This document shows positions 1-64,000 of a DNA stretch of 64,000 nt, one piece after another. Made by a program: the position numbers and the translations under genes. The stretch spans positions 101,590 to 165,589 of the forward strand of contig CAWBZL010000002.1 of the NCBI GenBank assembly GCA_963793275.1, given 5' to 3'. Source of the stretch: an uncultured Flavobacteriaceae bacterium. GTDB lineage: Bacteria; Bacteroidota; Bacteroidia; Flavobacteriales; Flavobacteriaceae. The notes beneath the pieces are model-generated. The model was not told where the DNA came from, made no database searches, and saw only the letters and a list, made by a program, of their open reading frames with translations. Every line of letters starts with the position of its first letter. Within the stretch, counting starts at the first letter, position 1.

Positions 1-105
1 GTGGTTCGTCCCTATGTAAACTATAGGGTTGGGCAAAAAGAATATTTAATTTATGCCAGTAATAAGGAAGGAAAGCGCCTTGGGCTTTTAAGTGTAGAAA
101 ACTAA
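1..105 (+). CDS. 3' end of an unidentified CDS entering from upstream of the window (...GKRLGLLSVEN*)
   Basis: Frame 1 is open from base 1 to TAA at 103-105 and is followed by a terminator hairpin. Too short to assign a function. Confidence 0.4.
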   Translation: MVRPYVNYRVGQKEYLIYASNKEGKRLGLLSVEN

Positions 106-122
106 AAAAATAACGCTATCTA

Positions 123-157
123 AAAACCCGATTCATTTGAATCGGGTTTTATATTTT
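123..157 (+). terminator. Rho-independent terminator
   Basis: AAACCCGATTC (124-134) pairs with GAATCGGGTTT (139-149) around loop ATTT, followed by a T-rich tail. Confidence 0.6.
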
Positions 158-238
158 ATAAAACAATTAAAATCAAATATTAAAAAAAATTAGGCACAGC
201 GAATCTCAAAAAACAAATTCCAATTCCATAGGAAGTTC

Positions 239-451
239 TTACACACTCCAATAAACAATAAGCACTAAAGTACCTGCTAAAATGCCAATCGTTGCTATAG
301 AGAAAGTTTCTGGTTTCCATTTATCACGGTAGCAGCTTTTTAGGCTAACATACAACAACACGGGTACTAAAATTATAAATGGGATAGTTAGTAACTCAAC
401 CAGAAAGTTGAACAATACAATTTCAATTTTATAAATCCATAAAAGTTTCAC
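239..451 (-). CDS. small hypothetical membrane protein (70 aa, two hydrophobic segments)
   Basis: ORF track entry. Two hydrophobic stretches; no recognisable family. Confidence 0.35.
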   Translation of the reverse strand: MKLLWIYKIEIVLFNFLVELLTIPFIILVPVLLYVSLKSCYRDKWKPETFSIATIGILAGTLVLIVYWSV

Positions 452-525
452 TCCTATAAAATATAAGAGTGCAACTATGCTTAGTATTAATCGTGCTTTC
501 TTTATAGAATTTTGACTTAAAACGG

Positions 526-3009
526 TTACTTTTCAGGATATAAAATTTGCTCAATCCTGGCAATAGCATCTTCGTAGTGATATTTTGTTATGGTGTTTAC
601 ACCACGATTTTTTGCTGTTTTTAATTGTTTTTGCAGCGTTACCAATTCTCCGCGTACTAGTGGACGCACATCACTTGTGTTCACATCAAACGTTAATGTT
701 CCTTCAAAACCAATTCGCCCTCTTCGTGAATCAGGTCCTTTATCTGTCATTAAATATTCCATTCTATCCAGATAAGAACGTTGTAGGTTTCTTCGGTAAA
801 TATCTACACTTGTTCCTTGTCTTGCTTCACTCCATAAACCCGTGCGCAGCTCCTGCAACATATCCAGTGCCGAATAATAGTCGGTTTGGGTAGTTTCAGC
901 ATCAATTAAACGGCCTAACCTGTCAAAACTCAATAAACTATTTAAGTGTCGGGTTTGCAAACGACGCATACGTTCAAAATACCCCGCGTGATCTATATTT
1001 TGCAATATTGCCGGATCCAGTAACCAATCTGGAGTGGTAAATGCGTTGTCCTGCAACCATTGCATAGATTGCTGCTGTTCGGTTTTGTTTAAATGTGTGT
1101 AAATAGTTCCACCCTGTTTTGGAGTTTTAATATTCTCATAAATACCACCCACATTAGTAACTACGTGCCCAACATAACGGCTCCACACTCCAAGCATTTC
1201 TCCGTATAATTCTTCAAGATCGTTGTAGTTGTTGGTGCGATCGCTGGTCCATTTTGGCAAATTGGATGCTACATATTTTAAGTTTTTAAGTCCGTAATCG
1301 CTTGCTTTCATCGGGTTATCGCCAATGCCTTCGGTTTGGGATTGTGGGTCGAAACGACTTCCTTGCCTTCCAAATTTGTAGATAGGATTATCGCCCTTTT
1401 CTTCGATCCATTTGTCTAACGTAGCTTTTTCCGCTTCCGGAAAATTAGCGGTTGGAATTACACGATACCCCCAATTGGTTGCATAATGATCGTACGGCCC
1501 CATTTGCCGTATAAATCTGATGTTTTTATCACCGGGTTGAGCAATATAATTGTAACGCGCATAATCCATTAAACTGGCTGCAATTCCATTTTTCTGAGTG
1601 AAATCTCCGTCTCTGTAGTCTTCAACATTATAGGCGTAACTCGCGGCCATGTTATGTGGAAAGCCTAAAGCGTGTCCTACTTCGTGCGCAATGACCATAC
1701 GCATCATTTCACCAATTTCTTCGTCGGGAGTATTCAATGTTCTGGCACTGGGATTTGCGGCACCAGTTTCCAGCATATAGCGGTTTCTATAACTTCGTAA
1801 ATGATTGTGGTACCAGATAATATCACTTTCAATAATTTCGCCACTTCTGGGGTCGCTAACACTTGGTCCTACCGCATTTCTTGTGGTACTTGCCACATAA
1901 CGCACCACAGAATACCGAATATCTTCCGGGCTAAACTCCGGATCTTCCTCAACTGTAGGTGCGTCTTTGGCAATAATGGCATTTTTGAACCCGGCTGTTT
2001 CAAAAGGTTTTTGCCAGTCTTCTATGCCCTGCTTTATGTATTCCTGAAGATTCTCCGGCGTTCCGGGATCCAGATAATATACAATTGGTTTTACCGGTTC
2101 TACCAATTCACCTCTTGCGTACGCGGCAGGATCTTTAGGTTCCAATCTCCAACGGCGGATATACGTTTTCTCATCTGCTTTTAATTCGTCACTTCCAAAA
2201 TCGTACTGGCTTACGGTAAAAAACCCAACCCTTGGATCGAATAACCTTGGTTGCATAGGTTCTTCAGGCAAGAGAATCATAGATTGATTCATTTGTAAGC
2301 TAATGCTCTCTGTAGCCGAGTTCGAAGGAGGTTCGGAAGCGTCGTACGTCATATCCTGTTTTACTTCAATGTTGAGAGGAAAGCTTTTTACGCTATTGAT
2401 AAAGCTTCGGTCGGCATCCAGCTTTTTTACTTTGTATTGTTTCCGAAGTCTTGCTCCCAAACCACTAATGGCTTTTACATCTTCCTTAAAAAACTTCGTT
2501 ACGTCTATCACCACGGCGGTACTGTCTGTGCTAATGGCCTCCACATCGAACGCGTATAGAACAGGTTCGTAATTATTTACCGCAACCGATTTACTGATGG
2601 CTTTGGTACTATCCGCAATGTTAGTATAACTCTTAACTTTCAGTAAAACTTTGTCCTCAAAACGTTCCCAGTGAACCACCTGCTCGTTGGTTTTGGAACC
2701 TGCATTTACGTAGCCACCGCCTAAACCAGTTGGAAGCTGCGCAATACGGCTCACCCAAAGCATATCTTTTTTGTAGAGCTTGGTAGGGATTTCGTAGTAA
2801 AATTTATCTTCAACACGATGCACCACGAAAAGACCACTATCACTTATAGCTTCTTTTGTGATGACCTTGTCGTAGGGTTTTAATCCGTCTTTCTTGTCTT
2901 TTTTATTGGCAGATGCTTCAGCCGTTTCGGGTGTTTTTTTCTTATTACTGAACGTTCCGCAAGAAATTATAAGGGCAGAAAATAATAGGAGTGCTAAAAG
3001 CTTTTTCAT
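526..3009 (-). CDS. secreted zinc-dependent metalloprotease lipoprotein (DUF4953/DUF5117-type)
   Basis: HEXXH motif (VIAHEVGHALGF). Lipoprotein signal MKKLLALLLFSALIISC. I prefer the start at Met13 of the 839-aa ORF. Confidence 0.85.
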   Translation of the reverse strand: MKKLLALLLFSALIISCGTFSNKKKTPETAEASANKKDKKDGLKPYDKVITKEAISDSGLFVVHRVEDKFYYEIPTKLYKKDMLWVSRIAQLPTGLGGGYVNAGSKTNEQVVHWERFEDKVLLKVKSYTNIADSTKAISKSVAVNNYEPVLYAFDVEAISTDSTAVVIDVTKFFKEDVKAISGLGARLRKQYKVKKLDADRSFINSVKSFPLNIEVKQDMTYDASEPPSNSATESISLQMNQSMILLPEEPMQPRLFDPRVGFFTVSQYDFGSDELKADEKTYIRRWRLEPKDPAAYARGELVEPVKPIVYYLDPGTPENLQEYIKQGIEDWQKPFETAGFKNAIIAKDAPTVEEDPEFSPEDIRYSVVRYVASTTRNAVGPSVSDPRSGEIIESDIIWYHNHLRSYRNRYMLETGAANPSARTLNTPDEEIGEMMRMVIAHEVGHALGFPHNMAASYAYNVEDYRDGDFTQKNGIAASLMDYARYNYIAQPGDKNIRFIRQMGPYDHYATNWGYRVIPTANFPEAEKATLDKWIEEKGDNPIYKFGRQGSRFDPQSQTEGIGDNPMKASDYGLKNLKYVASNLPKWTSDRTNNYNDLEELYGEMLGVWSRYVGHVVTNVGGIYENIKTPKQGGTIYTHLNKTEQQQSMQWLQDNAFTTPDWLLDPAILQNIDHAGYFERMRRLQTRHLNSLLSFDRLGRLIDAETTQTDYYSALDMLQELRTGLWSEARQGTSVDIYRRNLQRSYLDRMEYLMTDKGPDSRRGRIGFEGTLTFDVNTSDVRPLVRGELVTLQKQLKTAKNRGVNTITKYHYEDAIARIEQILYPEK

Positions 3010-3084
3010 CAAAATACGTTTTGCTGAACAAAATACGCATATCAACCTAAAAAACCAATGAATGCCGTAGGTTCTTTTTGGCCT

Positions 3085-3531
3085 CTATTTACTTACTTCA
3101 AGCACTAATTCGTAATTTAAATTGGTAGTGCCCGACTCTTTTGTAGGATAGGGGTTTATTGCGGTGGCAGTGATAGTTGTAGCCCCACTTTTATAGAAAT
3201 TATGATTTTTAACCTCTCCTTTTTTAAGTGCACCAAAAATTATTTCGTTTCTATCCAGAGTCCTACCATCTTCGCTGGTTTCTACCAGGATCTTCGCTCT
3301 TCCTTCCCAAAAACAGGTAGTTCCTGTTGGACAACGGGAATCTTCCAGCACCTCTCTAAAATGAACCCGTAACTCACCTACCCTAATCTCTTTTCCTAAA
3401 GCCAGAGTAATAGTTCCTTCGTCAATCTGCGTAGAAATTTCAGTTTCGTTTGCTGAAGTAATTTCAGAAGTAGTTTTTGGCGTGCCACAGGAAGCGGCTG
3501 CGATGAAAGAGAGGATGATGAGTTTATACAT
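3085..3531 (-). CDS. hypothetical lipoprotein
   Basis: Signal peptide with lipobox (FIAAASCG). No recognised domain. Confidence 0.55.
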   Translation of the reverse strand: MYKLIILSFIAAASCGTPKTTSEITSANETEISTQIDEGTITLALGKEIRVGELRVHFREVLEDSRCPTGTTCFWEGRAKILVETSEDGRTLDRNEIIFGALKKGEVKNHNFYKSGATTITATAINPYPTKESGTTNLNYELVLEVSK

Positions 3532-3654
3532 GAATTTCCTTTTTTATGAATAGTAAAAATAACGGAAAATAACGTTCTTAAACGTTATAGTTTCTTTAAA
3601 TAGCTAGCGCCTGAATCTCCTGTACCCTAATTTTACAATACAACAGTCCGCGTT

Positions 3655-4191
3655 ATGAAACTAATTCTCACATTTTTAATGCTATCCACGATGCCATTGT
3701 CCGAACCACAGCTTATATTCAATTTTTCTGAAACTTCAAACCTTGATGCCTGGCGCATTGTAGACGATGGCGTTATGGGTGGAAAATCTAATGGATCTTT
3801 TTCTTTAACCGAAGACGGACACGGAAATTTTTCGGGGGTTATCTCGCTTAAAAATAATGGCGGATTTTCATCTGTGCGTCACAATTTCAACGAGATTTCA
3901 GTTACTGAGGACTCTAAAATATGCATTAAGTTGAAAGGAGATGGGAAGCAATATCAATTCAGAATAAAACACAATACGAACGATTACTACAGTTATATTT
4001 TCCCGTTTGAAACTTCCGGAGCGTGGGAAACTATAGAGATTGAACTGAAAGATATGTATCCTTCCTTCCGTGGAAGAAAACTGGATATGCCTAATTTTTC
4101 AGAAGACAGCATAGAAGAATTGGTTTTTTTGATAGGAAACAAGAAAGAGGAGGCATTTACGTTACTTCTTGATAACATTCAGCTAAAGTAA
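3655..4191 (+). CDS. CIA30 (complex I intermediate-associated protein 30)-family protein
   Basis: N-terminal signal and a WRIVDDGVMGGKSNGSF motif typical of the CIA30 family. Confidence 0.7.
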   Translation: MKLILTFLMLSTMPLSEPQLIFNFSETSNLDAWRIVDDGVMGGKSNGSFSLTEDGHGNFSGVISLKNNGGFSSVRHNFNEISVTEDSKICIKLKGDGKQYQFRIKHNTNDYYSYIFPFETSGAWETIEIELKDMYPSFRGRKLDMPNFSEDSIEELVFLIGNKKEEAFTLLLDNIQLK

Positions 4192-4216
4192 ATCGAAATT
4201 AACACCGGCCTTACTT

Positions 4217-5377
4217 CTATCCCCGGAAGAGAAAGAAATCGTCTTTCATAGGCTCAATCTTTTCGTCTTTGTTGGTGATGATATACTCCAGGGCCAGATC
4301 CGTAAACTCCTTGCCTTTTTCGGTAAGCGAAACTACATTTTTTTCAATTTCGATCATATTATTTTTTAGTGCCAAATGTACGACGGTTTTAGACCGTACT
4401 TTTTGCCAATTTATATGTTCCTGAAGGTGATTAATGTGTCTTTCTTCAACTTCGGAATGATTGTTTAAATGGAGTAGAAATGTGAGTAAAGAAACTTCGG
4501 TACGTTGTTGTTTCTGGCGGTATAAAACAGCGATGAGACCTTTCCGCGGAGCGAACAAATACACCATTAAAAATACAATTCCAAGCATAGTACTCATACT
4601 TCCCGAAATAGAAGCATCCAGCAAATGTGCCATCCAATACCCCGCTAGCGCAGAAAAAACACCAAAAAGTATAGACAATAGCAGCATTTTCTTTAGATCT
4701 GAAGTCAACAAATACGCCGTTGCGGCGGGTGCAATCATTAACGCAACCACCAGAATAGCTCCCACCGCGTCAAACGCACCCACTACCGTTACCGAACTAA
4801 CAGACATAAGTCCGTAATGCATAATAAGGGGGGAGATTCCTAATGCAGAAGACAGTCCGGCATCAAAAGTGCTTACCTTTAATTCTTTATAAAAAAGCAG
4901 AAGCAGCGCAATACTAATGATAAGGATAGTCCCCATGATCCATAGCGATTTTGGACCTACATCTATTCCAGCCATGAGAAGTCTGTCAAAAGGTGCAAAT
5001 GCCAGTTCTCCCAGTAACACTGCGTCCACATCCAGATGGACATCATTCGCATTTTTAGCAATTAAAATTACGCCAATACTGAACAACGCCGGAAAAACAA
5101 GGCCAATTGCGGTATCTTCTTTTACCATACCTGTTTTTTGAATGGCCTCTACCAAAACTACCGTAATAACGCCTGTGAGCGCAGCCAATAAAATAAGTAA
5201 GGGCGAATTGAGGTCTTGTGTAATGAAAAACCCGATCACAATTCCCGGCAGGATGGAATGACTAATAGCGTCACTAATAAGTGCCATCTTACGAAGTACT
5301 AAAAACACACCCGGAATAGCGCACGCTATAGCTACCACTACTGCAATAAGTTGTATTTCTATCTGTGGACTAGTCAT
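4217..5377 (-). CDS. metal (Mn/Zn/Fe) ABC transporter permease with C-terminal soluble extension
   Basis: Polytopic membrane core similar to MntD/ZnuB-type permeases. 8-nt overlap with the upstream permease gene. About 100 extra C-terminal residues. Confidence 0.85.
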   Translation of the reverse strand: MTSPQIEIQLIAVVVAIACAIPGVFLVLRKMALISDAISHSILPGIVIGFFITQDLNSPLLILLAALTGVITVVLVEAIQKTGMVKEDTAIGLVFPALFSIGVILIAKNANDVHLDVDAVLLGELAFAPFDRLLMAGIDVGPKSLWIMGTILIISIALLLLFYKELKVSTFDAGLSSALGISPLIMHYGLMSVSSVTVVGAFDAVGAILVVALMIAPAATAYLLTSDLKKMLLLSILFGVFSALAGYWMAHLLDASISGSMSTMLGIVFLMVYLFAPRKGLIAVLYRQKQQRTEVSLLTFLLHLNNHSEVEERHINHLQEHINWQKVRSKTVVHLALKNNMIEIEKNVVSLTEKGKEFTDLALEYIITNKDEKIEPMKDDFFLFRG

Positions 5378-6494
5378 TTGGTACAGGTTGGTTGTATAAG
5401 TTTTCGGCCTGAGAAAATCCCTTCTGCGTCATTGACCATTCCTGGCCAGACAGCGTAATCCATTCTTTTTCTTCTAATTGCTGAAGGCTCTTCTTTGTAA
5501 ATCCTTGAAAATTATTCAAAATCCTGATGGCGTGCGGGTGTGAAATATCTTTATGCGTTTTCACAATATCATACATAAACTGAAGCGTTTTCTGTAATTG
5601 TAAATCTCTTCGATTCTGTAAAAACCGAAGCTGCTTAAATAACAATCCGCGCCCCGGAGAAAACACAAATGAAATTAACACAAATACTGAAGCTACCAGA
5701 ACAATTACCGGCCCTGTGGAAAGATTGTTTTGTGAAGCACTAATAGCCGTGCCAAAAACTCCCGAAAAAGCACCAAAAATAGCCGCTATAAAAATCATCG
5801 TGCTCAACTTGTTTGTCCATTGCCTTGCCGCAGCTGCAGGTGCCAGAAGCATCGCACTCATTAAAACCACGCCCACGGTTTGTAATCCTAAAACAATAGC
5901 AAGCACAATAAAAAAAGTGATGAGCGCATCGATAAATTTTGTGTTGAAACCAAGGGTTTTTGTATAGTCTGCGTCAAATAGTAGTATTTTAAATTCTTTC
6001 CAGAAGAGTACTAAAATAACGAGTGCAATCCCTGTAACTGTAACCATTAACAGCACATCGCTTTCTACCAAAGTAGCGGCTTGTCCAAACAAATACTTAT
6101 CCAGACCTGCCTGATTGGCATTAGGTTGTTTTTGTATAAACGTGAGTAACAACATTCCGAAGCCAAAAAAGAGGGATAAAATAAGGCCTAATGCCGTGTC
6201 TGTCTTCAAATGAGTTTTTGTGATAATTCCACGGATCCAGAAGGTCCCCAGCAACCCACTCACCAAAGCCCCTAACAATAACGTATTAGTATCTTTTGCG
6301 CCCGTAATTAAAAATGCCACGGCGATGCCGGGTAAGGCTGCGTGACTAATGGCATCTCCCAACAAACTCTGTTTCCGCAGCACGGCAAAACTTCCCAACA
6401 TCCCACAAATAGCTCCCAAAACAGCTGTTCCCAGAGTAATAGTACGGAGGGTGTAGTCGGTCCAGATAAGGTTGAAGTATTCTGTAATAGTCAT
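5370..6494 (-). CDS. metal ABC transporter permease with C-terminal soluble extension
   Basis: Paralog of 4217-5377 (shared DAISHxxLPG motif). About 90 extra C-terminal residues. Confidence 0.85.
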   Translation of the reverse strand: MTITEYFNLIWTDYTLRTITLGTAVLGAICGMLGSFAVLRKQSLLGDAISHAALPGIAVAFLITGAKDTNTLLLGALVSGLLGTFWIRGIITKTHLKTDTALGLILSLFFGFGMLLLTFIQKQPNANQAGLDKYLFGQAATLVESDVLLMVTVTGIALVILVLFWKEFKILLFDADYTKTLGFNTKFIDALITFFIVLAIVLGLQTVGVVLMSAMLLAPAAAARQWTNKLSTMIFIAAIFGAFSGVFGTAISASQNNLSTGPVIVLVASVFVLISFVFSPGRGLLFKQLRFLQNRRDLQLQKTLQFMYDIVKTHKDISHPHAIRILNNFQGFTKKSLQQLEEKEWITLSGQEWSMTQKGFSQAENLYNQPVPND

Positions 6495-6646
6495 TAGTCT
6501 TTTGTAGTTAGTAGCTATTCTTTCGAATTATTTTCTAAATATTCTTGAAGATTTGAAATCATTGTAGCCAGTTCTTCAATTTTAAATTTTACTTCTCCCA
6601 TAACGTAACTTTTAAAAGTTGTTATTTTATAACCAGACACCAAAGA

Positions 6647-7384
6647 CTATTTGTTTACCGCTACTTTATAGTTGATCCCGTAGGTTTTTGTCAAATTATC
6701 GTCGTTAAAAATTTCCTTCACGGGACCTGTGGCTATTTTTTTTACGTTTAAAAAAGTAACCCAATCAAAATATTCCGGGACCGTTTGTAGATCGTGGTGT
6801 ACAACCACTACTGTTTTTCCGTCTTTTCTAAGTTGCTTCAGGATATTGATAATGGCAATTTCGGTAGTGGCATCTACTCCTTGAAAGGGTTCATCCATAA
6901 AATAAATGGCTGCATTTTGAACCAATGCCCGCGCTAAAAATACACGTTGCTGCTGCCCACCGCTTAACTGACTTATCTGCCGGTTTTTAAATGCCAGCAT
7001 TCCTACTTTCTCCAGGGCTTCAAGAGAAGCTTTCTTTTCTTTTCTCCCGGGGCGTTTTATCCAACCTAGCTGCCCGTAGGTGCCCATCATAACCACATCC
7101 AGTGCCGTCGTGGGAAAATCCCAGTCTACACTCCCTTTTTGAGGAACGTAGGCTACTAGTTTACGTTGTTTTTTGTAGGGCTTTCCGTAGATAGAGACAC
7201 TGCCGGCAATAGGATCTAAAATTCCTAAAATTGCTTTTATTAAGGTAGATTTTCCTGCTCCGTTAGGTCCAACAATCGCCATTAAAACTCCTTCGGGAAC
7301 GTGCAGATCTATATCCCACAAAACAGGTTTGTAGTTATAAGCTACCGTGAGATCGTCTACTTGTATGGCGTATTTCGTTTCCAT
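6647..7384 (-). CDS. metal ABC transporter ATP-binding protein
   Basis: Walker [10 protein letters not shown], signature LSGGQQQR, Walker B IYFMDEP. Confidence 0.9.
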
Positions 7385-7385
7385 A

Positions 7386-8312
7386 TTACTGTAACTCGTT
7401 TACGATCGTGTTTACATTGTAGGTAAACATCCCAATATAGGTTCCTTCTTCGGTGCCGGGGCTTCCCAGCGCATCACTAAACAAAGAACCACCTATTTTT
7501 ACATCTTTTCCTTTAGACTCTACAGATTTTTGCAACGCTTCTATAGTACGTCTGGGCACCGAGCTTTCTACAAAAATAGCGTTTACATTATTCTCAATTA
7601 TAAACTGTGAAATACGTTGCACGTCCTGCACACCAGCTTCGGTTGCGGTGGAAAGTCCCTGCAGGCCTACAACTTCAAAATCGTAGGCTTTCCCAAAGTA
7701 ATTGAAGGCATCGTGAGCGGTTACCAGAATTCGTTTTTTCTTTGGAAGTGTTTCAATCTTGGCTTTAACTTCAGCTTCTAATTCGGTTAATTTCTGGATA
7801 TAATTTTTTTCGTTTTCAGCATAGCTTCCTGCATTTTCAGGGTCTTTTTCAACCAGGACCTCTGTAACCTTTTCAGCAAATTGCTTGAAATATTCAATAT
7901 TAAACCAAACGTGCGGATCGTAATTAGAGGCAAAATAATCGGATCCAATCAGTTCATCTTTCGAAAGAAATTCTCCCAGTCCTACTGTTGTTTTGGTGGT
8001 TTCCATTTTTTCAAAGACTTCCACCAGTTTACCTTCTAAATGAAGTCCGCTATAAAAAATAATATCGGCTTTATAAAGCTTGGAAACATCGCCTTCACTT
8101 GCTTTATAGAGGTGTGGATCTACGCCAGCCCCCATTAATCCTTGTACTTCAATATGATCGCCGCCTATGTTTTTCACTAGATCGGTGAGCATTGTTGTAG
8201 TGGTAACAACCTGTAGTTTTCCACTCTTACCTGCATCTTTTCCTTCATTTTTACAAGAAATAAAAACACTTAAAACAAGTACTGAAAGAGCTATTTTTTT
8301 TAATATTTTCAT
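7386..8312 (-). CDS. metal ABC transporter substrate-binding lipoprotein (cluster A-I, PsaA/MntA/ZnuA-like)
   Basis: Lipobox VFISC. Conserved DPHLY and DPHVW metal-ligand motifs. Confidence 0.9.
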
Positions 8313-8344
8313 TCTTTTTTTTCTGAAATTTTATAATCGAATTA

Positions 8345-9130
8345 TTATTTAGGTATTCTGAAACTTGCACCCGCACCCAGAAAAATATCTTGCCCGTCGG
8401 TAATACTTCTTCCCACAACAGCATCGAGTTGAATATTGGGTTTTAGCAAATACGTAATACCCGCATCCCAGAAATGATTTGCTTTGGAATCCTCAGGAAA
8501 ATTACCATAGACCTCGGCAAACAGGCTTACTTTATCTGTAATTGCGTAGCCGTAAGATAGGGTATATACATAGGCAACTTCGGGGGAATCGTCTCTCCAT
8601 TGAGCCCCAAGATTATATGACAAACCAGATTTTTCGCTCAGCGTATTTGAGAAGGCGAATAGGAAATCACCTCCCGTAGTCTCTGGTCTATAGTCACTTC
8701 CGGCACTAAATGGTAGGTATAAGTGTCCTAAAAGTCCTAGTTGAGGTATCCAGCCGTCTTCATCGGTTATTTCAACCTTTATTCCGGCCATAAGCGGGGT
8801 AAAGCCACTAAATTTGTCGTCTGCTTCGGTGCTATTTGAAGTAAAGCGGGTTTCTTGAAAATTTATTCCTAAACGGAATTCGAAATCATCTAAAATCCCA
8901 TAGCGTAACAAGGTTGTATTGTAGCCGTACGTTTCAGTTTTAAGGTTGTTTTCCTCAAAAGATGTGTAGGAACCTCCGGACTCTATTTGTAACATTTTCT
9001 TTGGTACTGTGAGGGGCGAAGCTGATGCATTTGGCCTTTCTGTAACAATGGGTGCTTGCTGGTTGTCCTGCTCTTGCGAGAACGTAAAACCAAACACGAA
9101 TAAAAAGGCTAGTATGGATATTCTTTTCAT
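8345..9130 (-). CDS. predicted outer-membrane beta-barrel transporter (MetA-pathway/'transporter' family-like)
   Basis: Signal peptide and an alternating beta-strand pattern rich in G/Y/S/F. Sits between the regulator and the ABC genes. Confidence 0.55.
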   Translation of the reverse strand: MKRISILAFLFVFGFTFSQEQDNQQAPIVTERPNASASPLTVPKKMLQIESGGSYTSFEENNLKTETYGYNTTLLRYGILDDFEFRLGINFQETRFTSNSTEADDKFSGFTPLMAGIKVEITDEDGWIPQLGLLGHLYLPFSAGSDYRPETTGGDFLFAFSNTLSEKSGLSYNLGAQWRDDSPEVAYVYTLSYGYAITDKVSLFAEVYGNFPEDSKANHFWDAGITYLLKPNIQLDAVVGRSITDGQDIFLGAGASFRIPK

Positions 9131-9134
9131 AGGA

Positions 9135-9791
9135 TTAGTTGGTTTGTATATACAAATTCTCAGCTATTTTTTGTGAAATAAAGAACTGATCCCGTCCTAC
9201 CTGAATGACCATAGAACCATCGAAAAATTCTTTCCCCAACACTGAAATTTTAGTGCCAATGGTAATGTTCTTTTTGTCTAAATACTGAAGGAAATCGCTA
9301 TCACTTTCTTTTACGCCAACACACACACCTTTTTGTGCTTTATTAAGTTCTGAAAGTAATTTTTTCTCGGTGGGTTTTACGTTTCCGTTTTTATCCGGAA
9401 TAGGGTCTCCGTGGGGATCAAAATCTGGAAAGCCTAAAAATTTATCCAGCCTGGAAATGAGTTCTTCACTATGTACGTGCTCTAGTTGTTCGGCAATATC
9501 GTGTACTTCGTCCCAATGAAAATTAAGCTTTTCTACTAAAAAAACCTCCCATAAACGGTGCTTTCGTATAACGTTTGCTGCTGTTTTTTTGCCTATTTCG
9601 GTTAAAGAAGTTCCTTTGTATTTTATGTAGGCTAAGACTTCCTTTTCTGCCAGCTTCTGAACCATATCCGTCACCGAAGAGGGTTTCGTTTCCATAGCAT
9701 TAGCAATAGCGTTTGTGCTTACTGCACCTTGATTTTTACTCTCAAGATGGTAAATAGTTTTTAAATAATTCTCCTCTGCTAATGAAAACAT
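9135..9791 (-). CDS. DtxR/MntR-family metal-dependent transcriptional regulator with C-terminal FeoA-like domain
   Basis: N-terminal wHTH (EENYLKTIYHL...), a dimerisation/metal-site region (HRLWEVFL, HxxAExLEH) and an SH3-like tail. Confidence 0.85.
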   Translation of the reverse strand: MFSLAEENYLKTIYHLESKNQGAVSTNAIANAMETKPSSVTDMVQKLAEKEVLAYIKYKGTSLTEIGKKTAANVIRKHRLWEVFLVEKLNFHWDEVHDIAEQLEHVHSEELISRLDKFLGFPDFDPHGDPIPDKNGNVKPTEKKLLSELNKAQKGVCVGVKESDSDFLQYLDKKNITIGTKISVLGKEFFDGSMVIQVGRDQFFISQKIAENLYIQTN

Positions 9792-9832
9792 ACGGCAAAG
9801 GTAATTATATTTTTTGAAGTGTATTGTTTTTA

Positions 9833-9852
9833 TTTTTAGGGTTGGCTAAAAA
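9833..9852. promoter_or_regulatory. candidate operator: inverted repeat TTTTTAG-N6-CTAAAAA
   Basis: Perfect 7-nt arms at 9833-9839 and 9846-9852, 42-61 nt upstream of the regulator start codon. The left half resembles a DtxR-type box (TTAGGxTxGCTAA). Confidence 0.3.
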
Positions 9853-9927
9853 CTGTACTATAAGATGGTATTTCATCGGGAACCATTCAGTTCTACAGTT
9901 TAGTAATTCGCACCACAATATTCTAAC

Positions 9928-10422
9928 TTATCGTAACGGAAACCCCTTCGCAGCCCACCAGGGATGAATCTCGATAACCAATCTGCCGGCTTTCACCATA
10001 GGATCGCTATTGGCAAGACTATCTGCCATTTTTAAGGTGGGTACGTTGTAGATGGTTACACCACGAATCTCGCCATCGTCTCCAAATGGGCCGGATATAT
10101 CTGCATATCCATTAGCATACATTTTTCCTAAATGCTCTAAATGTAATTTTTGAAGACTATCTGCTTCAACTTTATTTTGACTCCGGTTAGGACCTGCTTT
10201 TAGAAATGCCATATAATATTGTTGCATCACAACGGTATCTCCGGAGTCCGGATCAACATAATCAAAGATTTGATAGCCATCTTTGGTGAGTTGTTCTTTT
10301 AAGGCAGCAACCGATGGTTTTTCATCTTCCGGACAAGGTTCCATAATATACTCTCGGTGGATTTGTGGTTTGCAAGCAATTGTCATTACGGATATGGTTA
10401 GTACTAAGAAAAAGTTTTTCAT
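9928..10422 (-). CDS. lipoprotein with YciI-like C-terminal domain (tentative)
   Basis: MKNFFLVLTISVMTIAC lipobox (start moved to Met18). The C-terminal part resembles the YciI family by pattern. Confidence 0.45.
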   Translation of the reverse strand: MKNFFLVLTISVMTIACKPQIHREYIMEPCPEDEKPSVAALKEQLTKDGYQIFDYVDPDSGDTVVMQQYYMAFLKAGPNRSQNKVEADSLQKLHLEHLGKMYANGYADISGPFGDDGEIRGVTIYNVPTLKMADSLANSDPMVKAGRLVIEIHPWWAAKGFPLR

Positions 10423-10466
10423 GAGTTTTATTTTTTGGACACTAAATCTGAAAGGGTCGTGTAAAT

Positions 10467-10934
10467 TTACCAATTTTTAAATGGGTTTTTACTTAATTGT
10501 GAGTTGTAATATCTGGTATTTCCTGTCACTTCTTTTCCAAGCCACGTTGGTTTTGCAAAGATTTCATTTTCTTCAGAAAGTTCTACTTCGGCAATAGTTA
10601 ACCCCTCATTATTTCCGTAGAATTCGTCTATCTCGAACGTATGATTTTTCACTTTTACTTCGTAGCGGGTTTTTTCAATAACCCCGTCTTCGCAAAGTTT
10701 AAGTAATGATTCGGCTTCACTGAGGTTAATTTCCCGTTCCCATTCAAAACGGGTGGTACCTTCTTTATTAGACTTTCCTTTTACGGTTATAAATCCTTTC
10801 TCGTCTTTAATTCTTACACGCACGGTACGTTCCGGGTGGGTGTTTAAAAAGCCCTGTACGATTCTTTTTTTAGAAAAGGGGTCTGATTTGTAGGCTTCGG
10901 AAGTGACTAAGAATTTTCGTTCAATTTCAAACAT
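10467..10934 (-). CDS. CYTH-domain protein (CyaB/thiamine triphosphatase-like)
   Basis: N-terminal EIERKFLV signature of CYTH domains. Confidence 0.8.
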   Translation of the reverse strand: MFEIERKFLVTSEAYKSDPFSKKRIVQGFLNTHPERTVRVRIKDEKGFITVKGKSNKEGTTRFEWEREINLSEAESLLKLCEDGVIEKTRYEVKVKNHTFEIDEFYGNNEGLTIAEVELSEENEIFAKPTWLGKEVTGNTRYYNSQLSKNPFKNW

Positions 10935-11577
10935 TGGCTATTTCTTTTATTTCATCGGAAGGAATACGTTGTTTTTTATATCCGTTTTCAGCTACCGTTA
11001 ACATTGCTTTTGCAATCGTTTCAGGTTCAATAATTTTATATTTCTCCGGAATAATAAAACTGAACGCTCCCATAAAAAACTGCGCCATGCGTTCTCCAAA
11101 TCGGTTTTCATTTCTATCACCGCCAATCAATGAAGGTTGAAAAATATAGCTATTTTCTATGTTTTCAGCTAACACATCTTGCTCCATTTCTCCTTTGGTT
11201 TTATTATAAAACGTGTTACTTTGCGGGTCTGCTCCCATAGCTGAAATTACCTGAAACATAGCAATCCCGTTGTGTTTTGCCAATTTTGCGGCGTCTACAG
11301 GAATACCATAATCTATCTTTCGGTATTTTTCCTTATCTGGTGTTTTCGCTTTTGTCGTTCCAATACAACAGAAAACTATATCGCCGGTAAAATTTTCAGT
11401 AAACTGTTTTAAGTTAAACAGATCGCCTAAGTATTCTTCAATTTTAGGGTGTGAAATATCGCAGGAACTTCGGCTAAACAATTTAATTTTTTTAAAGCGG
11501 GCATCTTTTAATAAATACTCGAGTAATTTTCCGCCTACCAATCCGGTGGCTCCTAATAGTATTGCTGTTTTTGGCAT
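10927..11577 (-). CDS. NAD(P)H-binding Rossmann-fold oxidoreductase (HTATIP2/atypical SDR-like)
   Basis: N-terminal ILLGATGLVGG dinucleotide-binding motif. Confidence 0.7.
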   Translation of the reverse strand: MPKTAILLGATGLVGGKLLEYLLKDARFKKIKLFSRSSCDISHPKIEEYLGDLFNLKQFTENFTGDIVFCCIGTTKAKTPDKEKYRKIDYGIPVDAAKLAKHNGIAMFQVISAMGADPQSNTFYNKTKGEMEQDVLAENIENSYIFQPSLIGGDRNENRFGERMAQFFMGAFSFIIPEKYKIIEPETIAKAMLTVAENGYKKQRIPSDEIKEIANV

Positions 11578-11749
11578 GGGTATCTTTTAAGATGCTGGCT
11601 AACATGTAAATTAGAATTTTAAAGTATCGCAGTTGAAGTTTAAAGATATTATAATTTATATAGTTTTAGACCGCGCTCAAATTGACAGATTAAGGTTTAT
11701 TACTTTTAGACAGCATGTTGATTACGCATAAAGGTATTAAATTTACAGG

Positions 11750-12880
11750 ATGGAAACCGATCTTCCGCTTCGGAAAATAATACACGTAGATATGGATGCC
11801 TTTTATGCTTCGGTGGAGCAATTGGACGATCCTTCCCTGGTTGGTAAACCTATTGCCGTAGGTGGTGGTGGCACCCGTGGTGTAGTTAGTGCCGCAAGTT
11901 ACGAAGCTAGGAAGTTTGGCGTGCGATCTGCTATGAGTGGGCGGTTAGCTATAAAATTATGTCCGGAGCTCATCTTTGTGCGCACTAATTTTGAGCGGTA
12001 CCGGGAAATTTCAGAAAAAATAAGAAAGGTATTTTTCGAATTTACAGACCTGGTGGAACCACTTTCGCTGGATGAAGCCTATCTGGATGTAACTGAAAAC
12101 AAGAAAGGAAACCCAAGTGCTTCCTTAATTGCCTTGGAAATACGCCAAAAAATAAAAGAACGCACGGGTTTAAATGCTTCCGCAGGAATTAGCATTAATA
12201 AATTTATTGCGAAAGTAGCCAGTGACATTAACAAACCGAACGGTCAAAAAACAGTTCCGCCGGAAGAGGTGCTGGCATTTCTTGAACAACTGGATATTAA
12301 AAAGTTTTACGGTGTGGGCAAAGTGATGAAAGAAAAAATGTACCGTCACGGAATTTATACGGGAGCCGATTTAAAGAAAAAAAGCTTTGACTATTTAGAA
12401 GAAAACTTTGGAAAAAGCGGGAGTTACTACTATAATATTGTGCGTGGCATACATAACAGCCAGGTAAAAGCAGAACGTACCCGCAAATCACTCGCGGCGG
12501 AAAGGACCTTTAGTGAAAATATTTCTTCTGAAATTTTTATGCTGGAACGCCTGGAAAATATCGCCGAGGAAGTAGCCAAACGACTCAAAAAAAGCAAGGT
12601 CGCCGGCCGAACCATTACGCTAAAAATTAAATATAGCGACTTCACCCTGCAAACCCGCAGTAAAACACTCCCTTTTTATATCGCCACCAAAGAGTTAATA
12701 CTGGATAACGTTAAAGATTTGTTATACCAAGACGAAATGAGGGAGTCTGTACGTTTATTAGGTATAAGCCTGAGTAATCTGAATAACGAAAGCTCTAAAA
12801 AAAAGAGAACATTTCAGAAGAAACCATTGACGTACAACTTAAACTCGACTTCTAATTTATGTAACAAATTACTTTTTTGA
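11750..12880 (+). CDS. dinB: DNA polymerase IV, with the C-terminal tail out of its expected frame after an A8 run
   Basis: Y-family motifs (IHVDMDAFYASVE, SLDEAYLDVT). The last 25 aa look non-native. The alternative frame after 12797-12804 ends in VQLKLDF* at 12855. Confidence 0.9.
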   Translation: METDLPLRKIIHVDMDAFYASVEQLDDPSLVGKPIAVGGGGTRGVVSAASYEARKFGVRSAMSGRLAIKLCPELIFVRTNFERYREISEKIRKVFFEFTDLVEPLSLDEAYLDVTENKKGNPSASLIALEIRQKIKERTGLNASAGISINKFIAKVASDINKPNGQKTVPPEEVLAFLEQLDIKKFYGVGKVMKEKMYRHGIYTGADLKKKSFDYLEENFGKSGSYYYNIVRGIHNSQVKAERTRKSLAAERTFSENISSEIFMLERLENIAEEVAKRLKKSKVAGRTITLKIKYSDFTLQTRSKTLPFYIATKELILDNVKDLLYQDEMRESVRLLGISLSNLNNESSKKKRTFQKKPLTYNLNSTSNLCNKLLF

Positions 12881-12909
12881 ATCTAATAATTAATTAAAAC
12901 CACTTTATT

Positions 12910-13680
12910 ATGAAAAAAGTAGCATTTACCGTCGTAGCCCTAACTTTTGCAACCCTTTTTATGGCTTGTAAAAACGAAACTTCTGAAACTGAAACTACAC
13001 CAACAAACCTCGATCTGGCTGTAGCAGACACCAACCCCAATATTGAAACAGGTTATTTATACGTTACCGCACCCAGTGGCTTGACACTTCGTGAATTCAA
13101 TAACCTAAATAGTGAAAAACTAGCCGTAATGCCTTACGGAACCAAGCTTAAAATCCTTGCAAACGAGCAAAATAACACCATGACCGTTGGAGGAATTAAT
13201 GGCGGTATGAACGAGGTGGAGTACAATAATAAAACAGGATTTGCTTTTAATGGGTTCCTTTCAAAATTCTTCCCGCCGGAAAAAGGGACTAACGCCAAAA
13301 TGTATGTAGAAGATCTAAAAGCTACCTTCCCAACAGCGTCCTACGCCGAAACTACAGGAGGTACAGCAAGTAGCCCTACAAGTACTGAGACGGTTGTGTT
13401 GCCTACCAAGGAGTGGCACGAAGCGTTCTATATTGCTCAAAAACTATACGGTATTCCAATGGCTTTTAATTTTCCAAACCCTAAAGGAAAGGATGCCGAA
13501 ACCATCATAAACAGTAAAAAACCAGAGCAGTTAGTGGCCAGTGACCTGTTGCTGGAAAGAAAAGATAATCAATTTCAGAAAATCACGTACAGCCAGGCTG
13601 CCGAAGGTTTTGGAAGTGGTGTTACCATTACCAAAGAAGGTGAAATGATGAAGATTGAATATACTACCGTTGTGGACTAA
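12910..13680 (+). CDS. hypothetical lipoprotein, possible SH3b-like domain
   Basis: Lipobox LFMAC. GYLYVTAPSGLTLRE...GTKLKIL resembles bacterial SH3. Confidence 0.55.
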   Translation: MKKVAFTVVALTFATLFMACKNETSETETTPTNLDLAVADTNPNIETGYLYVTAPSGLTLREFNNLNSEKLAVMPYGTKLKILANEQNNTMTVGGINGGMNEVEYNNKTGFAFNGFLSKFFPPEKGTNAKMYVEDLKATFPTASYAETTGGTASSPTSTETVVLPTKEWHEAFYIAQKLYGIPMAFNFPNPKGKDAETIINSKKPEQLVASDLLLERKDNQFQKITYSQAAEGFGSGVTITKEGEMMKIEYTTVVD

Positions 13681-13719
13681 ACCCCATTCGGGATAAATTC
13701 TAAACCTAGTAGGGCTTCA

Positions 13720-13740
13720 AAACCTTGATAGGTTTTTTTT
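13720..13740 (+). terminator. Rho-independent terminator
   Basis: AAACCT-tgat-AGGTTT followed by a T run (13733-13740). Confidence 0.55.
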
Positions 13741-13794
13741 ATATCTTTAGATATTGAAGCTCCTCAATCTTTCAATTTCTAAAAATAGGTTATT

Positions 13795-14982
13795 ATGAAA
13801 ATTTTTTTACCAGTACTCGGGTTGTTTATTTATAGTAGTGTTATTTCTCAAATCACTTTAATTCCTGATGAGAATTTTGAGGGCTTCTTACTTTCAGAAG
13901 GAATTGATACAGACGGCGCCTTAAACGGACAAGTAAGCACCGTGGATATTGAAACTGTGATCGAGTTATACGCATCGAATGAAAATATTGAAGATTTTAC
14001 CGGTATTGAAGATTTTGCTGCCTTGGAAATATTAGATTGTTCTGAAAATTCTGGTTTGGAAAGTATCAATTTGAGTACTAACACCATGCTTAAAGAATTT
14101 TATGCGGAGTTTACGTCGCTTTCAACCCTGGATATTTCAACAAATAGTAGTTTACAGATTTTATATATTCCTCATAATAATTTAACCACATTAACACTGG
14201 AGAATAATCCGGCACTAGAAGCACTTGTTTGCGGTAATCCAATGCAGGATGTTGGTCCGTTTAACGAAATTACCAGCATAGATTTAGCTGGCGCTCCCAA
14301 TCTTTTATTTCTGGATGTTTCCTACATGTTTATTAATGTTGATTTTGATTTAACCTTGCTACCTCTCTTAGAAAATTTTTATGGTGCTTACTCCGGACTT
14401 GAAAGTTTAGATTTTTCAAACAACCAAAATCTCGAAGTACTCGATTTGGGGGGTTTTGAGACAGGTTTAGTCTTTGGTCAAAGCAATAATCTTACCGAGC
14501 TGAACCTTTCCAATAATCCCAACCTTACAGATGTGAATGTAGGGTTTACGGGGATAAGTTCACTAAATTTAAGAAATGGTAACAACACTATATTAACTGA
14601 AATGCGCGCAAACCTGAACGACCCGCTATTTTGCATTCAAGTAGATGACGAAACTGCTGCAAATAATGGAGATGTACCTTATGGAGATTGGAATGTAGAT
14701 GCACAGGCAACCTATTCTGAAGAGTGTATTTTGGGAATAGAAGAAAATAAATTAGCATTATTTACCCTATATCCTAACCCAACATCTCAACACTTGAGAA
14801 TAGAATCCTCCAGCAACATGATGCTACAAGGAATTCAAATCTATTCGGTTGAAGGACAATTATTATTGGAGCCAAATTTTAATAACGGTAGTATGGATGT
14901 TTCTGAATTAGCTTCCGGCTTTTATATACTGAAAGCTCAATTTGACGAAAGTGTTTCAAGCCAGACCTTTATAAAGAAATAA
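13795..14982 (+). CDS. leucine-rich-repeat protein with T9SS C-terminal sorting domain
   Basis: Repeated LxxLxLxxN units. C-terminal LYPNPTSQHLRIE...GFYILKAQ resembles the Por secretion tail. Confidence 0.75.
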   Translation: MKIFLPVLGLFIYSSVISQITLIPDENFEGFLLSEGIDTDGALNGQVSTVDIETVIELYASNENIEDFTGIEDFAALEILDCSENSGLESINLSTNTMLKEFYAEFTSLSTLDISTNSSLQILYIPHNNLTTLTLENNPALEALVCGNPMQDVGPFNEITSIDLAGAPNLLFLDVSYMFINVDFDLTLLPLLENFYGAYSGLESLDFSNNQNLEVLDLGGFETGLVFGQSNNLTELNLSNNPNLTDVNVGFTGISSLNLRNGNNTILTEMRANLNDPLFCIQVDDETAANNGDVPYGDWNVDAQATYSEECILGIEENKLALFTLYPNPTSQHLRIESSSNMMLQGIQIYSVEGQLLLEPNFNNGSMDVSELASGFYILKAQFDESVSSQTFIKK

Positions 14983-16413
14983 CTACTTCACTAAACTCAC
15001 CCGCAAGGTATTCACCATCCCTTTATCTGCAATAGGCATGGCGGCCAGGTTAATTAGATAATCTCCTTTTTCTACAAAGCCTCGTTCGTGGGCGATACGG
15101 TTTACATCGTCTACAGTTTCGTCTGTACTTACAAACTTGTCGTAATAAAAAGATTTTACACCCCATAACAGGTTAAGACGCGATAAAATTCTGCGGTTGC
15201 TGGTGTACACCAAAATATGCGCATCTGGTCTCCAGGCCGAAATTTGAAACGCCGTATACCCGCTATTTGTTAACGTGCAAATAGCTTTGGCTGAAATTTC
15301 ATTCGCCATACTCGCTGCATGATAACAAACCGATTTGGTAATATATCTATTTGTACGAATATGTGGTGGCTCCTGCGGCACGTTAATGAGGGTGGAGTTT
15401 TCTACGCTCTTACAAATTTTGGTCATGGTTTTAATAACATCAACAGGATATTGTCCAACCGAAGTTTCCCCGGAAAGCATCACCGCATCTGCGCCGTCCA
15501 TTACACTATTGGCAACATCGTTTACCTCGGCTCTGGTTGGTGTAAGTGAAGTAATCATAGTTTCCATCATTTGCGTGGCTATAATTACGGGTATTCTTGC
15601 TCTTTTAGCCGTTAGTACCAGTTCTTTTTGAATTAATGGTACTTCCTCTGCGGGAACTTCAACACCCAGATCGCCACGGGCAACCATTAAACCATCACAA
15701 TACGCCACAATTTTATCTATATTTTTAACCGCTTCAGGTTTTTCAATCTTGGCTATGATAGGGATTTTATATTCGCTGTGTGCTTCTATAATGGCCTGCA
15801 ACTCTTTTAAATCTTCTGCGTGGCGTACAAAAGAAAGCGCTATCCAGTCTACTTTCTGGCTAATGGCGAATATGGCGTCTTCAATATCTTTTTTGGTAAG
15901 CGCCGGCAACGAAATGTTGGTATTTGGCAGATTCACACCTTTGCGGGAGCGTAATGGACCACCCTGGATCACTTTTGCTTTTACTTCATTTTCATTATTA
16001 GTTTCAAGCACTTCAAACATTAATTTACCGTCGTCCAGTAAAATACGCTCGCCTACTTTTACATCTTTCGGGAAATTATCATAATTCATATACACCTTTT
16101 TGCGGGTGCCTTCAAATTCTTTTCCTGTACAAAACTTAATAGTATCTCCGGGTTGCACAACTACTTCTTCCTTCATCATTCCAACACGTAACTTTGGACC
16201 TTGTAAATCTCCTAAAATGGCGGTGGTGGTATTCATTTCTTCACCAAGATCCCTAATCATTTGTATTCTTTCTTTTACATCGTCATAATTGGCGTGCGAA
16301 AAATTAACTCTAAACACATCCACGCCCTCTTCTATCATGGCGCGTAAGGTTTCTTTGCTTGAAGTTGCTGGGCCTAGTGTGGCTACTATTTTTGTTCTTT
16401 TCTGTTTCGGCAT
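14983..16413 (-). CDS. pyk: pyruvate kinase
   Basis: Full-length match to PK family motifs (KIVATLGPA, MVARGDLGVE). Confidence 0.95.
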   Translation of the reverse strand: MPKQKRTKIVATLGPATSSKETLRAMIEEGVDVFRVNFSHANYDDVKERIQMIRDLGEEMNTTTAILGDLQGPKLRVGMMKEEVVVQPGDTIKFCTGKEFEGTRKKVYMNYDNFPKDVKVGERILLDDGKLMFEVLETNNENEVKAKVIQGGPLRSRKGVNLPNTNISLPALTKKDIEDAIFAISQKVDWIALSFVRHAEDLKELQAIIEAHSEYKIPIIAKIEKPEAVKNIDKIVAYCDGLMVARGDLGVEVPAEEVPLIQKELVLTAKRARIPVIIATQMMETMITSLTPTRAEVNDVANSVMDGADAVMLSGETSVGQYPVDVIKTMTKICKSVENSTLINVPQEPPHIRTNRYITKSVCYHAASMANEISAKAICTLTNSGYTAFQISAWRPDAHILVYTSNRRILSRLNLLWGVKSFYYDKFVSTDETVDDVNRIAHERGFVEKGDYLINLAAMPIADKGMVNTLRVSLVK

Positions 16414-16904
16414 TAGTCAAAAATTAAGTTTTCACTGGATTTTATTTCGGAAACTTCAACTTTAAAAGCTGAAATTACCTGATCTATTTCGTTTAATTGC
16501 ATCAGTAATTTCCTGATGGGTGTAGTCTCATATTCTGAAGAAATTTTCAGAAAAAAATCTACTTTTTTAAATTCCGGCAATAAGTATCTGGTCATTACTT
16601 CTTCGGTAATTTCATCTCCAAAAAGCCCGCCGCTTCCCACGGTATGTGCCGCAACTGTTTTGCATTTATTTGCAACCAGATGATAGGTGGTATACTGATT
16701 TTCATTCTCAAAGTTGAATAACGGAAATGTAATTTCCAATCCGTCTTTCGAAAAATCCAGATCTCTCCTTCTGCGGTGCAAACGTAGCTGAATGTGCTTG
16801 TTAAGTAAAAAAGCAAGTTTGTAGGCTTCCTCACTGCAGTGTATGGCAATGAGTGAAAAATCTATGCCTATATCTTCGTCTAAAATAAGTTTGTGGTTCG
16901 CCAT
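16413..16904 (-). CDS. IPExxxVDY-family protein
   Basis: LPEFKKVDF motif. Conserved position between pyk and rnc in Flavobacteriia. Start placed at MANHKL. Confidence 0.6.
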   Translation of the reverse strand: MANHKLILDEDIGIDFSLIAIHCSEEAYKLAFLLNKHIQLRLHRRRRDLDFSKDGLEITFPLFNFENENQYTTYHLVANKCKTVAAHTVGSGGLFGDEITEEVMTRYLLPEFKKVDFFLKISSEYETTPIRKLLMQLNEIDQVISAFKVEVSEIKSSENLIFD

Positions 16905-16962
16905 AGCTGGGTGAAATCGCAAGCTACTAAAGTAATGAACCTTTTTATAAGGAGTGTAAAGA

Positions 16963-17706
16963 TTAGTTTAAATCTTTTTCTATGGCCACCTGAAGCTTAA
17001 AATACGCTCGTTTGGAAGCGCGTTCTTCCGCTTTTTTCTTTGAAGTGGCTCTGGCTTTACCTACAGTTTTACCGTCCAGCTGCAACTTCACGGCAAAATG
17101 TTTTAACTCGTCGTTACCGGTATCGTCATACACCACATATTTGAACGATTTTTTATGTTTCTGGCACCATTCTATAAAGAGACTTTTGTAGCTAATAACC
17201 TTTCCCTCCAGCCTTTCTATATCTACATAAGGTTTTATCACTCTTTTATAGATAAATTTTTCGCAATACGGAAACCCTCTGTCCAGATAGATCGCTCCAA
17301 CTAAAGCTTCAAATATATTGCCATGAATATTTCCGCCAAATTGTTTGGTTGGAATATTTGTTTTAAGCAATTTAATGAGCTGAAGGTCTCGTCCTAATTC
17401 GTTTAAATGTTCTCTGCTTACTACTTTAGAGCGCATTTTGGTTAAATACCCTTCATCGCCAGACGGTACTTCTTTAAAAAGGTGTGAGGCAATTACAGAT
17501 CCCAGCATAGCATCTCCCAAAAATTCCAGTCGTTCGTAATTTTGTGGAATTCCCTGACTGTTTTTTTCGTTTAAAGAGCGGTGTGTAAAAGCTTCTTCAA
17601 AGATGGAAATGTTTTTTGGCTTAAAACCTAGAATCTTTTTTATGGCACTAAAAAACTCCCCTTCTTTACCAGAACGGGAACTAAATATTTTTGGAACAAG
17701 CGCCAT
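16963..17706 (-). CDS. rnc: ribonuclease III
   Basis: RNase III signature ERLEFLGDA plus a C-terminal dsRBD. Confidence 0.95.
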   Translation of the reverse strand: MALVPKIFSSRSGKEGEFFSAIKKILGFKPKNISIFEEAFTHRSLNEKNSQGIPQNYERLEFLGDAMLGSVIASHLFKEVPSGDEGYLTKMRSKVVSREHLNELGRDLQLIKLLKTNIPTKQFGGNIHGNIFEALVGAIYLDRGFPYCEKFIYKRVIKPYVDIERLEGKVISYKSLFIEWCQKHKKSFKYVVYDDTGNDELKHFAVKLQLDGKTVGKARATSKKKAEERASKRAYFKLQVAIEKDLN

Positions 17707-17715
17707 TAGCTAAAA

Positions 17716-18969
17716 TTAAGCGTCCAGTTTCTTGAACAGAACACAAGCATTATGCCCACCAAAACCAAAGGTGTTGCTCATAGCAACTTTAATCTCTCGT
17801 CTTTGAGCTTTGTTAAGGGTAAGATTTAAAGAGGCATCAATATTTTCGTCTACCGTAGTGTGATTTATGGTTGGAGGAACAATACCATGCTCCATTGCCA
17901 ATATTGCGGCAATAGACTCAATTGCTCCGGCAGCACCTAATAAGTGCCCCGTCATGGACTTGGTAGAATTAATGTGAATGTTTTTTGCGTGTTCACCAAA
18001 TACTTTGGTAATTGCTTTTAGTTCGGCTACATCACCAAGTGGGGTGGAGGTACCGTGGGTATTAATGTGGTCTACTTGGTTTGGGGTCATTCCCGCATCA
18101 CGTAGGCAATTAAGCATGACACGTTCTACACCAATTCCATCAGGGTGTGGAGCGGTCATGTGATACGCATCACTGGACATTCCACCACCTAAAACCTCGG
18201 CATATATTTTAGCGCCACGTGCTTTGGCGTGTTCATATTCTTCCAGAATTAAAGCTCCTGCTCCTTCGCCCAGCACAAATCCGTCGCGTGTTGCGTCAAA
18301 AGGTCTGGATGCAGTTTTAGGATCATCGTTTCTGGTAGAGAGTGCGTGCATGGCGTTAAAGCCACCCATTCCTGCCATGGTAACGGCAGCTTCACTTCCT
18401 CCCGTAACTATAACATCACAATGTCCTAAACGTATATAGTTTAAGGCATCAATCATAGCATTAGCAGAAGAAGCACACGCAGAGACCGTAGTATAGTTAG
18501 GTCCCATAAATCCGTGTTTAATAGAAATATTACCAGGAGCAATATCTGCTATCATTTTAGGAATAAAGAAGGGGTTGAAACGTGGTGTTCCATCCCCTTT
18601 TGCAAAATTTATGACTTCATTCTGAAAAGTCTCCAGGCCTCCAATTCCAGCACCCCAAATTACACCAACACGAAATTTATCTACTTCGTCAAGGTTAATT
18701 CCGGCATCTGCAATGGCTTCGTCGGAAGAGACCAGTGCATATTGTGCAAAACGGTCTAGTCTTCGGCCTTCTTTCCTGTCAAAATGGTCCTCTAAATTAA
18801 AATTCTTGAGTTCACAAGCAAATTGTGTTTTGAACTTTTCAGCATCAAAATACGTGATAGGTGCGCATCCGCTTTTGCCATTTTTAAGACCATCCCAGTA
18901 TTCTGAAATAGTGTTTCCAATGGGTGTAAGGGCTCCTAAACCGGTAACAACAACTCGCTTTAACTCCAT
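17716..18969 (-). CDS. fabF: beta-ketoacyl-ACP synthase II
   Basis: Active-site Cys context (VSACASS) and HxxxH/GHxxGAAG motifs. Confidence 0.95.
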   Translation of the reverse strand: MELKRVVVTGLGALTPIGNTISEYWDGLKNGKSGCAPITYFDAEKFKTQFACELKNFNLEDHFDRKEGRRLDRFAQYALVSSDEAIADAGINLDEVDKFRVGVIWGAGIGGLETFQNEVINFAKGDGTPRFNPFFIPKMIADIAPGNISIKHGFMGPNYTTVSACASSANAMIDALNYIRLGHCDVIVTGGSEAAVTMAGMGGFNAMHALSTRNDDPKTASRPFDATRDGFVLGEGAGALILEEYEHAKARGAKIYAEVLGGGMSSDAYHMTAPHPDGIGVERVMLNCLRDAGMTPNQVDHINTHGTSTPLGDVAELKAITKVFGEHAKNIHINSTKSMTGHLLGAAGAIESIAAILAMEHGIVPPTINHTTVDENIDASLNLTLNKAQRREIKVAMSNTFGFGGHNACVLFKKLDA

Positions 18970-18981
18970 AGAAGGCTCTTT

Positions 18982-19215
18982 TTACTTAGCTTCTTCTATA
19001 TATGAAACTGCTTGACCAACGGTCGCAATGTTCTCTGCTTGATCGTCTGGGATCTGGATGTCGAATTCTTTTTCGAATTCCATAATTAGTTCAACGGTAT
19101 CAAGGCTGTCTGCCCCTAGGTCGTTAGTGAAGCTAGCTTCGTTTACAACTTCGTTTTCGTCTACGCCTAATTTGTCTACAATTATTGCTTTTACTCTTGA
19201 TGCAATGTCTGACAT
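18982..19215 (-). CDS. acpP: acyl carrier protein
   Basis: DLGADSLD phosphopantetheine attachment motif. Confidence 0.95.
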
Positions 19216-19371
19216 AATGTTTTGTTTTAAAATTTAATTAAGTGGCAAAAATAAAATATTTTAATTGAAAAAGCCACTTATCGGTTAAAATGTGCTCACC
19301 AATTTAACAATTTTTGGGCGAAGTAAAACCCTATTGCCTACTTTTGTGAATTATTTATTTGATTTACTCCA

Positions 19372-19974
19372 GTGAACTCCAAAGAAACCAAGAAAGAGAA
19401 GAGGATTGTAATTTTTGCTTCGGGCAGTGGTACCAATGCCCAGAATGTTATTCAATACTTTCAGCAATCTAACGTTGCCGAGGTTGTTCACGTGCTCAGT
19501 AACAAGAAGGATGCCAAAGTTTTAGCACGTGCCAAAGCCTTACGTATACCAGCGACCAGCTTCAGTAAAACCGAATTACTTTCAGAAGAACACGTGCTGA
19601 GATTCCTCAAAAACTTGCGCCCGGATATTATAGTTCTAGCAGGTTTTTTGCTGAAATTTCCTGAAATTATTATCCGCGAGTTTTCAGATAAAATAATTAA
19701 TATTCACCCTGCTTTGTTACCAAAATATGGCGGAAAAGGAATGTACGGACACCATGTTCACGAAGCAATTGTAGCAAATAAGGAATCTGAAACAGGAATT
19801 ACCATTCATTATGTAAACGAAAATTATGATGAAGGAGGGATTATTCTTCAGAAAAAAGTTGAAGTTTTGCCTGGAGATTCCTCTGAAGCCGTAGCAAGAA
19901 AAGTACAACACTTAGAATATAAATGGCTACCGAAGGTTATTGAAGCGTTGGTTGCGGGATCTAAAATTGAATAG
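19372..19974 (+). CDS. purN: phosphoribosylglycinamide formyltransferase
   Basis: FASGSGTNA and NIHPALLP motifs. GTG start. Confidence 0.9.
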   Translation: MNSKETKKEKRIVIFASGSGTNAQNVIQYFQQSNVAEVVHVLSNKKDAKVLARAKALRIPATSFSKTELLSEEHVLRFLKNLRPDIIVLAGFLLKFPEIIIREFSDKIINIHPALLPKYGGKGMYGHHVHEAIVANKESETGITIHYVNENYDEGGIILQKKVEVLPGDSSEAVARKVQHLEYKWLPKVIEALVAGSKIE

Positions 19975-20031
19975 AACATTTTTTAAAAGCATAAATAGAA
20001 GGTGAACGTTGGAGAACAGCAAACATACATT

Positions 20032-21377
20032 ATGGATAAATTTTTATTCAAGTATATAGACAACACAGGACTTGTACTATGGCGTGTGGTTTTTGGTGCC
20101 TTAATAGCAACCGAAGCTTTTGGGGCTATTGCAACAGGATGGCTTAAAAGAACCCTTATTGAGCCCGAGTTTACCTTTAACTTTATTGGTTTTGAGTTCC
20201 TGCAACCACTGCCCGGCGACTTAATGTATTACTACTTTATACTTATGGGTGTTTTTGGTCTTTTGGTGATGGTAGGGTACAAATACCGCTTTAGCATGGC
20301 ATGTTACGCGCTTATGTGGACGTGTGTGTATTTAATGCAAAAAACGTCTTATAATAATCATTATTATTTAATGATGTTGCTGTGTTGGATCATGGTGTTT
20401 CTACCTGCCCACCGCTGGTTTTCCCTGGATGCAACATTAGACCCCGAAGTTAAATCGCCGGCTGCTCCGCGTTGGACTTACTTAGTAATTATCTTTCAGG
20501 TATGGATTGTGTATACATTTGCATCTGTTGCAAAATGGTATCCGGATTGGCTAGATGGTACTACCACAGCACTTTTTATGAGTGGAAAAAGCGATTACTG
20601 GCTCATTGGACCGTTTTTACAGCTGGACTGGGTGCATTGGTGTATTGCGTATGTGGGTATTTTCTTCGATCTGCTCATTGTTCCGTTGATGCTTTATAAG
20701 CGTACCAGATTTATCGGTTTTGCTATTTCAGTGTTCTTTCATTTATTTAATTCTATTGTGTTTCAGATTGGGATCTTTCCTTATATGAGTATTGCTTTTG
20801 CACTGTTCTTTTTCTCTTCTGAAACATTACAAAAAAGGTTTCTTCCGAAGAAAAAATTATACACCTTAGGCGAAGTGAAAGTGCCAAACTACAAACCACT
20901 GCTGGTTGGAGTGTTTTCGATCTATTTTATATTTCAAATTGGCTTACCACTTCGCCATTGGGCGTTTCAGGATGACGTGCTTTGGACCGAGAGGGCCACC
21001 GCCTAAGCTGGCGTATGATGCTACGCAGCAAAGGCTCCAGAGTTATAGTGTATACTCAGGAAGAAGGCAGCGTAGAAAAAAAACCGTATAACTACCGAAA
21101 ACTCCTGAGTAAAAAACAACAACGCGCTTCCAAAAGCAAACCAGACCTATTGTGGAGACTCGCTAAAGAGATTAAAAAAGCCGAAGCTAAAGAAGGTAGA
21201 AACGTACAGGTTTTTATGGATGTTAAGTTAAAAATAAATGGCGGGGAGTACCATCAGTTTATAAAACCAGATGTAGATATTGCCTCTAAGGAGTGGCACC
21301 CCTTTAAACATCACGATTGGCTGGAACCTTCGCCTGCAGATTATCACGCAAAAGCAAAGAAAAAAGAAGAAAACTAA
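20032..21377 (+). pseudogene. HTTM-domain (vitamin K-dependent gamma-carboxylase-like) membrane protein, split by a 1-nt frameshift near 20989-20993
   Basis: ORFs 20002-21006 and 20982-21377 overlap in different frames. Joined, they read ...DDVLWTE|EGHRLSWRMMLRSK..., the conserved HTTM core, for a total of about 450 aa. Confidence 0.8.
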
Positions 21378-21433
21378 AATCCTCTCAAAACATACATTTT
21401 CGCTAACTTTGCCGTCTTAAATTCTCAGAGAAA

Positions 21434-22705
21434 ATGTTACAAGTACAAGAAATACGCGCAAACAAAGATGCCTATATCAACGCCTTAAAAAAACGCGGGT
21501 TAGATGCTTCAGCAGATATCAACGCAATTCTGGAAGCAGATGAAACCCGTCGTGCAACCCAGACCAAACTGGATGAAACACTTGCACAAAGCAATACATT
21601 TTCGAAAGAGATCGGGAAGCTGTTTCAAAGTGGAGAAACTCAAAAGGCAAACATTTTAAAAGAGAAAACCAGCCAGTTAAAAGAAGCTTCAAAAAAGTAT
21701 CAGGAAGAACTTAATACTGCGGAAGAAATGCTGGAGAGTTTATTATATACCATCCCAAATATCCCTAACGAACTTGTCCCTGCAGGAACCGATGAAAATG
21801 ATAATGAGGAAGTTTTTGCCGAAGGTGATATCCCAAAGTTGAACAGTGAAGCCCTGCCACACTGGGAATTGGCTAAAAAATACGATCTAATAGATTTTGA
21901 ATTGGGCGTAAAAGTTACGGGCGCAGGTTTTCCGGTATACAAAGGAAAAGGAGCCAGATTACAACGTGCACTCATTAGTTATTTTCTGGATAAAAATACA
22001 GAAGCCGGCTACACCGAATACCAGGTGCCACATTTGGTAAACGAAGCGTCTGCAAGAGGGACAGGACAATTGCCGGACAAAGAAGGGCAAATGTATCACG
22101 TGACAGAAGATGATCTTTACCTCATTCCAACCGCAGAAGTACCCGTAACCAATTTGTTCAGAGGCGACTTAATTGCGCATACCCAATTGCCAATTACCTG
22201 TACTGGATACACACCATGTTTCCGTCGTGAAGCTGGAAGTTACGGCGCACACGTTCGTGGACTTAACAGATTACACCAATTTGATAAAGTTGAAATTGTA
22301 CGTGTGGAACATCCGGAAAATAGTTATGCAGCTTTGGACGGGATGGTAGCACACGTAAAAAATATACTACGCGATTTAAAACTACCCTACCGAGTACTTC
22401 GATTGTGTGGTGGGGATTTAGGATTCACGGCAGCATTAACGTACGATTTTGAAGTATTTAGCACCGCACAGGACAGATGGCTGGAAATTTCTTCTGTTTC
22501 CAATTTTGAAACGTTTCAGGCCAACCGATTAAAATTACGCTTTAAAGACGAAGACGGTAACAATAGGCTAGCACATACCTTAAACGGAAGTGCCTTAGCA
22601 TTACCACGTGTACTTGCAGGAATTCTGGAAAATTATCAAACGGAAGATGGTATTAAAATTCCTGAAGTTTTAGTGCCGTATTGTGGGTTCGACATGATTA
22701 AATAG
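21434..22705 (+). CDS. serS: seryl-tRNA synthetase
   Basis: Coiled-coil N-terminal arm and class II motifs (FRREAGS, GSALALPR). Confidence 0.95.
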   Translation: MLQVQEIRANKDAYINALKKRGLDASADINAILEADETRRATQTKLDETLAQSNTFSKEIGKLFQSGETQKANILKEKTSQLKEASKKYQEELNTAEEMLESLLYTIPNIPNELVPAGTDENDNEEVFAEGDIPKLNSEALPHWELAKKYDLIDFELGVKVTGAGFPVYKGKGARLQRALISYFLDKNTEAGYTEYQVPHLVNEASARGTGQLPDKEGQMYHVTEDDLYLIPTAEVPVTNLFRGDLIAHTQLPITCTGYTPCFRREAGSYGAHVRGLNRLHQFDKVEIVRVEHPENSYAALDGMVAHVKNILRDLKLPYRVLRLCGGDLGFTAALTYDFEVFSTAQDRWLEISSVSNFETFQANRLKLRFKDEDGNNRLAHTLNGSALALPRVLAGILENYQTEDGIKIPEVLVPYCGFDMIK

Positions 22706-22706
22706 C

Positions 22707-23315
22707 ATGGGAGAAATTATTGCCACCATATTATTTTTAATTGCGGTAATAGATCCAATTGGTTCTGTTCCTGTTTATTTAGAAGCTACAAAGCATTTCG
22801 ACCAAAAACATAAAAATAAAATAGCTGTAAGAGCAAGTTTTATAGCGTTTCTTATTCTGCTATTCTTTATTGTAATTGGACAGCTAATTCTGGAAGGAAT
22901 GGATATTTCGTTATATGCATTTCAAATATCTGGTGGGGTTATTTTATTCCTCTTTGCCCTTACCATGATCTTTGGCGACGGTAAACCAGAAATGGAAAAA
23001 CACCTCATAACAGACTATAAACACGTTACCATTTTCCCGGTTGCCATCCCTTCCATTGCTTCTCCCGGTGCAATAATGGCCGTTGTACTTATGACTGATA
23101 ATCATATTTACACCATCCAACAGCAAGCGGTAACTGCTACCCTAGTTTTTGTTGTAGTAATTATTACGGCTGTTTTACTGCTGGTTGCAAACGTAGTGCA
23201 AAAGAGAATTGGCGAATATGGTATTACGGTAATTAGTAAAATTATGGGCTTAATTCTCGCTTCGTATGCCGTACAAAGTATTTTGGCCGGAGTTAAAGGG
23301 TTCTTCTTTACGTGA
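22707..23315 (+). CDS. MarC-family (UPF0056) integral membrane protein
   Basis: Six hydrophobic segments and a DPIGSVPVYL N-terminal motif. Confidence 0.8.
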   Translation: MGEIIATILFLIAVIDPIGSVPVYLEATKHFDQKHKNKIAVRASFIAFLILLFFIVIGQLILEGMDISLYAFQISGGVILFLFALTMIFGDGKPEMEKHLITDYKHVTIFPVAIPSIASPGAIMAVVLMTDNHIYTIQQQAVTATLVFVVVIITAVLLLVANVVQKRIGEYGITVISKIMGLILASYAVQSILAGVKGFFFT

Positions 23316-23424
23316 TCTAAATTCGGGAATAGGTTTTTTATTCAAATTATTTTCTTTGTCAAATTCCTTACCCTCAATTTACTTTAGTGTAACAATAGCT
23401 TCAATTGTTTCTGAAATGAAGTAG

Positions 23425-24243
23425 TTACCCTAGTTTTTCAGCAATCACTTCAACCATCATAGGACAAAACAGCGTTGTGTTTTTGTCTTTTTCCAGCATT
23501 TTATGGTCTTCAAAAGCCTGTTTTGATTCTGCATCGGTTAAAAAACCCATTTGGACCAAACGCGGAAAATAGCTGTAGTAAAAGGTTTTGGGCCATTGCC
23601 ACACTATGTTTTCTGGTGTTCCTAATTTTGGCATTAAACGAATGCTAGTAACTTTCATTCCAATTTCAGCCAGCAAGGTTGGAAGTTCGCGCCCAATATC
23701 TATTTCTCCTTTTTGTTCTTTAAAACTTTTGAGGCAGGCTGCAATGGCTTTATTTAACCCTGCAAGTTGAGGTTCGGTTTGGTGGGTACGCCAATCGTAA
23801 TATTCGTGAAGCACCATTTTTCCACCAGGTTTTAAGGCATTGTAAGCTTTCTGTAAAATTTCTTTAGGGTTGGAAATCCAAGCCAGTGCCCAGCGACAAT
23901 ACAGGCCGTCCAGAGTATTTTGCGGTAGCTGCAAATTGTCAAAATCTGAACAGATCCCATCAATATTCAAATGATACAAGGTTGCGATTTGCGTGAGGTG
24001 TTGAATGTAACCTTCATCCAGATCTACACCAATCACTTTACCAGTTTCACCTACCAAATATGCTAACTCTTTACTACAAAATCCAGGGCCACAACCCAGG
24101 TCCAAAATAGTTTGTCCGGCAGTAAAGCCAGCTGTTTTCCAGCCTTCCTGCGCTTCGGTTGCCCATATTTGATGTTGTACACCCAAGCGGTGCAGTTCTT
24201 GTGCGTCTGTTCCTAAAATATAGGGTTGGGAGGGTTTTGGCAT
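23425..24243 (-). CDS. class I SAM-dependent methyltransferase
   Basis: Motif I ILDLGCGPG. Confidence 0.8.
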   Translation of the reverse strand: MPKPSQPYILGTDAQELHRLGVQHQIWATEAQEGWKTAGFTAGQTILDLGCGPGFCSKELAYLVGETGKVIGVDLDEGYIQHLTQIATLYHLNIDGICSDFDNLQLPQNTLDGLYCRWALAWISNPKEILQKAYNALKPGGKMVLHEYYDWRTHQTEPQLAGLNKAIAACLKSFKEQKGEIDIGRELPTLLAEIGMKVTSIRLMPKLGTPENIVWQWPKTFYYSYFPRLVQMGFLTDAESKQAFEDHKMLEKDKNTTLFCPMMVEVIAEKLG

Positions 24244-24652
24244 GGTTGGTGAATTTGACTGTAAGATAATAAATAACCAACTAGTTAGTCGAGATATTTT
24301 TTAAGTTGTTTCGGAATAAAATAGTGCCAGTCACTCCGGCAACTTTCTCTTGAATCTTCGGGGACGTTATCTGGCTAATTCTCTTTTATGGTGTTGGTAG
24401 GGGTAGAACCGTTTTCAGCAAGGAGTATTTCAGAATCTACTCGAGCCAGACCGGGATATCCATTATTCCACAAATTTAGAATTTCTTCTTTATCAGTCTT
24501 TGATAGTTCTATTTGTTTAATAAATTCTACGCTACATATTTTTTGTTTACGGCAAGTGCTAAATTTAAAAATTTGGCGACCTCAAAAAAGTGCCCGTTGT
24601 TTTTTCTCAAATCCTCGTGCTATATTTTATATACATTTTAACAGCCAATTTT

Positions 24653-25387
24653 TTATCGGTATTCTGGATTTTCAAATTTCCATCGTTCCCCATTATCCCA
24701 TTCTTTCCGAGAGTTACCATAATTAGGATACCCGCTATTTTCCTGGAGCATTAGTGCTAAATGAAGGAGATTATATGTCATAAAAGTTGTGTTTCTATTT
24801 GTGAAATTACTATCGAAACCAACAGGCTTCTGCAGTTTTTCTCCGTTCCATTCTTTATCTCCATAACTTGGTCCAGGACCAACTTTTCCAATCCATCCGC
24901 AATCTGCTTGTGGTGGTATTGAATATCCTACGTGTTGAAGTGAGTACAATATTCCCATCGCACAATGCTTTATGCCATCTTCGTTCCCAGTAACTATGCA
25001 GCCACCAACTTTACCATAAAAAATGTATTGACCTTTATCATTCGTTAAACTGCTCAAAGCATAAAGTCTTTCAATTAATTTTTGAGCTTCAGAGGATTTT
25101 TCGCCAAGCCAAATTGGTGTTCCAACGATAAGAATATCAGCATCCAAAACTCTTTTTGTTAATGTTGGCCACTCATCAATATCCCATCCATATTCTGTCA
25201 TATCTGGATAAACACCACTTGCCACCTGGTGGTCGATTAATCTAATTTCGTCGATTTTGACTTTTTCCTTGATCATAATGGCTTTAGAAACTTCCATTAA
25301 AGTTTTCGTGTGGCTTTCTTGTGGTGATTTTTTGAGAGTACAATTTATATAAATCACTTTTAGATTACTGAAATCTGGTTTTTTCAT
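24653..25387 (-). CDS. flavodoxin-fold NAD(P)H-dependent FMN reductase-like protein
   Basis: ADILIVGTPIWLGEKSS motif typical of the family. Confidence 0.7.
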   Translation of the reverse strand: MKKPDFSNLKVIYINCTLKKSPQESHTKTLMEVSKAIMIKEKVKIDEIRLIDHQVASGVYPDMTEYGWDIDEWPTLTKRVLDADILIVGTPIWLGEKSSEAQKLIERLYALSSLTNDKGQYIFYGKVGGCIVTGNEDGIKHCAMGILYSLQHVGYSIPPQADCGWIGKVGPGPSYGDKEWNGEKLQKPVGFDSNFTNRNTTFMTYNLLHLALMLQENSGYPNYGNSRKEWDNGERWKFENPEYR

Positions 25388-25504
25388 AAATCTGGTTTTT
25401 TAAGTTAGTTACAACAGATTATAGTGTTAGTACGTTAAAAACTCCTTACAAGATACAAATTATATATAGTTTGATAAATCAGCTTCTACAGTCTTATAGC
25501 CCGA

Positions 25505-25544
25505 TACAAACGCTTACAAACGTTTATAAACGACTATAAACACT
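25505..25544. repeat. four tandem 10-bp repeats TAYAAACRNY
   Basis: TACAAACGCT / TACAAACGTT / TATAAACGAC / TATAAACACT, with an exact 10-bp period. A weaker unit TATAGCCCGA precedes them at 25495. Confidence 0.8.
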
Positions 25545-25663
25545 TCCTAACCGACTAGTTCATACAGCACATCCAATATTTGCACTGTTGAAATAAATCG
25601 ACAACGGCTACCAGACCGATTCTGGAAAATAACTTAACTGTTTAACATTAAAATTTATTTATT

Positions 25664-25996
25664 ATGAACGCACTTAGAAACAAAGTACAGTTGATTGGAA
25701 GATTGGGGCAAGACCCGGAAATTGTAACCTTTAAAGACGGCAACAAAATGGCCAAATTCTCTATGGCCACGGACGACAGCTACAAAGACAAAGAAGGACA
25801 GAAAGTAGAACGTGCTTACTGGCACAATGTAATTGTAAAAGGAGGCCTTGTAAATGTGGTGGAAAACTATGTAACCAAAGGACAGGAAATCGCCATAGAA
25901 GGGAAACTCACCAACCGCTCCTGGGACGACAAAGAAGGCAACAAACATTATGTTACCGAGGTGTTATGTAATGAGTTATTGATGTTAAGTAAGTAG
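25664..25996 (+). CDS. ssb: single-stranded DNA-binding protein (short form, no acidic tail)
   Basis: OB-fold SSB pattern (NKVQLIGRLGQDPE...WHNVIVKG...IEGKL). Confidence 0.9.
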   Translation: MNALRNKVQLIGRLGQDPEIVTFKDGNKMAKFSMATDDSYKDKEGQKVERAYWHNVIVKGGLVNVVENYVTKGQEIAIEGKLTNRSWDDKEGNKHYVTEVLCNELLMLSK

Positions 25997-26042
25997 CCTT
26001 CTACTCCGCTCAGGCTTCTTTTAGTAGCATAGGATTTTAACC

Positions 26043-26070
26043 AAAAGGGGGCACTATGGTCCCCTTTTTT
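26043..26070 (+). terminator. Rho-independent terminator after ssb
   Basis: AAAAGGGG (26043-26050) pairs with CCCCTTTT (26061-26068), followed by more T. Confidence 0.6.
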
Positions 26071-26082
26071 AAATTTTTTAAT

Positions 26083-26392
26083 TTGGCAGGAGCGTACGTA
26101 TATATGCTATTATGTGCCAACAATAGTTATTATATTGGCAGTACACGATCTCTATTGAAGAGATTTCAAGAACACCGGATGGGACAAGGGGCAAATCATA
26201 CCTTTTAAATATTTACCCGTGGCGTTTGTTTATTTTGAGGAGCATAATTCTAAAGACCATGCGTATCTTCGCGAAATGCAGTTGAAAGGATGGACAAGAA
26301 AGAAGAAACAAACATTAAATATGAATTGGAAATTTGAGTTGCACAGGTTATCTGCATGTAAAAACCCAACACATTATTTAAATAGGAATTAA
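26083..26392 (+). pseudogene. GIY-YIG (URI) nuclease-family gene interrupted by a frameshift
   Basis: TTG-AGAYVYMLLCANNSYYIGSTRSLLKRFQEHRMGQGANHTF* stops at 26206-26208. The next frame continues KYLPVAFVYFEEHNSKDHAYLREMQLKGWTRKKK... to 26392. The shift lies in a T4 run. Confidence 0.7.
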
Positions 26393-26432
26393 AAATAAAG
26401 CACCCTGCGGAGTCGAAGGGTGAATATTAGCA

Positions 26433-28508
26433 ATGCAAAAAAACCCAAACATCAAAAACCTCCTCAAAACCCATTTCGGTTTCGACACCTTTCGTCCTAA
26501 CCAGCAGGAAATTATTGAAAATGTGCTGGCGGGTAAAAACACGCTGGCCATTATGCCTACAGGAGGGGGAAAGTCATTGTGTTTTCAGTTACCTGCTTTG
26601 ACATTGGAAGGAACAGCGATTGTTATTTCACCGTTAATTGCCTTAATGAAGGATCAGGTAGATGCCCTAAATGCCAACGGAATTTCGGCTTCATATTATA
26701 ATAGTAGCCAGGTGCCAGAGGTGCAGGAGGAAGTATTGACGAACTTAATGACGGGTCAATTAAAATTACTCTATGTGGCTCCGGAAAGCCTGTGGAACCT
26801 CACCAATTATTTTTCTAAGACTGAAATTTCCTTAATCGCAGTAGACGAGGCCCACTGTATTTCATCGTGGGGTCATGATTTCAGACCTGCCTACACGCAA
26901 TTAAGCAGGCTCCAAGACGAATTTCCAAAAACACCAGTGATCGCTTTAACCGCAACGGCAGACCGAGCAACACAGGACGATATTGTAAAACAACTAGGTA
27001 TTGGCAGTGCCAGAAGATTTGTATCTTCTTTCGACAGGCCTAACCTATACCTGGATGTGCGCCCTGGACAACAACGGATGCAGCAGGTATTAAAATTTCT
27101 GAAAAACAAAGAAACTCAAAGCGGTATTATTTACTGTTTAAGCCGAAAAAGTACTGAAGCCATCGCATCAAAACTCGTTGCAAAAGGCTACAAAGCCCAA
27201 GCGTATCACGCCGGAATTGAAGCTGAAGAACGCAGCAGGATCCAGGACGACTTTATAAATGACAGAGCTCCTATAATCGTGGCTACCATCGCTTTTGGGA
27301 TGGGAATAGACAAAAGCAATGTCCGTTGGGTGATACATTATAACATGCCAAAGAATATTGAAGGCTATTATCAGGAAATTGGCCGAAGCGGTCGTGACGG
27401 ACTACCCGCGCACGGATTAATGTTTTACAGCTTTGCCGACGTAATTATGCTTCGGAAATTTGCTCAGGGAACCCAGACCGAAGAATTTCAGCTGGCAAAA
27501 CTGGAACGTATGCAACAATTTGCCGAAGCCTTAAGTTGTCGTCGAAAAGCGTTGCTCAATTATTTTGGTGAACATATGACGCAGGATTGTGGTAATTGCG
27601 ACATTTGCAAAACTCCACCTCAATATATAGACGGTACCATAATCGCTCAAAAGGTATGCTCTGGAGTCGCCAGATTGAAAGAGCAGGAAGCAATGGGAAT
27701 GTTAATAGATGTGTTGAGAGGCTCTCACAACGCGCAGGTTGTTGAGAAAGGCTATCAAAATTTAAAGACCTTTGGAGCTGCTAAAGACATTCCGTGGAAA
27801 GATCTACAGCAGTATGTCATTCAGCTATTGAATCAAGGTGTGTTGGAAATTTGGTTCCACGAAAACGGCCGATTGGTGCTTACCCCAACTGCCAAAAAGA
27901 TTTTATTTGAAGGTAAAAAAGTGCGTCTGGCAGACTTGATGCAACCAGAGGCTGTTACCATTCCAAAAGAGCGGACCACAAAAAAACGCAAAGATTTATT
28001 CGAAAAATTACGTACGCTCCGTACCAAATTGGCTACCGAAGCCGGAGTGCCCGCGTATGTTATTTTTAGCGATGCCAGTTTGGAAGATATGGAAAATAAG
28101 CTCCCAAAAACGGTGGCCGATTTTGCTGAAATTAGTGGTGTGGGTCGCGCTAAACTGGAAAAATATGCCGATGTATTTTTACAAGTAGTCGCCAAGCATC
28201 AGGATGCTCAGGAAAATAAAGTAGCCACACACGAGCGCAGTCTGCAATTATTTGAAAAGGGATTGACGGTGCCAGAAATTTCAAAAAAGAGGGGTATTTC
28301 TGTTAATACTGTATACGGTCATTTTCTGAAGATGCACGAATTGGGTCACAAAATAGACTTGTCTCAATTTATCTCTACAGAAGAAATTTCAGCAGTGCAA
28401 AAGGCGAAATTAAAGCTGGAAAATCCCGATGGGTTAAAACTCTATTTCGATTATTTTGAAGAAAAAATGCCGTATTGGAAAATAAAGTTTGGGTTGTCCT
28501 TAGCGTAA
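26433..28508 (+). CDS. recQ: ATP-dependent DNA helicase RecQ
   Basis: PTGGGKS, DEAH (VDEAHCIS), a zinc-binding Cys cluster, and an HRDC plus extra C-terminal HTH-like region. Confidence 0.95.
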   Translation: MQKNPNIKNLLKTHFGFDTFRPNQQEIIENVLAGKNTLAIMPTGGGKSLCFQLPALTLEGTAIVISPLIALMKDQVDALNANGISASYYNSSQVPEVQEEVLTNLMTGQLKLLYVAPESLWNLTNYFSKTEISLIAVDEAHCISSWGHDFRPAYTQLSRLQDEFPKTPVIALTATADRATQDDIVKQLGIGSARRFVSSFDRPNLYLDVRPGQQRMQQVLKFLKNKETQSGIIYCLSRKSTEAIASKLVAKGYKAQAYHAGIEAEERSRIQDDFINDRAPIIVATIAFGMGIDKSNVRWVIHYNMPKNIEGYYQEIGRSGRDGLPAHGLMFYSFADVIMLRKFAQGTQTEEFQLAKLERMQQFAEALSCRRKALLNYFGEHMTQDCGNCDICKTPPQYIDGTIIAQKVCSGVARLKEQEAMGMLIDVLRGSHNAQVVEKGYQNLKTFGAAKDIPWKDLQQYVIQLLNQGVLEIWFHENGRLVLTPTAKKILFEGKKVRLADLMQPEAVTIPKERTTKKRKDLFEKLRTLRTKLATEAGVPAYVIFSDASLEDMENKLPKTVADFAEISGVGRAKLEKYADVFLQVVAKHQDAQENKVATHERSLQLFEKGLTVPEISKKRGISVNTVYGHFLKMHELGHKIDLSQFISTEEISAVQKAKLKLENPDGLKLYFDYFEEKMPYWKIKFGLSLA

Positions 28509-28726
28509 AATCCCTTAGAATCAATCTAAATCAGAACAATAATTTTGAAAACTGCATCATTTTTCATCATATTTGCCACCAAATGAGAACGATTAGTTTA
28601 CATACACCACAAATAGGACTGAATTTTCAGTGGGAATATCGTGCGATGAAAAATTCAGATTCACGGTACAGGGCGTTATGTAACTTTTTTTGAGATAAAA
28701 ATAAACTCTAAAACAACATTTATATA

Positions 28727-28755
28727 AAGCGTCCGATCCAACGGGCGCTTTTTTT
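28727..28755 (+). terminator. Rho-independent terminator
   Basis: GCGTCCG (28729-28735) pairs with CGGGCGC (28742-28748), including one G-U, followed by T7. Confidence 0.6.
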
Positions 28756-29124
28756 ATGAATTTTTTTACTGAATGATAAAATTTTAAGGCACACATAAAA
28801 ATGTAGGCATTGACGTATAAGCAACAGAGAGACAACAGTTTGCAAACAAGGCCAGAAATCTGCAATAATCGGACAGGGAATTGCTATGCTTTAAATTAAT
28901 GTAAATAACTGATAATCAACAAAATAAAATTAAAAATTAGTTGTGTAATTCAAAAATACATTTCATATTTGCACCGCAGTTATGATATAGATAACTGCTT
29001 TAAAAAACTATAAATTTAAAATAAGAAGCTATGCGATTTCAAACGTATATAGATCAAAAAACAGGAAGTGAAAGTTTCCTCAGCAAAACGCTTCGCGATT
29101 ATAATTAGAATAATTTCTTCTATG

Positions 29125-29161
29125 AAAAATCCGAAGCAACTCCACCGTTTCGGATTTTTTT
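29125..29161 (+). terminator. Rho-independent terminator
   Basis: ATCCGAA (29129-29135) pairs with TTCGGAT (29149-29155), flanked by an A run and T7. Confidence 0.6.
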
Positions 29162-29228
29162 ATGCCTTTTTCTAAAAGGATCCTACAAGTTCGTTACGGT
29201 GATTAAGAACACATTAAAGATCACTAAA

Positions 29229-29804
29229 ATGAACACAAATACACATAATTTATACTTATTCAAGGCTATGGAGGCATACCCTTGGGACCTTGAAAAAGCG
29301 GTTGAAGCATTGCAATATGCTTTGTCTTACGAACCAGAAAACGTAACCGCCCTTTGTTTGATGGCAAAAGTACACGCCGAACAACTAAGCGATTATGAAA
29401 CCGCAAAAAGCTATTTTGAAAAAGCAGTAGCAAGCGATATACGTGCCACCAAAATATATCCGGATTATGTACGTACGTTACTACAGAATCACGATTTTGA
29501 GGAAGCTCAAAAGCTGATAGATTTTGCGATGACTGTAAAAGCGGTGGATAGAGGTGGTTTACAATTATTGCAAGGGCAATTGTTTGAAAACTTGCAAAAG
29601 TTTGAAAAAGCTGAAGCAGCTTTAAAAGAAGCTCGTAACCTAGGGTTAAATTCAGATTTTATCGAATTTGTTGAAAGCGAATTGGAGCGCGTCACCAAAA
29701 AAAGGGAACGCCAAAACAATGAGCAAAAAACCGACAACTCTAAGGAAACAGCTAAAACGGAAGATTCAAAAAGCTGGGTCCACAGGCTAAGTAGCTTACT
29801 ATAA
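29229..29804 (+). CDS. TPR-like helical repeat protein with charged C-terminal tail
   Basis: Helical repeat pattern (ALCLMAKVHAEQLSDYETAKSYFEKAV). ATG at 29229 preferred over the upstream GTG. Confidence 0.55.
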   Translation: MNTNTHNLYLFKAMEAYPWDLEKAVEALQYALSYEPENVTALCLMAKVHAEQLSDYETAKSYFEKAVASDIRATKIYPDYVRTLLQNHDFEEAQKLIDFAMTVKAVDRGGLQLLQGQLFENLQKFEKAEAALKEARNLGLNSDFIEFVESELERVTKKRERQNNEQKTDNSKETAKTEDSKSWVHRLSSLL

Positions 29805-29849
29805 ATCAGGATAAAATCTAAGTTTAATTTATAAAGGAAACAATAAAAT

Positions 29850-29871
29850 CCGCTCTCTGTAAAGAGGGTGG
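29850..29871 (+). other. GNRA-capped hairpin immediately upstream of the tRNA array
   Basis: CCGCTCTCT-gtaa-AGAGGGTGG, 9 bp including two G-U pairs that are valid only on the + strand. Confidence 0.6.
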
Positions 29872-29876
29872 TATAC

Positions 29877-29960
29877 GGGAGTGCGTCAACGCTGGAGAGT
29901 TGAGATAGTCTGTAAAACTATTCCTTAGTAGCTGAATAGGTTCAAATCCTTTCACTCCCA
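29877..29960 (+). tRNA. tRNA-Tyr (GTA), class II, 84 nt
   Basis: Acceptor GGGAGTG/CACTCCC, anticodon arm ATAGT-CTGTAAA-ACTAT, variable stem TTAG/CTGA, T loop TTCAAAT. Atypical C8 and one U-U mismatch in the T stem. No encoded CCA. Confidence 0.75.
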
Positions 29961-29963
29961 CAG

Positions 29964-30036
29964 AGTACCGTAGTTCAAAGGCTGGAGCGTCCGGTTGTCT
30001 CCCGGAAAGGTACGGGTTCGAGTCCCGTCGGTACTG
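29964..30036 (+). tRNA. tRNA-Asp (GTC)
   Basis: Acceptor AGTACCG/CGGTACT, D arm GTTC/GAGC, anticodon arm TCCGG-TTGTCTC-CCGGA, T arm ACGGG-TTCGAGT-CCCGT, discriminator G. Atypical A1-U72 and U37. Confidence 0.85.
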
Positions 30037-30115
30037 CGAATGATATTGAAGGAGTTTGCATCGGGACGAGAAGTTTATCCTGAGTAGTGGTGAGGCACGA
30101 GCCGCGAATCGAAGG

Positions 30116-30130
30116 GAGTCCCGTCGGTAC
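30116..30130 (+). repeat. 15-nt direct copy of the tRNA-Asp 3' end (GAGTCCCGTCGGTAC)
   Basis: Identical to 30020-30034, the T-loop/T-stem/acceptor 3' strand of tRNA-Asp, and lies 96 nt downstream of it. Confidence 0.85.
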
Positions 30131-30168
30131 GGTCATGCCTCCGACGAGAGAGGCACGAACCAGAGGAA

Positions 30169-30240
30169 GGCACTTTAGCATAGTGGTTGGTGCACCTCAC
30201 TTTCTATGAGGAGACCAGGGTTTGATTCCCTGATGGAGTA
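30169..30240 (+). pseudogene. tRNA-Glu(TTC)-like unit with non-pairing acceptor strands
   Basis: The D arm GCAT/GTGC and anticodon arm CCTCA-CTTTCTA-TGAGG are good, and the T stem CAGGG/CCCTG pairs. But the T loop is TTTGATT (no C56), position 37 is U, and 5' GGCACTT versus 3' ATGGAGT pair at only 3 of 7 positions. Confidence 0.5.
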
Positions 30241-30244
30241 CAAT

Positions 30245-30340
30245 GGGCTTATGGTGTAGCGGATAGCATGCTTGGCTTCGAACCAAGTGGTATGTTGCCT
30301 GTGCCGCACTTGATGCGGTATTCAAATCCTGTTAAGCCCA
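30245..30340 (+). ncRNA. 96-nt tRNA-Arg(TCG)-like element with an inserted hairpin and no canonical T stem
   Basis: Perfect acceptor GGGCTTA/TAAGCCC, D arm GTGT/GCAT, anticodon arm CTTGG-CTTCGAA-CCAAG. This is followed by 33 nt containing hairpin CCGCA-cttga-TGCGG (30304-30318). A TTCAAAT loop is present but its flanks (CGGTA / CCTGT) do not pair. Confidence 0.5.
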
Positions 30341-30345
30341 CAAAT

Positions 30346-30418
30346 TGAGGTATAACTCAGCGGCTAGAGTACCGTGCTTTTAACACGGGAGTCCTAGGTT
30401 CAAATCCTAGTGCCTCAA
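30346..30418 (+). tRNA. tRNA-Lys (TTT)
   Basis: Acceptor TGAGGTA/TGCCTCA (one G-U), D arm ACTC/GAGT, anticodon arm CCGTG-CTTTTAA-CACGG, T arm CTAGG-TTCAAAT-CCTAG. U1-A72. Confidence 0.85.
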
Positions 30419-30422
30419 CAAT

Positions 30423-30493
30423 AAACCCATAGTGTAGTGGTAGCACACAAGATTTTGATTCTTGGGGTCTGAGTTCGAATCTCGGTGGGTTTA
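30423..30493 (+). tRNA. tRNA-Gln (TTG)
   Basis: Acceptor AAACCCA/TGGGTTT, D arm GTGT/GCAC, anticodon arm CAAGA-TTTTGAT-TCTTG, T arm CTGAG-TTCGAAT-CTCGG. Confidence 0.85.
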
Positions 30494-30501
30494 CACTATA
30501 T

Positions 30502-30574
30502 GGAACAGTAGCAAAGCGGGTCAATGCACTGGATTGAAGCTCCAGGAATACGGGTTCGAGTCCTGTCTGTTCCA
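30502..30574 (+). tRNA. tRNA-Phe (GAA)
   Basis: Acceptor GGAACAG/CTGTTCC, anticodon arm CTGGA-TTGAAGC-TCCAG, T arm ACGGG-TTCGAGT-CCTGT. Confidence 0.85.
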
Positions 30575-30730
30575 CGAAAGGTCTGTAACGCAGATGATAG
30601 TATCAAGCGGGTCTTGTTGTGTGTTTCGGTATAGCACCATTGCATACGGCGTTGCAACTAGTATTGCGAACGTATGTGCAACTTGACTTGAAGGTTTTGC
30701 TGTTTTCCAAAAAATAGCGGCAATCGTTTC

Positions 30731-30754
30731 GTGGGTTCGAATCCCACTCCCGCC
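30731..30754 (+). other. orphan tRNA T arm plus 3' acceptor-type strand with no matching 5' strand upstream
   Basis: GTGGG-TTCGAAT-CCCAC followed by TCCCGCC. No GGCGGGA-like partner exists in the preceding 156 nt. Confidence 0.6.
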
Positions 30755-30757
30755 CAA

Positions 30758-30842
30758 GCAGGGATAGCGTAGTGGTTAACGCACCAGATAAAGGATCTGG
30801 CAAACGAGAGCAGATGTCGCGGGTTCGACTCCCGCTCCCAAT
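30758..30842 (+). ncRNA. 85-nt tRNA-like element with a non-canonical anticodon loop (TAAAGGA) and an 18-nt variable region
   Basis: D arm GCGT-AGTGGTTA-ACGC and T arm GCGGG-TTCGACT-CCCGC are perfect. Anticodon stem CCAGA/TCTGG pairs, but loop position 33 is A (or a 6-bp stem with a 5-nt loop forms). Own acceptor strands GCAGGGA / TCCCAAT pair at only 4-5 positions. Confidence 0.45.
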
Positions 30843-30846
30843 GTAA

Positions 30847-30916
30847 ATTGGGGTAGCTCAGTTGGTAGAGCACTGCACTTTTAATGCAGGTAATGGACTC
30901 AAAATCCATCATCGTA
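30847..30916 (+). pseudogene. tRNA-Lys(TTT)-like unit lacking a matching 3' acceptor strand
   Basis: ATTGGGG-TA-GCTC-AGTTGGTA-GAGC and the anticodon arm CTGCA-CTTTTAA-TGCAG are canonical. The T arm ATGGA-CTCAAAA-TCCAT lacks TTC. The 3' strand CATCGTA does not pair with the 5' strand. Confidence 0.5.
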
Positions 30917-30973
30917 AAGAAGGTCAACTTTTAAAAAAGACCACCAGCCTGTCACGCTGTTAAATTTGACAAA

Positions 30974-31336
30974 AATAGTATGGGAAGCGTCGGTTTAGAT
31001 TTGCTGAAACGTGAATGAAGAACACTCCTGAAAGTACCTTGAGTGGCGCCGGTGGCTAGTAAAGAATAAATTTCTTTGTGAGCATTTTGAAACCATTGAA
31101 CCTTTTTATTAGGAATCCGTACCTGGAGCCTACTAAAAGGAAGGATGTGGTTTCAACGCCTTACAAACAGGTTTTGTAACTGGTAGCCACCCCGTCACTC
31201 CGTCACTGGAAAGAGGATGTGCCCTGTACTGTTTTTAATTGAAAAGGATTGCGTTAGGGATTGAGCGTTATGTATGAGCTCTTTTTAATTGTTTGAGCAA
31301 TTAGAAAAGCGAGTAGCGAAAGCCCGACCCAGTATT
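30974..31336 (+). ncRNA. candidate large structured RNA (four-way-junction core at 31023-31221)
   Basis: No ORF longer than 14 aa across 30917-31345. Hand-found nested helices include a 16-bp helix 31041-31058/31184-31200 enclosing three hairpins. See findings for details. Confidence 0.4.
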
Positions 31337-31448
31337 GCTTGAGGTATGAAAAGCGATATTGGGAAACGCCCAAAATACAAAAGAAATACACGGTCCCCGT
31401 TACAGACTGTGTTGTTAACTGAATGTTTAATTTCTAAAACTTAAAAAA

Positions 31449-32552
31449 ATGAAAAGAGTTAGAATTAATACCGGAATGGTAGGTTTGGTCTTCAAGAGAG
31501 GAGATTACAAACGAGTAGTAACACAAGGTGTCTATTGGTTAAGCTTTGGAGAGCGTGTTGTAAAATACAACCTTGCCGAAGCCATGCGCAAGGCACCCGT
31601 AGCATTAGAAATTCTTGAAAGGGACGAAGCTTTGGTGGCCCTTTGGCACCAGGTAGATGTTTTGGATACAGAATTGGTCATCGTTTATAAGAACGGCCAA
31701 TACAACCAGATATTAACAGCTGGAAGATATGTATTCTGGAAAGGGTTGATAGACTACAGCTTTACACGTGTAGACCTTACAAAGATCTATATCACGGAAG
31801 CGATTGATACGTCACTTTTTGCCAAATTAGAATTGGCCAAGTATATCCGTTCTTTTGAAGTGGCAACATCTGAAAAAGCGGTGCTTTTAGTAGACGATGT
31901 TTATGTGAAAACCTTAACCGGTGGTACGTACCGCTTCTGGAGAAATGAAACCACTATTAAAATTGCAAAAGCAGATATGCGACAATTGCAATTGGAAGTA
32001 GCTGGACAGGAATTGTTAACCAAGGATAAAGCGGCAATCCGTATCAACTTTTACGCGCAGTATAAAGTAAGCAATGTGGAGCGAGCGCTCTTGGAAAATA
32101 AGGACTACGAGAAGCAATTATACGTGGCTATGCAGTTGGCGTTACGTGCGTATGTAGGTACGTATACTTTAGACGAACTTTTGGAAAACAAATCACAAAT
32201 CGCGAACGCTGTGTTTGAAGACACAAAGACAGCCGCAGATAAATTGGGTGTTACGGTAGTATACTGTGGAATCCGGGATGTGATCTTAACCGGGGAAATG
32301 AAGGACATCATGAACCAGGTGTTGGTTGCACAAAAGAAAGCTCAGGCTAATGTAATTACAAGACGTGAAGAAACAGCTTTGACCAGAAGCTTGTTGAATA
32401 CCGCCAAATTAATGGAGGACAATACCATGCTTTACAAATTGAAAGAGATGGAATACGTAGAGAAAATTGCCGACAAGATTGGCGAGATCACCGTTTCCGG
32501 AAACGGAAACATGGTGAAACAATTAACCGAAATTTTTGCGGTGAGCAAATAG
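31449..32552 (+). CDS. SPFH/band-7 (slipin-like) domain protein
   Basis: The C-terminal half matches the SPFH pattern (LTKDKAAIRINFYAQYKV..., coiled-coil tail). Confidence 0.8.
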   Translation: MKRVRINTGMVGLVFKRGDYKRVVTQGVYWLSFGERVVKYNLAEAMRKAPVALEILERDEALVALWHQVDVLDTELVIVYKNGQYNQILTAGRYVFWKGLIDYSFTRVDLTKIYITEAIDTSLFAKLELAKYIRSFEVATSEKAVLLVDDVYVKTLTGGTYRFWRNETTIKIAKADMRQLQLEVAGQELLTKDKAAIRINFYAQYKVSNVERALLENKDYEKQLYVAMQLALRAYVGTYTLDELLENKSQIANAVFEDTKTAADKLGVTVVYCGIRDVILTGEMKDIMNQVLVAQKKAQANVITRREETALTRSLLNTAKLMEDNTMLYKLKEMEYVEKIADKIGEITVSGNGNMVKQLTEIFAVSK

Positions 32553-32572
32553 TGCCTTAACGGTAGGTGCAA

Positions 32573-32607
32573 GCACTGGGAGTTATATAACTTCTGGTGC
32601 TTTTTTT
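32573..32607 (+). terminator. Rho-independent terminator after the SPFH gene
   Basis: About 12-bp stem 32573-32584/32589-32600 with several G-U pairs valid only on the + strand, then T7 (32601-32607). Overlaps the 3' end of the convergent small ORF. Confidence 0.6.
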
Positions 32608-32768
32608 ATGGTTGTAAGTCCCATTTCTAAAAATCTGGATTGGCGCTCATAAGCTGTCATATCCAAGCAGGGACAACGGTTGCAACGTTTATGTTCTCCC
32701 TTTTTGATGTATTTATCACAGCATTTGGTTTTGATACCTTCTTTCTTCTTTTTGTTTTTCTTTCCCAT
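32583..32768 (-). CDS. small basic cysteine-rich protein (61 aa)
   Basis: TAATG stop/start overlap with the upstream deacetylase gene. CC-x12-C-x2-C-x-C pattern. Confidence 0.5.
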   Translation of the reverse strand: MGKKNKKKKEGIKTKCCDKYIKKGEHKRCNRCPCLDMTAYERQSRFLEMGLTTIKKAPEVI

Positions 32769-33670
32769 TAAAAGAAAATTTCTTGTGCCATTTTATAAGT
32801 ATTTGCGTGGGCCTCAATGATTACATCAATAGCTGGAGAGTAGCCACCACCCATACTTACCTGTACTGGAATGTTGTGTTCTTTACAGGTTTCAAAAACA
32901 AAACGGTCACGGGCTTTACAGCCTTCAATCGTACAAGACAATCTCCCCAATTTATCTCCTTTCAGAATATCTACCCCGCTCAAGTAAAAGATGAAATCAG
33001 GTTGTACTTTTTTAATGAGTTTGGGGAGGGTATTTTTTAAAATCTCAAGATATGCTGCATCTTCTGTACCGTCGTCCAGCCCAATATCCAGATCACTCTG
33101 TTCTTTTTTAAACGGATAGTTTTTCGCTCCGTGCATGGAGAAAGTGAATACATTTGGATTATTCTCAAAAATCTTTGCAGTGCCGTTACCTTGATGTACA
33201 TCTAAATCGACGATGAGAATTTTGGATGCTTTCCGAGTGTCCAATAAATACTGTGCTGCCACGGCTTGATCGTTCAACAAACAAAAAGCTTCGCCACGGT
33301 CTGCATAGGCGTGGTGCGTTCCACCGGCAATGTTTAGCGCAACACGATTTTCTATAGCATATTCGCAGCCTTGTATCGTTCCGCCAATAATATAATGCCC
33401 ACGATTCACTAAATCGGCGCGTAGGGGAAACCCGATTTTTCGTATTTCTTTTTTGTCTAATTCAAGTTTCAGTAAGCGGTTGTAATAGTCCTGTGTATGG
33501 ACTTTGGTAATAATTTCTGCTGAAACTTTTTTGGGTGTAAAGAAGTTTTCTTTGGTACAGATCCCGTATTTTAGAAGATATTCCGGGAGTAAATTATATT
33601 TCGCCATGGGGAACCGATGGCCTTCAGGTAGCGAATATTTATAAATGGGATGGTAGGCGATTTTGAGCAT
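32768..33670 (-). CDS. histone deacetylase-family (class II HDAC/acetylpolyamine amidohydrolase-like) protein
   Basis: GGTHHA and DLDVHQGNG catalytic motifs. Confidence 0.9.
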   Translation of the reverse strand: MLKIAYHPIYKYSLPEGHRFPMAKYNLLPEYLLKYGICTKENFFTPKKVSAEIITKVHTQDYYNRLLKLELDKKEIRKIGFPLRADLVNRGHYIIGGTIQGCEYAIENRVALNIAGGTHHAYADRGEAFCLLNDQAVAAQYLLDTRKASKILIVDLDVHQGNGTAKIFENNPNVFTFSMHGAKNYPFKKEQSDLDIGLDDGTEDAAYLEILKNTLPKLIKKVQPDFIFYLSGVDILKGDKLGRLSCTIEGCKARDRFVFETCKEHNIPVQVSMGGGYSPAIDVIIEAHANTYKMAQEIFF

Positions 33671-33672
33671 GT

Positions 33673-35790
33673 TTATTTGCCTAATTTTAATTGAATGCGT
33701 TTTCTCGGTACATCCACATCCAGCACTTTTACAATAATCTGTTGCTGTAAATGCACGTGCTCGTTTACATCTTTTACAAAACTATCTGAAAGATTGGAAA
33801 CGTGAATTAGACCGCTTTCCTTAATCCCAATATCCACAAAACAACCAAAAGCTGTAATATTATTTACAATGCCCGGTAGCACCATTCCTCTAGTGAGATC
33901 TTCTATTTTTCTGATGTTTTGATTAAAAGTAAAAACTTTCGCTTTTTCACGAATATCAAGACCAGGTTTTTTCAGTTCTTTTATGATGTCTTCCAGAGTA
34001 AGCAGCCCAACATCTTCTGTAATATATTTTTCCAAAGAAATAGTCTCTAAAGCCTTTGTGTTTCCTAGTAGTTCTGAAATTTTAATGCCTTTATTCTTTG
34101 CTATTTGTTGCACAAGGTCATACCGTTCCGGATGTACAGAGGAATTATCTAACGGGTTTTCACCGGATCTAATGCGTAAAAAACCTGCGCCCTGCTCAAA
34201 TGCTTTTGCTCCCAAGCGTGGCACTTTTTTAATATCTTCTCTGGAGGTAAAAGCACCGTGTTCTTCACGATAGGCTACAATGTTTTCGGCCAATTTTTCT
34301 CCTATTCCTGAGACATAACTCAACAGCGGGACACTTGCGGTATTTACATTAATCCCAACAGAATTTACGCAGGTCTCGACCACCCGGTCCAACGAATTAT
34401 TTAATTGTGTTTGATCTACATCGTGTTGATACTGTCCCACGCCAATAAATTTAGCGTCAATTTTAACCAGTTCGGCCAAAGGATCTGAGAGTCTGCGACC
34501 AATCGAAACAGCACCCCGAACGGTAACGTCGTAATTAGGAAACTCATCCCTCGCTATTTTACTCGCCGAATAAATGGAAGCTCCTGCCTCACTCACAATA
34601 AAAACCTCTACCGGATTTTTGAAATATACTTTTTTTATGAAAGCTTCGGTTTCTCTGGATGCCGTACCGTTACCAATGGCAATGGCTTCAATTTTATACG
34701 CATCGGTTAAGGTGCTTATCTTTTTAAGGGCGCCAGTGACATCACTCTTGGGGGGATGTGGGTAGATGGTCTCATTATGCATTAAAGCGCCTTGTGCATC
34801 CAGACAAACTACTTTACAGCCACTTCTAAAGCCTGGGTCAATCGCTAGGATTCGTTTTTCGCCCAACGGCGAACCCAATAATAACTGTTTTAAATTTTTA
34901 GCGAAAATGGCAATCGCCGTTTCGTCAGCTTTCTTTTTTGCGGCAACGAGTATTTCATTGGACAAGGCAGGAAATAGTAAGCGTTTATAAGCATCTTTAA
35001 TAGCTTGTTCTATTTGGTCTGCGCACGCTCCTTGCGATTTTATAAGTTTAGAGTTCATTCGTTCTAAAGCGCGTTCTTGATCAATTTCAATTTTCACCCG
35101 TATAAAACCTTCTGTCTCGGCCCTTAGGATGGCCAATAATCTATGTGAAGGACATCGTTGTAGTGATTCGTCCCAATCGAAATAATCCCTGAATTTTTGC
35201 GCTTTTTCGTCCTCTTTTTTACTTTTTACTGCTTTGGTGCTAAGTATTGCGAAGCGTTCCAGTTGCCGACGAAGATTGTTTCTAATATCGGTACGCTCAT
35301 TAACCCACTCGGCAATGATATGCCTGGCACCTTCAAAAGCTTCTTCGGTACTTATAATATCATTAGAAATAAATCTTTGCGACACATCGTCAAGGTTGCG
35401 AGTGTTCTGAGCCATAATTATCCTGGCTAAGGGTTCTAATCCATTTTTACGAGCAGTTTCAGCCTTGGTTTTGCGTTTCTTTTTAAAGGGTAAGTAGAGA
35501 ACTTCTAGAACTGTGCTATCATTTTCTGCTGAAATTTTAGCCCGTAGCTCCTCTGTTAACTCTCCTTGTTCGTCAATTGCCTTCAGGATAGTTGCTTTTC
35601 GTTTTTCTAAAGTTTCAAATTGCTCTTTTAAGGAAACTATTTGTTCTATCTGAACCTCATCCAGATTTCCGGTGCGCTCCTTTCTATAACGCGCAATAAA
35701 CGGAATGGTACAGTCTTCAGCAAGAAGTGCAAGGGTGTTTTTAATGCTTGCTTCTGGGAGGTTAGATTGTTTTAAGATGTAGTTGAGCAT
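33673..35790 (-). CDS. tex: Tex-family transcription accessory protein (S1 RNA-binding)
   Basis: Full-length Tex architecture (YqgF-like, HhH, C-terminal S1 domain). Confidence 0.95.
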   Translation of the reverse strand: MLNYILKQSNLPEASIKNTLALLAEDCTIPFIARYRKERTGNLDEVQIEQIVSLKEQFETLEKRKATILKAIDEQGELTEELRAKISAENDSTVLEVLYLPFKKKRKTKAETARKNGLEPLARIIMAQNTRNLDDVSQRFISNDIISTEEAFEGARHIIAEWVNERTDIRNNLRRQLERFAILSTKAVKSKKEDEKAQKFRDYFDWDESLQRCPSHRLLAILRAETEGFIRVKIEIDQERALERMNSKLIKSQGACADQIEQAIKDAYKRLLFPALSNEILVAAKKKADETAIAIFAKNLKQLLLGSPLGEKRILAIDPGFRSGCKVVCLDAQGALMHNETIYPHPPKSDVTGALKKISTLTDAYKIEAIAIGNGTASRETEAFIKKVYFKNPVEVFIVSEAGASIYSASKIARDEFPNYDVTVRGAVSIGRRLSDPLAELVKIDAKFIGVGQYQHDVDQTQLNNSLDRVVETCVNSVGINVNTASVPLLSYVSGIGEKLAENIVAYREEHGAFTSREDIKKVPRLGAKAFEQGAGFLRIRSGENPLDNSSVHPERYDLVQQIAKNKGIKISELLGNTKALETISLEKYITEDVGLLTLEDIIKELKKPGLDIREKAKVFTFNQNIRKIEDLTRGMVLPGIVNNITAFGCFVDIGIKESGLIHVSNLSDSFVKDVNEHVHLQQQIIVKVLDVDVPRKRIQLKLGK

Positions 35791-35835
35791 AGGGATAAAG
35801 CCTTTACGATTTAGAATTAAAACCTTGGGCTTTTA

Positions 35836-37929
35836 TTAATTTATTGTCGTCCCATTACCAACCCCAGCAGAATCTGGATTCACAAAGACCAATTTCCCTT
35901 GAGCATCTTCGGTCATTAAAATCATTCCCTGGCTTTCTACTCCACGTAAGGCTCTTGGCGCTAGGTTAACTAAAACGGTCACTTGTTTGCCAATGATTTC
36001 TTCAGGTGTAAAACTTTCGGCAATACCAGAGACAATCGTTCTTACATCAATGCCTGTGTCTACCTTCAAAACCAATAATTTTTTGGTCTTAGGCATTTTT
36101 TCGGCTTCCAGGATCGTGCCTACACGCATATCTAATTTGGTAAAATCGTCAAACTGTATGGTTTCTTTTTGTGCTTCGGCTTTTTTGTTCTCAGCTTCGT
36201 TCATGGTTTTACTTGCTTGTAATTTATCTATTTGTTGTTGCATTTGCTCATCTTCAATTTTACTGAAAAGGAGTTCGCTGGGATTAATTTTATAACCAGA
36301 TTTTAAAAGTGACTCTTCTTCTGAAACATGTTTCCAATCCAGCTGTACCAGATCTGCCCTCAATCTTGCCGCAGGGGTAGTACTCAAATTAAGCATCTCC
36401 TTCAATTTTGAAGAGGTAAACGGTAAAAAAGGTTCACTTAACACCGCCAGAGCAGCTGCAATTTGTAACGCAACAAACATCACGGTTTGTGTTCTGGCTT
36501 CATCTGTTTTAATAGTTTTCCATGGTTCTTCGTCTGCCAGATATTTGTTACCTAATCTGGCAACATTCATTAATTCTGTTTGTGCTTCGCGGAAACGATA
36601 GCGTTCTATCGAGCTTTCGATCACCGCTGGATACGCTTTTAACTCTTTCAAAGTTTGCTCGTCTATTTCGGAAAATGCTGGAGGTTCCGGCACCACCCCA
36701 TCATAATATTTATGGGTTAACACGGTAACCCGGTTTATAAAATTTCCGAAGATAGCCACCAACTCACTGTTATTTCGCTGTTGGAAATCGGCCCAGGTAA
36801 AGTCGTTATCTTTTGTTTCCGGGGCATTGGCAGTGAGCACATAACGTAAAACATCCTGCTGATTAGGAAATTCTTCCAAATACTCGTGCAACCATACCGC
36901 CCAGTTTTTACTGGTTGAAATTTTATTTCCTTCCAGGTTTAAAAATTCGTTAGCCGGAACGTTGGTTGGCATAATGTAACTCCCGTCTGCCTTAAGCATA
37001 CTTGGAAAAATAATACAATGAAAAACAATATTATCCTTTCCTATAAAATGAAGCAATTTGGTGTCGTCACTTTTCCAATATGGCTCCCAATCTTTTCCTT
37101 CGCGCTCTGCCCATTCTTTGGTGGCAGAAATGTAACCAATAGGCGCATCGAACCAAACATATAGTACTTTTCCCTCTGCTCCTTCAACAGGTACAGGGAT
37201 GCCCCAATCCAGATCTCTGGTGACGGCACGCGGGCGTAACCCATCGTCTATCCACGATTTACATTGACCGTAGACATTGGTTTTCCAGTCTTTTTTATGC
37301 TCTTTTAGGATCCATTCTTTTAAAAATGGCTCGTATTGATCCAGCGGTAAAAACCAGTGCTTTGTTTCTTTTAGGACAGGTTTGTTACCTGAAATAGCAC
37401 TTTTTGGGTTGATCAGATCTGTTGCGTTATGAGAGGTTCCGCAGTTTTCACATTGGTCACCATAGCTTTCTTCAAAGCCACATTTTGGACAGGTTCCTAC
37501 AATAAAACGATCTGCTAAAAACTGATTCGCTTCTTCGTCATACAATTGTTCTGTTACCTCTTCAATGAACTTTCCTTCATCGTATAATTTCTTGAAAAAT
37601 GTGGAAGCTGTATCGTGATGCACTTTTGCTGAAGTCCTTGAATAGTTATCGAAAGTTATTCCGAAGTCTTCAAAACTTTGTTTGATAATGGCGTGGTATT
37701 TATCTACTACTTCTTGCGGGGTAATACCTTCTTTTTTTGCTTTAATGGTAATAGGTACACCGTGCTCATCACTTCCGCAGACAAAAGCTACATCCTTCCC
37801 TTGAAGGCGTTGAAAGCGTGCATAAATATCGGCAGGAACATAGACACCTGCTAAATGTCCAATATGAACGGGACCGTTGGTGTATGGAAGTGCGGCGGTG
37901 ATGGTAAAACGTTTCGGATCTTGAGTCAT
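35836..37929 (-). CDS. metG: methionyl-tRNA synthetase
   Basis: HIGH (PVHIGH), zinc knuckle CPKC...CENC, KMSKS-like KISTS, C-terminal tRNA-binding domain. Start at MTQDPKRF. Confidence 0.95.
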
Positions 37930-38066
37930 AGGTAGCAAAATAAAGGCTTCGAATGGTGCAAAAATAAACAATTCAAATGCTTTATAGATGCGGATTAAAA
38001 CAAAAAACCTTCCATAAAGAAAGGCTTTATAAGCAAAAAGTATCGTATGAATTTTAAAATTACTAT

Positions 38067-38705
38067 TTAAGACGAAATAAATAGTACTTCTCCATCTACC
38101 AACACATAAATTTCATCTTTTTCAGAAGGCGTTAGTATATATTTTCCGGTAAAACTCCCAAAGGCGGGGAAAATTAGTTGTTTTTCAGTTTTATAGAAAC
38201 AGGCAACTCTTACTGTTTGCCTGCCAACACCTTGTAACTTTACACCCGGATGAATATGGCCACAAAAATTGAAATACGCATCCAATTCTGTTGGGTGATG
38301 TGTTAACAGAAATTTTTCGAGTATAAGTTCTTTATAGATTTGAACTCCTAACGCTTCAAATAAGTATTGCGGAATGATATCGTGATTCCCTGAAATTAAA
38401 ATAACCTGCGCTGAGGTATAGTCTACCCACTTTGCAAAATCGCTCCACTCACTATTTAAGTTACTGTGAAAAAGATCGCCTAAAAAACAAACCGTCTGTG
38501 GCTGAAAGTGATTTACAACACCCGTTAATTTTTCTAAATTTTCATAAGCAACGTGTGCAGGAATTGCGGCTCCGTGTTTTCTGAAATGCGTCACTTTTCC
38601 TAAGTGTACATCGGCGATGAGTAGCATTGATTTTTGTTCCCAAAATATTGCTCCGCTGGGGTGGAGGATGAAGTTTTGATCGTTTATGGAAATGGTTTGG
38701 GACAT
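38067..38705 (-). CDS. pdeM: ligase-associated DNA damage response endonuclease/phosphoesterase PdeM
   Basis: Metallophosphoesterase motifs ADVHLGK, GDLFH, GNHD, plus cluster context. Confidence 0.85.
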
Positions 38706-38808
38706 CAGACTGCAAAAATACAGCTTTAGTCATTTCGACGCAGGAGAAACCACATAACAATGACTACTATATTATTTTAATAAGGATTATAACAGTTGAA
38801 ATTATTCA

Positions 38809-41268
38809 TTATTTCATCAATTTTAACGTCATTCGTTTAATTCTATCCTTCAATTTTTCTGAAGAAAGCTTTTCCCGTAACCTGTCGGTAATAATGGGGA
38901 AACTAAAAGGCGTGGCTTCTTCGCATTGTTTCCAAACTATTTCTTGGCTGGCAATTCGCTCCAATGCCAATCGTAGTCTGCCTTCTTCCATTTCGTGTTC
39001 AAAAGTTTCTCTAAATGCCTGTTGGTATAACAAATTATCTGCTTCGTAATCTCTAAACACATCAAACAGCAATTGCGAATTGCTTTGCAGGTGCTTGGTT
39101 TTTATTTGTTTGCTAGGATAGCCCGTAAAAACCAAACCACTTATTACAGCAATATCTCTGAATTTTCTGCGGGCCAATTCAGTACTATTTAAACTTTTTT
39201 GAAGGTCGCTAAAAAGATAGTCAGTGCTAAATAAATTATTGTCCACCACATTCTGAATATCCAAAGGCTGATCGCTCAACAATTCAAAGCCATAATCATT
39301 GTATGCAAGGGAAAAAGTGATGGGAGAAAGCAAACTAATTCTGTACGCCAATAATCCGCCCATTGCCATATGTACAAACCGCCCTTCAAATGGATAAAAT
39401 AAATGGTGATAGCCTTCTCTGGTTTTAAAGGTTTCTATTAAAAACTCATTATTTCCAGGAACAATACTTTCTTTTTCCTGTCTGTCAAAAATATCTGAAA
39501 GAGCTTTTAACTCAGGCGTGTTTCTCTTATGATCTGCTTCAGACTGCAGTTCGTTTCGTAAAATTTCAGACATCTGAGAAGAAAGTGCCATGCGCCCTCC
39601 CATAAAACTTACTACATTTCTTGTGCGCTTGCTACTGCGTCTTACCTGAGCGGCCATATTTCGAACCCTAACCAGTTCCAACGTTCTTCCCGCAAATACA
39701 AATACATCTCCGGGTTTCATTTTTCCTATAAAAAATTCTTCGATGGTACCTATAAATCCGCCACTCACGTATTTTACCTGCACCATTGCATCACTTACTA
39801 TAGTGCCAATAGACAGACGGTGCATCATAGCTGTTTGGCGGCTGTCCACGTAAAACCTCCCATCGTCGTCTACTAAAACGCGTTTATATTCGTCATAAGC
39901 CTGCAAGCTCTGGCTTCCTAGTGTGATAAAATTGAGGCACCATTGCCATTGTTCTTCAGTAATTCCCTGAAAACAAAAGGTGTTTTTAATTTCCGGATAT
40001 ATGTCTTTGGGATAAAAACCATCACTTACAGCAAGGGTTACTAAATACTGAATTAACACATCAAAACTTAACAAATACGGGATGCGGTCTTCCATTACTT
40101 CCCCTTTTACAGCTTTTTTTAGTGCCGAAGCTTCTATCAACTCCATAGCGTGTGTTGGCAAAAAATGAATTACTGATGGTTCTCCGGGTCTGTGATTGCT
40201 ACGCCCTGCCCGTTGTAAAAACTTAGCAATTCCTTTAGGCCCACCAATTTGAATAATAGTTTCTACAGGCGCAAAGTCTACTCCCAGATCCAAACTTGAG
40301 GTAGCCACCACAGCTTTTAAACTTTCGTTTCGTATCGCTTGTTCTACCCACAATCTGGTTTCCTTATTGATGCTTCCGTGATGCATCGCTAATTCGCCAG
40401 CAAACTCCGGATACTTCTCTAAGATTTTCTGAAACCAAATTTCGCATTGACCGCGGGTATTGGTAAAGATGAGTGTAGTTTTACTGGATTTTATAATAGG
40501 TATAATGTCGTCCAGCAAGTGCAATCCCAAATGCCCGCGCCAGGGAAAGGTTTCCATTTTTTTAGGAATAATAGATTTTACAACTATTTTTTTCTTGATG
40601 TTTGCTTTTAATAAAATCGAATTTTCGCGTAACGCTTCATTCATTCCCAGTAACACATCCTGCGCTTGTTCTAAATTTCCAATAGTTGCCGAAATTCCCC
40701 AAATACGAAGCTGAGGCGAGATGGTTTTAAGTCTGGATAAGCCAAGTTCCATCTGCACACCACGTTTGCTGCCAAGGAGCTCGTGCCATTCATCTACCAC
40801 TACAGCTGTAAGGTTTCCGAAGATCTTTTTATAGCCTTTACTTGCCAACAACAACATTAAACTTTCTGGAGTTGTAATGAGTAAATCGGGCATGTTCCGT
40901 TTTTGCTTTGCCCGCTCACTTTGCGCAGTATCACCGGTTCTTATTCCCACAGTTAAGCCTGTTTCCAGTTCGTCTGCAAAACGTTGTGCCGCTTGTTTAA
41001 TTTCTACCGAAAGTGCCCGCAGCGGAGTAATCCAGATTGCTTTTAAACCTTTTGTGTGTTTAGTTTTATATTCCGGATGGTCTTTTATATACTGCAATAC
41101 AATAGGAACCCAAAGTGCATAGGTTTTCCCGCTTCCCGTAGGAGCATTTAGAAGCCCGTGTTTTCCTTGTAAAAATGCCTTCCAGGTTTTTTTCTGAAAT
41201 GGGAATGCCTTCCAGTTTTTAGACTCGAACCAGGTTTCGGCTATTTCTATTAATTGGGATTGATTCAT
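38809..41268 (-). CDS. lhr: ligase-associated DNA damage response DEXH-box helicase (Lhr-core type)
   Basis: PTGSGKT, DEWH, helicase C and an Lhr-type C-terminal domain. 1 nt from the ligase gene. Confidence 0.9.
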   Translation of the reverse strand: MNQSQLIEIAETWFESKNWKAFPFQKKTWKAFLQGKHGLLNAPTGSGKTYALWVPIVLQYIKDHPEYKTKHTKGLKAIWITPLRALSVEIKQAAQRFADELETGLTVGIRTGDTAQSERAKQKRNMPDLLITTPESLMLLLASKGYKKIFGNLTAVVVDEWHELLGSKRGVQMELGLSRLKTISPQLRIWGISATIGNLEQAQDVLLGMNEALRENSILLKANIKKKIVVKSIIPKKMETFPWRGHLGLHLLDDIIPIIKSSKTTLIFTNTRGQCEIWFQKILEKYPEFAGELAMHHGSINKETRLWVEQAIRNESLKAVVATSSLDLGVDFAPVETIIQIGGPKGIAKFLQRAGRSNHRPGEPSVIHFLPTHAMELIEASALKKAVKGEVMEDRIPYLLSFDVLIQYLVTLAVSDGFYPKDIYPEIKNTFCFQGITEEQWQWCLNFITLGSQSLQAYDEYKRVLVDDDGRFYVDSRQTAMMHRLSIGTIVSDAMVQVKYVSGGFIGTIEEFFIGKMKPGDVFVFAGRTLELVRVRNMAAQVRRSSKRTRNVVSFMGGRMALSSQMSEILRNELQSEADHKRNTPELKALSDIFDRQEKESIVPGNNEFLIETFKTREGYHHLFYPFEGRFVHMAMGGLLAYRISLLSPITFSLAYNDYGFELLSDQPLDIQNVVDNNLFSTDYLFSDLQKSLNSTELARRKFRDIAVISGLVFTGYPSKQIKTKHLQSNSQLLFDVFRDYEADNLLYQQAFRETFEHEMEEGRLRLALERIASQEIVWKQCEEATPFSFPIITDRLREKLSSEKLKDRIKRMTLKLMK

Positions 41269-41269
41269 G

Positions 41270-42919
41270 TTACTTAGGAATCAAAGCTCTCAGATCGTCC
41301 AGGGTATTTGCTTCTTCTATAGGTTTGTCTTTTCTCCATCGCAATATTCTTGGAAACCTGGTGGCAATACCGCTTTTATGTCGTTTACTTTCAGCAATGC
41401 CCTCAAAAGCTATTTCAAAAACGTGATGTGGTGTAACGCTTCTTACACGACCAAAGCGTTCCAGGGTGTTCTTTTTTATCCAGGCATCTACTTGTCTGAA
41501 TTCGGCATCTGTGAGACCCGAATATGCTTTTGCAAAAGTTACCAGTTCTCCTTCATCCCAAAGACCAAAGGTATAATCTGTATATAAATTTGCGCGCCTT
41601 CCGTGACCACGCATGGCGTAGGTGAGCACACCGTCTATGGTGAATGGGTCGGTTTTCCATTTCCACCAATCGCCTTTTTTTCGGCCAACTAAATAAGGAG
41701 AATCTTTGCGTTTCAGCATTAAACCTTCACTGCGTTTTTCTCGCGATAATTTTCTTTCGGCTGCGGCATCTTCCCAGGTTTTAAACGTCATTGTTTCGCT
41801 TAGATACAAGCCTATTTCGTCACAACTACATTCTGAAATTAAAGTGTCCAGAATTTCTCTTCTTTCTGAAAAGGGCTTTTGCCGGATATCTTTTCCTTTC
41901 CACTCCAATAGATCGTAAGCATTCAAAATCACCGGTGTTTTCTCCAGTAATTTTTTTGAAATATTCTTTCTGCCAATACGAGTTTGAAGGTCGTTAAAAT
42001 TTCCAATTTCATTATTTCCGAAGGGTAAAATTTCACCATCCAAAACGGTACCGTTAGGAATTTTTGAAAGGAAGCGTTGAAATTCAGGGTATTTATCGGT
42101 AACTAGTTCTTCGCCTCTGGACCAGACAAACACTTCGTCATTTCTGATAATTACCTGGCTCCTGATACCATCCCATTTATGTTCAAAACTCCAGCCTTTA
42201 ATATCGCCCAGATCTTCCTGAAAATTATCTTCTACAGCATACGCCAGATAAAACGGATAGGGTTTACTGAGGTAATCTTCCGGGTTTTCTTCTAAAATTA
42301 AATCCTGAAACGTGGTTGTATCTGCAGTCCAGTTACCCATTAGTTTATAGGCAAGTATGTCTTCATCTATTCCCGTAGATTTTGAGAGTGATCGGGTCAT
42401 TAATTTTTGACTCACCCCAATTCTAAAACCACCCGTAATAATTTTATTGAACACAAAACGCTCAAAATAGCTCATTCTCAACCAGTTTTCCTGAAGATAG
42501 CTTCTTTTTTCATCTTCTTCGAGTGTACGTAGCGTAATGATTTCGTTACAGTATTGAGACAGCGATTTTTCCCGAATTCCCAGCGCCTCTCCCGCTGAGA
42601 GGGGAATATTCTTTTCTTCCTTTTTTAGGGAGTGTTTAGGTGCGCTTGGAATTATTAAGGCAATAGTTTCGGCCAGATCACCCACTATATGATAGCTTTC
42701 TTCAAATAACCACTGTGGGATGCCACTAATTTCGGTTGCCCATAACCTTAGAAGTGTTGTGTTTACAGGGCGTTTTGGTCTTCTGTGTGAGAGTATGGCA
42801 ATGGTCCATAGTTTATCATCTTCACCCGCATTGTTAAAATATTCGGTGAGTGCAGCCACTTTCAAGGTGGTTTTATTGGTACTATCCAGAGTTTTTATGA
42901 GGGCAGCAAAATGTTTCAT
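41270..42919 (-). CDS. ATP-dependent DNA ligase
   Basis: Adenylation motif I (EHKWDGIR) and an OB domain. 4-nt overlap with the exonuclease gene. Confidence 0.9.
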   Translation of the reverse strand: MKHFAALIKTLDSTNKTTLKVAALTEYFNNAGEDDKLWTIAILSHRRPKRPVNTTLLRLWATEISGIPQWLFEESYHIVGDLAETIALIIPSAPKHSLKKEEKNIPLSAGEALGIREKSLSQYCNEIITLRTLEEDEKRSYLQENWLRMSYFERFVFNKIITGGFRIGVSQKLMTRSLSKSTGIDEDILAYKLMGNWTADTTTFQDLILEENPEDYLSKPYPFYLAYAVEDNFQEDLGDIKGWSFEHKWDGIRSQVIIRNDEVFVWSRGEELVTDKYPEFQRFLSKIPNGTVLDGEILPFGNNEIGNFNDLQTRIGRKNISKKLLEKTPVILNAYDLLEWKGKDIRQKPFSERREILDTLISECSCDEIGLYLSETMTFKTWEDAAAERKLSREKRSEGLMLKRKDSPYLVGRKKGDWWKWKTDPFTIDGVLTYAMRGHGRRANLYTDYTFGLWDEGELVTFAKAYSGLTDAEFRQVDAWIKKNTLERFGRVRSVTPHHVFEIAFEGIAESKRHKSGIATRFPRILRWRKDKPIEEANTLDDLRALIPK

Positions 42920-44016
42920 ACCGTATCGTCCTCCTCTTTTTTATTCACTTCGCTTCCTTCTTCTTCATATTGTGTTTTTTCGGTGCGTGCATCCAGGCCC
43001 ATTTCTTCACGCAGATATCTAGAGAAAATCTCGGTATAGCCGTGGGTGGCGATAACTTTTTCAGCACCTGTGTCTTTTACAGTTTGTAGCAATCCGTCCC
43101 AATCTGCGTGATCGCTTAGTACAAATCCGCGGTCTATGGCACGGCGCCTTCTTGCCCCTCTGAACGTCATCCATCCGCTCGCGCTGGCGGTTACATACGG
43201 TACCATCTTTCTGATCCAGGTTCCTCCGTGTGCACTGGGCGGGGCAAGTACTATATTGCCTAACAATTCTTCTTTTTTGGTCTCACGGGTAATGCGTGTA
43301 GTTTCGTGAAAGTTATAATTTTCTCTAAGCACTGCTGTCATATTTTCTATGGCACCGTGGGTGTAAATTTTGCCAATATCCGGATCCAGATGTTTCAGCA
43401 AACGTTGTGCTTTTCCCAGACTGTAGCCAAAAAGGATAGACGTTTTATTTTCTGCTCTGTTGGTGGCCCACCAGTTATTTATGTCTTTAAAAACTTCGGC
43501 CTGTGGGGTCCATTTAAATGCCGGGAGACCAAAGGTACATTCGGTAATAAAGGTGTTGCATTTTACCAGTTCAAAAGGTTCGGCAATGCCGTCATTTTCG
43601 GTTTTAAAATCGCCTGTAAAGACCCAGACTTCTCCTTTATACATTGCTCTTACCTGGCTACTTGCAACAATATGCCCAGCGGGATGAAGACTAAAGGTGA
43701 CTCCGTTTATGGTAAAAGTTTCTCCCCATTTCTTACCGCTTACGGTTATTTCTCCCAGGCGGTGCTTAATAATGGGTACATTTTTATGATGGGTAATGTA
43801 TTGTTTGTGTCCCCACCGACTGTGGTCTGCGTGGCCGTGGGTGATGATGCACTTATCTACAGGACGCCAGGCGTCTATATAAACATCTGCCTGCTTGCAG
43901 TAGATGCCTTTGTCGTTAAATTGAAGGAGTGGTGTTTTAGGCAATTTTTCAGAATTTTCTCGATAATTGAAGTTTGCATGGTCCGAGGTTTGCCTCGAAT
44001 TTAAATTTTTCGCCAT
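42916..44016 (-). CDS. ligase-associated DNA damage response exonuclease (MBL/beta-CASP fold)
   Basis: HGHADH metallo-beta-lactamase motif. First gene of the cluster. Confidence 0.85.
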   Translation of the reverse strand: MAKNLNSRQTSDHANFNYRENSEKLPKTPLLQFNDKGIYCKQADVYIDAWRPVDKCIITHGHADHSRWGHKQYITHHKNVPIIKHRLGEITVSGKKWGETFTINGVTFSLHPAGHIVASSQVRAMYKGEVWVFTGDFKTENDGIAEPFELVKCNTFITECTFGLPAFKWTPQAEVFKDINNWWATNRAENKTSILFGYSLGKAQRLLKHLDPDIGKIYTHGAIENMTAVLRENYNFHETTRITRETKKEELLGNIVLAPPSAHGGTWIRKMVPYVTASASGWMTFRGARRRRAIDRGFVLSDHADWDGLLQTVKDTGAEKVIATHGYTEIFSRYLREEMGLDARTEKTQYEEEGSEVNKKEEDDTV

Positions 44017-44032
44017 CTAATGCTTTGTGAGC

Positions 44033-44047
44033 TTACCTCCGAGGTAA
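44033..44047. promoter_or_regulatory. inverted repeat TTACCTC-C-GAGGTAA upstream of the ligase-associated repair operon
   Basis: Perfect 7-nt arms with a 1-nt spacer, 17-31 nt upstream of the exonuclease start codon (44016, minus strand). Confidence 0.3.
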
Positions 44048-44183
44048 TTTACTTGGTTTCTTTAAAATTACAGATTTTAAAAGGTTTGTATTTCAGAATT
44101 AAGAAAAGTTTAATGCTTTAAAATTTCCGAATATTTACAAAAAAGATTCTCTTGCTTTCTTCGGAATTTTTTAGGACTTAGAT

Positions 44184-44191
44184 TATATTTG
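44184..44191 (+). promoter_or_regulatory. Bacteroidota -7 promoter box TATATTTG (TAnnTTTG consensus)
   Basis: Exact consensus match 18 nt upstream of the ATG at 44209. Confidence 0.4.
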
Positions 44192-44208
44192 TGCCATAAA
44201 TAAGAACT

Positions 44209-44634
44209 ATGTCATTTACAGATTTATTTGAGAGTGGAGAACACAAGAGAAACCTGGGTCATTTTGCATCTATTGCAAATATGGCATCGGTAGACGGAGC
44301 TTTGAATGCTGAAGAAGAAAAATTGTTACGCCGTTTTGCCAAGAAATTGGATATTGATGAAACCTTATATGAAGCGGTTTTAAAAAACCCGGGTAAATAT
44401 CCTATTAACCCTCCAAACGATGCAGACAGAAGGCTGGAGCGTATGCATGATCTATTTGAAATGATCTTTGCAGACCACGAGATAGACGATCACGAGCGTT
44501 TTTTAATTGAAAAATATGCTATTGGTTTAGGATATACTGCAGATTTAGCCTCAAAACTTATTAAAAGATCTATTGAAATATATAGCGGTGGTCTGGATAT
44601 GGAAGACTACCGATACCTTTTGAACAAAAAGTAA
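44209..44634 (+). CDS. TerB-family (tellurite resistance-like) protein
   Basis: Two helical DG-x5-E-x3-L type repeats (ASVDGALNAEEEKLL; ADHEIDDHERFLI). Confidence 0.6.
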   Translation: MSFTDLFESGEHKRNLGHFASIANMASVDGALNAEEEKLLRRFAKKLDIDETLYEAVLKNPGKYPINPPNDADRRLERMHDLFEMIFADHEIDDHERFLIEKYAIGLGYTADLASKLIKRSIEIYSGGLDMEDYRYLLNKK

Positions 44635-44653
44635 CGTTTATATTTAAGTGTTT

Positions 44654-46153
44654 TTAAAAGAGCTTTTCGATACTGTCGAAGAGCTCTTTTTGCGTATAGG
44701 GTTTTGGTAAAAAAGCCGAAGCTCCCGAAGCCATCATTTGCTCTTGTTTCTGCAACATAGTGCTTCCACTGGCAACTAAAATAGGAATGTGTTGTATGTT
44801 GGAATCCTGCTTGCACTTTCTTATAAAGGCTATACCAGAGCTGTCTGCCAATGCTCCCTTACTAACAATAAGGTTGTAATTTCTTTTTCTCAACAATTCA
44901 AACGCCTGGTTTGCATCCTGCGCTATTTCTAAAATAATTCCTTTCTCATTGTTAAGGAAGGTTCGCATGAAGAGCATTTGGTTGGTTTCAATTTCTTCAA
45001 TAACCAGAATACGCTTGCTCATTAAAATTCCAGAACCTTTTGGCACTGTAGACCTTTTTTCTTTCCTTTTTCTCTCTTTAAAGGGTAGTAAGCAGGAAAA
45101 AGTAGTGCCGTCTTTATTGCTTGTAACCGAAATTTTCCCATCCAATACTGTCACTAGGTCTTTTACAATTTTAAGGCCTAAACCTTCACCAATGGGCTTA
45201 ATTGCATCCTCCTTTAACTGATAATAAGAATCGAAAACACGGTCAATTTCCGAAGTTGGGATTCCCTTTCCGGAGTCTGAAACTGAAATAGCAAGCATAC
45301 AATTTTCAGCACTGTTTTCTTTCAAAGTAACTCCTAATAGTATGGAGCCATGTGTTGTGTTTCTGAAGGCGTTTTCTAATAAATTAAATAGTATTTGATT
45401 TAACCGAAAAGGATCACCAATTAATTTTTTTGGAACTGTTTTTTCAATACTTGCTTCCAGCAAAATATTTTTTTTGCTGAACTTTAATTTATAATGTTGT
45501 TCCAGATTAGTTATAATGTGACCTAAATTAAAGGGAACCTGTTGCTTGGTAATAATTCCCCGCTCAATTTTTGAGATATCCAGCATATCGTCCATGAGTT
45601 GCTTTATTTGCAACCCGGTACGCTCCATTACCTTAAGTGTTTCGTTTTGATCGTAGGAAAGTTTTGTTTTTCTTAGCAACTCCATAAAACCCAGTAGGTT
45701 GTTTAACGGATTTCGGATTTCGTGATTAATATTCGCCAAAAAATTATTTTTGAAATTCTCTTTCGCCAGCAATAACTTCTTGTCAAAAGTTAATCTGTTT
45801 TTTGCAATAGCGGCTTCGTTTTTCTGCTGTACCAGTGGGTGTGCATCCCTGTAATGCGTTGTAAAGTCGAATAACAGCAAATAAATAGTATCCTCTCGTC
45901 GTACAATACTTATGTCTAAAATCTTACTAAAACCATCGCCGGAAAGATTTACACAGGGATAGGTAACATCTTGTGAAACTTCGGGAATTATGTTGATAAT
46001 GGTTTCAAAAAAAGGATGAAAACTAGTGATGTTTTCATTTTCAGTAAAAGGAAACAATACATCATCACTTTCAATCACGGCACCTTCTTTGGTTATTTCA
46101 ATTTGCTGAATCCTTGTGTTGAGAAACTCTTCTTTTAAGAGGGCAGTATTCAT
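44654..46153 (-). CDS. hybrid histidine kinase: novel N-terminal domain + HisKA + HATPase_c + degenerate receiver
   Basis: H box NINHEIRNPL, N box LLENAFRNT, G boxes SDSGKGI and GEGLGL. The receiver-like tail has K where the phospho-Asp is expected (LIVSK). Confidence 0.85.
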   Translation of the reverse strand: MNTALLKEEFLNTRIQQIEITKEGAVIESDDVLFPFTENENITSFHPFFETIINIIPEVSQDVTYPCVNLSGDGFSKILDISIVRREDTIYLLLFDFTTHYRDAHPLVQQKNEAAIAKNRLTFDKKLLLAKENFKNNFLANINHEIRNPLNNLLGFMELLRKTKLSYDQNETLKVMERTGLQIKQLMDDMLDISKIERGIITKQQVPFNLGHIITNLEQHYKLKFSKKNILLEASIEKTVPKKLIGDPFRLNQILFNLLENAFRNTTHGSILLGVTLKENSAENCMLAISVSDSGKGIPTSEIDRVFDSYYQLKEDAIKPIGEGLGLKIVKDLVTVLDGKISVTSNKDGTTFSCLLPFKERKRKEKRSTVPKGSGILMSKRILVIEEIETNQMLFMRTFLNNEKGIILEIAQDANQAFELLRKRNYNLIVSKGALADSSGIAFIRKCKQDSNIQHIPILVASGSTMLQKQEQMMASGASAFLPKPYTQKELFDSIEKLF

Positions 46154-46155
46154 AA

Positions 46156-46641
46156 TTACAATGTTTGTGAAGCTATTTCCCGAAAAGTCTCGGCTACATT
46201 TTCCCCTGTTTTGGCACTGGTAAAAAAGCAGTTGCTAAAATGATTTTCTTTAAAAAAATCTTTAGTAAACTCTTCTGAAAAAAGATCGGCTTTGTTTCCC
46301 ACAAAACACACTGGAATGGTTGGATATTTTGTAGACAGAAAAGCCATCTCTTCGGCAATGTTTTCGTAGGTTTCCGGGTGGGTAATGTCGAACACATACA
46401 TAAAGCCGTGGGTGCCCAATAAATAACTTTCTCTGGCTTTTGCTATGGAGGTATTTCCCTCGATATCCCAGATTATTAAGTTTATTTGTGTTGTATCCAG
46501 CGTTACTGTTTTTTTCTTTACGTGTACACCAACCGTTACCAGATAATCTTCGCTAAAAGCGCTCTCCACGAATTGGCGCACTAAACTGGTTTTTCCCACT
46601 CCAAAATGGCCAAGAATTACAATTTTTTTTGAATGGGTCAT
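46156..46641 (-). CDS. Ras-superfamily small GTPase (B)
   Basis: G1 GHFGVGKT, G3 WDIEG, G4 GNKAD, G5 SAK. Start placed at MTHSKK. Confidence 0.8.
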   Translation of the reverse strand: MTHSKKIVILGHFGVGKTSLVRQFVESAFSEDYLVTVGVHVKKKTVTLDTTQINLIIWDIEGNTSIAKARESYLLGTHGFMYVFDITHPETYENIAEEMAFLSTKYPTIPVCFVGNKADLFSEEFTKDFFKENHFSNCFFTSAKTGENVAETFREIASQTL

Positions 46642-46737
46642 GGTTGGGTTTTTTATGCACGCAAATATATCCGAAAACAAAAGATGCTGCTATTTAATTG
46701 AAAGAACTTAAGGTGCAGTTTGTCGAAAACTCACTCG

Positions 46738-47340
46738 CTAAGCATCGAAGTCAAAGTCCAATTCTTCTCGTATCTGGATTGCTTTAAGGTGAAAATTACC
46801 TATACTTTTTTCAATATCCTGTATAAGTTGCCGTTGCTCTGGTGCTATTTCACCTTGTTTTAGTTGCTCCACTTTTGAGATAATGTATTCCAGGGCGCCT
46901 ATCACTTTATCGTCAATACGCTCTCTCATAAAGCCTAAATAGGCCTGTTTTTCTTCTAAATGCTTTCTTCTTAAATTGTGTTCCTGTTCCTGTAATAGTG
47001 CTGTCTTTTTTTCCTGAGCCGCCTCGTGTAAATGTTCGTAATGCTGAGAATAGTCAAAAAGTAAAATGGCCAGAAAATCCGGTTCTTTTTTAATAGTAAT
47101 ATCACATATAGCTTCTTTACCGTGAATGTTTAGTTGTACACAAGGGAAAGCCAAGCTACTGCCAAAGATCTCTCTACTTTGCAATTCGATCTGTAAACTC
47201 TCAAAAAATGGATGAATTTCATATAAATTATCCTTCTTATTTAATAAAAAAATGGTGTCGCTACTTTCAAAAATCTCGCCCGTGGGTTTGGCGTGGATTT
47301 CCTGAATCTTCTTCGAAAAAAATAAATTCTGGTTTGTCAT
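46738..47340 (-). CDS. protein sharing the kinase N-terminal domain, plus a His-less DHp-like coiled coil
   Basis: About 30 percent identity by eye to residues 10-120 of the kinase (HPFFE, FPCV.L, LLFD...HY). 4-nt overlap with the upstream GTPase gene. Confidence 0.6.
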   Translation of the reverse strand: MTNQNLFFSKKIQEIHAKPTGEIFESSDTIFLLNKKDNLYEIHPFFESLQIELQSREIFGSSLAFPCVQLNIHGKEAICDITIKKEPDFLAILLFDYSQHYEHLHEAAQEKKTALLQEQEHNLRRKHLEEKQAYLGFMRERIDDKVIGALEYIISKVEQLKQGEIAPEQRQLIQDIEKSIGNFHLKAIQIREELDFDFDA

Positions 47341-47828
47341 TTTGTTAGTTTTTTTGCTAAGTCTGTAAATACTTCTTGCACGCCCTCTCCCGTTTTGGCA
47401 CTTACAAAGCTGTCTGCTTCTATGTCTTTTTTAAGGAGGTAGTCTATGACGTGTTTGGGGTTTTCTAAGTCACTTTTGTTACCAATTAATTTTAAACTTA
47501 CATGCTCGTATTTTTCTGAAATAAAAGCAATTTCTTTTTCAAGGTTCTCGTACGTAACGGGTCTGGTAATATCAAAAACATATATAAATCCTTCTGAGCC
47601 TAGTAGGTAGGATGGTCGTGCTTTGTCAATAGAAGAAAATCCTTCAAGGTCCCAGATTATCATAGATATTTGTTTTCCATTTGGCAGGTCCAAGACCTTT
47701 TTCTTTATCTGTACGCCCAGTGTGGTTTTATAGTCGTGTTCAAAAACATCTTCCAGCAGCCTTCGCATTAACGAAGTTTTTCCAACCCCAAACTGCCCCA
47801 TGAGCACTATTTTCTTTGAAAGATTCAT
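47337..47828 (-). CDS. Ras-superfamily small GTPase (A)
   Basis: G1 GQFGVGKT, G2 Thr (YKTTLG), G3 WDLEG, G4 GNKSD, G5 SAKTG. Confidence 0.85.
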   Translation of the reverse strand: MNLSKKIVLMGQFGVGKTSLMRRLLEDVFEHDYKTTLGVQIKKKVLDLPNGKQISMIIWDLEGFSSIDKARPSYLLGSEGFIYVFDITRPVTYENLEKEIAFISEKYEHVSLKLIGNKSDLENPKHVIDYLLKKDIEADSFVSAKTGEGVQEVFTDLAKKLTK

Positions 47829-48637
47829 TTGTTAAAGAATTTTTTCAAAAACAAATCGGTTTCTTCTCTGGAAAGATGCGAAACACCAGAGGACATTTTT
47901 TTTGAAAGTTTAAATAATTTATTTTCTAATTGGCTCTCAAAAGAGCGCGTGTAATTTCCTGAAACTACCACAGCAATATAAAAACTATGGAAGTTCTGAA
48001 TATGAATGGTGTACAACTCATATTCAATATTTTCTAAATTTTGAGTACCCCCTTTAAAAGCATCTTCAACAAAACTCTTTATAGCAGTTAGCATCCCGGA
48101 AATCATGTCTTTATCTACCGTTTCGGTTTTACTGTGATTCCCTAAGAGAATGCCAGATCCCTTTTGGATGAGAAATACCTCGCTAATTACAGGCGGATTC
48201 GTTTCTGTAAGTATAAGATCGCTTTCCTTAACACCCGTAAATCGTGCACGTACTTTTCGCTTTAAACTTATAAGAGAGAACGTATTGTTCACCTTTTTGT
48301 TTACTGTTTCGGAGAGTACTTTTATTTCATTTTGTACGTAGCGTTTAATCATTTTACCCATAATTGGGTATAGCGCTTCTACCACGGCATCCCGAGAATT
48401 TGCGATTTCAGTCTTTAATGTTTTTGTTATTGTTGGTCCTAATGTTACGGGTATTTCGGCTATAAATTCATTCAGTTTTTCCTGAATGATGGGATCTATT
48501 TTTTCTGAAAGTTTAGCACGTTGCTCAATTGTTTGGGTAATTACATCGAGGCGTTGGTTTACAGCACTGGCAATTTCCCTGTCGTCTACCAACAGGATAT
48601 CACGTAGCAGCTGCAATTTATCCTCTTCTTTCACCAT
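47825..48637 (-). CDS. coiled-coil protein with Roadblock/LC7-like C-terminal region (pattern-level call)
   Basis: VFLIQKGSGILLG...DMISGMLTAIKSFVEDAF...YTIHIQ...FYIAVVVSG follows the strand-helix-strand-strand layout of MglB/Roadblock proteins. 4-nt overlap with GTPase A. Confidence 0.5.
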   Translation of the reverse strand: MVKEEDKLQLLRDILLVDDREIASAVNQRLDVITQTIEQRAKLSEKIDPIIQEKLNEFIAEIPVTLGPTITKTLKTEIANSRDAVVEALYPIMGKMIKRYVQNEIKVLSETVNKKVNNTFSLISLKRKVRARFTGVKESDLILTETNPPVISEVFLIQKGSGILLGNHSKTETVDKDMISGMLTAIKSFVEDAFKGGTQNLENIEYELYTIHIQNFHSFYIAVVVSGNYTRSFESQLENKLFKLSKKMSSGVSHLSREETDLFLKKFFNK

Positions 48638-48650
48638 GTGCTAACACTTT

Positions 48651-49001
48651 TTATGAACTAATCTTCTCCCCCAGATTAATTAGTAGTTTCCCCAGTTGTT
48701 TACGATCTACTTTGCTCTCGGCTAATGCTTCGGTTTTTGAGGTCATTGCATCTTCCAGGTCTGTAATTCTAATATTTACGTCTGTACTTAACGAATCTAT
48801 AGATTGCATTAACTCATTTCTTACTTCATCTATATAATTTTCAAGATGTGCTTTTTGAGTATCTACTGCTTGTTTGAGGGTGTTAAACTCGCTATCTATT
48901 TTTTCAATATTCTCCCCAAAAATGAGGTTTTTGATAGCTTCAATTTTCGAATTGGAATCTAAAGAAGGTGGAGCTTCTAAGGGTGGGTTTTTTTTTGCCA
49001 T
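48651..49001 (-). CDS. small coiled-coil protein
   Basis: Heptad-rich 116-aa ORF at the head of the GTPase operon. Confidence 0.5.
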   Translation of the reverse strand: MAKKNPPLEAPPSLDSNSKIEAIKNLIFGENIEKIDSEFNTLKQAVDTQKAHLENYIDEVRNELMQSIDSLSTDVNIRITDLEDAMTSKTEALAESKVDRKQLGKLLINLGEKISS

Positions 49002-49073
49002 TGGTTTGGTTTTCTTCGTCTAAATTTAAGAAAAATTTAAGATAAAGTGCGTATGGCAGTGGAAATAATGACC

Positions 49074-50078
49074 TTAGGAGTTATGCATAAATTCTTCGGC
49101 TTTTGCAACCATGTTTTTACTTCCGCAGAAAAAGGGCACGCGCTGGTGTAGCGTAGTTGGCTGAATGTCTAAAATACGCTCGTATCCATTGCTGGCACTA
49201 CCGTTAGCTTGCTCAGCGAGATATGCCATTGGGTTACATTCGTATAACAAACGTAGCTTGCCATCCGGATCTTTAGAAGTATTTGGATAGATATAAATAC
49301 CACCCTTTATCATATTTCTGTGAAAGTCTGAAACCAGAGAACCTATATATCGTGCAGAATAAGGGCGATTTTCTTCTTCTTTCTGGCAGTATTTAATATA
49401 ATCCTTTACACCTTGTGGAAAATGAATATAATTCCCTTCGTTTACGGAGTAGATATTCCCGTCTAACGGGTATTTCATATTTGGGTGCGATAAATAGTAG
49501 GTTCCAATTGCAGGATTGAGCGTAAAACCATTTACACCGTGTCCCGTAGAATACACGATCATAGTGGAAGTGCCGTACACAATATATCCGGCCGCTACCT
49601 GGTTTCTTCCGGGCTGAAGGAAATCGTCTATAGTAACAGGGCTTCCCGTAGGCGTTACCCTTCTGTAAATTGAAAAAATAGTCCCTACCGATACGTTTAC
49701 ATCTATATTTGAAGAACCATCCAGCGGATCCATGAGCACAATATATTTGTTATCGTTCTTTTTATTCCGGCCCTGAATGGTAATAAAATCGTCTTCTTCT
49801 TCACTGGCAATTCCACAAACAATCTCACGGTTGGTGAGGGTCTTTATAAAAATTTCGTTGGCATACACATCCAGTTTTTGCTGGTCTTCGCCTTGCACAT
49901 TTGTTTCTCCTGCAGCCCCTAAAATATCTACCAGTCCTGCTTTATTTACCTCGTGGTTTACTACTTTGGCAGCCAAACGTATAGAATTAATTAACCGTGA
50001 AAGTTCTCCCGAAGAATACTTAAACTCCTCTTGATTTTCAATAATAAATTCGCCTAAAGTCTGGTTCTGTTTTGCCAT
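49074..50078 (-). CDS. fbp: class 1 fructose-1,6-bisphosphatase
   Basis: Full-length FBPase I motifs ([16 protein letters not shown]). Confidence 0.95.
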
Positions 50079-50160
50079 GAGTGCCCGTTGTGCTTAGATT
50101 TGACGCAAATATCGGGTTTTTTAAGAAATACCACCGATATTTGTGGATCAAAACTAAAAA

Positions 50161-50631
50161 ATGAATATACGTATTCGTAAAGCTGAAAGAAAAGATATGC
50201 CTCAGGTCCTAGAGCTTATAAAAGAGCTTGCTGTATATGAAAGAGAGCCAGATGCTGTGGAGGTAACCGCAAAGGAGCTGGAAGCCGAAGGTTTTGACAA
50301 CAACCTTTTTACTTGTTTTGTAGCCGAAAATGAAGCTGAAATTGTTGGTATGGCATTGGTATATTTTCGTTTTTCTACCTGGAAGGGTCGCACGGTGCAT
50401 CTGGAAGACCTTATTGTAAAAAACAACTATAGAAGTAAGCGCATAGGAACATTACTATATAATAATGTTGTGCGTTATGCAAAAGAGCAAGGTGTAAAAA
50501 GAGTAGAATGGGTAGTGCTGGACTGGAATAAAAATGCCATAGATTTTTACGAAAAAAGTGGCGCTACTTTACTGAAAGACTGGTATTTGGTTCAGCTGGG
50601 GGAAAATGAGATTAAGAATTTTAATAATTAA
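50161..50631 (+). CDS. GNAT-family N-acetyltransferase
   Basis: Acetyl-CoA motif (RSKRIGTLL) and overall GNAT layout. Confidence 0.85.
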   Translation: MNIRIRKAERKDMPQVLELIKELAVYEREPDAVEVTAKELEAEGFDNNLFTCFVAENEAEIVGMALVYFRFSTWKGRTVHLEDLIVKNNYRSKRIGTLLYNNVVRYAKEQGVKRVEWVVLDWNKNAIDFYEKSGATLLKDWYLVQLGENEIKNFNN

Positions 50632-50664
50632 ATAAAGAGACCCTCACCTTTGTGGGGGATGAAC

Positions 50665-51921
50665 ATGAACGTATTTAAATTTGGAGGTGCGTCTGTCAAA
50701 GATGCCACTGGGGTTAAAAATCTTGCTACGGTATTAAAAAAAACCGGCAAGCAGGATTTGCTTTTAGTAATTTCGGCCATGGGTAAAATGACCAACGCGC
50801 TTGAAGGTATTGTTTTAGAGTATTTTAAGGACGCAGCATCTTTTAAACAGTCACAACATATATTGCTCGATTTTCATTTGCCTATTTTAAATGAATTGTT
50901 TGAAAATAGATCACATCCGGTATTTAAAAAATTACATACGTTGGTTTTGGAATTAGCTCAATTTTTGGAGCAGAATAAATCTACAAACCACCCTTTTGTG
51001 TATGACCAGGTGGTTTGTTTTGGTGAGCTTATTTCAACAGCGATCGTTTCGGAGTATTTAAACCAGATTGGGATAGCGAATACGTGGCTGGACGTAAGAA
51101 CCTGTATTGTTACAGATAACAACTATAGGGATGCCAAAGTAGATTGGGAGGTAACTCAGAATAATATTTCAACTAAAGTTTCAGCAAAAGGAATTACCAT
51201 AACTCAGGGATTTTTGGGCGCCGAAGGAAATAATAATTTTACAACAACCCTTGGAAGAGAAGGTAGTGATTACACCGCCGCAATTTTTGCGTATTGCTTA
51301 AACGCAGATAGCGTTACTATCTGGAAAGATGTGCCGGGTGTTTTAAATGCAGATCCAAGATATTTCAGTAAAACAACCTTGTTGCAACGAATCTCATATC
51401 GTGAAGCAATAGAACTGGCTTTTTACGGTGCTTCTGTAATACACCCTAAAACGTTACAACCTTTGCAGCGTAAGGAAATTCCGTTGTATGTAAAATCTTT
51501 TCTTAACCCATTCGATGAAGGTACTTGTGTAGGCAAAGGTGTTACGCTGGAACCGATGGTCTCTTGCTTTATATTGAAGAAAAAGCAGGTGCTTATTTCA
51601 TTGTCTTCGCTGGATTTCAACTTTATGATGGAAGACCATATTGGGAACGTTTTTAAATGGTTGCACGAATATAAAATGAAGGTGGAGCTTATTCAAAATT
51701 CGGCTATTAGTTTTTCGGTATGTATAGACAATAAGTACAATATGCTGGAACCTTTATTAAAAAAGCTACGCAGCACCTTTAAAGTAAAATGGAACGAAAA
51801 CGTAACGTTATATACGATACGTCATGCTGATTCTAAACAGGTTAAAGCTCTTTTAAAGGATAAAGAACTTTTACTGAAACAGGAAAGCAGAGGCACTGTG
51901 CAATTGGTGGTGAAAGAATAG
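50665..51921 (+). CDS. lysC: aspartate kinase
   Basis: KFGGASV N-terminus, kinase core and ACT-like C-terminus. Start could also be 50659. Confidence 0.9.
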   Translation: MNVFKFGGASVKDATGVKNLATVLKKTGKQDLLLVISAMGKMTNALEGIVLEYFKDAASFKQSQHILLDFHLPILNELFENRSHPVFKKLHTLVLELAQFLEQNKSTNHPFVYDQVVCFGELISTAIVSEYLNQIGIANTWLDVRTCIVTDNNYRDAKVDWEVTQNNISTKVSAKGITITQGFLGAEGNNNFTTTLGREGSDYTAAIFAYCLNADSVTIWKDVPGVLNADPRYFSKTTLLQRISYREAIELAFYGASVIHPKTLQPLQRKEIPLYVKSFLNPFDEGTCVGKGVTLEPMVSCFILKKKQVLISLSSLDFNFMMEDHIGNVFKWLHEYKMKVELIQNSAISFSVCIDNKYNMLEPLLKKLRSTFKVKWNENVTLYTIRHADSKQVKALLKDKELLLKQESRGTVQLVVKE

Positions 51922-51942
51922 CAGGGGTTTCGCTATCTTTGT

Positions 51943-53784
51943 ATGCTACAACCACCAAATCAAATGGGATTAGTCACAAATAAAGAGATCGCTAAAGCTC
52001 TAAAAGTCGATAAACTCGGTTTTTTAGGAACCCTCATGGGGTGGTCTGTAATGAAGGTCCTTAATATTTCTGCGTGTAATAAAATTTATGATCGTAACAA
52101 ACATTTAAGCGGATTGGAATTTATCAATTCACTTTTAGACGAGTTTGAAGTAGACTACGAAATTCCCGAAGAAGACCTAAAAAGAATCCCCAAAACAGGC
52201 CCATTTATTACTATTTCTAACCATCCGTTGGGAGGAATTGACGGTATTTTACTGCTTAAACTCCTTCTGGAGCGGCGTTCGGATTATAAAATTATTGCTA
52301 ATTTTTTATTACATCGTGTGGAGCCACTTAAGCCCTATGTGATGCCCGTGAATCCTTTTGAAGAACATAAAGAAGCCCATAATAGTATGATGGCTTTTAA
52401 AAGTGCTTTACAACACTTAAAGGACGATCAACCTTTGGGAGTTTTTCCAGCGGGTGAAGTTTCTACCCGGAAGGAAGACCATATTATAATAGACAAAACG
52501 TGGGAGCCGGCAGTGATGAAGCTTATAAAGAAAGCCGGCGTACCTGTAATTCCAATTTATTTTCACGGGCGTAACAGCAAATCTTTTTACCGTTGGGCGA
52601 AAATGAGCGACTCCATGCGTACAGCAAAGTTGCCAAGTGAGTTGCTTTCCCAAAAAGAACGTACTTTAAAAGTGCGCATTGGGAATCCTATTTCGGTAGA
52701 AGATCAAAATGAACACGAAAGCTTAGAGGCGTACACGGCTTTTCTGCGGAAGAAAACATACGTACTTGCAAATCCCTTTCAGAAGAAAAAATTTGTAGAT
52801 ACCCTTCCAAAAACTATAAAACTACCCAAATTACCGAAGAAAATAGCAGGTTCTGTCCCTATAGAAGCCCTTGAAAATGAAATAAATATACTGCGTACCG
52901 AAGAAAAACGCCTGTTAGAAAGTAAAAACTACGAAGTCTTTTTAACGGCCGCAGATAAAATCCCCAACGTCCTGTTGGAAATTGGCCGTTTGCGGGAAAT
53001 AACGTTTCGGGAAGTAGGCGAAGGAACCAATAATGCTATAGATATAGATAAGTTTGATAATCACTACCACCACATGTTTTTGTGGGATAATGAAGCAAAA
53101 AAAATAGCCGGAGCCTACCGAATGGGACTGGGATCTAAAATTTTTGCAGCCTATGGAATTAATGGGTTTTATCTTCAGGATCTTTTCCGTTTTGAGCCGG
53201 AATTGCACGATATGATGAGTAAAAGTATAGAAATGGGTCGTGCTTTTATTATTAAGGAATACCAACTACGCCCTATGCCATTGTTCTTGTTATGGAAGGG
53301 AATTGTCCACACAACATTGCGGTACCCGGAGCATCGTTTTTTAATTGGTGGGGTGAGTATAAGTAATAAATTTTCAGAATTCAGTAAGAGCTTAATGATC
53401 GAGTTTATGAAATCTAATTACTACGATCCTTATGTGGCACAATACATAAACCCAAAAAAGGAATATAAAGTAAAGCTGAAGGACGCCGATAAAGACTTCA
53501 TTTTTGATGAAAGTGAAGCAGACCTCAATAAATTCGATAAGCTTATAGATGAGGTGGAACCAGGTGCGTTAAGATTACCTGTTTTAATAAAAAAATACAT
53601 TAAGCAAAACGCAAAAGTAGTGGCGTTTAATGTGGACCCGTTGTTTAATAATGCGGTAGATGGGCTCATGTACATTCGTATTGCAGACCTGCCGGAAAGT
53701 ACCGTAAAACCCGTGATGGAAGAGTTTCAGGCCGAACTGGAGAAAAAATACAACAGCAGCGGTAAAGCTGCCGAAGAAGAATGA
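51943..53784 (+). CDS. bifunctional lipid acyltransferase: N-terminal lysophospholipid acyltransferase + C-terminal GNAT N-acyltransferase (OlsF-like)
   Basis: PlsC-type NHP...D motif (ISNHPLGGIDG) in the first half. The second half is OlsB/hemolysin-like GNAT. Confidence 0.75.
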   Translation: MLQPPNQMGLVTNKEIAKALKVDKLGFLGTLMGWSVMKVLNISACNKIYDRNKHLSGLEFINSLLDEFEVDYEIPEEDLKRIPKTGPFITISNHPLGGIDGILLLKLLLERRSDYKIIANFLLHRVEPLKPYVMPVNPFEEHKEAHNSMMAFKSALQHLKDDQPLGVFPAGEVSTRKEDHIIIDKTWEPAVMKLIKKAGVPVIPIYFHGRNSKSFYRWAKMSDSMRTAKLPSELLSQKERTLKVRIGNPISVEDQNEHESLEAYTAFLRKKTYVLANPFQKKKFVDTLPKTIKLPKLPKKIAGSVPIEALENEINILRTEEKRLLESKNYEVFLTAADKIPNVLLEIGRLREITFREVGEGTNNAIDIDKFDNHYHHMFLWDNEAKKIAGAYRMGLGSKIFAAYGINGFYLQDLFRFEPELHDMMSKSIEMGRAFIIKEYQLRPMPLFLLWKGIVHTTLRYPEHRFLIGGVSISNKFSEFSKSLMIEFMKSNYYDPYVAQYINPKKEYKVKLKDADKDFIFDESEADLNKFDKLIDEVEPGALRLPVLIKKYIKQNAKVVAFNVDPLFNNAVDGLMYIRIADLPESTVKPVMEEFQAELEKKYNSSGKAAEEE

Positions 53785-53824
53785 TTTCTTTTTGTATTTT
53801 TAGTTCCTTCAACGCTAACCTTTT

Positions 53825-54577
53825 ATGAAACCAGCAAAGACCATAAACGAGGTTATTCTCCTCTTAGATCAAATTATTACTGCCGAAACAAAAGCCAATA
53901 GCAATCTTGCCTATTTTCCGGTACTCTACAAACAAGTTACCCAACGCATAAAAGACGGTATTGAAAACAACGAATTTGATAATAACCACCGCATGGAAGT
54001 GCTGGATATTATTTTTGCAAACAGATACATTAAAGCATACTGCCAATTAAAAAGTGGCGAAACGCCTTCGCAAAGTTGGACAAATGCTTTTGCCGAAAGT
54101 GGAAATAACAACCTTCTTATTATGCAACATCTCTTGTTGGGAATAAATGCGCATATAAATCTGGATTTAGGAGTTGCAGTAGCCGAAACCGTTGGACCAT
54201 CAGGAAATATAGCCGATTTTAAAAATGATTTTAATAAAATTAACAACATCCTGGCTGGTTTGGTAGATGGTATACAGGAAAGAATTGGCAGGATTTCTCC
54301 GCTGTTTTATTTGCTGGAAAAATTTGGAAAGGGGAAGGAAGATAAGTTGGTTTCTTTTAGTATTAATGTAGCCCGCGATGGTGCCTGGATGTTTGCCAAC
54401 GAATACCACCTCACACCAGACAGAGACTTTTCTTTATCCAACAGGGATACTATTATTGGACAATTGGCATTAAAACTAATTACCACCAAAAGCCGCTGGC
54501 TCCGTTGGGTTATTAGGAGAGTTAGATGGCTGGAAAATAAAGATATTCCTTATGTAGTTTCCGTTTTAAATTCCTAA
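53825..54577 (+). CDS. conserved hypothetical protein (DUF5995-like)
   Basis: Helical protein. The N-terminal LAYFPVLYKQVT...FANRYI pattern is recalled from the DUF5995 family. Confidence 0.5.
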   Translation: MKPAKTINEVILLLDQIITAETKANSNLAYFPVLYKQVTQRIKDGIENNEFDNNHRMEVLDIIFANRYIKAYCQLKSGETPSQSWTNAFAESGNNNLLIMQHLLLGINAHINLDLGVAVAETVGPSGNIADFKNDFNKINNILAGLVDGIQERIGRISPLFYLLEKFGKGKEDKLVSFSINVARDGAWMFANEYHLTPDRDFSLSNRDTIIGQLALKLITTKSRWLRWVIRRVRWLENKDIPYVVSVLNS

Positions 54578-54990
54578 AGTCCCGGAAAAACAGCCAATAA
54601 GAAAAATGCTAAGATCAACACCCAAAATACTGTGGCAATAAGAGCAGTAAACAGGTGAAAAAATCTGAATTGTGGTTTTATAACTGCCAACGGAATAATA
54701 AAGAAAATAGCGCCAAAAATCCCACTAATTCCTGCCAAACCCAAGGTGATTATAAGTAATCCTGAATCCTTGCCAGAAAATACAAACGTTAAAGCATTGG
54801 TGTCTTGGCCGGCTTTTTCTTGTATGTATACCGAATACAGTCCATAGAGCCCAAAAATTAACGGAATATACCAGGCAGTTGCATACGCCACCAAATCACT
54901 CTCGGACATATTATTGAAGTTGATGATATAGAAATACACAAAAATTCCGAAGCCTATTGCCAGAAACAAAAAGTAGAGAAGTTTTTTCAT
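54574..54990 (-). CDS. hypothetical membrane protein (4 TM)
   Basis: Hydrophobic segments throughout. Confidence 0.5.
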   Translation of the reverse strand: MKKLLYFLFLAIGFGIFVYFYIINFNNMSESDLVAYATAWYIPLIFGLYGLYSVYIQEKAGQDTNALTFVFSGKDSGLLIITLGLAGISGIFGAIFFIIPLAVIKPQFRFFHLFTALIATVFWVLILAFFLLAVFPGL

Positions 54991-55004
54991 ATGCTACATA
55001 GTTA

Positions 55005-55044
55005 AAACCAGCAGGATAAGATATATTGCTTACCGCGCTGGTTT
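55005..55044 (-). terminator. long hairpin terminator downstream of 55065-55541
   Basis: AAACCAGC...GCTGGTTT outer stem with inner GG(a)TAAG/CTTACC pairing, flanked by A and T runs. Confidence 0.5.
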
Positions 55045-55064
55045 TATATATGAAATTTTATTTT

Positions 55065-55541
55065 TTATTCGTCATCATCATCATCATAAACCATTTCCAT
55101 TCTTTTTTCGTGCATACGTACTCTGGTTTTTACGAGCAGTAATGTGTACGAGGGAGATTTTTTAAATGCAGTTTGCATTTCTTTTTCAGACATGACTTTA
55201 CTGGCTACGAGCATTTTTTCAAGCTTTACCATTTCAGTCATAAAATTACTTCCAAATCCTGAGGATAATATGCCTTTCATTTGTTCCTTCATTGGTTTTT
55301 TCGCTATTTTTCGGGCAAACTCATCGAGGATGGCACAATCTACTTTTGGATCGTCGCAGAAGGTAATGGCGCTTTTAACCACAGCTAATTGTTTCTGTAA
55401 CATCGCTTTAGTTTGTCCGTTTCTTGTAGTAGAAGTTTTTTCAACTTTTACTTCTTTGGCGCCTTTTTCAACCATTTTTTTCTGGCTCATTCCAACTGCG
55501 GGGATTAGTAAGAGCGCTAATAGATAGATGCATTTTTTCAT
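55065..55541 (-). CDS. secreted hypothetical protein with poly-Asp tail
   Basis: Signal peptide. C-terminus YDDDDDE. Confidence 0.5.
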   Translation of the reverse strand: MKKCIYLLALLLIPAVGMSQKKMVEKGAKEVKVEKTSTTRNGQTKAMLQKQLAVVKSAITFCDDPKVDCAILDEFARKIAKKPMKEQMKGILSSGFGSNFMTEMVKLEKMLVASKVMSEKEMQTAFKKSPSYTLLLVKTRVRMHEKRMEMVYDDDDDE

Positions 55542-55676
55542 TTAGAGTATTTTAAGAACTATTGATAATCCAAAACTAATTGAAAATGAGTTAAATACTG
55601 TATATGAAAACACCTACGGTCGAAAAATGTAGGAATTCATTGAGGTTTACATGGTGTAAGTAATATATAGTGCCTG

Positions 55677-56471
55677 TTAAATTTCAGTTTTAAAGATATA
55701 GTCCAGCACCTTTACTAAATTCACCGAATCCACTTGTTTAAACGTTTCGTTGGTAGCTTCGGAAAAATGCGGGGGGTCCAGGTTTAATTGTGATGCTTTT
55801 TGAATGTAATAGCTGGCTTTTGTAGGATGACCAGGGTGTACTGCATTAAAAATATGGCCGTACGCTTCTTGTTTTATAATGGAAAGCAGGATGCCTATAC
55901 AATCGTCACGATGTATTAAGTTTACCGGTGCAATTGCTCCGCTCAAATTTTCACGCCCTGCCAGATATTTTACCGGTTGTCTGCTGCCTCCCAGCAATCC
56001 GCCAAAGCGTACTATACTTGCGTTGCTTGCTGAAGTAAAAAATAATTGTTCTACTTGTTTTAGTTGTCGTCCTGCTTCGTTTTCTGGATTTGGGAGGTCT
56101 GTTTCAGTAACAATTCCTTGCTCGTCCCCGTAAACTGAAGTACTGCTTATAAATATACAGTTAGGCACTTTTGCTGTCTCAATTTCAGCCAGAAAATGGG
56201 TCATTTTTAAAACATAATCGGCTCCCGTATTTCTGCGTAATCCCGGAGGAATCATTATAATAAGAGTGTTTATATTTTTCAAAAAACCCTGAGGTTCTCC
56301 GGTAACGCCGGTTTCGGTTATTTCTAGCGGAAATGCGTTGAATCCTTTTTGCTGAAGCGAAGTAGCCTTTTCAGTTGAAGTTACAGTGCCTTTTACCTGA
56401 TAGCCCAGCGTCATTAATTTATTCGCCAAAGGCTTTCCCAACCATCCTAATCCTGCTATTCCTACTATCAT
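55677..56471 (-). CDS. NAD(P)-binding Rossmann-fold protein (SDR/epimerase-like)
   Basis: N-terminal IVGIAGLGWLG dinucleotide-binding motif. Confidence 0.7.
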   Translation of the reverse strand: MIVGIAGLGWLGKPLANKLMTLGYQVKGTVTSTEKATSLQQKGFNAFPLEITETGVTGEPQGFLKNINTLIIMIPPGLRRNTGADYVLKMTHFLAEIETAKVPNCIFISSTSVYGDEQGIVTETDLPNPENEAGRQLKQVEQLFFTSASNASIVRFGGLLGGSRQPVKYLAGRENLSGAIAPVNLIHRDDCIGILLSIIKQEAYGHIFNAVHPGHPTKASYYIQKASQLNLDPPHFSEATNETFKQVDSVNLVKVLDYIFKTEI

Positions 56472-56538
56472 AAATTTTAAATACTAAATCCCAAATTACA
56501 AGTATCAGATTCCTGATTTCAATATTATTATATTAAAA

Positions 56539-58899
56539 CTAATTAATTACTTCTGCGGTAATCGAATCTGCCACGATCACCTTTTTTTCTAATTCATCTA
56601 CCCCAAAACTACGTTTCACTACCACGGCATCTGTATTTACGAAGGGTTTTGGCATGGTGTTTTTTGGGCGTTTGTTAATAGTAAACTGCGGGTGTTTCAG
56701 TAAGTCGTACGAGTACTCCAAAACCTGAAAATTAAGGGGTGCGTTTTTTTCAACGGAAAGCGAAACCTCCAGAGAATCTTCGTTTGCTACAAAATAACGC
56801 AATAGCAAATTACTTTTTCTTTTATAAAATGCATTGTCTGTTGTGTCTTTTGAAACTGTTTTGCCATTAAAGGTCAGGGTCTCAAATTCTGTAGAAATAT
56901 TTGTGTACAATGCCAATTCGTGAATATCTCTTTTTGGGATAATAGTAAACGTCACATTCCGCATATTTTGAACTGTAGTGTCATTTTCAAGTCGGAGCTC
57001 GAAAGGGGTAATGTTTTGGGCGGGTGCTTTGGCCGCAAAGCTATACCCTGCGTTGTATTTGCTTCCTGCAACACTGGTAACATAATTGCTGGCTTGTTCG
57101 GGATTTTCGCCAAGATAGCCCCGGGTCCACGAATCTAATGTTTTATCATACGTAAGCCAGAAGTTCTGGTTTGTATCGGCATCCTTATAATAAATTAAAC
57201 TATTTGGTTTTTGTCGGGTTTCGGTAAAATCACTTTTTGCATTGGCAACAAAAAACAAGACAACGGCAAAAAGGAAGCTTCCCAATGCAATCATATTCTT
57301 CCAACGATAAAACCCAAAAACGGGAACTAACAGACCGAATAATAACACCACAAAGACACAACTTATCACCAACATTTTTAACCCTAATCCTACGGGAAAA
57401 AATTGAATGAGTGGCGCAAAAAACGAGAGGGCAGGAATGGCTAATAACGTAAGCAAAATAAGACTGGGCTTTTCCTGTTTCAGCAAAATGAAAAAAGACA
57501 GTAGCCCAAAGAACACAGGGATAATCCAATAGGCAGCCCCTTGTAAGATGATGGCAACAGCACTGTTTACAATCAGCCAAAGCGTGAGCGGTGCTACATA
57601 AAAACTAGCAACATCTCTCTTTGCGTTAAAACTTCGGTATATTTTAAACACGATGGCCGAGGAAAGCATAACAAAAAAGGCAATATACCAATGCCCGTTA
57701 TAGGTAAACCCGTGTTGGATTTCGGCGTATTGCGGATAGATACTTTGCAGCAATATCCAACCAAAATATCCAACAACACCACAAATAAGTATCGATAAAA
57801 ACAAAGCGCCAAATCCTTTTCCAACTGCTTTTCCTTTCAACTTGCGTTTTGAAATTCCATAAAAAAGTAGCGCTAAAAACACAACTATTGCCAGTATGAG
57901 CATTGGAATAATCCACGAAAAGGGGTAGGTAATCATTTTTACAAAAGGTGCATTCACGTATACATAATCTTCCTGCGCTTTAAGATTTCCTAAGTCTGCA
58001 TCGCCAAAATAATGTAGCAGCGGTAAAAGGTAGCTCCCCTGGTGTTGCAGGGTTTCTCTATCCAGATTTTCAAACGTATCGTTGGCGGTGTGGTAGTCGT
58101 AGTGGTCATCAATAAACGCAAAGAAAAAGCTGTCAATATCTCCATCTTCTCTAAAAATAGTAGAGTCGGTATCGTTGGGTAGCATTTTATAAATGCTGTA
58201 CATTAAGGAAGATGCCACGGGATAGTCCGGATTTGCAGCAACAAATGCTTTTACAAGGTTGGCATTCCCGCCATTGGTTTCCAGGATCATATTACTGGGA
58301 CCTCCGCTACCCCGTGCTTCAAAATTAAGGACCAGCCCGGCGTTTTTTGCAAGTTCGTGTTCGTTTACAAACAACTGTGCACCGTCCAGACCAATTTCTT
58401 CGGCATCGCTAAAGAGCACTATAATGTCGTTTTTAGGTTGTTTACCCGCCGCTTTGTAGGCACGCAGACTTTCCAGAATAGTTACTATACCACTACCGGC
58501 GTCACTTGCTCCAAAGCTGGGAACTTTGGCACTGTCGTAATGTGAAAGCAGAACAAGTGATTTGCCGCTTCCGGAACCTTTCCAAACGCCAATGATGTTT
58601 TTTGGACGATCGAGTCCTTTCCACGATTCATTAAGCACAAAACCTTCTTGGACTTCGGTTTGTAAGCCTAGTTCTTTAAGTTGTTGCACCAGATATTCCC
58701 GTACGCGGTTGTGTTCTTCGCTACCGTGGTAGTGTGGGGCTTTGGTGATCTCTTTTAGTGGAGTTAGGGCGCGTTGGCTGGAGAATTCAGTTTGTGGGGC
58801 GGTGGCCGGGTTGCCATCACGTGGCATTAAGCTGAAAAAGCTATACCAAATAAAGAACAATATTAGTAAAAAAGAGAGGATGCCAGCGAGGAATTTCAT
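56539..58899 (-). CDS. M28-family metallopeptidase fused to a polytopic membrane domain
   Basis: M28 motifs (SHYDS, DAEEIGLDG) followed by about 9 TM segments. Confidence 0.85.
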   Translation of the reverse strand: MKFLAGILSFLLILFFIWYSFFSLMPRDGNPATAPQTEFSSQRALTPLKEITKAPHYHGSEEHNRVREYLVQQLKELGLQTEVQEGFVLNESWKGLDRPKNIIGVWKGSGSGKSLVLLSHYDSAKVPSFGASDAGSGIVTILESLRAYKAAGKQPKNDIIVLFSDAEEIGLDGAQLFVNEHELAKNAGLVLNFEARGSGGPSNMILETNGGNANLVKAFVAANPDYPVASSLMYSIYKMLPNDTDSTIFREDGDIDSFFFAFIDDHYDYHTANDTFENLDRETLQHQGSYLLPLLHYFGDADLGNLKAQEDYVYVNAPFVKMITYPFSWIIPMLILAIVVFLALLFYGISKRKLKGKAVGKGFGALFLSILICGVVGYFGWILLQSIYPQYAEIQHGFTYNGHWYIAFFVMLSSAIVFKIYRSFNAKRDVASFYVAPLTLWLIVNSAVAIILQGAAYWIIPVFFGLLSFFILLKQEKPSLILLTLLAIPALSFFAPLIQFFPVGLGLKMLVISCVFVVLLFGLLVPVFGFYRWKNMIALGSFLFAVVLFFVANAKSDFTETRQKPNSLIYYKDADTNQNFWLTYDKTLDSWTRGYLGENPEQASNYVTSVAGSKYNAGYSFAAKAPAQNITPFELRLENDTTVQNMRNVTFTIIPKRDIHELALYTNISTEFETLTFNGKTVSKDTTDNAFYKRKSNLLLRYFVANEDSLEVSLSVEKNAPLNFQVLEYSYDLLKHPQFTINKRPKNTMPKPFVNTDAVVVKRSFGVDELEKKVIVADSITAEVIN

Positions 58900-59016
58900 A
58901 GGATCGGTTTTGGAAATTTAAAAGTACAATATTTCAGAATAATTAGGTCTCTTGAAGGCTCCTTAACAATTTTGAGTTAATTTTTTCCGTACCTTACCTC
59001 TTAAATTATTGAAATT

Positions 59017-59481
59017 ATGGCAATTAAAAGTTATAGAGGCAAACGCGCCAAGGAAACCAAAGGCTCTTCTGAAGACATTAAAGTGTCAGATTATATGAGT
59101 ACATCTTTAACTACGTTCAGACCCGAGCAATCTGTTCTGGAAGTAATGAATACGCTAATTAAGAAAAAAATTTCCGGTGGTCCTGTAGTGAACGAAAAAA
59201 ATGAGCTGGTGGGAATAATTTCGGAAGGCGATTGTATGAAACAAATAAGCAGCAGCCGGTATCATAACCACCCCATGCAGGATGCAACAGTAGGCGAATT
59301 CATGGTTAAGGAAGTAGAAACCATAGACGGTAATATGAACCTGTTTGATGCAGCCGACAAGTTTTTAAGTAACAAGAGACGTCGTTTTCCTATTGTAGAA
59401 GAAGGAAAATTGGTGGGACTTATAAGCCAGAAAGATGTGTTGAAAGCGGCATTGGAATTGAAAGGAAATACGTGGAAATAG
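59017..59481 (+). CDS. CBS-domain pair protein
   Basis: Two CBS repeats (GGPVVNEKNELVGIISEGD; RFPIVEEGKLVGLISQKD). Confidence 0.85.
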   Translation: MAIKSYRGKRAKETKGSSEDIKVSDYMSTSLTTFRPEQSVLEVMNTLIKKKISGGPVVNEKNELVGIISEGDCMKQISSSRYHNHPMQDATVGEFMVKEVETIDGNMNLFDAADKFLSNKRRRFPIVEEGKLVGLISQKDVLKAALELKGNTWK

Positions 59482-59507
59482 TACTTCAGTACGTCCCGAT
59501 TAAAAAA

Positions 59508-59864
59508 TCACAATACCATATCTGTTTTTACCAGAAGAAACCAGTCATTATCCAGAGGTAAATAGCCTTGATCGTACACATAATTATAGGTAGAACCTGT
59601 TTTGGTGACGTACTGGCTGGTGTAGAATTTAAAATTGAAACCGTGTTTAAGCAGGGTTTCTTTTTTTGTTTTGGTCTTATCATTCGTGTTAAGTGCTTCC
59701 AGAATTCGGTAGTTCTTCCGCAGGCGGTTGTTTACATTTCGCAGTAAATTTTTACCATCTTTATTAAGGGAATTATTATGCGCATTTCTACACGCATCGC
59801 TGCAATAACGCTTGTCTGCACGACCAATTAACTTATCCCCGCATTCTAAACACTTGCGCTCCAT
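59508..59864 (-). CDS. hypothetical protein with N-terminal zinc-ribbon-like CxxC...CxxxC
   Basis: MERKCLECGDKLIGRADKRYCSDACRNAHNN. Confidence 0.55.
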   Translation of the reverse strand: MERKCLECGDKLIGRADKRYCSDACRNAHNNSLNKDGKNLLRNVNNRLRKNYRILEALNTNDKTKTKKETLLKHGFNFKFYTSQYVTKTGSTYNYVYDQGYLPLDNDWFLLVKTDMVL

Positions 59865-60011
59865 TGTTTAAAGATAGTAACTTTATTTAAATTGGGTAGG
59901 ACAGGGTATAGAAGAAAGAATAAAGACCGTACCTGAGCGGGACTGAAAGATAAAAGAGTTTTAATATTGTAAAAAAGCGCCTTTCCCTTTGTGGGAGTAC
60001 GGGTGAGGGTG

Positions 60012-60938
60012 TTACTCTTCCCCGTCCAGAACCGGTGGAACGGGTGAATCTTCGGGAATATCGAACCTGTAAATAGCTTCAAACCGCACAAAAACTCCGC
60101 CGTTCAAGGTTGGGTTTAGTTGTGTTCTATCGTCTCCAAAACTAAATGCTGAAAGGCCTAAGTCTATTTTTGAACCTTCTTCATAAAGTTCATAATTATT
60201 ACTGGAATACCCCAGTTTTGCGCGTAACAAAACACTTTTCTCTAAGGCGTTAAACTGAAAGTAACTCGCAAACTCCAAAGAGCTTACATCTGCATACACT
60301 CCCGAATCGTTCTCGGTAATTCGGAAACTTCGGCCAATGCCAATGTAATCGAAACCTACTGTTGTTATTCCGAAGGTATAATTAATATCTGCCGCAATAG
60401 GAAGCGAGACGTCCATTTCAAATTTTGAATCGGGACTTAGATAATACCAGCCAATAATGGGAGTGGTAAAAAATCCGAAGGCTTCGGTAGAGCCATAGAA
60501 TCCGAAGCGGTATTTAAGGTGCTCATTTTTTTGATATTTCAGCAGGGCAACACCGCCAAAGTAAAAATCTTCACTCGTGCTATTTACATAATCTGAAGCT
60601 ATTTTGGGAAGAAAAACCAGGGTGCTGCTCCAGGTTTCATTATATGTGGAAGCCAAACCCAGCTTTACAATGGTACTATGCAGGCTTGTGGCTTCGGCAT
60701 CCGGGAACAATTGCAGGTTATTTCGGCTGTAGACGGCACCTGTAATGAAAGCGTGTTTTTTATTTAAGACAATGGGAACCGTAAGGTCTGCATCAAAAGA
60801 TTTTACAAAGGTGCTTTTGCCCGTTCCTTCAAAGTCGTTATTAAACGTCTGGCCGTACCCAATTTTTAAGAGATCTACATAGTTTTGGGCAATAATGGTA
60901 CACGGTAGCAGAAAAAGAAGCAGAAATAATTTCTTCAA
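60012..60938 (-). CDS. predicted outer-membrane beta-barrel protein
   Basis: Signal peptide and an alternating amphipathic strand pattern. Confidence 0.55.
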   Translation of the reverse strand: MKKLFLLLFLLPCTIIAQNYVDLLKIGYGQTFNNDFEGTGKSTFVKSFDADLTVPIVLNKKHAFITGAVYSRNNLQLFPDAEATSLHSTIVKLGLASTYNETWSSTLVFLPKIASDYVNSTSEDFYFGGVALLKYQKNEHLKYRFGFYGSTEAFGFFTTPIIGWYYLSPDSKFEMDVSLPIAADINYTFGITTVGFDYIGIGRSFRITENDSGVYADVSSLEFASYFQFNALEKSVLLRAKLGYSSNNYELYEEGSKIDLGLSAFSFGDDRTQLNPTLNGGVFVRFEAIYRFDIPEDSPVPPVLDGEE

Positions 60939-61063
60939 AATGAGGGATTGTTTGGTTAGAAGCTAAAGATAGAAAAAATAGTGAATTACGTGTTCATATA
61001 ATAAATTAGGAAGTATTTAAGTTACTAGTAAATAAAAGTATCTTTGTTCAAAATCTAATACAT

Positions 61064-61630
61064 ATGAAAAACCTAAAAACAATTTTAATCGCATTTATGG
61101 CAATGGCTACGTTGGTGGCCTGTAAAGGAGACGATGATAATGCTGAAGCAGCTTTTGTATTAACTAATGCAAATCTGGCTGGAGATTATGATTTATCTTT
61201 TTTAAGTGTAAATGCAGACATAACACAACTTATAGCCGGCGTGCCGGTTACTGCTGTAATTAATGGACAGGGAGATATTCTTCAAACTACTGCAAATTTC
61301 ACAAATAACGGAACATTTGTACTGGACGGGCTTTTTAGTATTGAGACAACGGTAACTGTGAATGGTGGAACTCCAACGGAGACACCAGTTATTGTGGATT
61401 TGGAAAATGAAACAGGAACTTACACGATAGGAGGAAATGCAGACACTATTGTATTTACTGGTATTGCAGATGTACAAGTAAATCCAACAGTTTCAATAGA
61501 CCTTTTCAACGGGGCTTGGGATGTTACTTTATTTAATGAAAATGAAATTCGTTTACAAAAAATGGAGAACACTACTATTGATGATGTGGATACCGTTGCC
61601 AATGTAGAGATTAGGTTTATGCGTCAATAA
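61064..61630 (+). CDS. hypothetical lipoprotein (lipocalin-like)
   Basis: Lipobox LVAC. Beta-rich. Confidence 0.55.
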   Translation: MKNLKTILIAFMAMATLVACKGDDDNAEAAFVLTNANLAGDYDLSFLSVNADITQLIAGVPVTAVINGQGDILQTTANFTNNGTFVLDGLFSIETTVTVNGGTPTETPVIVDLENETGTYTIGGNADTIVFTGIADVQVNPTVSIDLFNGAWDVTLFNENEIRLQKMENTTIDDVDTVANVEIRFMRQ

Positions 61631-61656
61631 AATTGATGCGATAAAATTTCTAGAGA

Positions 61657-61678
61657 CACTCAGACTTGAGTGGTTTTT
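61657..61678 (+). terminator. Rho-independent terminator
   Basis: CACTCA-gact-TGAGTG followed by GTTTTT. Confidence 0.55.
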
Positions 61679-61948
61679 ATTTGAAGTGATTTTAAAAATA
61701 GTGGGTTGGATTCCTTACTCCAAATTGGAAAACACAACACCTGTCCCCGAATACATTTTATCCGGATTTGAAAACATAGGTTTATTAACTTCCTAAACAA
61801 CTGCATTATTACATGGCAGTATAAGATAATTCTTTATGCTACGGTTGTAAATAGCTACTGTAGTAGTCATTCTGAGTAATACCATATTGTTTTTATTTTA
61901 ATAGTAGTTTCTTTTCTTGTTTATCTGAAAAGCATGTTGTCATAAAAA

Positions 61949-61984
61949 AACCTTCTTCTCCCAAAATTTCAGGAGAAGAAGGTT
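61949..61984. terminator. 13-bp perfect hairpin, potentially a bidirectional terminator
   Basis: AACCTTCTTCTCC (61949-61961) pairs with GGAGAAGAAGGTT (61972-61984). A7 lies upstream and a T-rich stretch downstream. Confidence 0.55.
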
Positions 61985-62221
61985 AGTTTTAACTAAAGTC
62001 CAATTATGAATTTACTCTTTAGTTCCGATAAGGGGACTATAATGTTATGTACTATAAATTATGAGGTAAAGTTTAACTTAGTGGGGAGACTTACATTTGT
62101 ATCCACTAAACCAAAAACCTGGAAAAAGATGTCCAAATAAATATTACAAATGGGGTTGTTTTGGATATGAAATACGGAATTTCTGGAATTTCAATCTTTG
62201 GAAATAAAATAAACCTAAAAT

Positions 62222-63226
62222 TTAATTTAGTTTCTCCGTAAGCTTTTTAATTTCAGATTTAGGATCTTTCCCTTCATATAAAATGCTGTAGACGGCATCT
62301 ATGATAGGTGTTTTTGCTTTCTTCTTCTTTTTAGCCTGATTGAGAGCGTAGGCACTCTTGGTAGCGTAATACCCTTCGGCAACCATGTTCATTTCCATCT
62401 GGGCGCTTTTTACCGTGTAGCCTTTGCCAATCATAGTTCCGAAGAGACGGTTTCGGCTAAAGGTAGAATATCCAGTTACCAACAGATCTCCCAGATAGGC
62501 AGATCCATTAATGTCCCGCTTCATTTTATGTACCTTTTTTACATAGCGCTTCATTTCGCGTATGGCATTACTCATTAAAACACTCTGGAAATTATCTCCG
62601 TAGCCAAGTCCGTGCGCTATTCCTGCGGCCAGGGCATAGATATTCTTTAACATTGCGGCATATTCGGCACCAATAACGTCGTCACTGGTGGTACATTTTA
62701 TATAATCGCAACATAATGCATTGGCTACTATTTCGGCTTTTTTAGTATCGGCACTTGCAATGGTAAGATAGGAAAGGCGTTCCAGAGCAACTTCTTCGGC
62801 GTGGCAGGGACCCGTAATTACACCAATATTTTTAAACGGAATATTATAGTGTGTATAAAAGTGATCGCCCACAATTAAGCTACTTTCAGGAACAATTCCT
62901 TTAATGGCAGAGAAAATAACTTTGTTTGTAAGCGGAACGGTGAGCTGTTGTAATTCGGTAAAAATAAATGCTGAAGGAATCACAAAAATAAGATAGTCTG
63001 CATAGGCTACCATTTCGTTAATGTCGTTGCTCAATTTCAGCTTTTTAGGGTCAAATTCAACCGAAGACAAATAGTTGGGGTTGTGCTGTTCCTTTTTTAT
63101 ATGTTCCAGCGCATATGCACTCCGCATATACCAACCCACTTCATCCAGATTTTCAACAAGCATTTTTACAATGGCCGTTGCCCAGCTTCCGCCACCAATT
63201 ACAGCAAATTTCGGTTGGTTATCCAT
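62222..63226 (-). CDS. gpsA: NAD(P)H-dependent glycerol-3-phosphate dehydrogenase
   Basis: N-terminal GGGSWATA and full-length GpsA pattern. Confidence 0.95.
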   Translation of the reverse strand: MDNQPKFAVIGGGSWATAIVKMLVENLDEVGWYMRSAYALEHIKKEQHNPNYLSSVEFDPKKLKLSNDINEMVAYADYLIFVIPSAFIFTELQQLTVPLTNKVIFSAIKGIVPESSLIVGDHFYTHYNIPFKNIGVITGPCHAEEVALERLSYLTIASADTKKAEIVANALCCDYIKCTTSDDVIGAEYAAMLKNIYALAAGIAHGLGYGDNFQSVLMSNAIREMKRYVKKVHKMKRDINGSAYLGDLLVTGYSTFSRNRLFGTMIGKGYTVKSAQMEMNMVAEGYYATKSAYALNQAKKKKKAKTPIIDAVYSILYEGKDPKSEIKKLTEKLN

Positions 63227-63366
63227 AAGGATTCAAAAATACAGAAATTAAAATTCAGTATAAAATATTGATTTTCAGAATAATAAATCTTTGGCACGTT
63301 TTTAGTCTTTCAATAAACAGCAATCACTTTCAGAATATATTCTTCTGAAACACAAAATGAACGATT

Positions 63367-64000
63367 ATGAAGGCATTAAAATTAATTTTCGGTTTTGCCC
63401 TTTTGGCAACAGTAGTTACTTCTTGTTATGTTGAAGAAACGGTAGTGGTTGCAGATCCTTACGTAGATCCTGTTCCGTCCATTACCCTGAATCAATTATT
63501 GAATACGTATGAGTTGTGGTATGTAGATATAAATCGCTCTAATGCTTCGGGACAAATTCCTTTTATGCAGTTAGCATTTACGCTTTCCTTTAGAAACGGG
63601 GATGTACTGGCAAACAATAATCTGGTTGGAATTGGCGACCAGGGCTACGGTTTTGGAATAGACGTTGGTTATTATAATGCATACGATTTTGTGCTGGATA
63701 TACATCACGATCTGGATGGCTATGTAACTTTCGACGTTACGCAACTAAGCGATACCGAAATTGAATTGTACAATCCGGGAACGGGACTACGCTATATTTT
63801 AGTAGGTTACCAGCGCAGTACTTTCGATTACGATTTGTTGTTCTATGAAAATATTCACTATTTCCTGCAAGAATATACGGCGTGGGAAAAAGCAGCTACA
63901 AATGGTGGTGCACCAAACGAATTTGACTATGAGCATTTCCTTCAGTTTTTACCAGGGGGTGGTGATGGCAATTTCCAAAGCTCACAGGATGTTGTAGGAA
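63367..64000 (+). CDS. hypothetical lipoprotein, 5' partial (runs off the window)
   Basis: ATG at 63367, lipobox VVTSC, and a frame open to base 64000. Absent from the ORF track, which seems to require a stop codon. Confidence 0.6.
   Translation, partial: MKALKLIFGFALLATVVTSCYVEETVVVADPYVDPVPSITLNQLLNTYELWYVDINRSNASGQIPFMQLAFTLSFRNGDVLANNNLVGIGDQGYGFGIDVGYYNAYDFVLDIHHDLDGYVTFDVTQLSDTEIELYNPGTGLRYILVGYQRSTFDYDLLFYENIHYFLQEYTAWEKAATNGGAPNEFDYEHFLQFLPGGGDGNFQSSQDVVG

Follow-up and report, generated by a model that had tools for sequence, protein, structure and literature searches.

A record-specific one-base frameshift appears to separate a flavobacterial DNA polymerase IV from its putative clamp-binding tail

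The dinB gene of an uncultured member of the Flavobacteriaceae, encoding a Y-family DNA polymerase IV (Pol IV), raises the question of why a peptide resembling the beta-clamp-binding motif of such polymerases is found at its very end in a reading frame other than that of the polymerase itself. The open reading frame (ORF) occupies positions 11750-12880 on the plus strand of the window (the whole stretch of 64,000 nucleotides analysed here; all features of the dinB locus lie on this strand) and is called as a protein of 376 aa, with a TGA stop codon at 12878-12880 and a C-terminus reading ...ESSKKKRTFQKKPLTYNLNSTSNLCNKLLF. The zero frame carries the polymerase core, namely, the palm/fingers, thumb and little finger, together with the start of a Lys-rich linker (11750-12804, assigned by Pfam and PDB matches). 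A run of 8 A residues (A8; 12797-12804), with G as the next base at 12805, encodes Lys-Lys-Lys(AAG) of the linker and overlaps an A_AAA_AAG heptamer (12799-12805, read from the sequence), the phase of which is that of the −1 slippery site of Escherichia coli dnaX. Across the run, the zero frame reads ...SSKKK-RTFQKKPLTYNLNSTSNLCNKLLF up to the called stop; this tail, RTFQKKPLTYNLNSTSNLCNKLLF (12806-12880), has no homologue and runs into a conserved intergenic block. The −1 frame reads KKENISEETIDVQLKLDF up to a TAA codon at 12853-12855, or KK-ENISEETIDVQLKLDF when followed across the run, and the corresponding tail, ENISEETIDVQLKLDF plus TAA (12805-12855), is in frame in relatives and includes the clamp-binding-type hexapeptide QLKLDF (12835-12852). 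The last 16 codons of dinB are, in other words, out of frame (−1), and the called ORF ends with 24 residues unmatched in any homologue. One base more or two fewer would repair the end of the protein to ...SSKKKENISEETIDVQLKLDF. Since the −1 frame is shut just upstream by a TAA at 12795-12797, the frame change must fall in the A run or at G12805. The original prediction had described the A8 run, the 2 frames and the −1 stop codon, and this description proved accurate to the base.

The core of the polymerase is intact. The 3 expected Pfam domains, IMS (PF00817, at 8.7e-53, covering positions 1-148/148), IMS_HHH (PF11798, HHH) and IMS_C (PF11799, at 8.9e-25), were all recognized, and the protein matched PDB entries 7yll (E = 1.7e-85) and 4ir1, the E. 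coli Pol IV (E = 7.3e-74). In the PDB alignment, the motifs hvDmDaF and slDEayldvt, which hold the catalytic carboxylates (D8, D103, and E104 in E. coli), align identically to those of E. coli Pol IV. With the Pfam and PDB matches on the one hand and the motif in the −1 frame on the other, the proposed combination of an intact core with an out-of-frame clamp tether was confirmed.

Searches with the frame-corrected DinB retrieved homologues that are 78-93% identical, 368 aa long and matched through the last residue of the query (some homologues have 354 aa because a later start was called). The C-terminus Q[LMF]x[LFWIM]xF was present in all of the 120 best homologues, and IDVQLKLDF, the last 9 residues of the −1 tail, is the identical C-terminus of 58 of these 120. 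Thus, the clamp motif is in frame with the DinB core in 120/120 homologues but not in the deposited sequence. At the DNA level, a clamp-type motif is in frame at 88 of 89 related loci, with the hexapeptide being exactly terminal at 80/89 and lying a few residues before the protein end at 8/89 (from Cytophagia and Weeksellaceae). The resemblance to a clamp-binding peptide, pointed out originally for the window's gene, was therefore upheld both in the 120 protein hits and at the 88 in-frame loci. At the one remaining locus, from the metagenome-assembled genome (MAG) L014, the motif was lost to a nonsense codon, not to a frameshift, with an in-frame TAA in the linker preceding ...VLVQLKFDF. This dinB (L014:3960-4140, uncultured Flavobacteriaceae 07C-BC-St03_bin.14) reads …NLNTE up to the TAA within the Lys-rich linker and NGPTKKENVLVQLKFDF between it and the following stop; it may represent an independent loss of the clamp tail or another assembly error. 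The zero-frame tail of the window's dinB, by contrast, has no carrier among about 170 related proteins and 89 related DNA loci, so that the orthologues side with the predicted tail and not with the annotated one, and within the 13 closest protein clusters, which together have about 55 members, no 376-aa form occurs other than that of the window's own record (P0122, NCBI/ENA). Taken together, the comparisons indicate that the −1 tail is the real C-terminus of the family.

The nature of this C-terminus can be approached through E. coli, the polymerases of which need a hexameric clamp-binding motif, QLxLxL, for their biological activity, the Pol IV copy being 346-QLVLGL-351 (PMC4564189). QLKLDF, which the −1 frame places directly before the stop codon, fits the consensus Q-L-x-hydrophobic-x-L/F (PMC4564189) and is a putative beta-clamp (DnaN) binding peptide. 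The flavobacterial protein shares with E. coli Pol IV (DinB) the domain order, the catalytic motifs and a hexapeptide of the form Q-L-x-hydrophobic-x-hydrophobic at the extreme C-terminus, past a flexible linker (PMC4564189). It differs in having the Flavobacteriaceae form QLK[LF][DE]F behind a linker rich in Lys and Glu, in that the motif is out of frame in the window record, and in that binding to the flavobacterial clamp is a prediction from family-wide conservation. Across Flavobacteriaceae DinB, the QLK[LF][DE]F C-terminus is essentially invariant.

Could the annotated 376-aa protein nevertheless be the true product, with its ...NKLLF tail as a new C-terminus replacing the clamp motif? 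The hydrophobic LLF end is what speaks for such a replacement. However, the tail has no homologue, is without the Q-L start of the motif and is translated from an intergenic block (12856-12909; TATGTAAGAAACTACTTTTTTGAATCTAAATATTAATT...ATG) that is conserved at the nucleotide level among relatives, as judged from the DNA alignment, and non-coding in all of them, whereas the −1 frame preserves the ancestral tail in full. We consider this explanation hardly credible. As an alternative clamp motif, ...NKLLF was likewise rejected, given its conserved non-coding origin, the lack of Q-L and its restriction to the window's record. The intergenic block is presumed to be the promoter/leader of the downstream gene for an SH3-domain lipoprotein. 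Within the spacer between the 2 genes, a block of approximately 45 nt (TATGTAAGAAACTACTTTTTTGAATCTAAATATTAATT) is nearly invariant among relatives. In most relatives, a variable G+C-rich hairpin lies between the dinB stop codon and this block; it is absent from the window and from L082.

Which base is missing was addressed by aligning the window's dinB junction with the 9 closest loci (alignment A1). At the junction, L083-L085 read CCT AAA AAA AAG G.., L086 and L087 read GCT AAG AAA AAG GAG GAT, and L088 and L089 read CCT AAA AAA AAC GAG, as compared to TCT AAA AAA AAG -AG AAC in the window. Two losses within 12797-12807 would account for the difference, that of a G (GG to G) and that of an A (A9 to A8), and either repair would give KKKEN. 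The original prediction had placed the lesion in the A run; according to the alignment of the relatives, it need not lie there and may instead be the loss of a G after the run. Codon usage bears on the choice between the 2 bases: 80% of the Lys codons in the window's ORFs are AAA, and among 18 Lys-Lys-Lys triplets none is coded as A9 and 10 are coded as AAG AAA AAA, which makes an ancestral A9 at dinB the less likely state. Clear avoidance of A9 runs was observed in the coding sequence of the window. A run of A8 is itself unremarkable in the window, the ORFs of which contain 10 runs of at least 8. Among relatives, the Lys-rich linker before the motif often has A7-A9 runs, reaching A8 or longer at 13/89 loci, and such runs make the linker a built-in weak spot for real and artefactual frameshifts alike.

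An alternative reading is programmed recoding, in which dinB would be kept out of frame on purpose and clamp-competent Pol IV would arise solely when ribosomes shift to −1 on A_AAA_AAG or when transcription slips on the run; a further variant is a heritable ON/OFF switch in run length that tunes mutagenesis. The heptamer is in the exact phase, a −1 slip on it would read ...KKK-ENIS..., which is the family sequence without any altered residue, and the −1 frame opens solely at the A run. No −1 site in E. coli is more prone to shifting than A_AAA_AAG (PMC5009743). In the window, which sets the scope of the tRNA search, one tRNA-Lys(ttt) gene, for the UUU anticodon, is present at 30346-30419. There is also a precedent for slippage supplying a C-terminal interaction domain, in tssM (PMC4256274). 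Against recoding, the two-frame layout occurs at none of the 89 DNA loci and in none of the 120 proteins, and about half of the closest relatives (L081, L082, L086, and L087) have the A run broken up by synonymous AAG or by different codons. The comparison of A-run lengths in relatives, suggested in the original prediction, thus revealed that none shares the shift and that the run itself is not conserved. Folding of 12770-12900 yielded no sign of a downstream structure (MFE −9.9 kcal/mol, z = +0.76, with 159 of 200 shuffles folding at least as well), and no Shine-Dalgarno-like (GGAGG-like) element was found in the 25 nt upstream of the heptamer. In addition, 2 further frameshifts in the window, described below, are ones that nobody would call programmed.

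Comparison with known systems sharpens these points. The frameshift of E. coli dnaX uses an identical heptamer in the same phase, and there, too, the −1 shift alters the C-terminus of a component of the replication/repair polymerase machinery (PMC5009743); however, dnaX has an upstream Shine-Dalgarno-like stimulator, a downstream stem-loop, conservation and approximately 50% of ribosomes shifting, whereas the dinB site has neither stimulators nor conservation. In Citrobacter rodentium tssM1 (A11) and in the poly(A) tracts of endosymbionts, an A run likewise sits just before a frame change by which a C-terminal interaction module is lost, and one additional A in the mRNA restores it (PMC4256274). 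These tracts have 10-11 A or more, with experimentally shown rescue of about 20-25% (PMC4256274), whereas the dinB run is A8, as opposed to A11 in tssM, close to the minimum length for slippage by bacterial RNA polymerase (PMC6260861); programmed slippage usually involves runs of 9 or more that are conserved at the frame junction. Striking as the coincidence of heptamer and phase is, relatives already have AAA AAA AAG in frame, and the heptamer at dinB is therefore probably incidental. Collectively, we regard programmed recoding or a run-length switch as very unlikely. Among the 3 causes originally offered, a sequence error and a real recent mutation stand, whereas programmed slippage was not supported, given the lack of conservation and of stimulators and the interrupted run. 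The dinB lesion is best read as an ordinary, record-specific, non-programmed one-base deletion.

The deposited sequence would then be short of one base at the A8/G(G)AG boundary (12797-12807) in the Lys-rich linker, and this loss would push the last 16 codons, ending in QLKLDF, into the −1 frame, so that the called ORF would run on for 24 codons without meaning, into the presumed promoter of the next gene. If the base is missing from the record only, the real dinB would encode a normal Pol IV of 368 aa ending in ...KKKENISEETIDVQLKLDF.

Whether the base is missing from the organism or from its record is a separate matter. Among relatives, the tail is in frame in all cases except for the nonsense codon of L014, and a frameshift is found in none. 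In the collections searched, the species is represented by no record other than that of the window, which consists of a single contig of 582,737 bp plus short Logan contigs. One of the latter, L090 (run ERR12040027, 2,984 nt), is 100% identical to window positions 12711-15694, including A8-G-AG. Thus, the dinB lesion is not a quirk of a single assembler and was in the majority in at least 1 read set, unless the error is systematic there. Exact-pattern scans of JGI metagenomes, including one with variable run length, found no conspecific DNA.

The window's ORFs were swept against Pfam for further broken genes. Single-base frameshifts were identified in 3 of about 63 genes across the 64 kb, namely, dinB, an HTTM gene and a GIY-YIG gene, and about 50 other ORFs gave full-length Pfam matches. 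The HTTM/vitamin-K-carboxylase-like gene (20002-21377, plus strand) is split into 20002-21006 and 20982-21377 by the loss of one base at about 20989-20992, within a WTEEGH motif; the fused protein has 448 aa and is 92% identical to full-length homologues. The junction is TGG ACC GAA GAA GGC CAC in relatives and TGGACCG-AGAGGGCCAC in the window, and W[TN]EE[GA]H is invariant in 120/120 HTTM homologues. The protein of the same gene assembled in Logan (P0248, 457 aa) is in frame, with LW-AK-GHRL at the junction, and otherwise identical to that of the window. Two assemblies of one organism therefore differ solely at this site, with both deviating from an invariant motif, which we read as unreliable base calls and not as biology. 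The third gene encodes a small GIY-YIG (YhbQ-like) nuclease (26056-26392, plus strand) and appears to be split by a surplus T in its T4 run (26203-26206); with one T removed, the fused protein of 95 aa fits positions 6-76 of 78 of PF01541. This gene is placed between the SSB gene (25664-25996) and recQ (26433-28508).

Apart from the lesions, frame-corrected DinB and HTTM are pristine: at columns at least 97% conserved among 120 homologues each, neither shows a single deviation, and both score as well as or better than intact relatives. This lack of decay excludes old pseudogenes: a lesion must either have arisen extremely recently or be an artefact, and between these 2 states the conserved-column test does not discriminate. 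By our own rough estimate, as opposed to a calculation, 3 such lesions per 64 kb are far above expectation for a free-living bacterium. Because 2 more conserved genes, otherwise pristine, have single-base frameshifts and HTTM differs in a second assembly, we somewhat favour an uncorrected consensus or base-calling error in the MAG over a change in the DNA of the organism. The pattern resembles indel errors in draft and MAG genomes in its isolated one-base indels in otherwise perfect genes, several of them per 64 kb and one at an irreproducible site; it differs from such errors in that the dinB site is repeated in a second assembly and most long homopolymers are correct. Indeed, among 63 A/T runs of 7 or more in the window, 52 lie inside ORFs and 51 of these 52 are in frame, dinB being the sole exception, which counts against error insofar as it reveals no general problem with homopolymer length. 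A systematic error tied to a motif was considered as well, as the dinB and HTTM lesions can both be written as AGGAG to AGAG, and was rejected, with 81 AGGAG, 39 AAGGAG and 11 GAGGAG sites being intact in the window.

Runs of A or T are true mutational hotspots for indels. A genuine and very recent deletion in this lineage, leaving Pol IV with its catalytic core but no clamp tether, is a serious, if less probable, explanation. It agrees with the reproduction of the dinB junction by an independent k-mer assembly and with the other long homopolymers inside ORFs being in frame, short runs being natural indel hotspots; moreover, the separate loss of the motif in L014 by a nonsense codon suggests that motif-less alleles may occur in nature. 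It accords less well with 3 pristine conserved genes being freshly frameshifted in 64 kb, which is unexpectedly many, with the HTTM site not being reproducible between assemblies and with the JGI metagenomes containing no conspecific sequence that would show the allele to be segregating. The loss of the tether would matter, the motif being required in E. coli (PMC4564189). If genuine, the allele would by this analogy be null, or at best strongly hypomorphic, in translesion synthesis and in mutagenesis that depends on Pol IV, and an unprogrammed −1 slip on A_AAA_AAG or A insertion by RNA polymerase in A8 might still yield full-length protein at a level of a few per cent. Single-base insertions during transcription rise exponentially with the length of A/T runs (PMC5574713), but rescue at A8 would be small, since E. 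coli RNA polymerase slips appreciably only with at least 7 T, and with even more A (PMC6260861). We consider it highly improbable that a real deletion has been tolerated or selected because such slippage limits clamp-competent Pol IV to a few per cent and acts as a natural throttle, or because a reversible A8/A9 (or G/GG) change acts as a switch, on the access of an error-prone polymerase to the replication fork.

The favoured reading, a sequence error, and a genuine deletion differ in their consequences. In the case of an error, dinB of the window record is to be read as encoding an ordinary Pol IV of 368 aa, HTTM and GIY-YIG are likewise probably intact genes, and the assembly is to be treated as having roughly one indel per 20 kb. 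In the case of a genuine deletion, the locus would hold a natural Pol IV allele without clamp tether, a loss which in E. coli abolishes biological activity (PMC4564189), and would be a small strain-level curiosity concerning mutagenesis capacity.

Several other regions of the window were recorded in passing. The minus strand at 38067-44016 carries a DNA-repair-like run comprising a 366-aa ORF without Pfam match and genes for an ATP-dependent DNA ligase (549 aa), an Lhr-type helicase (819 aa) and a metallophosphoesterase. A tRNA array at 29877-30910 includes Tyr, Asp, Glu, Lys-UUU, Gln, Phe, and Leu; 2 extra tRNA-like Rfam matches in it were not called by ARAGORN (30245-30340 and 30853-30910), and a sub-threshold YrlA/Y-RNA-like match was located at 30811-30878. 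Finally, at 44654-48637 on the minus strand, 2 genes for small GTPases of the Ras/Roc family (46156-46680 and 47337-47828) alternate with ORFs of unassigned function, and this region adjoins a hybrid histidine kinase/response regulator gene.

What the first reader, a model, noticed from the sequence alone, without database searches (positions are those of the whole stretch)
29850..30916. Dense array of ten tRNA-sized units, half canonical and half aberrant, with features atypical of core bacterial tRNAs
The units lie on the same strand with spacers of only 3-8 nt between most of them. Five fold by hand into standard cloverleaves: Tyr-GTA, Asp-GTC, Lys-TTT, Gln-TTG and Phe-GAA. Even these are unusual. 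The 1-72 pair is A-U or U-A in Asp, Lys and Gln. Tyr has C8 and a U-U mismatch in the T stem. Asp has U37. None encodes CCA. The remaining units (Glu-like, a 96-nt Arg-like, an orphan T arm, an 85-nt unit with loop TAAAGGA, and a second Lys-like) cannot form a normal acceptor stem or T arm. No protein-coding gene lies within 1.64 kb. This mix resembles the tRNA arrays carried by phages and mobile elements rather than a core tRNA operon, although no integrase or phage gene is in the window.
Basis: partly seen in the sequence, partly recalled or inferred. Interest (0 to 1): 0.75.

Follow-up and report, generated by a model that had tools for sequence, protein, structure and literature searches.

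The report
tRNA array fused to tRNA-mimic RNA
The ten "tRNA-sized units" are really a partly decayed spare tRNA array followed by the tRNA-like core of a conserved, apparently undescribed ~640-base structured RNA that, in every one of the 131 Flavobacteriaceae genome and metagenome loci long enough to check, lies just upstream of a stomatin-like gene.

Summary

The ten units are two different things.

(1) 29877-30575 is a supernumerary tRNA array of a type found at this same locus across Flavobacteriaceae, with 0-19 tRNAs even among congeners. Here five tRNAs are intact (Tyr, Asp, Lys, Gln, Phe). Glu has a broken acceptor stem, Arg-TCG carries a 24-nt insertion, and 30038-30169 is debris. The "odd" features are family-wide, for example U37 in 65/70 Asp and 42/44 Glu.

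(2) The "orphan T arm", the TAAAGGA unit and the "second Lys" are not decayed tRNAs. They are part of one conserved RNA (~30599-31237). It is present in 78/78 genome loci and upstream of slipin in 53/53 metagenome loci. It has 94.7% pairing versus about 40% in slid controls, and 78/98 pairs show compensatory changes. It holds two YrlA-like permuted tRNA modules (T arm, closed acceptor hairpin, D arm), three pseudoknots, and a closing helix followed by a U tract.

No Rfam family, phage, plasmid or paper match was found. The conserved block is TPR gene, array, RNA, slipin. Function is inferred, not shown.

The parts
29229..29804 (+). TPR-repeat protein gene (191 aa from the ATG; the ORF list starts it at GTG 29199). 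It is the conserved upstream neighbour of the RNA block.
   Evidence: Pfam TPR families. A homolog lies on the same strand upstream of the array or RNA in at least 51/81 loci. In several loci its stop codon is only 13-26 nt from the first tRNA.
29877..29960 (+). tRNA-Tyr(GTA), class II, with C8 and a U-U pair in the T stem. Probably functional.
   Evidence: ARAGORN; Rfam 34.3 bits. C8 occurs in 28/56 array Tyr genes. 89% identical to the L001 copy.
29964..30036 (+). tRNA-Asp(GTC) with A1-U72 and U37.
   Evidence: ARAGORN and Rfam 55.4 bits. A1 occurs in 62/70 and U37 in 65/70 array Asp genes.
30038..30169 (+). Array debris with no tRNA call. It holds a second copy of the Asp 3' end (GAGTCCCGTCGGTAC at 30116-30130; original at 30020-30034).
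   Evidence: No ARAGORN or Rfam hit. Fold no better than shuffles, z = -0.25. Homologous to the post-Asp gap of L001/L081.
30170..30241 (+). tRNA-Glu(TTC) with U37 and a broken acceptor stem. Likely a pseudogene or impaired.
   Evidence: Rfam 42.3 bits with three unpaired acceptor positions. Position 8 is A here, against T in 44/44 array Glu genes.
30245..30340 (+). tRNA-Arg(TCG) pseudogene. A 24-nt insertion (30294-30317) splits the 5' side of the T arm.
   Evidence: Alignment with 73-nt Arg-TCG genes of L001, L002, L060 and L093. Rfam 39.5 bits.
30346..30418 (+). tRNA-Lys(TTT) with U1-A72.
   Evidence: 64.1 bits. U1 occurs in 44/44 array Lys genes.
30423..30493 (+). tRNA-Gln(TTG) with A1-U72.
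   Evidence: 66.0 bits. A1 or U1 occurs in 62/65 array Gln genes.
30502..30574 (+). tRNA-Phe(GAA) with G37. It is the last array tRNA and abuts the structured RNA.
   Evidence: 65.6 bits. G37 occurs in 44/68 array Phe genes. In many loci a tRNA ends 0-40 nt before the RNA starts.
30599..31237 (+). Whole conserved structured RNA (~640 nt): a 5' domain, two permuted tRNA-like modules, tandem pseudoknots, and a downstream domain closed by a long-range helix followed by a U tract.
   Evidence: nhmmer finds it in 78/78 loci with enough upstream sequence. 53/53 metagenome loci have slipin downstream. Covariation. No Rfam family other than tRNA fragments.
30603..30718 (+). 5' domain: P1 30603-12/30681-91, P2 30621-25/30633-37, P3 30642-56/30660-77, PK1 GG 30693-94/CC 30707-08, P4 30700-04/30713-18.
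   Evidence: Helices 1-5 are 93.8-100% paired, and 25 of 37 pairs show double changes. Coordinates.
   Evidence: AS1 averages 6.19/7 pairs in 69 sequences, against 3.14/7 at 428 ordinary tRNA junctions. All 6 AS1 pairs covary. Sub-threshold YrlA hit of 24.3 bits.
30784..30800 (+). Anticodon-like hairpin AC1 (CCAGA-UAAAGGA-UCUGG). By my reading of alignment A1 it occurs in only about 11 of 69 sequences. The other sequences close module I with a two-strand stem instead.
   Evidence: Alignment A1. The closing stem in the other sequences is 92.6% paired with 4/5 pairs covarying (helix 6).
30819..30889 (+). tRNA-like module II: T arm 30819-35, closed acceptor hairpin AS2 30836-41/30848-53, D arm 30856-71, anticodon arm 30873-89 (UUU here).
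   Evidence: AS2 averages 6.38/7 pairs, and 6/6 pairs covary. YrlA hit of 42.4 bits against a gathering score of 69. The anticodon differs between species: UUU, CAU, GUU, UAG, UAA and others.
30893..30909 (+). Degenerate T-like hairpin T3* (AUGGA-CUCAAAA-UCCAU).
   Evidence: 82.6% paired, 5/5 pairs with double changes (helix 15).
30917..30970 (+). Two tandem H-type pseudoknots: PKA (AAG 30917-19/CTT 30928-30 with GGTCA 30922-26/AGACC 30938-42), then P6 CAGC 30945-48/GCTG 30956-59 with PK2 GTCA 30951-54/TGAC 30967-70.
   Evidence: Helices 16-20 (87.8-94.2% paired for the main stems, with double changes). Coordinates.
30976..31236 (+). Downstream domain closed by a 16-bp long-range helix (30976-30991 with 31216-31231), followed by TTTTT at 31232-31236.
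   Evidence: 87.8% paired, 15/16 pairs compensatory; slid controls give 36-46%. A run of at least 4 T follows the helix in 60/64 loci.
31248..31333 (+). Flavo-1-like repeat in the variable spacer before slipin (sub-threshold).
   Evidence: Rfam Flavo-1 15.8 bits against a gathering score of 42. Above-threshold Flavo-1 hits lie in the same spacer in L009 and L011.
31449..32552 (+). Slipin (stomatin-like SPFH protein, 367 aa). It is the invariant downstream neighbour of the RNA.

Best explanation
SHOWN. The region is a composite.

(a) 29877-30575 is a member of a Flavobacteriaceae-wide array of extra tRNA genes. It lies between a TPR gene and a slipin gene and is partly decayed in this genome: five intact tRNAs, Glu and Arg-TCG damaged, and one stretch of debris.

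(b) 30599-31237 is a conserved structured RNA of about 640 nt. Its core consists of two circularly permuted tRNA-like modules. In each, a canonical T arm is joined through a closed, covarying 'acceptor' hairpin to a canonical D arm, so the tRNA elbow is kept. There is no free acceptor end and no conserved anticodon.

INFERRED, about 0.4 for this mechanism. The TPR gene, the tRNAs and the RNA are transcribed together. The RNA's 5' end is released by the RNase Z/RNase P processing of the flanking tRNA, and its 3' end is set by the closing helix plus U tract. The mature RNA cannot be charged or decode. It acts as a stable tRNA mimic and scaffold that binds elbow-recognising partners, and it works as a ribonucleoprotein with the proteins encoded on either side: the TPR protein and the oligomer-forming stomatin-like slipin. 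This would parallel YrlA with Ro60 and OLE RNA with OapA.

The array tRNAs, with their conserved unusual anticodon loops (U37 in Asp and Glu, G37 in Phe), are most likely an alternative tRNA set kept for conditions in which the housekeeping tRNAs fail or are attacked.
For: Composition: tRNA calls and scores; 24-nt insertion in Arg-TCG; debris does not fold better than shuffles.

Array family and dispensability. The gene order is conserved (Lys Ser Ser Asn Cys Tyr Trp Asp Pro Glu Val Ile Met Leu Leu Arg Gln His Phe Arg), with 0 to 19 tRNAs among congeners. Atypical features are conserved family-wide. 0/760 array tRNAs encode CCA.

RNA: found in 78/78 genome loci. In an independent search seeded from the RNA itself, 53/53 metagenome loci reaching at least 1.1 kb downstream have slipin on the same strand. 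RNAalifold gives 75 pairs, 58 of them compensatory. For the hand-drawn structure of 98 pairs in 20 helices, 94.7% of cells are paired against 37.5-44.8% when slid, the covariation score is 0.452 against 0.07-0.10, and 0/500 shuffles reach it. Closed acceptor hairpins average 6.19 and 6.38 of 7 pairs, against 3.14/7 at 428 ordinary tRNA junctions and 2.70/7 for the ordinary-cloverleaf alternative. Downstream helix and U tract.

Gene linkage: the downstream neighbours HDAC, Tex and MetRS are kept in only 8-9/81 loci, but TPR is kept in at least 51/81 and slipin in all. The TPR stop lies 13-26 nt from the first tRNA in several loci. The simple scan finds conventional hairpin terminators only before TPR (28726-28751) and after slipin (32571-32602).

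The slipin model resembles oligomeric stomatin/HflK assemblies and, over 235 residues, the major vault protein.
Against: - There is no expression, end-mapping or binding data, so transcription, processing and any protein partner are inferred from gene order only.
- A cis-regulatory role for slipin is not excluded. The RNA is always upstream on the same strand, and the helix plus U tract could be a conditional terminator.
- The promoter-motif scan is uninformative. Exact TAnnTTTG is absent upstream of TPR too, in 0/51 loci, so co-transcription is not established.
- The variable anticodon arm, and the swapping of whole tRNA-type cassettes between lineages, could mean that part of the tRNA-like region is evolutionary baggage rather than functional.
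- That U37 and G37 are atypical for the hosts' housekeeping tRNAs rests on general tRNA knowledge. The genomes' full tRNA sets could not be read here.
- PADLOC gives no defence-system hit for either protein.
Confidence: 0.55

Rival explanations
1. The conserved RNA is a very long cis-acting leader or attenuator of the slipin gene. The tRNA-like modules bind a tRNA-recognising factor, and this decides whether the closing helix plus U tract terminates transcription before slipin.
For: The RNA lies upstream of slipin on the same strand in 131/131 informative loci. A U tract follows the 16-bp helix in 60/64 loci, 66-397 nt before the ATG. No conventional hairpin terminator lies between TPR and the slipin stop. 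Conserved motifs continue up to the start codon.
Against: At about 640 nt and at least 26 helices, it is far larger than known bacterial leaders. The TPR gene upstream is conserved as well, which a slipin leader does not explain. GOLLD-like and other RNAs are inserted directly at its 5' end in many loci without disturbing it. No alternative (antiterminator) pairing was identified.
Confidence: 0.3
2. All five aberrant units are simply decaying tRNA pseudogenes in a dying array.
For: This holds for Glu, the 96-nt Arg-like unit and 30038-30169. The closest relative, L001, shows a different set of damaged genes: its Lys has an insertion in the T loop.
Against: Units 8-10 are conserved in 78/78 loci, including a dozen loci with no tRNA array at all. 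Their pairing covaries. The pairing that is conserved is between neighbouring units (6.2-6.4/7), not within a cloverleaf (2.7/7).
Confidence: 0.02
3. This is an ordinary core tRNA operon that supplies the cell's main Tyr, Asp, Lys, Gln and Phe tRNAs.
For: The flanks are housekeeping genes (SerRS, RecQ, Tex, MetRS). Five genes score as good tRNAs.
Against: Congeners lack the array altogether or carry up to 19 genes. tRNA identity to a genome whose slipin gene is 88% identical is only 86-96%. Positions 1, 8 and 37 are atypical. Members are being lost to insertions.
Confidence: 0.03
4. This is a recently acquired phage or mobile-element tRNA island (a classical horizontally transferred L-array).
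For: Long, dense, same-strand arrays of supernumerary tRNAs are the hallmark of L-arrays (PMC8421152). GOLLD-like RNAs, typical of phage and prophage tRNA islands, lie in the array in at least 15 relatives (PMC12286853, PMC6582537). Content turns over rapidly and the blocks are shuffled between the window and L001.
Against: The chromosomal site and gene order are the same across many genera. No integrase or phage gene lies nearby. GC in the surrounding 2-kb bins is only mildly raised, 0.365 and 0.444 against 0.35-0.43 elsewhere. There are no matches in phages, plasmids or IMG/VR.
Confidence: 0.1
5. The tRNA-like RNA is a bacterial Y RNA (YrlA) that tethers Ro60/Rsr.
For: The T arm, closed acceptor stem-loop and D arm architecture is that of YrlA (PMC4201824). 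Sub-threshold Rfam YrlA hits occur in the window (42.4 bits) and in L040, L043 and L071 (35-41 bits).
Against: All scores are below the gathering score of 69. No TROVE/Rsr gene lies within about 8 kb. The Ro-binding motif GNCGAAN0-1G is absent from the window RNA and present in only 2/69 relatives. The RNA is about six times longer than YrlA and has two modules.
Confidence: 0.03

Closest known systems
YrlA (Y RNA-like) RNAs of Salmonella, Mycobacterium and phages (Rfam RF02553; Chen et al. 2014, PMC4201824)
   Same: A tRNA-like domain built as T arm, closed acceptor-like stem-loop and D arm, closed by a stem that stands in for the anticodon stem. The elbow nucleotides are canonical (GGTTCGAATCC T loop, GG in the D loop, U8). 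It cannot act as a normal tRNA.
   Different: About 640 nt with two modules, a 125-nt 5' domain, three pseudoknots and a 260-nt 3' domain. There is no Ro-binding motif and no adjacent rsr gene. It scores below the Rfam threshold. Its neighbours are a TPR protein and a stomatin-like protein.
[quoted passage not shown] 2021, PMC8421152) and Mycobacterium/phage tRNA islands with GOLLD RNA (PMC6582537, PMC12286853)
   Same: Dense same-strand arrays of supernumerary tRNAs with very short spacers. Content varies between close relatives, pseudo-tRNAs are present, and a large ornate RNA is associated with the array (GOLLD-like in relatives).
   Different: The array sits at a fixed chromosomal site conserved across a bacterial family, with no homing endonuclease or phage genes seen. 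It is preceded by a protein gene only 13-70 nt away and followed by a different, unnamed structured RNA.
OLE RNA with OapA/B/C, and eukaryotic vault RNA with MVP (analogies for mode of action only)
   Same: A large structured non-coding RNA whose gene is invariably next to genes for the proteins it is thought to work with. Here the neighbour is a stomatin/SPFH-type protein, predicted to oligomerise, whose model also aligns with the major vault protein over 235 residues.
tmRNA, including two-piece permuted forms
   Same: tRNA-like T arm and acceptor elements combined with several H-type pseudoknots. In permuted ssrA genes the gene order is T arm, acceptor 3' strand, loop, acceptor 5' strand.
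   Different: ARAGORN calls no tmRNA. Rfam matches only 18 nt (16.2 bits). There is no G3-U70 pair, no CCA end and no tag reading frame.

Membership tests
Canonical elongator tRNA (Rfam RF00005 / ARAGORN cloverleaf) | Full cloverleaf with a 7-bp acceptor stem formed within the unit, a 7-nt anticodon loop with U33 and a purine at 37, and a T arm | tested here: met
   Met for Tyr, Lys, Gln and Phe (64-66 bits; Tyr 34 bits as a class II tRNA). Asp (55 bits) has the full cloverleaf but carries U37, so it fails the purine-37 criterion as written.
Canonical elongator tRNA (Rfam RF00005 / ARAGORN cloverleaf) | The same features, applied to the five 'aberrant' units | tested here: not met
   Glu has 3 unpaired acceptor positions. 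Arg-TCG has a 24-nt insertion in the T arm. The orphan T arm has no other arms. The 86-nt unit lacks U33, and its within-unit acceptor pairing is not conserved (2.7/7 across 69 sequences). The last unit has no acceptor 3' strand.
Supernumerary long tRNA array (L-array sensu PMC8421152) | Many same-strand tRNA genes close enough to be co-transcribed | tested here: met
   Spacers are 2-7 nt in the window. Related loci hold up to 19 genes with 3-10 nt spacers.
Supernumerary long tRNA array (L-array sensu PMC8421152) | The genes are redundant with the housekeeping set, with patchy presence among close relatives | tested here: inconclusive
   Patchy presence is shown: 0-19 genes among congeners of Tenacibaculum, Winogradskyella, Maribacter and Aquimarina. 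Redundancy within this genome could not be read, because only 64 kb is available.
Supernumerary long tRNA array (L-array sensu PMC8421152) | Spread by horizontal transfer (found on phages, plasmids or ICEs; sprinkled phylogenetic distribution) | tested here: not met
   The site and gene order are the same across genera. There are no phage, plasmid or IMG/VR matches.
YrlA / bacterial Y RNA | tRNA-like domain: T arm, acceptor-like stem-loop, D arm | tested here: met
   Two such modules are present, with covarying closed acceptor hairpins.
YrlA / bacterial Y RNA | Ro60-binding module with the GNCGAAN0-1G motif | tested here: not met
   The motif is absent from 30599-31237 and present in 2/69 relatives, at non-homologous positions.
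YrlA / bacterial Y RNA | Encoded next to an rsr (TROVE) gene | tested here: not met
   The ten neighbouring ORFs between 21.4 and 38.0 kb have other Pfam domains. The rest of the genome is not available.
YrlA / bacterial Y RNA | Rfam RF02553 gathering score (69 bits) | tested here: not met
   42.4 and 24.3 bits in the window; 35-41 bits in L040, L043 and L071.
tmRNA | Alanine-type acceptor stem with a free CCA end, a tag reading frame, and detection by ARAGORN or Rfam | tested here: not met
   ARAGORN finds none. Rfam gives only an 18-nt local match of 16.2 bits against a gathering score of 47. The acceptor hairpins are closed, and the 3-70 pair is U-A in AS2 (sequences).
GOLLD RNA (RF02032) | Match to the conserved 3' domain model | tested here: not met
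   There is no hit in window 29700-31500 even at E<=10. Relatives L025 and L040 have full-length hits of 136 and 121 bits (gathering score 150), directly upstream of the RNA described here and not overlapping it.
New family proposed here (Flavobacteriaceae slipin-upstream tRNA-mimic RNA) | 5' domain motif GTCYNGWTNNGYGTYTCNNWANRRCRCNAWTGYRT; T1-AS1-D1 and T2-AS2-D2 modules; tandem pseudoknots; closing helix plus U tract; slipin downstream | tested here: met
   The window copy has every helix, aligns end to end with relatives, and lies 212 nt upstream of slipin.

The most novel reading that the evidence does not exclude
The TPR gene, tRNA array, (GOLLD-like RNA), ~640-nt tRNA-mimic RNA and slipin together form a previously unrecognised chromosomal 'RNA island' system of Flavobacteriaceae. 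In this reading the large RNA, with its two tRNA elbows, is bound or enclosed by a cage-forming, vault/stomatin-like protein, with the TPR protein as adaptor. This would be a bacterial counterpart of vault or Ro/Y ribonucleoproteins. Its proposed role is to manage an alternative tRNA set with nuclease- or modification-insensitive anticodon loops during translational stress, toxin attack or phage attack.
Probability: 0.15. Interest if true: 0.9.

Novelty: new variant of a known kind. Interest (0 to 1): 0.78.

Why it matters
1. It changes how the feature should be annotated. tRNA finders and Rfam label parts of this RNA as 'tRNA-Leu(AAG)', 'tRNA-Lys', 'tRNA-Arg (96 nt)' and so on in many Flavobacteriaceae genomes, so these genomes carry false tRNA or pseudo-tRNA calls.

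2. It defines a large structured RNA with unusually strong comparative support. No Rfam family, phage or plasmid relative, or paper in the searched library matches it. Large RNAs of this complexity are rare, and each one found so far (RNase P RNA, tmRNA, OLE, GOLLD, ROOL, raiA) has opened new biology.

3. In relatives it places GOLLD-like RNAs and tRNA arrays, whose functions are long-standing open questions, in a fixed chromosomal operon of cultivable marine bacteria. That context has only two conserved protein genes, which makes genetic and biochemical tests straightforward.

4. The family-wide U37 (Asp, Glu) and G37 (Phe) tRNAs give a concrete test of the idea that spare tRNA sets are kept because they escape anticodon-loop-directed enzymes (PMC10264068).

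Tried and rejected
- Rfam on the whole window at gathering score and on 29700-31500 at E<=10 gave only tRNA matches plus sub-threshold YrlA, tmRNA-fragment and Flavo-1 hits. GOLLD, ROOL, OLE, RNase P and tmRNA are rejected for the window.
- BLAST of the array and of the RNA against phages and plasmids gave only single tRNA or tRNA-junction matches.
- Three IMG/VR pattern scans found nothing: the RNA 5' domain, array-type Glu, and array-type Lys.
- PADLOC gave no hit for the TPR protein or slipin. NCBIfam gave only weak HflK-like and TPR matches.
- Scans for the Bacteroidetes -7 promoter motif TAnnTTTG found none between the RNA and slipin, or between TPR and the array. I first read this as support for co-transcription. 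The control then showed 0/51 exact motifs upstream of the TPR gene as well, so the scan is uninformative and I do not use it.
- The sigma-70 and terminator consensus scan gave promoter hits at the level of shuffles. Only the two flanking terminators are noted.
- Eight full-text literature searches found no description of this RNA, and I read six papers (PMC4201824, PMC8421152, PMC9723704, PMC12286853, PMC6582537, PMC11109978). Morgado et al. 2020 on GOLLD in tRNA arrays was not available.
- I considered true permuted or split tRNA genes. This is rejected because, by my reading of alignment A1, module I has no anticodon loop in most sequences (about 58/69), and the anticodon of module II is not conserved.
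- I did not build a covariance model. nhmmer, the IUPAC pattern and the pair counts already answered the questions that could be asked of the sequences held.

Full report
**1. The observation**

ARAGORN finds seven tRNA genes on the + strand between 29877 and 30843: Tyr-gta, Asp-gtc, Glu-ttc, Lys-ttt, Gln-ttg, Phe-gaa and a 'Leu-aag' of 86 nt. It finds none elsewhere in the 64-kb window.

Rfam's tRNA model gives nine matches above its gathering score of 29 bits. Four are strong: Gln 66.0, Phe 65.6, Lys 64.1 and Asp 55.4. Five are weak: Glu 42.3, the 86-nt unit 40.9, a 96-nt unit at 30245-30340 39.5, a truncated Lys-like unit at 30853-30910 36.4 (model positions 7-64 only), and Tyr 34.3.

The alignments show unpaired acceptor positions in Glu and in the 86-nt unit, and T-stem defects in Tyr and in the 96-nt unit.
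- position 1 is A or U in Asp, Lys and Gln;
- Tyr has C8 and a U-U pair;
- Asp has U37;
- the TAAAGGA loop is present;
- no unit encodes CCA;
- 1644 nt lack a credible ORF.

The hand folds were essentially right.

**2. Context**

The flanking genes are ordinary chromosomal genes: SerRS, MarC, a methyltransferase, RecQ and a TPR protein upstream; a Band_7/slipin protein, a deacetylase-family protein, Tex and MetRS downstream. The slipin is 93% identical to that of a Flavobacteriaceae MAG (UBA1903) and 80% identical to that of Aureisphaera.

**3. The array is a family-wide feature**

I fetched 80 genome loci around slipin homologs of 66-93% identity, plus one Logan contig. Most carry a same-strand tRNA array upstream of slipin. 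It holds up to 19 genes with 3-10 nt spacers, in a recurring order: Lys Ser Ser Asn Cys Tyr Trp Asp Pro Glu Val Ile Met Leu Leu Arg Gln His Phe Arg.

Content differs greatly between congeners. Tenacibaculum ranges from 0 to 16, Winogradskyella from 0 to 14, Maribacter from 0 to 12, and Aquimarina from 5 to 16. Many arrays have gaps where genes have decayed. The array therefore cannot be the only source of these isoacceptors.

The 'odd' features are not local accidents. Over 152 loci:
- Asp has A1 in 62/70 and U37 in 65/70;
- Glu has U37 in 42/44;
- Lys has U1 in 44/44;
- Gln has A1 or U1 in 62/65;
- Tyr has C8 in 28/56;
- Phe has G37 in 44/68;
- none of 760 array tRNAs encodes CCA.

A pyrimidine at position 37, and G37 in a bacterial tRNA-Phe, are atypical by general tRNA knowledge. 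I could not compare them with the hosts' housekeeping genes.

Between the window and its closest relative L001, the slipin gene is 88% identical and the tRNAs are 86-96% identical. The blocks are in a different order.

**4. Real decay products in the window**

- The 96-nt unit is an Arg-TCG gene with a 24-nt insertion (30294-30317) in the 5' side of the T arm. In L001 it is the Lys gene that carries an insertion in the T loop.
- Glu has lost acceptor pairing and has A8 instead of the family's T8.
- 30038-30169 has no tRNA call and folds no better than shuffles (z = -0.25). It contains a second copy of the Asp 3' end (30116-30130).

**5. Units 8-10 belong to a conserved structured RNA**

BLAST and nhmmer show that window ~30599-30979 is conserved in 78 of 81 loci. 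The three exceptions are contigs with fewer than 500 nt upstream of slipin. The conserved loci include about a dozen with no tRNA array at all.

The MAFFT alignment of 69 sequences (A1) gives an RNAalifold structure of 75 pairs, 58 of them with compensatory double changes. I added helices seen by eye and counted pairs on the same alignment:

| Measure | Structure | Controls |
|---|---|---|
| Pairs / helices | 98 pairs in 20 helices, including three pseudoknots | not applicable |
| Cells paired | 94.7% | 37.5-44.8% when the 3' partner is slid by 1-3 columns |
| Pairs with changes on both sides | 78 | not applicable |
| Covariation score | 0.452 | 0.07-0.10 slid; 0.187 shuffled (0/500 shuffles reach it) |

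**6. Architecture, in window coordinates**

- A 5' domain (P1-P4 and a small pseudoknot, 30603-30718).
- T arm 1 (30731-47, the 'orphan T arm').
- A closed hairpin AS1 (30748-64).
- D arm 1 (30767-82).
- An anticodon-like hairpin with loop UAAAGGA (30784-800). By my reading of alignment A1 this occurs in only about 11/69 sequences. The rest close the module with a two-strand stem.
- T arm 2 (30819-35).
- A closed hairpin AS2 (30836-53).
- D arm 2 (30856-71).
- An anticodon arm (30873-89).
- A degenerate T-like hairpin (30893-909).
- Two tandem H-type pseudoknots (30917-70).

Each T arm is thus joined to the next D arm through a hairpin made from what look like the 3' acceptor strand of one 'tRNA' and the 5' acceptor strand of the next.

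A direct control compares these strand pairs. They form 6.19/7 (AS1) and 6.38/7 (AS2) pairs in the RNA, but only 3.14/7 at 428 ordinary junctions in the arrays. The ordinary-cloverleaf pairing of the middle unit averages 2.70/7. The window has the highest value, 5/7, which explains why ARAGORN calls a tRNA there.

The T loops (GGTTCGAnTCC), the GG of the D loops and U8 are conserved. The anticodon of the last arm is not: UUU in 21 sequences, CAU in 11, GUU in 6, UAG in 5, UAA in 5, and others.

**7. The RNA continues downstream**

The spacer before slipin is also conserved. On 64 sequences, RNAalifold finds a 16-bp long-range helix (window 30976-30991 with 31216-31231). It is 87.8% paired and 15/16 pairs are compensatory, against 36-46% pairing in slid controls. 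It encloses further covarying helices.

A run of at least four T follows its 3' strand in 60/64 loci (window TTTTT at 31232-36). This lies 66-397 nt (median 148) before the slipin ATG. The unit is therefore about 640 nt, 30599-31237.

**8. Linkage**

An independent metagenome scan used a 35-nt IUPAC pattern from the RNA's 5' domain and returned 71 loci. All 53 loci that extend at least 1.1 kb downstream have slipin on the same strand, 600-1000 nt after the pattern. Many also have the array upstream.

In the 81 genome loci, the window's downstream neighbours are kept in only 8-9. The TPR gene is found upstream on the same strand in at least 51, and its stop codon is often only 13-26 nt from the first tRNA. 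The conserved block is TPR, then the optional array, then the RNA, then slipin.

The consensus scan finds hairpin terminators only before TPR and after slipin. Exact promoter-motif scans proved uninformative.

**9. Comparison with known families**

The T arm, closed acceptor and D arm module is the architecture of YrlA Y RNAs (PMC4201824), and Rfam's YrlA model gives sub-threshold hits (42.4 bits against a gathering score of 69). But the Ro-binding motif is absent, no TROVE gene is nearby, and the RNA is six times longer. It works like YrlA in mimicking the upper half of a tRNA, but it is not a member of that family.

tmRNA is excluded. GOLLD is absent from the window.

No phage, plasmid or IMG/VR sequence matches. 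Eight literature searches found no description of the RNA.

The array fits the L-array concept (PMC8421152) in density and dispensability, but not in horizontal mobility.

**10. Mechanism (inferred)**

The modules keep the tRNA elbow. They have closed acceptor ends and no conserved anticodon, so they cannot be charged or decode. They are suited to partners that recognise tRNA shape.

I rate a stable, processed tRNA-mimic RNA acting with TPR and slipin at about 0.4. I rate a cis-acting attenuator of slipin at about 0.3.

The tRNAs that recur in minimal arrays are Tyr, Asp, Lys, Gln, Phe and sometimes Glu; L004 and L116 have the window's exact set. Most of these are tRNA species that known anticodon nucleases target (my own knowledge; concept in PMC10264068). 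This fits a back-up tRNA set, but it is not tested.

**11. Verdict**

It is wrong for three of the five aberrant units, which belong to a conserved and apparently undescribed large RNA. The array is a new member of a known kind. The RNA is a new family that uses a known trick (tRNA mimicry by a permuted tRNA module) in a new architecture and gene context.

Noticed in passing
L025 4714-5215; L040 4717-5199; homologous ~900-nt stretches in L009, L011, L014, L020, L028, L034, L044, L064, L068, L073, L085, L104, L113: A GOLLD-like RNA fills the ORF-free gap between the last array tRNA and the start of the tRNA-mimic RNA. It matches the full length of Rfam RF02032 (136 and 121 bits, E 6e-36 and 2e-31). 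All copies tested at the gathering threshold score below it (150 bits). This looks like a divergent chromosomal GOLLD subgroup in cultivable Flavobacteriaceae.
   Followed up: partly
L040 ~4058-4350; L001 4285-4515 (between Glu and Arg); just upstream of the main RNA in L006, L012, L026, L030, L031, L033, L038, L041, L046, L061, L064, L067, L071 and others: A second unnamed conserved RNA ('element B', ~215 nt, 39 distinct sequences). It is tRNA-like, with an open acceptor stem (ACCUCUU/AAGAGGU), a D arm, a T arm (GCCAGUUCGAAUCUGGU) and a conserved ~140-nt insert where the anticodon arm should be. It is 98.4% paired, and 23/41 pairs are compensatory. It has no Rfam hit and is absent from the window.
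   Followed up: partly
L009 3948-4018, L011 4088-4158, L014 141-212, L017 5074-5145, L022 4727-4798, L025 4148-4219, L028 4085-4156, L145 673-744: A conserved 71-72-nt tRNA-like gene at the His position, just before Phe. ARAGORN reads it as 'Tyr(ATA)', but the anticodon stem can extend to leave a 5-nt loop UAUAU. It is conserved across Winogradskyella- and Jejuia-type arrays, so it is not a random pseudogene.
   Followed up: partly
L017 5001-5072: At the Gln position the array carries a tRNA with anticodon TTA (read as 'stop', a potential ochre suppressor).
   Followed up: no
window 30294-30317; L001 ~4648-4665: Short hairpin-forming insertions (24 nt and 18 nt) have disrupted different tRNA genes in two closely related genomes: Arg in the window and Lys in L001. 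This suggests a small insertion process that targets T arms.
   Followed up: partly
window 31248-31333; L009 5624-5701; L011 5778-5851; L009, L064 and L068 ~7131-7285 (- strand): Flavo-1 RNA motifs (sub-threshold in the window, above threshold in relatives) sit in the variable spacer between the U tract and slipin, and again just downstream of slipin.
   Followed up: no
[not shown]
   Followed up: partly
window 30683-30693 and 31021-31045; alignment columns: The motif YUUGA(A/G) recurs in conserved single-stranded stretches of the RNA: CAACUUGACUUGAAGG in the 5' domain and CAGUCUUGAAAGUACYUUGAAAU in the downstream domain. It could be a repeated protein-binding site.
   Followed up: no
L036 3097-3951 (- strand); similar ~1-kb gaps in L030, L033, L047, L048: In Aquimarina a 284-aa multi-pass membrane protein gene lies on the opposite strand inside the array, between the Ile-TAT (or Met-CAT in some loci) and His genes.
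   Followed up: no
L081 431-598: A 55-aa GIY-YIG fragment lies between the SSB and RecQ genes, 3.6 kb upstream of the array in the closest relative. It could be a homing-endonuclease remnant, as seen next to other tRNA arrays. I did not check the window.
   Followed up: no
array junctions Val|Ile, Val|Lys, Ile|Met and Val|Met in several loci: At these junctions, the 3' acceptor strand of one tRNA is at least 6/7 complementary to the 5' strand of the next (14 of 14 cases). This is probably because these genes are paralogs with near-identical acceptor stems. It shows how closed-acceptor permuted modules could arise from tandem tRNAs.
   Followed up: no

Follow-up and report, generated by a model that had tools for sequence, protein, structure and literature searches.

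The spacer directly behind the tRNA-Asp gene of the analysed DNA (a 64,000-nt stretch of a Flavobacteriaceae chromosome, hereafter the window) probably holds a module of the tRNA-linked repeat (TLR) type, which would be a structured RNA co-transcribed with the preceding tRNA and carrying a tail that reuses the 3'-processing signal of that tRNA; the probability of this reading was put at roughly 0.55. The feature is judged to be neither an attachment-site (att) scar nor a dead tRNA gene; it is taken instead for a tRNA-linked repeat of compact form and conserved structure which, as far as the tools employed here show, had previously gone unannotated outside E. coli.

The module is located within a tRNA array flanked by a TPR ORF on one side and an SPFH/Band 7 gene on the other. 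Among 80 syntenic loci (L001-L080) representing many genera, most have a tRNA array ahead of the same SPFH gene, with 0 to 19 tRNAs depending on the genus and a largely fixed gene order; in the fuller of these arrays, Pro or Ser genes are found between those for Asp and Glu. Amongst the relatives fetched, the MAG UBA1903 was closest to the window, its neighbouring SPFH protein being 93% identical. The module starts 25 nt past tRNA-Asp on the same strand, with no plus-strand terminator-like site between the two, nor any within the array. The features of the region are given below, with tRNA-Asp nucleotides numbered according to the Rfam tRNA model alignment.

29199-29804, TPR ORF
29877-30910, tRNA array, between the TPR ORF and the SPFH/Band 7 gene
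29964..30036, plus strand, tRNA-Asp (GTC), the cognate tRNA of the module (ARAGORN; Rfam tRNA model, 55.4 bits)
30020..30034, plus strand, first copy of the 15-mer, tRNA-Asp nt 57-71 (3' part of the T loop, 3' strand of the T stem and 3' strand of the acceptor stem)
30038..30061, plus strand, leader from the tRNA to the module, of lineage-specific sequence partly common to the closest relative, L001
30058..30128, plus strand, whole module (covariance model R1, 53.8 bits, E = 9e-11, full model 1-52)
30062..30067, plus strand, P1 5' strand CGGGAC, pairing with 30118-30123 (read from the sequence)
30068..30077, plus strand, junction GAGAAGTTTA (alignment A2)
30078..30084, plus strand, P2 5' strand TCCTGAG (family pairing statistics; P2 is predicted independently by RNAalifold)
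30085..30109, plus strand, P2 terminal loop, comprising a lineage-specific 24-nt insertion (30085-30108) and an unpaired T (alignment A1)
30110..30116, plus strand, P2 3' strand CGAAGGG, with tandem G·A/A·G pairs to 30082-30083, its last G copying tRNA nt 57
30116..30130, plus strand, tail, being the second copy of the 15-mer (tRNA-Asp nt 57-71), of which 30118-30123 form the P1 3' strand
30131..30169, plus strand, degenerate second module unit with a 20-nt internal deletion (local alignments)
30170..30241, plus strand, tRNA-Glu-like sequence, next in the array after the spacer (Rfam alignment, 42.3 bits, with non-standard pairs marked)
31449-32552, SPFH/Band 7 gene

Model R1 was built from 39 modules of other genomes, with the window left out, and its scan of the window returned the copy at 30058-30128 as the only one. 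Beyond the 15-mer, the tail differs from tRNA-Asp at nt 72 (G for T) and matches it at nt 73, so that 16 of 17 positions agree through the discriminator. The tRNA-Glu-like sequence at the far side of the spacer has an acceptor 5' strand that is 3 nt short.

The first-pass annotation of this DNA had drawn attention to the 15-mer GAGTCCCGTCGGTAC as an exact duplicate of the tRNA-Asp 3' end, and both of its positions, 30020-30034 and 30116-30130, were confirmed, with 81 nt between the copies. The string has just these two matches in the 64 kb, even with one mismatch allowed, where 100 shuffles gave an expectation of 0.00. The annotation was right that the repeat is non-random and has the form of an att-type direct repeat. 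The shorter repeats that had been listed within the spacer also exist, namely GAGGCACGAGCC at 30092 and GAGGCACGAACC at 30150, which together make up repeat family D14, and, by direct reading of the sequence, GACGAGA at 30065 and 30143 and TGCCTC at 30136-30141.

These internal repeats proved to have a different origin from that proposed. The first GAGGCACGAGCC copy sits within the P2 loop region (30085..30109), and the second GACGAGA, the GAGGCACGAACC copy and TGCCTC are all held by the 39 nt at 30131-30169. This segment aligned to the module with a score of 25 and a 20-nt gap, a score reached by 12 of 500 shuffles, and to the L002 sequence between tRNA-Asp and the module with a score of 38, reached by none of 500; on the strength of these alignments, the better of which is that to the L002 leader, we take it to be the remnant of a second tandem unit. 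The GAGGCACGA(G/A)CC and GACGAGA repeats are therefore explained by this remnant holding one copy of each and the module with its loop insertion holding the other. Tandem units also occur in L029, L067 and L132 (as intact pairs) and in further loci. The 24-nt loop insertion is common to the window and L001 only (alignment A1), and forms an extra stem of 5 bp between 30087-30091 (GTGGT) and 30101-30105 (GCCGC) that exhibits compensatory differences between the two, as read by eye from the same alignment.

It had further been suggested that TGCCTC could pair with either of two GAGGCA copies in mutually exclusive hairpins. Such pairings can be drawn, the local TGCCTC/GAGGCA hairpin is part of the centroid fold, and L002 retains a TGCCTCC...GGAAGGCA pairing. 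However, the spacer is no more stably folded than its shuffled versions (z = -0.25), and so the proposed hairpins are without thermodynamic support; one GAGGCA is part of the lineage-specific loop insertion, which is missing from almost all family members, and the other belongs to the degenerate unit. A conserved counterpart of the alternative hairpins was not seen among the relatives examined, and a regulatory switch built on them is considered very improbable.

A BLASTN comparison of the spacer with the syntenic loci revealed two blocks, TCGGGACGAGAAGTTTATCCTGAG and CGAAGGGAGTCCCGTCGGTAC, which directly follow tRNA-Asp in Aquimarina, Tenacibaculum, Aureitalea and other Flavobacteriaceae, and which are usually spaced about 7 nt apart in these relatives as opposed to 24 nt in the window. 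The distance from tRNA-Asp to the conserved core ranged from 17 to 84 nt in the 80 syntenic relatives, with one longer instance, L001, that results from internal insertions. The module was situated right behind tRNA-Asp in 12 of the 39 syntenic Flavobacteriaceae loci that have this tRNA. Its tail tracks the changes in each genome's own tRNA-Asp, reading CCCAT in L003 and L037, TCAGTAC in L067, CGATAC in L060 and ATCTCG in L132, and 17-21 nt of exact tail identity were found in relatives. In L006 (Jejuia), the same core follows tRNA-Leu(TAG) and has a tRNA-Leu tail, together with a strand before the core that is complementary to that tail. When 510 tRNAs were scanned blindly for a repeat of their final 15 nt, copies turned up downstream only, barring whole-gene tRNA duplications, and these followed tRNAs for Asp, Leu, Cys and Pro. 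Relatives of the window either carried the same module or were cleanly devoid of it; an intact tRNA at this position, or a repeat absent from relatives, had been named in the first-pass annotation as pointing away from any att-like significance, and neither was encountered.

The modules with tail copies after tRNA-Cys (L012 3597-3696, L019, L026, L029, L051 and L066) and tRNA-Pro (L044 3223-3305 and L053) have different, longer bodies built on the same principle. They end in a helix of a 5' strand and the copied T-stem 3' strand, which closes a small AAG-hairpin-AA loop, and they may be reduced relatives of the same family.

Metagenomes were searched with the pattern AGAAGTTTAYNCTGAG, a gap of 4-34 nt and YCGAAG, which retrieved at least 120 stretches; this pattern fixes part of the junction and P2 sequence, and the invariance of the metagenome copies is therefore partly by construction. 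A slightly looser pattern applied to all loci gathered gave at least 151 matches, 102 of which have a tRNA less than 600 nt upstream. Among the matches listed, a tail identity of at least 12 nt to the upstream tRNA was present in 76 of the 102, and these 76 represent at least 24 tRNA species. The family set assembled from Flavobacteriaceae genomes and metagenomes comprised 71 non-redundant copies, likewise behind at least 24 tRNA species. Of 66 measurable pairs among the matches listed, 64 have an identity block whose first nucleotide is tRNA nt 57 or 58, and in 38 the block runs to 1-4 nt beyond the discriminator; longer blocks represent tandem units. Both the tail and the P1 5' strand follow whichever tRNA is upstream. 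One carrier contig of 863 kb, L094, belongs to the Patescibacteria/Levybacteria, judging by the names of its trigger-factor relatives, and the motif thus exists in at least two phyla.

Searches of known families and sequences returned little. With Rfam 15, the window region (E up to 10) gave no RtT match, and only a chance-level match to the snoRNA sR60 overlapped the module (17.3 bits, E = 1.5); for canonical copies in 18 loci (E up to 1), no family overlapped. BLASTN searches with the core found no copy in 5,426 E. coli genomes and four weak partial matches in phage records. The 16-nt core string, as DNA, RNA or reverse complement, had no match in the literature searched, and the part of it dealing with Flavobacteria tRNA arrays and tRNA-linked repeats contained nothing relevant beyond a paper on the E. 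coli TLRs (PMC8144298).

The same annotation had considered that the repeat might be left from a decayed tandem tRNA copy. A pseudogene of tRNA-Asp or of another tRNA would suit an array that includes degenerate members, such as the Glu-like gene with its broken acceptor stem, and in whose fuller counterparts Pro or Ser genes separate Asp from Glu; the 5' strand of the module is, moreover, partly like the T-stem 5' strand. Against such an origin, neither ARAGORN nor the Rfam tRNA model found a tRNA on either strand of 30038-30169, in agreement with the earlier failure to draw a tRNA fold there, and intron-tolerant ARAGORN run over the array added no further tRNA. The similarity to tRNA ends sharply at nt 57/58, with no resemblance to a D arm or anticodon arm in the spacer, and the same conserved, non-tRNA core recurs behind at least 24 tRNA species. 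In L012, the module is present in addition to an adjoining intact tRNA-Pro. The five module nucleotides that would correspond to tRNA nt 49-53 are identical to them in only 12 of 71 modules; full pairing of the equivalent helix is seen in 19 of these 71, compared with 65 of 71 real T stems. Descent from a dead tRNA is hence extremely improbable and in practice refuted; the figure of 12 in 71 also led us to reject a P1 5' strand simply copied from that of the T stem, as in attR.

The consensus of the TLR-type module consists, in order, of the P1 5' strand, the junction GAGAAGUUUA, the P2 5' strand YNCUGAG, a variable loop, an unpaired Y, the P2 3' strand CGAAGnR, an A and the tail, where R copies tRNA nt 57 and the following A copies nt 58. 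P1 forms between its 5' strand and tail nt 59-63, less often extending up to nt 65, and P2 has tandem G·A pairs and a variable terminal loop of 4 to 30 nt across the family. In alignment A2, nine of the ten junction positions show no variation, and conservation at the first is at least 90%, values that the search pattern partly fixes.

In a gap-free alignment of 39 modules, standard pairs accounted for 85.5% of cells, compared with 75.8% in shuffles, and double-change cells numbered 79 compared with 34; the combined pairing and double-change values were reached by none of 500 shuffles, and pairing dropped to 37-55% when the 3' partners were slid by 1-3 columns. The P1 pair adjacent to the junction was CG 17 times, UA 17 times, and GC and UG twice each in this alignment. 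For the P2 pair N-n1, which the search pattern leaves unconstrained, the counts were CG 60, AU 5, GU 3, GC 2 and UA 1. G·U combinations outnumbered A·C by 48 to 11 at well-paired positions, which identifies the tRNA-sense strand as the folding strand. RNAalifold independently recovered P2, and P2 only. In syntenic loci chosen without the pattern, P2 is kept with other sequences, for instance as UGAG/CUUA in L038 (all standard pairs) and as CCCGCC/GGCGGG in L060. In the window, the minimum free energy fold differs from the proposed module fold, and the consensus structure is not preferred on energetic grounds.

Within the module, no consistent pairing partner exists for tail nt 66-73, which correspond to the acceptor strand. 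Complementarity of the leader to these nucleotides was weakly greater than in permutations (mean run 4.69 versus 4.22, with the fraction of runs of at least 6 not significant), and a mimic of the full acceptor/T-arm minihelix was discarded, this complementarity being marginally above permutation. Readings as a hammerhead, k-turn (C/D box), hairpin ribozyme or T-loop were rejected following comparison of consensus sequences by eye, no family matching the canonical copies. A link to group I introns was likewise dismissed, as the partial Intron_gpI match in L142 is the upstream tRNA's own intron.

At several metagenome loci, including L094, L175, L187 and L195, the gap begins with CTTCGAC, and these copies have an extra hairpin (CUUCGAC ... 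GUCGAAG) right behind the tRNA and ahead of the module. The 7-mer CTTCGAC is also found behind GAGAAG in the E. coli tyrT TLR units. An interpretation of CTTCGAC and GTCGAAG as MITE terminal inverted repeats was not retained: they pair locally, as an extra upstream hairpin in Patescibacteria-type copies, and are absent from Flavobacteriaceae copies.

Filled and empty sites are one clean unit apart, as is evident from L012 (filled) and L061 (empty), which differ by exactly one unit between direct repeats. This would be expected if the module and tail were an att-type end, or a miniature derivative, of tRNA-targeting integrative elements, arriving through integration and remaining after the element body had been excised by recombination of the tail with a distal att copy; the hairpin would then be a single-strand recombination structure or an arm site and not a functional RNA. 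Att cores in tRNA genes usually span the T loop (nt 57/58) to a few nucleotides past the gene, and the family identity block has the same boundaries. Repeats of islands and prophages that target tRNA genes through P4-type and related tyrosine integrases further resemble the window repeat in being 15-20 nt copies of a tRNA 3' end that start in or near the T loop, and in leaving the tRNA gene intact.

What sustains this alternative is a single case, L205, a circular-looking IMG/VR contig of 13,743 nt with 83-nt terminal repeats and a tyrosine integrase. Over 182 nt it is 98% identical to a chromosomal tRNA-Asn site, L129, and this att-like region contains tRNA-Asn from the T arm through to its 3' end and, behind it, the module and tail with a terminator on either side; elements of the L205 type could move modules between genomes. 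The two genuine viral-contig modules, in L205 and L206, lie less than about 900 nt from an end of the stretch analysed; in L205, for which the whole contig was taken, the distance to the contig end is at most about 120 nt. A serine recombinase-like ORF (L084) and a transposase-like ORF (L112), both recognized by eye, were found immediately behind the tail. Integron attC sites are brought to mind by the variable terminal loop, and the module also resembles them in its shape-recognised hairpin with variable outer-stem sequence and its array context.

Several observations nonetheless oppose a recombination footprint. Although the repeat has the direct-repeat form that led the first-pass annotation to suggest an integration scar, the island that such a scar implies is lacking: neither the window nor any of the 80 syntenic loci has one between the copies, the 81 nt in the window are filled by a conserved structured element with no integrase and no cargo, and empty sites lack one module unit only. 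The module site is conserved across genera and is not island-polymorphic, and the module has been kept over genus-level divergence in spite of easy scar-free deletion. The genes just behind the tail, named by eye from translations, were ordinary chromosomal genes in most of 33 loci examined (nusG after tRNA-Trp, tuf after tRNA-Thr, udk, atpD and SPFH). In L205, the element body is downstream of the tail and not between the tRNA and the tail, and the roughly 35 nt between the P1 strands are a misfit for a classical core site. The excess of G·U over A·C and the tandem G·A pairs speak against a double-stranded DNA palindrome. Unlike attC sites, the module has a conserved inner part, is linked to a tRNA end, folds on the sense strand and is accompanied by neither an integron integrase nor cassette ORFs. 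A general association with integrases was rejected, as a phmmer search of 1,740 ORFs with the L205 integrase found itself and one weak match, the neighbours were mostly ordinary, and in most carriers no recombinase was found close by. On balance, a footprint origin is regarded as unlikely.

The module could alternatively be a selfish or neutral repeat with no cellular function, spreading by slippage, unequal crossing-over or template switching at tRNA 3' ends, its structure reflecting the copying mechanism only. Tandem units are indeed common (five in L116, three each in L147 and L176, and two each in L029, L067 and L132), and decay has gone further in distal units than in those next to the tRNA (L029b, L067b and 30131-30169 of the window). 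The distribution is patchy, as the 12 occupied loci amongst 39 with tRNA-Asp attest, and the TLRs of E. coli are also without established function (PMC8144298). On the other hand, the junction and P2 are near-invariant across Bacteroidota and the Patescibacteria contig (partly fixed by the pattern), and the covarying pairs with freely varying loops conform to a pattern of purifying selection on the fold. Nor is a mechanism known by which each tRNA would receive a newly made, complementary P1 5' strand. A purely selfish or neutral repeat is accordingly considered rather improbable.

The TLRs of E. coli, to which we compare the module, comprise 22 copies at ten loci, none with an established function, and their hallmark is a terminal 3' segment of 18-19 bp that duplicates the 3' end of the preceding tRNA or rRNA (PMC8144298). 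The units include rtT/RttR after tyrT and tyrV, and RrA, RrB and RrF after 5S rRNA (Egan & Landy 1978 and Rudd 1999, cited in PMC8144298). The latter three are transcribed with their operon, processed to a discrete RNA and bind Hfq and CsrA in vitro; the RrB 3' end maps 3 nt past the repeat, which its authors propose to be recognised by RNase E (PMC8144298). Like these units, the window module lies on the same strand immediately behind a stable-RNA gene, here tRNA-Asp within an array and presumably in the same operon, and repeats the 3' end of that gene, with 15 nt exact in the window and 17-21 nt in relatives. In a tRNA with encoded CCA, the last 18-19 nt begin at about nt 58, giving the same left boundary. 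The E. coli TLRs are often tandem and often placed between two terminators, as is also the case in L129 and L147.

Several short strings are similar as well. In the tyrT/tyrV TLRs, GGGGAAGGAT is complementary to the tail ATCCTTCCCC and is directly followed by GAGAAG (by eye), with a CGAAG...CTGAG pair further on; the rrnB TLR has TCCTGAG...CGGAGGG, a near copy of P2 by eye, and the 10-mer TCCTGAGTAG in common with the window. Such shared strings may point to common ancestry. The E. coli units differ in their length of 100-180 nt and their large extra hairpins, the present family being compact (about 52 nt plus the loop), linked with no fewer than 24 tRNA species, and known from Bacteroidota and Patescibacteria. 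The best R1 score of an E. coli TLR was a non-significant 9.7 bits. Because R1 does not score the E. coli units, we treat homology to them as unproven, and assign the module to the TLRs by their hallmark. The 3' external transcribed spacer RNAs of tRNA precursors, such as 3'ETS-leuZ of E. coli (PMC8144298), are comparable in that they are functional small RNAs released from downstream of a tRNA, yet they have no copy of the tRNA end and no motif in common with the module.

As a TLR-type RNA, the module would be co-transcribed with the tRNA array, as suggested by the array having no plus-strand terminator-like site. By analogy with RrB, the copied tRNA end and the few nucleotides past the discriminator may allow the tRNA 3'-end machinery to cut the module in an equivalent manner, which would release a stable RNA of roughly 55-80 nt whose conserved junction could then meet a putative partner. 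The two copies, at 17-21 nt and less than 100 nt apart, might be kept identical by slippage or unequal crossing-over, processes that would also yield tandem amplification and scar-free loss; the identity of the tail could be kept by recombination alone, without any function. A more speculative and rather improbable reading holds that the module is a mobile or templated system that attaches behind any tRNA gene through tRNA-guided copying, or is the genomic precursor of a small RNA resembling a tRNA 3' fragment. A templated system would have to copy the tRNA from nt 57/58 onward and write the matching complementary strand, conceivably by RNA-level ligation and reverse transcription or by hairpin-based single-strand recombination. 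If true, either version would at the same time account for the TLRs of E. coli, unexplained since 1978.

Those units have been known for as long, most of them without a function or known origin, and the compact form described here is easily aligned, with a clear consensus structure and a simple rule, in that the tail reproduces the tRNA end from nt 57/58 onward and the 5' strand complements the tail. Absent from Rfam, this form follows at least 24 tRNA species across Bacteroidota and a Patescibacteria contig, and it opens processing, binding partners and the gain and loss of copies to cross-phylum comparison and experiment. For annotation, the tail copies are mistakable for att scars of genomic islands or for tRNA fragments. 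The relevance of the module to RNA biology and annotation is judged to be moderate.

The array upstream of the SPFH gene (29877-30910 and L001-L080) includes odd anticodons, namely Tyr-ATA, Ile-TAT and a TTA 'stop', and looks like an accessory array whose rate of decay differs between lineages. A Ser(CGA)-like tRNA with a long arm at 30245-30340 scored 39.5 bits with Rfam and was not called by ARAGORN, and the 182-nt gap at 30576-30757 ends in a complete T arm and acceptor 3' strand, with no detectable 5' half. A non-coding element of about 165 nt at 30812-30975, which lies 300-540 nt ahead of the SPFH/Band 7 gene, is present at 75-82% identity in most syntenic Flavobacteriaceae loci, including arrays in which few or no tRNAs were called, and consists of tRNA-like pieces in permuted order (T arm, closed acceptor-like hairpin and D arm). 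A partial match to the Rfam YrlA (Y RNA-like) family at 30811-30878 reached 42.4 bits, below the gathering score of 69. The Flavo-1 RNA motif (RF01705) occurs above its gathering score near the SPFH gene in two of the syntenic loci, L006 (7132-7204, minus strand) and L029 (5714-5841, plus strand).

Follow-up and report, generated by a model that had tools for sequence, protein, structure and literature searches.

The locus and its tRNA cluster

In the window (the whole 64,000-nt stretch of DNA that was analysed), the genes around the element of interest encode RecQ, a TPR protein, a slipin (Band 7), a deacetylase, Tex and MetRS. The best matches of the slipin lie in the Flavobacteriaceae, with about 80% identity to Aureisphaera and 93% to a Logan contig, and the window is, as judged from its sequence, part of a Flavobacteriaceae chromosome close to Aureisphaera. 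A phage origin was rejected: blastn and megablast searches against 50,697 phage records returned either nothing or only trivial matches to tRNA-Tyr, a scan of viral contigs was negative, and the genes nearby have housekeeping roles in bacteria. A small cluster of tRNA genes sits between the TPR and slipin genes:

29877–30575, + strand: tRNA cluster of Tyr, Asp, an element carrying a 3' fragment of Asp, a damaged Glu, the 96-nt Arg unit, Lys, Gln and Phe

The order of TPR gene, tRNA cluster and slipin gene was also found at the related loci L001, L002, L003, L127 and L130/L131, and the same tRNA cluster is carried by L124/L125 and L126/L128. Locus L129 stops short of the array. Both gene content and gene order of the array vary among these relatives. 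Arg(TCG) is missing from the arrays of L127 and L130/L131, and the latter consists of just Tyr and Asp ahead of the conserved downstream region. At L133–L136 the deacetylase gene comes next after the TPR gene, across a 58-nt gap; the same adjacency was seen at L137–L139 (Marinirhabdus sp. in the search output) across a 340-nt gap, in both cases with no tRNA in between. Since the TPR and deacetylase genes adjoin in two lineages, the cassette of tRNA array, non-coding RNA and slipin gene (about 29805–32767 of the window) is variably present. These comparisons indicate that the tRNA cluster is dispensable and decaying. CGA makes up 10.6% of Arg codons, a value that is uninformative, and the dispensability of the Arg gene is judged from the arrays of relatives, the organism's own genome being covered over 64 kb.

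Several further features were observed along the locus. At L130/L131 (1979–3143) and L137 (112–1704), CIS_TMP, Phage_T4_gp19 and phage sheath genes lie directly upstream of the TPR gene; unlike these, the window has no contractile-injection or phage-tail-like genes at that position. Directly upstream of tRNA-Tyr, a hairpin CCGCTCTCT-gtaa-AGAGGGTGG (29852–29873; about 3081–3103 in L001 and about 4624–4646 in L130) shows compensatory change in relatives (CCACCCTTTGTAAGGAGGGTGG, CCGCCCTCTTAATTGGGGGCGG) and could terminate transcription of the TPR gene or serve as a signal for processing. The tRNA-Asp gene is followed by a conserved element (30038–30169; L001 3832–3955, L127 3994–4058) that reads GGGACGAGAAGTTTATCCTGAG...GAAGG and ends with a copy of the Asp 3' end, GAGTCCCGTCGGTAC. 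This element co-varies with the Asp gene (CCCGTC in the window, CCCATC in L127) and could represent an ancient att-like duplication or else a structured RNA linked to the tRNA.

A 96-nt tRNA-Arg(UCG)-derived element

The fifth unit of the cluster has the following parts:

30245–30340, + strand: tRNA-Arg(UCG)-derived unit of 96 nt (Rfam RF00005, orthology and sequence)
30245–30251, + strand: acceptor 5' strand GGGCTTA, 7/7 pairs with 30333–30339, pairing probability 0.76–1.0
30254–30269, + strand: D arm GTGT / AGCGGATA / GCAT (Rfam alignment)
30271–30287, + strand: anticodon arm CTTGG / CTTCGAA / CCAAG (sequence; identical in L002 and L124)
30278–30280, + strand: anticodon TCG, in the loop CTTCGAA (30276–30282) on the stem CTTGG (30271–30275) / CCAAG (30283–30287)
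30288–30291, + strand: retained variable loop of 4 nt, TGGT, equal to that of L124/L125
30289–30299, + strand: candidate small hairpin GGTA-tgt-TGCC (weak, predicted in the constrained fold)
30292–30320, + strand: lesion, 29 nt (ATGTTGCCTGTGCCGCACTTGATGCGGTA) in place of the 5-nt T-stem 5' strand (alignments)
30301–30321, + strand: 8-bp hairpin GTGCCGCA-cttga-TGCGGTAT, strands 30301–30308 and 30314–30321 (minimum free energy fold)
30321–30332, + strand: orphaned T loop TTCAAAT (30321–30327) and T-stem 3' strand CCTGT (30328–30332), identical in L002
30333–30340, + strand: acceptor 3' strand TAAGCCC (30333–30339) and discriminator A (30340), with no encoded CCA

The acceptor, D and anticodon arms show no disabling change. 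The acceptor is better paired than in the orthologs described below, with G1–C72 in place of their G1–U72; the 5-bp anticodon stem carries a 7-nt loop with U33 and a purine at position 37, and the D loop contains GG, as a canonical tRNA requires. An earlier note on this DNA had recorded the perfect acceptor GGGCTTA/TAAGCCC and the canonical anticodon arm with its CTTCGAA loop and Arg(TCG) identity, all of which we recovered, the identity also from orthologs at the same array position. It had likewise counted 45 nt (30288–30332) between the anticodon stem and the acceptor 3' strand, where about 22 nt are expected for a class I tRNA, and had seen the motif GGTAT..CCTGT twice (30289–30302 and 30317–30332); both readings are accurate. 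The hairpin that it gave as CCGCA-cttga-TGCGG (30304–30318) exists and is in fact longer, with 8 bp. Its description of the D arm as perfect went too far, as the GTGT/GCAT stem includes two G-U pairs, though the same stem is found in the canonical orthologs.

Canonical orthologs and restriction of the long form

A canonical tRNA-Arg(TCG) of 72 nt occupies the corresponding place in the array of four other lineages, namely L001/L126/L128, L002 (Aureisphaera galaxeae, 4138–4209), L003 and L124/L125; the 73-nt coordinates given by ARAGORN take in one flanking base. The window copy is near-identical to these orthologs from the acceptor 5' strand through the 4-nt variable loop, and near-identity resumes at the T loop TTCAAAT and extends through CCTGT and the acceptor 3' strand. 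The sole structural difference is the T-stem 5' strand, which in the orthologs comprises 5 nt (ATGGG, ACGGG, AAGGG or ATAGA; consensus given as AYGGG) and in the window is replaced by the 29 nt of ATGTTGCCTGTGCCGCACTTGATGCGGTA. This alignment indicates a clear homology to canonical tRNA-Arg(TCG), clearly beyond a chance resemblance, and the long form is therefore taken as the derived state of an ordinary tRNA gene. Among the options left by the earlier note, an insertion into the variable/T region of a tRNA describes the element aptly, the net gain over the canonical orthologs being 24 nt.

The nearest relative that we found, the L001 type (slipin 93% identical, Logan contig), has a canonical Arg gene, and its array is identical in three independent samples (L001, L126 and L128). 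No insertion-bearing version emerged from a metagenome scan in which 14–44 nt separated the conserved D/anticodon segment from TTCRA, and a control scan without the gap recovered three loci, all canonical. In isolate contigs, the loose pattern GGCTTCGAACCN{20,50}TTCRAWTC was used; the matches listed were chance matches and ordinary tRNA-Arg genes, and the absence of the long form from isolate genomes is judged from syntenic look-ups. In the data searched, which include few very close relatives, there is no second example of the 96-nt form, and it is restricted to this lineage. The same note had also considered a structurally novel tRNA-like RNA, and had named lack of conservation as an argument against its own proposal. 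The long form is indeed unconserved, which counts against a novel functional RNA, and the nearest relative has a canonical gene; this option is not supported.

Loss of the T arm

ARAGORN called seven tRNAs around the element and skipped the element itself. It was not called with default settings, with the intron search (-i), or with thresholds relaxed to -ps90 and -ps80; at -ps70 a "tRNA-???" was reported for it, amid evident false positives. The refuting outcome named in the earlier note, a canonical fold recovered by software, thus did not occur up to the point where false positives appear. Rfam RF00005 scored 39.5 bits on 30245–30340, above the gathering threshold of 29, and treated 24 nt as a variable-region insertion. 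The canonical orthologs reached 62–69 bits, placing the window copy 23–30 bits lower. In the RF00005 alignment, a substitute T stem is made from GCGG(U) (30315–30319) and CCUGU (30328–30332). Of its four pairs, two are G-U, and a U-C mismatch and one additional base are also present; the stem lacks G53–C61 and encloses a 10-nt loop.

Folding with ViennaRNA gave a different picture. Since the hairpin takes up the GCGG, the substitute T stem GCGG/CUGU reached a probability of about 0.001, and the pairs of the 8-bp hairpin had probabilities of 0.70–0.998, about 0.99 overall. When the cloverleaf was enforced, the free energy was −23.6 kcal/mol, compared with −31.7 kcal/mol when only the acceptor, D and anticodon arms were enforced and the hairpin formed in the remainder; the unconstrained minimum was −34.5 kcal/mol. 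UCAAAUCCUGU is unpaired in the preferred folds, and the element is predicted to lack a 5-bp T stem with G53–C61 closing a 7-nt T loop. The statement in the earlier note that the TTCAAAT loop has no complementary stem is therefore true of the predicted structure, although not of the Rfam alignment, where the loop does receive a partner strand.

One could read that alignment as a working, non-canonical tRNA-Arg, in which a 27-nt stretch serves as a class-II-like variable arm and the weak GCGG/CUGU stem closes an enlarged T loop. RF00005 aligns the element in just such a way, and the acceptor, D and anticodon arms with their U33/A37 loop are intact. This reading would nevertheless have to rely on the four-pair stem that the hairpin outcompetes, every ortholog is a class I tRNA of 72 nt, the element is rejected by ARAGORN, and our searches gave no second example. 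To our knowledge, long variable arms in bacteria are restricted to Leu, Ser and Tyr tRNAs and do not occur in tRNA-Arg. We therefore consider a working tRNA very improbable. More generally, this case illustrates that RF00005 can still pass a gene whose T arm is destroyed.

Four further assignments were rejected. A true class II tRNA would have an intact T arm, which is not the case here; besides, the anticodon is that of Arg, and the variable loop of the orthologs has 4 nt. An intron-containing tRNA was dismissed, as the insert of 24–29 nt lies in the T stem and, by inspection, no single deletion restores a stem of the form [AG][CT][AG]GG: TTCAAAT is preceded by CGGTA, so no single contiguous excision can rebuild the T stem, and ARAGORN -i found no intron-bearing tRNA at the element. 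The intron types considered were bacterial group I introns of 200 nt or more in the anticodon loop and archaeal introns with a flanking bulge-helix-bulge. The hairpin does not qualify as an intrinsic terminator, since no T run follows it and a terminator scan gave none on the + strand. A YrlA-like mimic was rejected for 30245–30340 because RF02553 gave no match and the hairpin is followed by the remnant of a T loop, not by a D arm.

Origin of the insert

The hairpin has an energy of about −10.2 kcal/mol, which was matched by 2.3% of shuffles of the 28-nt insert and by 0.5% of natural 28-mers from the window. It is thus a real feature of the insert, and a palindrome-creating mutation explains it as well as selection does. 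Three GGTAT motifs occur in phase, starting at 30289, 30317 and 30349, the last of them in the next tRNA gene:

30349–30353, + strand: third GGTAT, at the 5' end of tRNA-Lys, proposed microhomology partner for the duplication

The 23 nt between the first and second motifs are colinear with the 31-nt ancestral segment in front of the third, i.e., the T-stem 5' end, T loop, T-stem 3' strand, acceptor 3' strand and spacer. The colinear blocks are GTT, CCTGT, GCC-CAC and TTGA (shuffle p 0.0045; about 1% of natural 31-mers score equally). This arrangement lends modest support to a tandem duplication of about 36 nt through GGTAT, later modified by deletions and by changes that improved the hairpin, and the insert probably arose by local duplication or rearrangement. 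No insert donor or second copy longer than 11 nt was found on either strand of the window or in the related loci, and a repeated or mobile palindromic element was rejected, there being no other copy in the available sequence.

The earlier note had suggested a product of recombination with ends that selection still maintains. Its first half agrees with the colinear insert and the three in-phase GGTAT motifs, but we saw no sign of ongoing selection. As the other arms are free of lesions, one has to assume either a complex and recent event or persisting constraint on the arms, and given the decay of the surrounding cluster the former is more likely. A young lesion explains the intact arms equally well.

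It is also conceivable that the gene is truly canonical and that the 96-nt sequence is an assembly or sequencing artefact, as it has no independent confirming copy in the collections searched. However, a 29-nt, non-repetitive and internally structured segment that is unmatched elsewhere in the window is atypical of an assembler error, and the flanking genes are intact. We regard an artefact as extremely unlikely.

Other altered tRNA genes in the cluster

The Arg unit is not the only altered gene of the array. In the tRNA-Glu(TTC) of the window (30170–30241), the 5' acceptor strand is replaced (GGCACTT versus GCTCCAT in L001), leaving 3/7 pairs, and the T loop carries C56->T; the gene scores 42 bits versus 65.5 for its L001 ortholog and is still called by ARAGORN. 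In the L001-type tRNA-Lys(TTT) (about 3594–3681 in L001; also in L126 and L128), the T-loop segment AAATCCT is changed to the hairpin-capable TCCCAATAGCTATCGGGACC, with TCCCAATAGCTATCGGGA in place of the T loop. This variant is identical in the three independent samples and is not called by ARAGORN. L127 contains a 97-nt Gln-like tRNA gene (4137–4233; Rfam tRNA 38 bits) whose anticodon loop contains a 27-nt insert. This loop starts with CUUUAA, which contains a possible UUA anticodon, and CGAGTC direct repeats flank part of the insert.

Three lineages thus each have a different array tRNA with an insert of 13–27 nt, namely Arg in the window, Lys in the L001 type (stable in its three samples) and the Gln-like gene in L127. 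This recurrence would be expected if the 96-nt element were a tRNA-derived RNA with a new non-decoding role, as a decoy or regulator, and one of several remodelled units beside the tRNA-mimic non-coding RNA of the cassette. The stronger-than-chance hairpin, the intact arms, which could reflect constraint, and the conserved tRNA mimics encoded just downstream also point in this direction. Against it, no insert is common to two lineages, and each of the three has its own sequence, host tRNA and location (T stem, T loop or anticodon loop). Plain decay is seen as well, in the broken Glu acceptor, in gene losses and in the loss of the whole cassette, and the hairpin of the insert is known from a single sequence. 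We consider such a role for the element unlikely. That the remodelled Arg, Lys and Gln-like genes reflect a recurrent process, or selection towards non-decoding RNAs that act with the tRNA-mimic RNA and slipin, appears to us similarly doubtful.

A conserved non-coding region with tRNA-like modules

Between tRNA-Phe and the start codon of the slipin gene lies a non-coding region of ~870 nt (30576–31448) that is conserved in seven lineages from several genera and contains invariant blocks, e.g., GTCTTGTTGTGTGTTTCGGTATAGCACCATTG, CAACTTGACTTGAAGGTTT, CCTGTCACGCTG and CCGTTACAG. Rfam identified no family at threshold in this region, which is a candidate for a large structured non-coding RNA or a slipin leader. 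At 30725–30910 it holds two tRNA-like modules in tandem. Both are permuted, running from a T arm through a closed acceptor-like hairpin and a D arm to an anticodon-like arm. Their covariation is strong: RNAalifold on seven sequences found compensatory changes in 20/36 predicted pairs of these modules. The second closed hairpin has seven pairs that are unbroken in all seven sequences, each compensated in two to four of them; CCCAAT/ATTGGG, for instance, appears in relatives as CCCGAT/ATCGGG, CAATAAC/GTTATTG and others. The "tRNA-Leu(aag)" called by ARAGORN at 30758–30843 is part of this chain of modules and not a normal tRNA, and its anticodon loop is unconserved (TAAAGGA in the window versus TTTCGGT in L001).

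The topology of T arm, closed hairpin and D arm is that of YrlA-type tRNA mimics (PMC4201824). In six of the seven lineages, the modules gave RF02553 YrlA matches of 33–42 bits, below the gathering threshold of 69. They differ from YrlA in that two modules stand in tandem within a larger conserved region, and there is no Ro60 (Rsr) gene among the neighbouring genes.

Interpretation and comparison with known systems

We consider it likely that the 96-nt element is a pseudogene in an accessory tRNA cluster, a tRNA-Arg(UCG) gene whose structure has been disabled in this lineage, because its T arm is wrecked by a hairpin-forming insertion of ~24 nt that is seen in this genome alone. The element combines homology to an intact tRNA gene and a lesion in an essential arm with a lineage-specific lesion and a dispensable gene. 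Three observations temper this reading: the three undamaged arms require that the lesion is young or that constraint persists, the hairpin exceeds most random sequences in strength and could hint at selection, and the RF00005 score still passes the gathering threshold.

The ancestor would have been a normal 72-nt tRNA in a small accessory cluster. In this lineage, a local rearrangement may have exchanged the T-stem 5' strand for the 29 nt, most likely through a GGTAT-microhomology duplication that spanned the T arm and everything up to the beginning of the following tRNA and was then altered by deletions or by palindrome-improving template switches. The new sequence would form the stable 8-bp hairpin and leave neither the TTCAAAT loop nor the T-stem 3' strand with a partner, giving a transcript without the G53–C61 pair, the closed T loop and the coaxial acceptor/T helix. 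G53–C61 and the closed T loop are core determinants of the tRNA elbow and, together with the acceptor/T helix, are recognised by RNase P, the CCA-adding enzyme, EF-Tu and the ribosome. With these features lost, maturation into a chargeable tRNA is not expected. The element is probably transcribed as part of the cluster, and its transcript most likely acts as spacer RNA and is degraded.

Canonical tRNA-Arg(UCG), as in Aureisphaera galaxeae and others, shares the array position with the element and is near-identical to it in the acceptor, D and anticodon arms, the T loop and the T-stem 3' strand; the differences are the length (96 versus 72 nt) and the 29 nt in place of the T-stem 5' strand. Class II tRNAs (Leu, Ser and Tyr) also have extra stem-loop nucleotides between the anticodon arm and the T loop. 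They retain a full T arm, however, whereas the hairpin of the element takes up the one strand that could serve in a T stem. The T-armless mitochondrial tRNAs of nematodes and arachnids are shortened and dependent on a specialised EF-Tu, and we know of no bacterial counterpart. They resemble the element in having acceptor, D and anticodon arms without a normal T arm, but the element is expanded, not shortened, and nothing here suggests that it is such a counterpart. The re-use of tRNA arms in a non-tRNA topology, as in YrlA-type Y RNAs (RF02553; PMC4201824), is found 400–650 nt downstream in the locus, whereas the 96-nt element itself lacks the order of T arm, closed acceptor hairpin and D arm.

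The closest parallel is offered by pseudogenes in bacterial tRNA arrays, which have been reported from the Anabaena trn operon (PMC8421152) and in a survey (PMC4758250); in the Anabaena operon, 3/26 genes gave no detectable tRNA (PMC8421152). As in those arrays, a redundant copy carries a lesion, its neighbours are intact and the cluster is variable. Unlike them, the cluster here has about eight genes, compared with the 20 or more that define "arrays", and it is a chromosomal cluster of Flavobacteriaceae, linked to a conserved non-coding RNA and a slipin gene.

On its own, the element matters little, as another case of redundant tRNA copies decaying in variable clusters. It does provide a clean, datable example of a complex insertion in a structured RNA gene, possibly made by microhomology duplication together with palindrome-forming changes. 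The surrounding locus is of more value, since the tRNA cluster, the conserved non-coding region of ~870 nt and the slipin gene travel together and are variably present.
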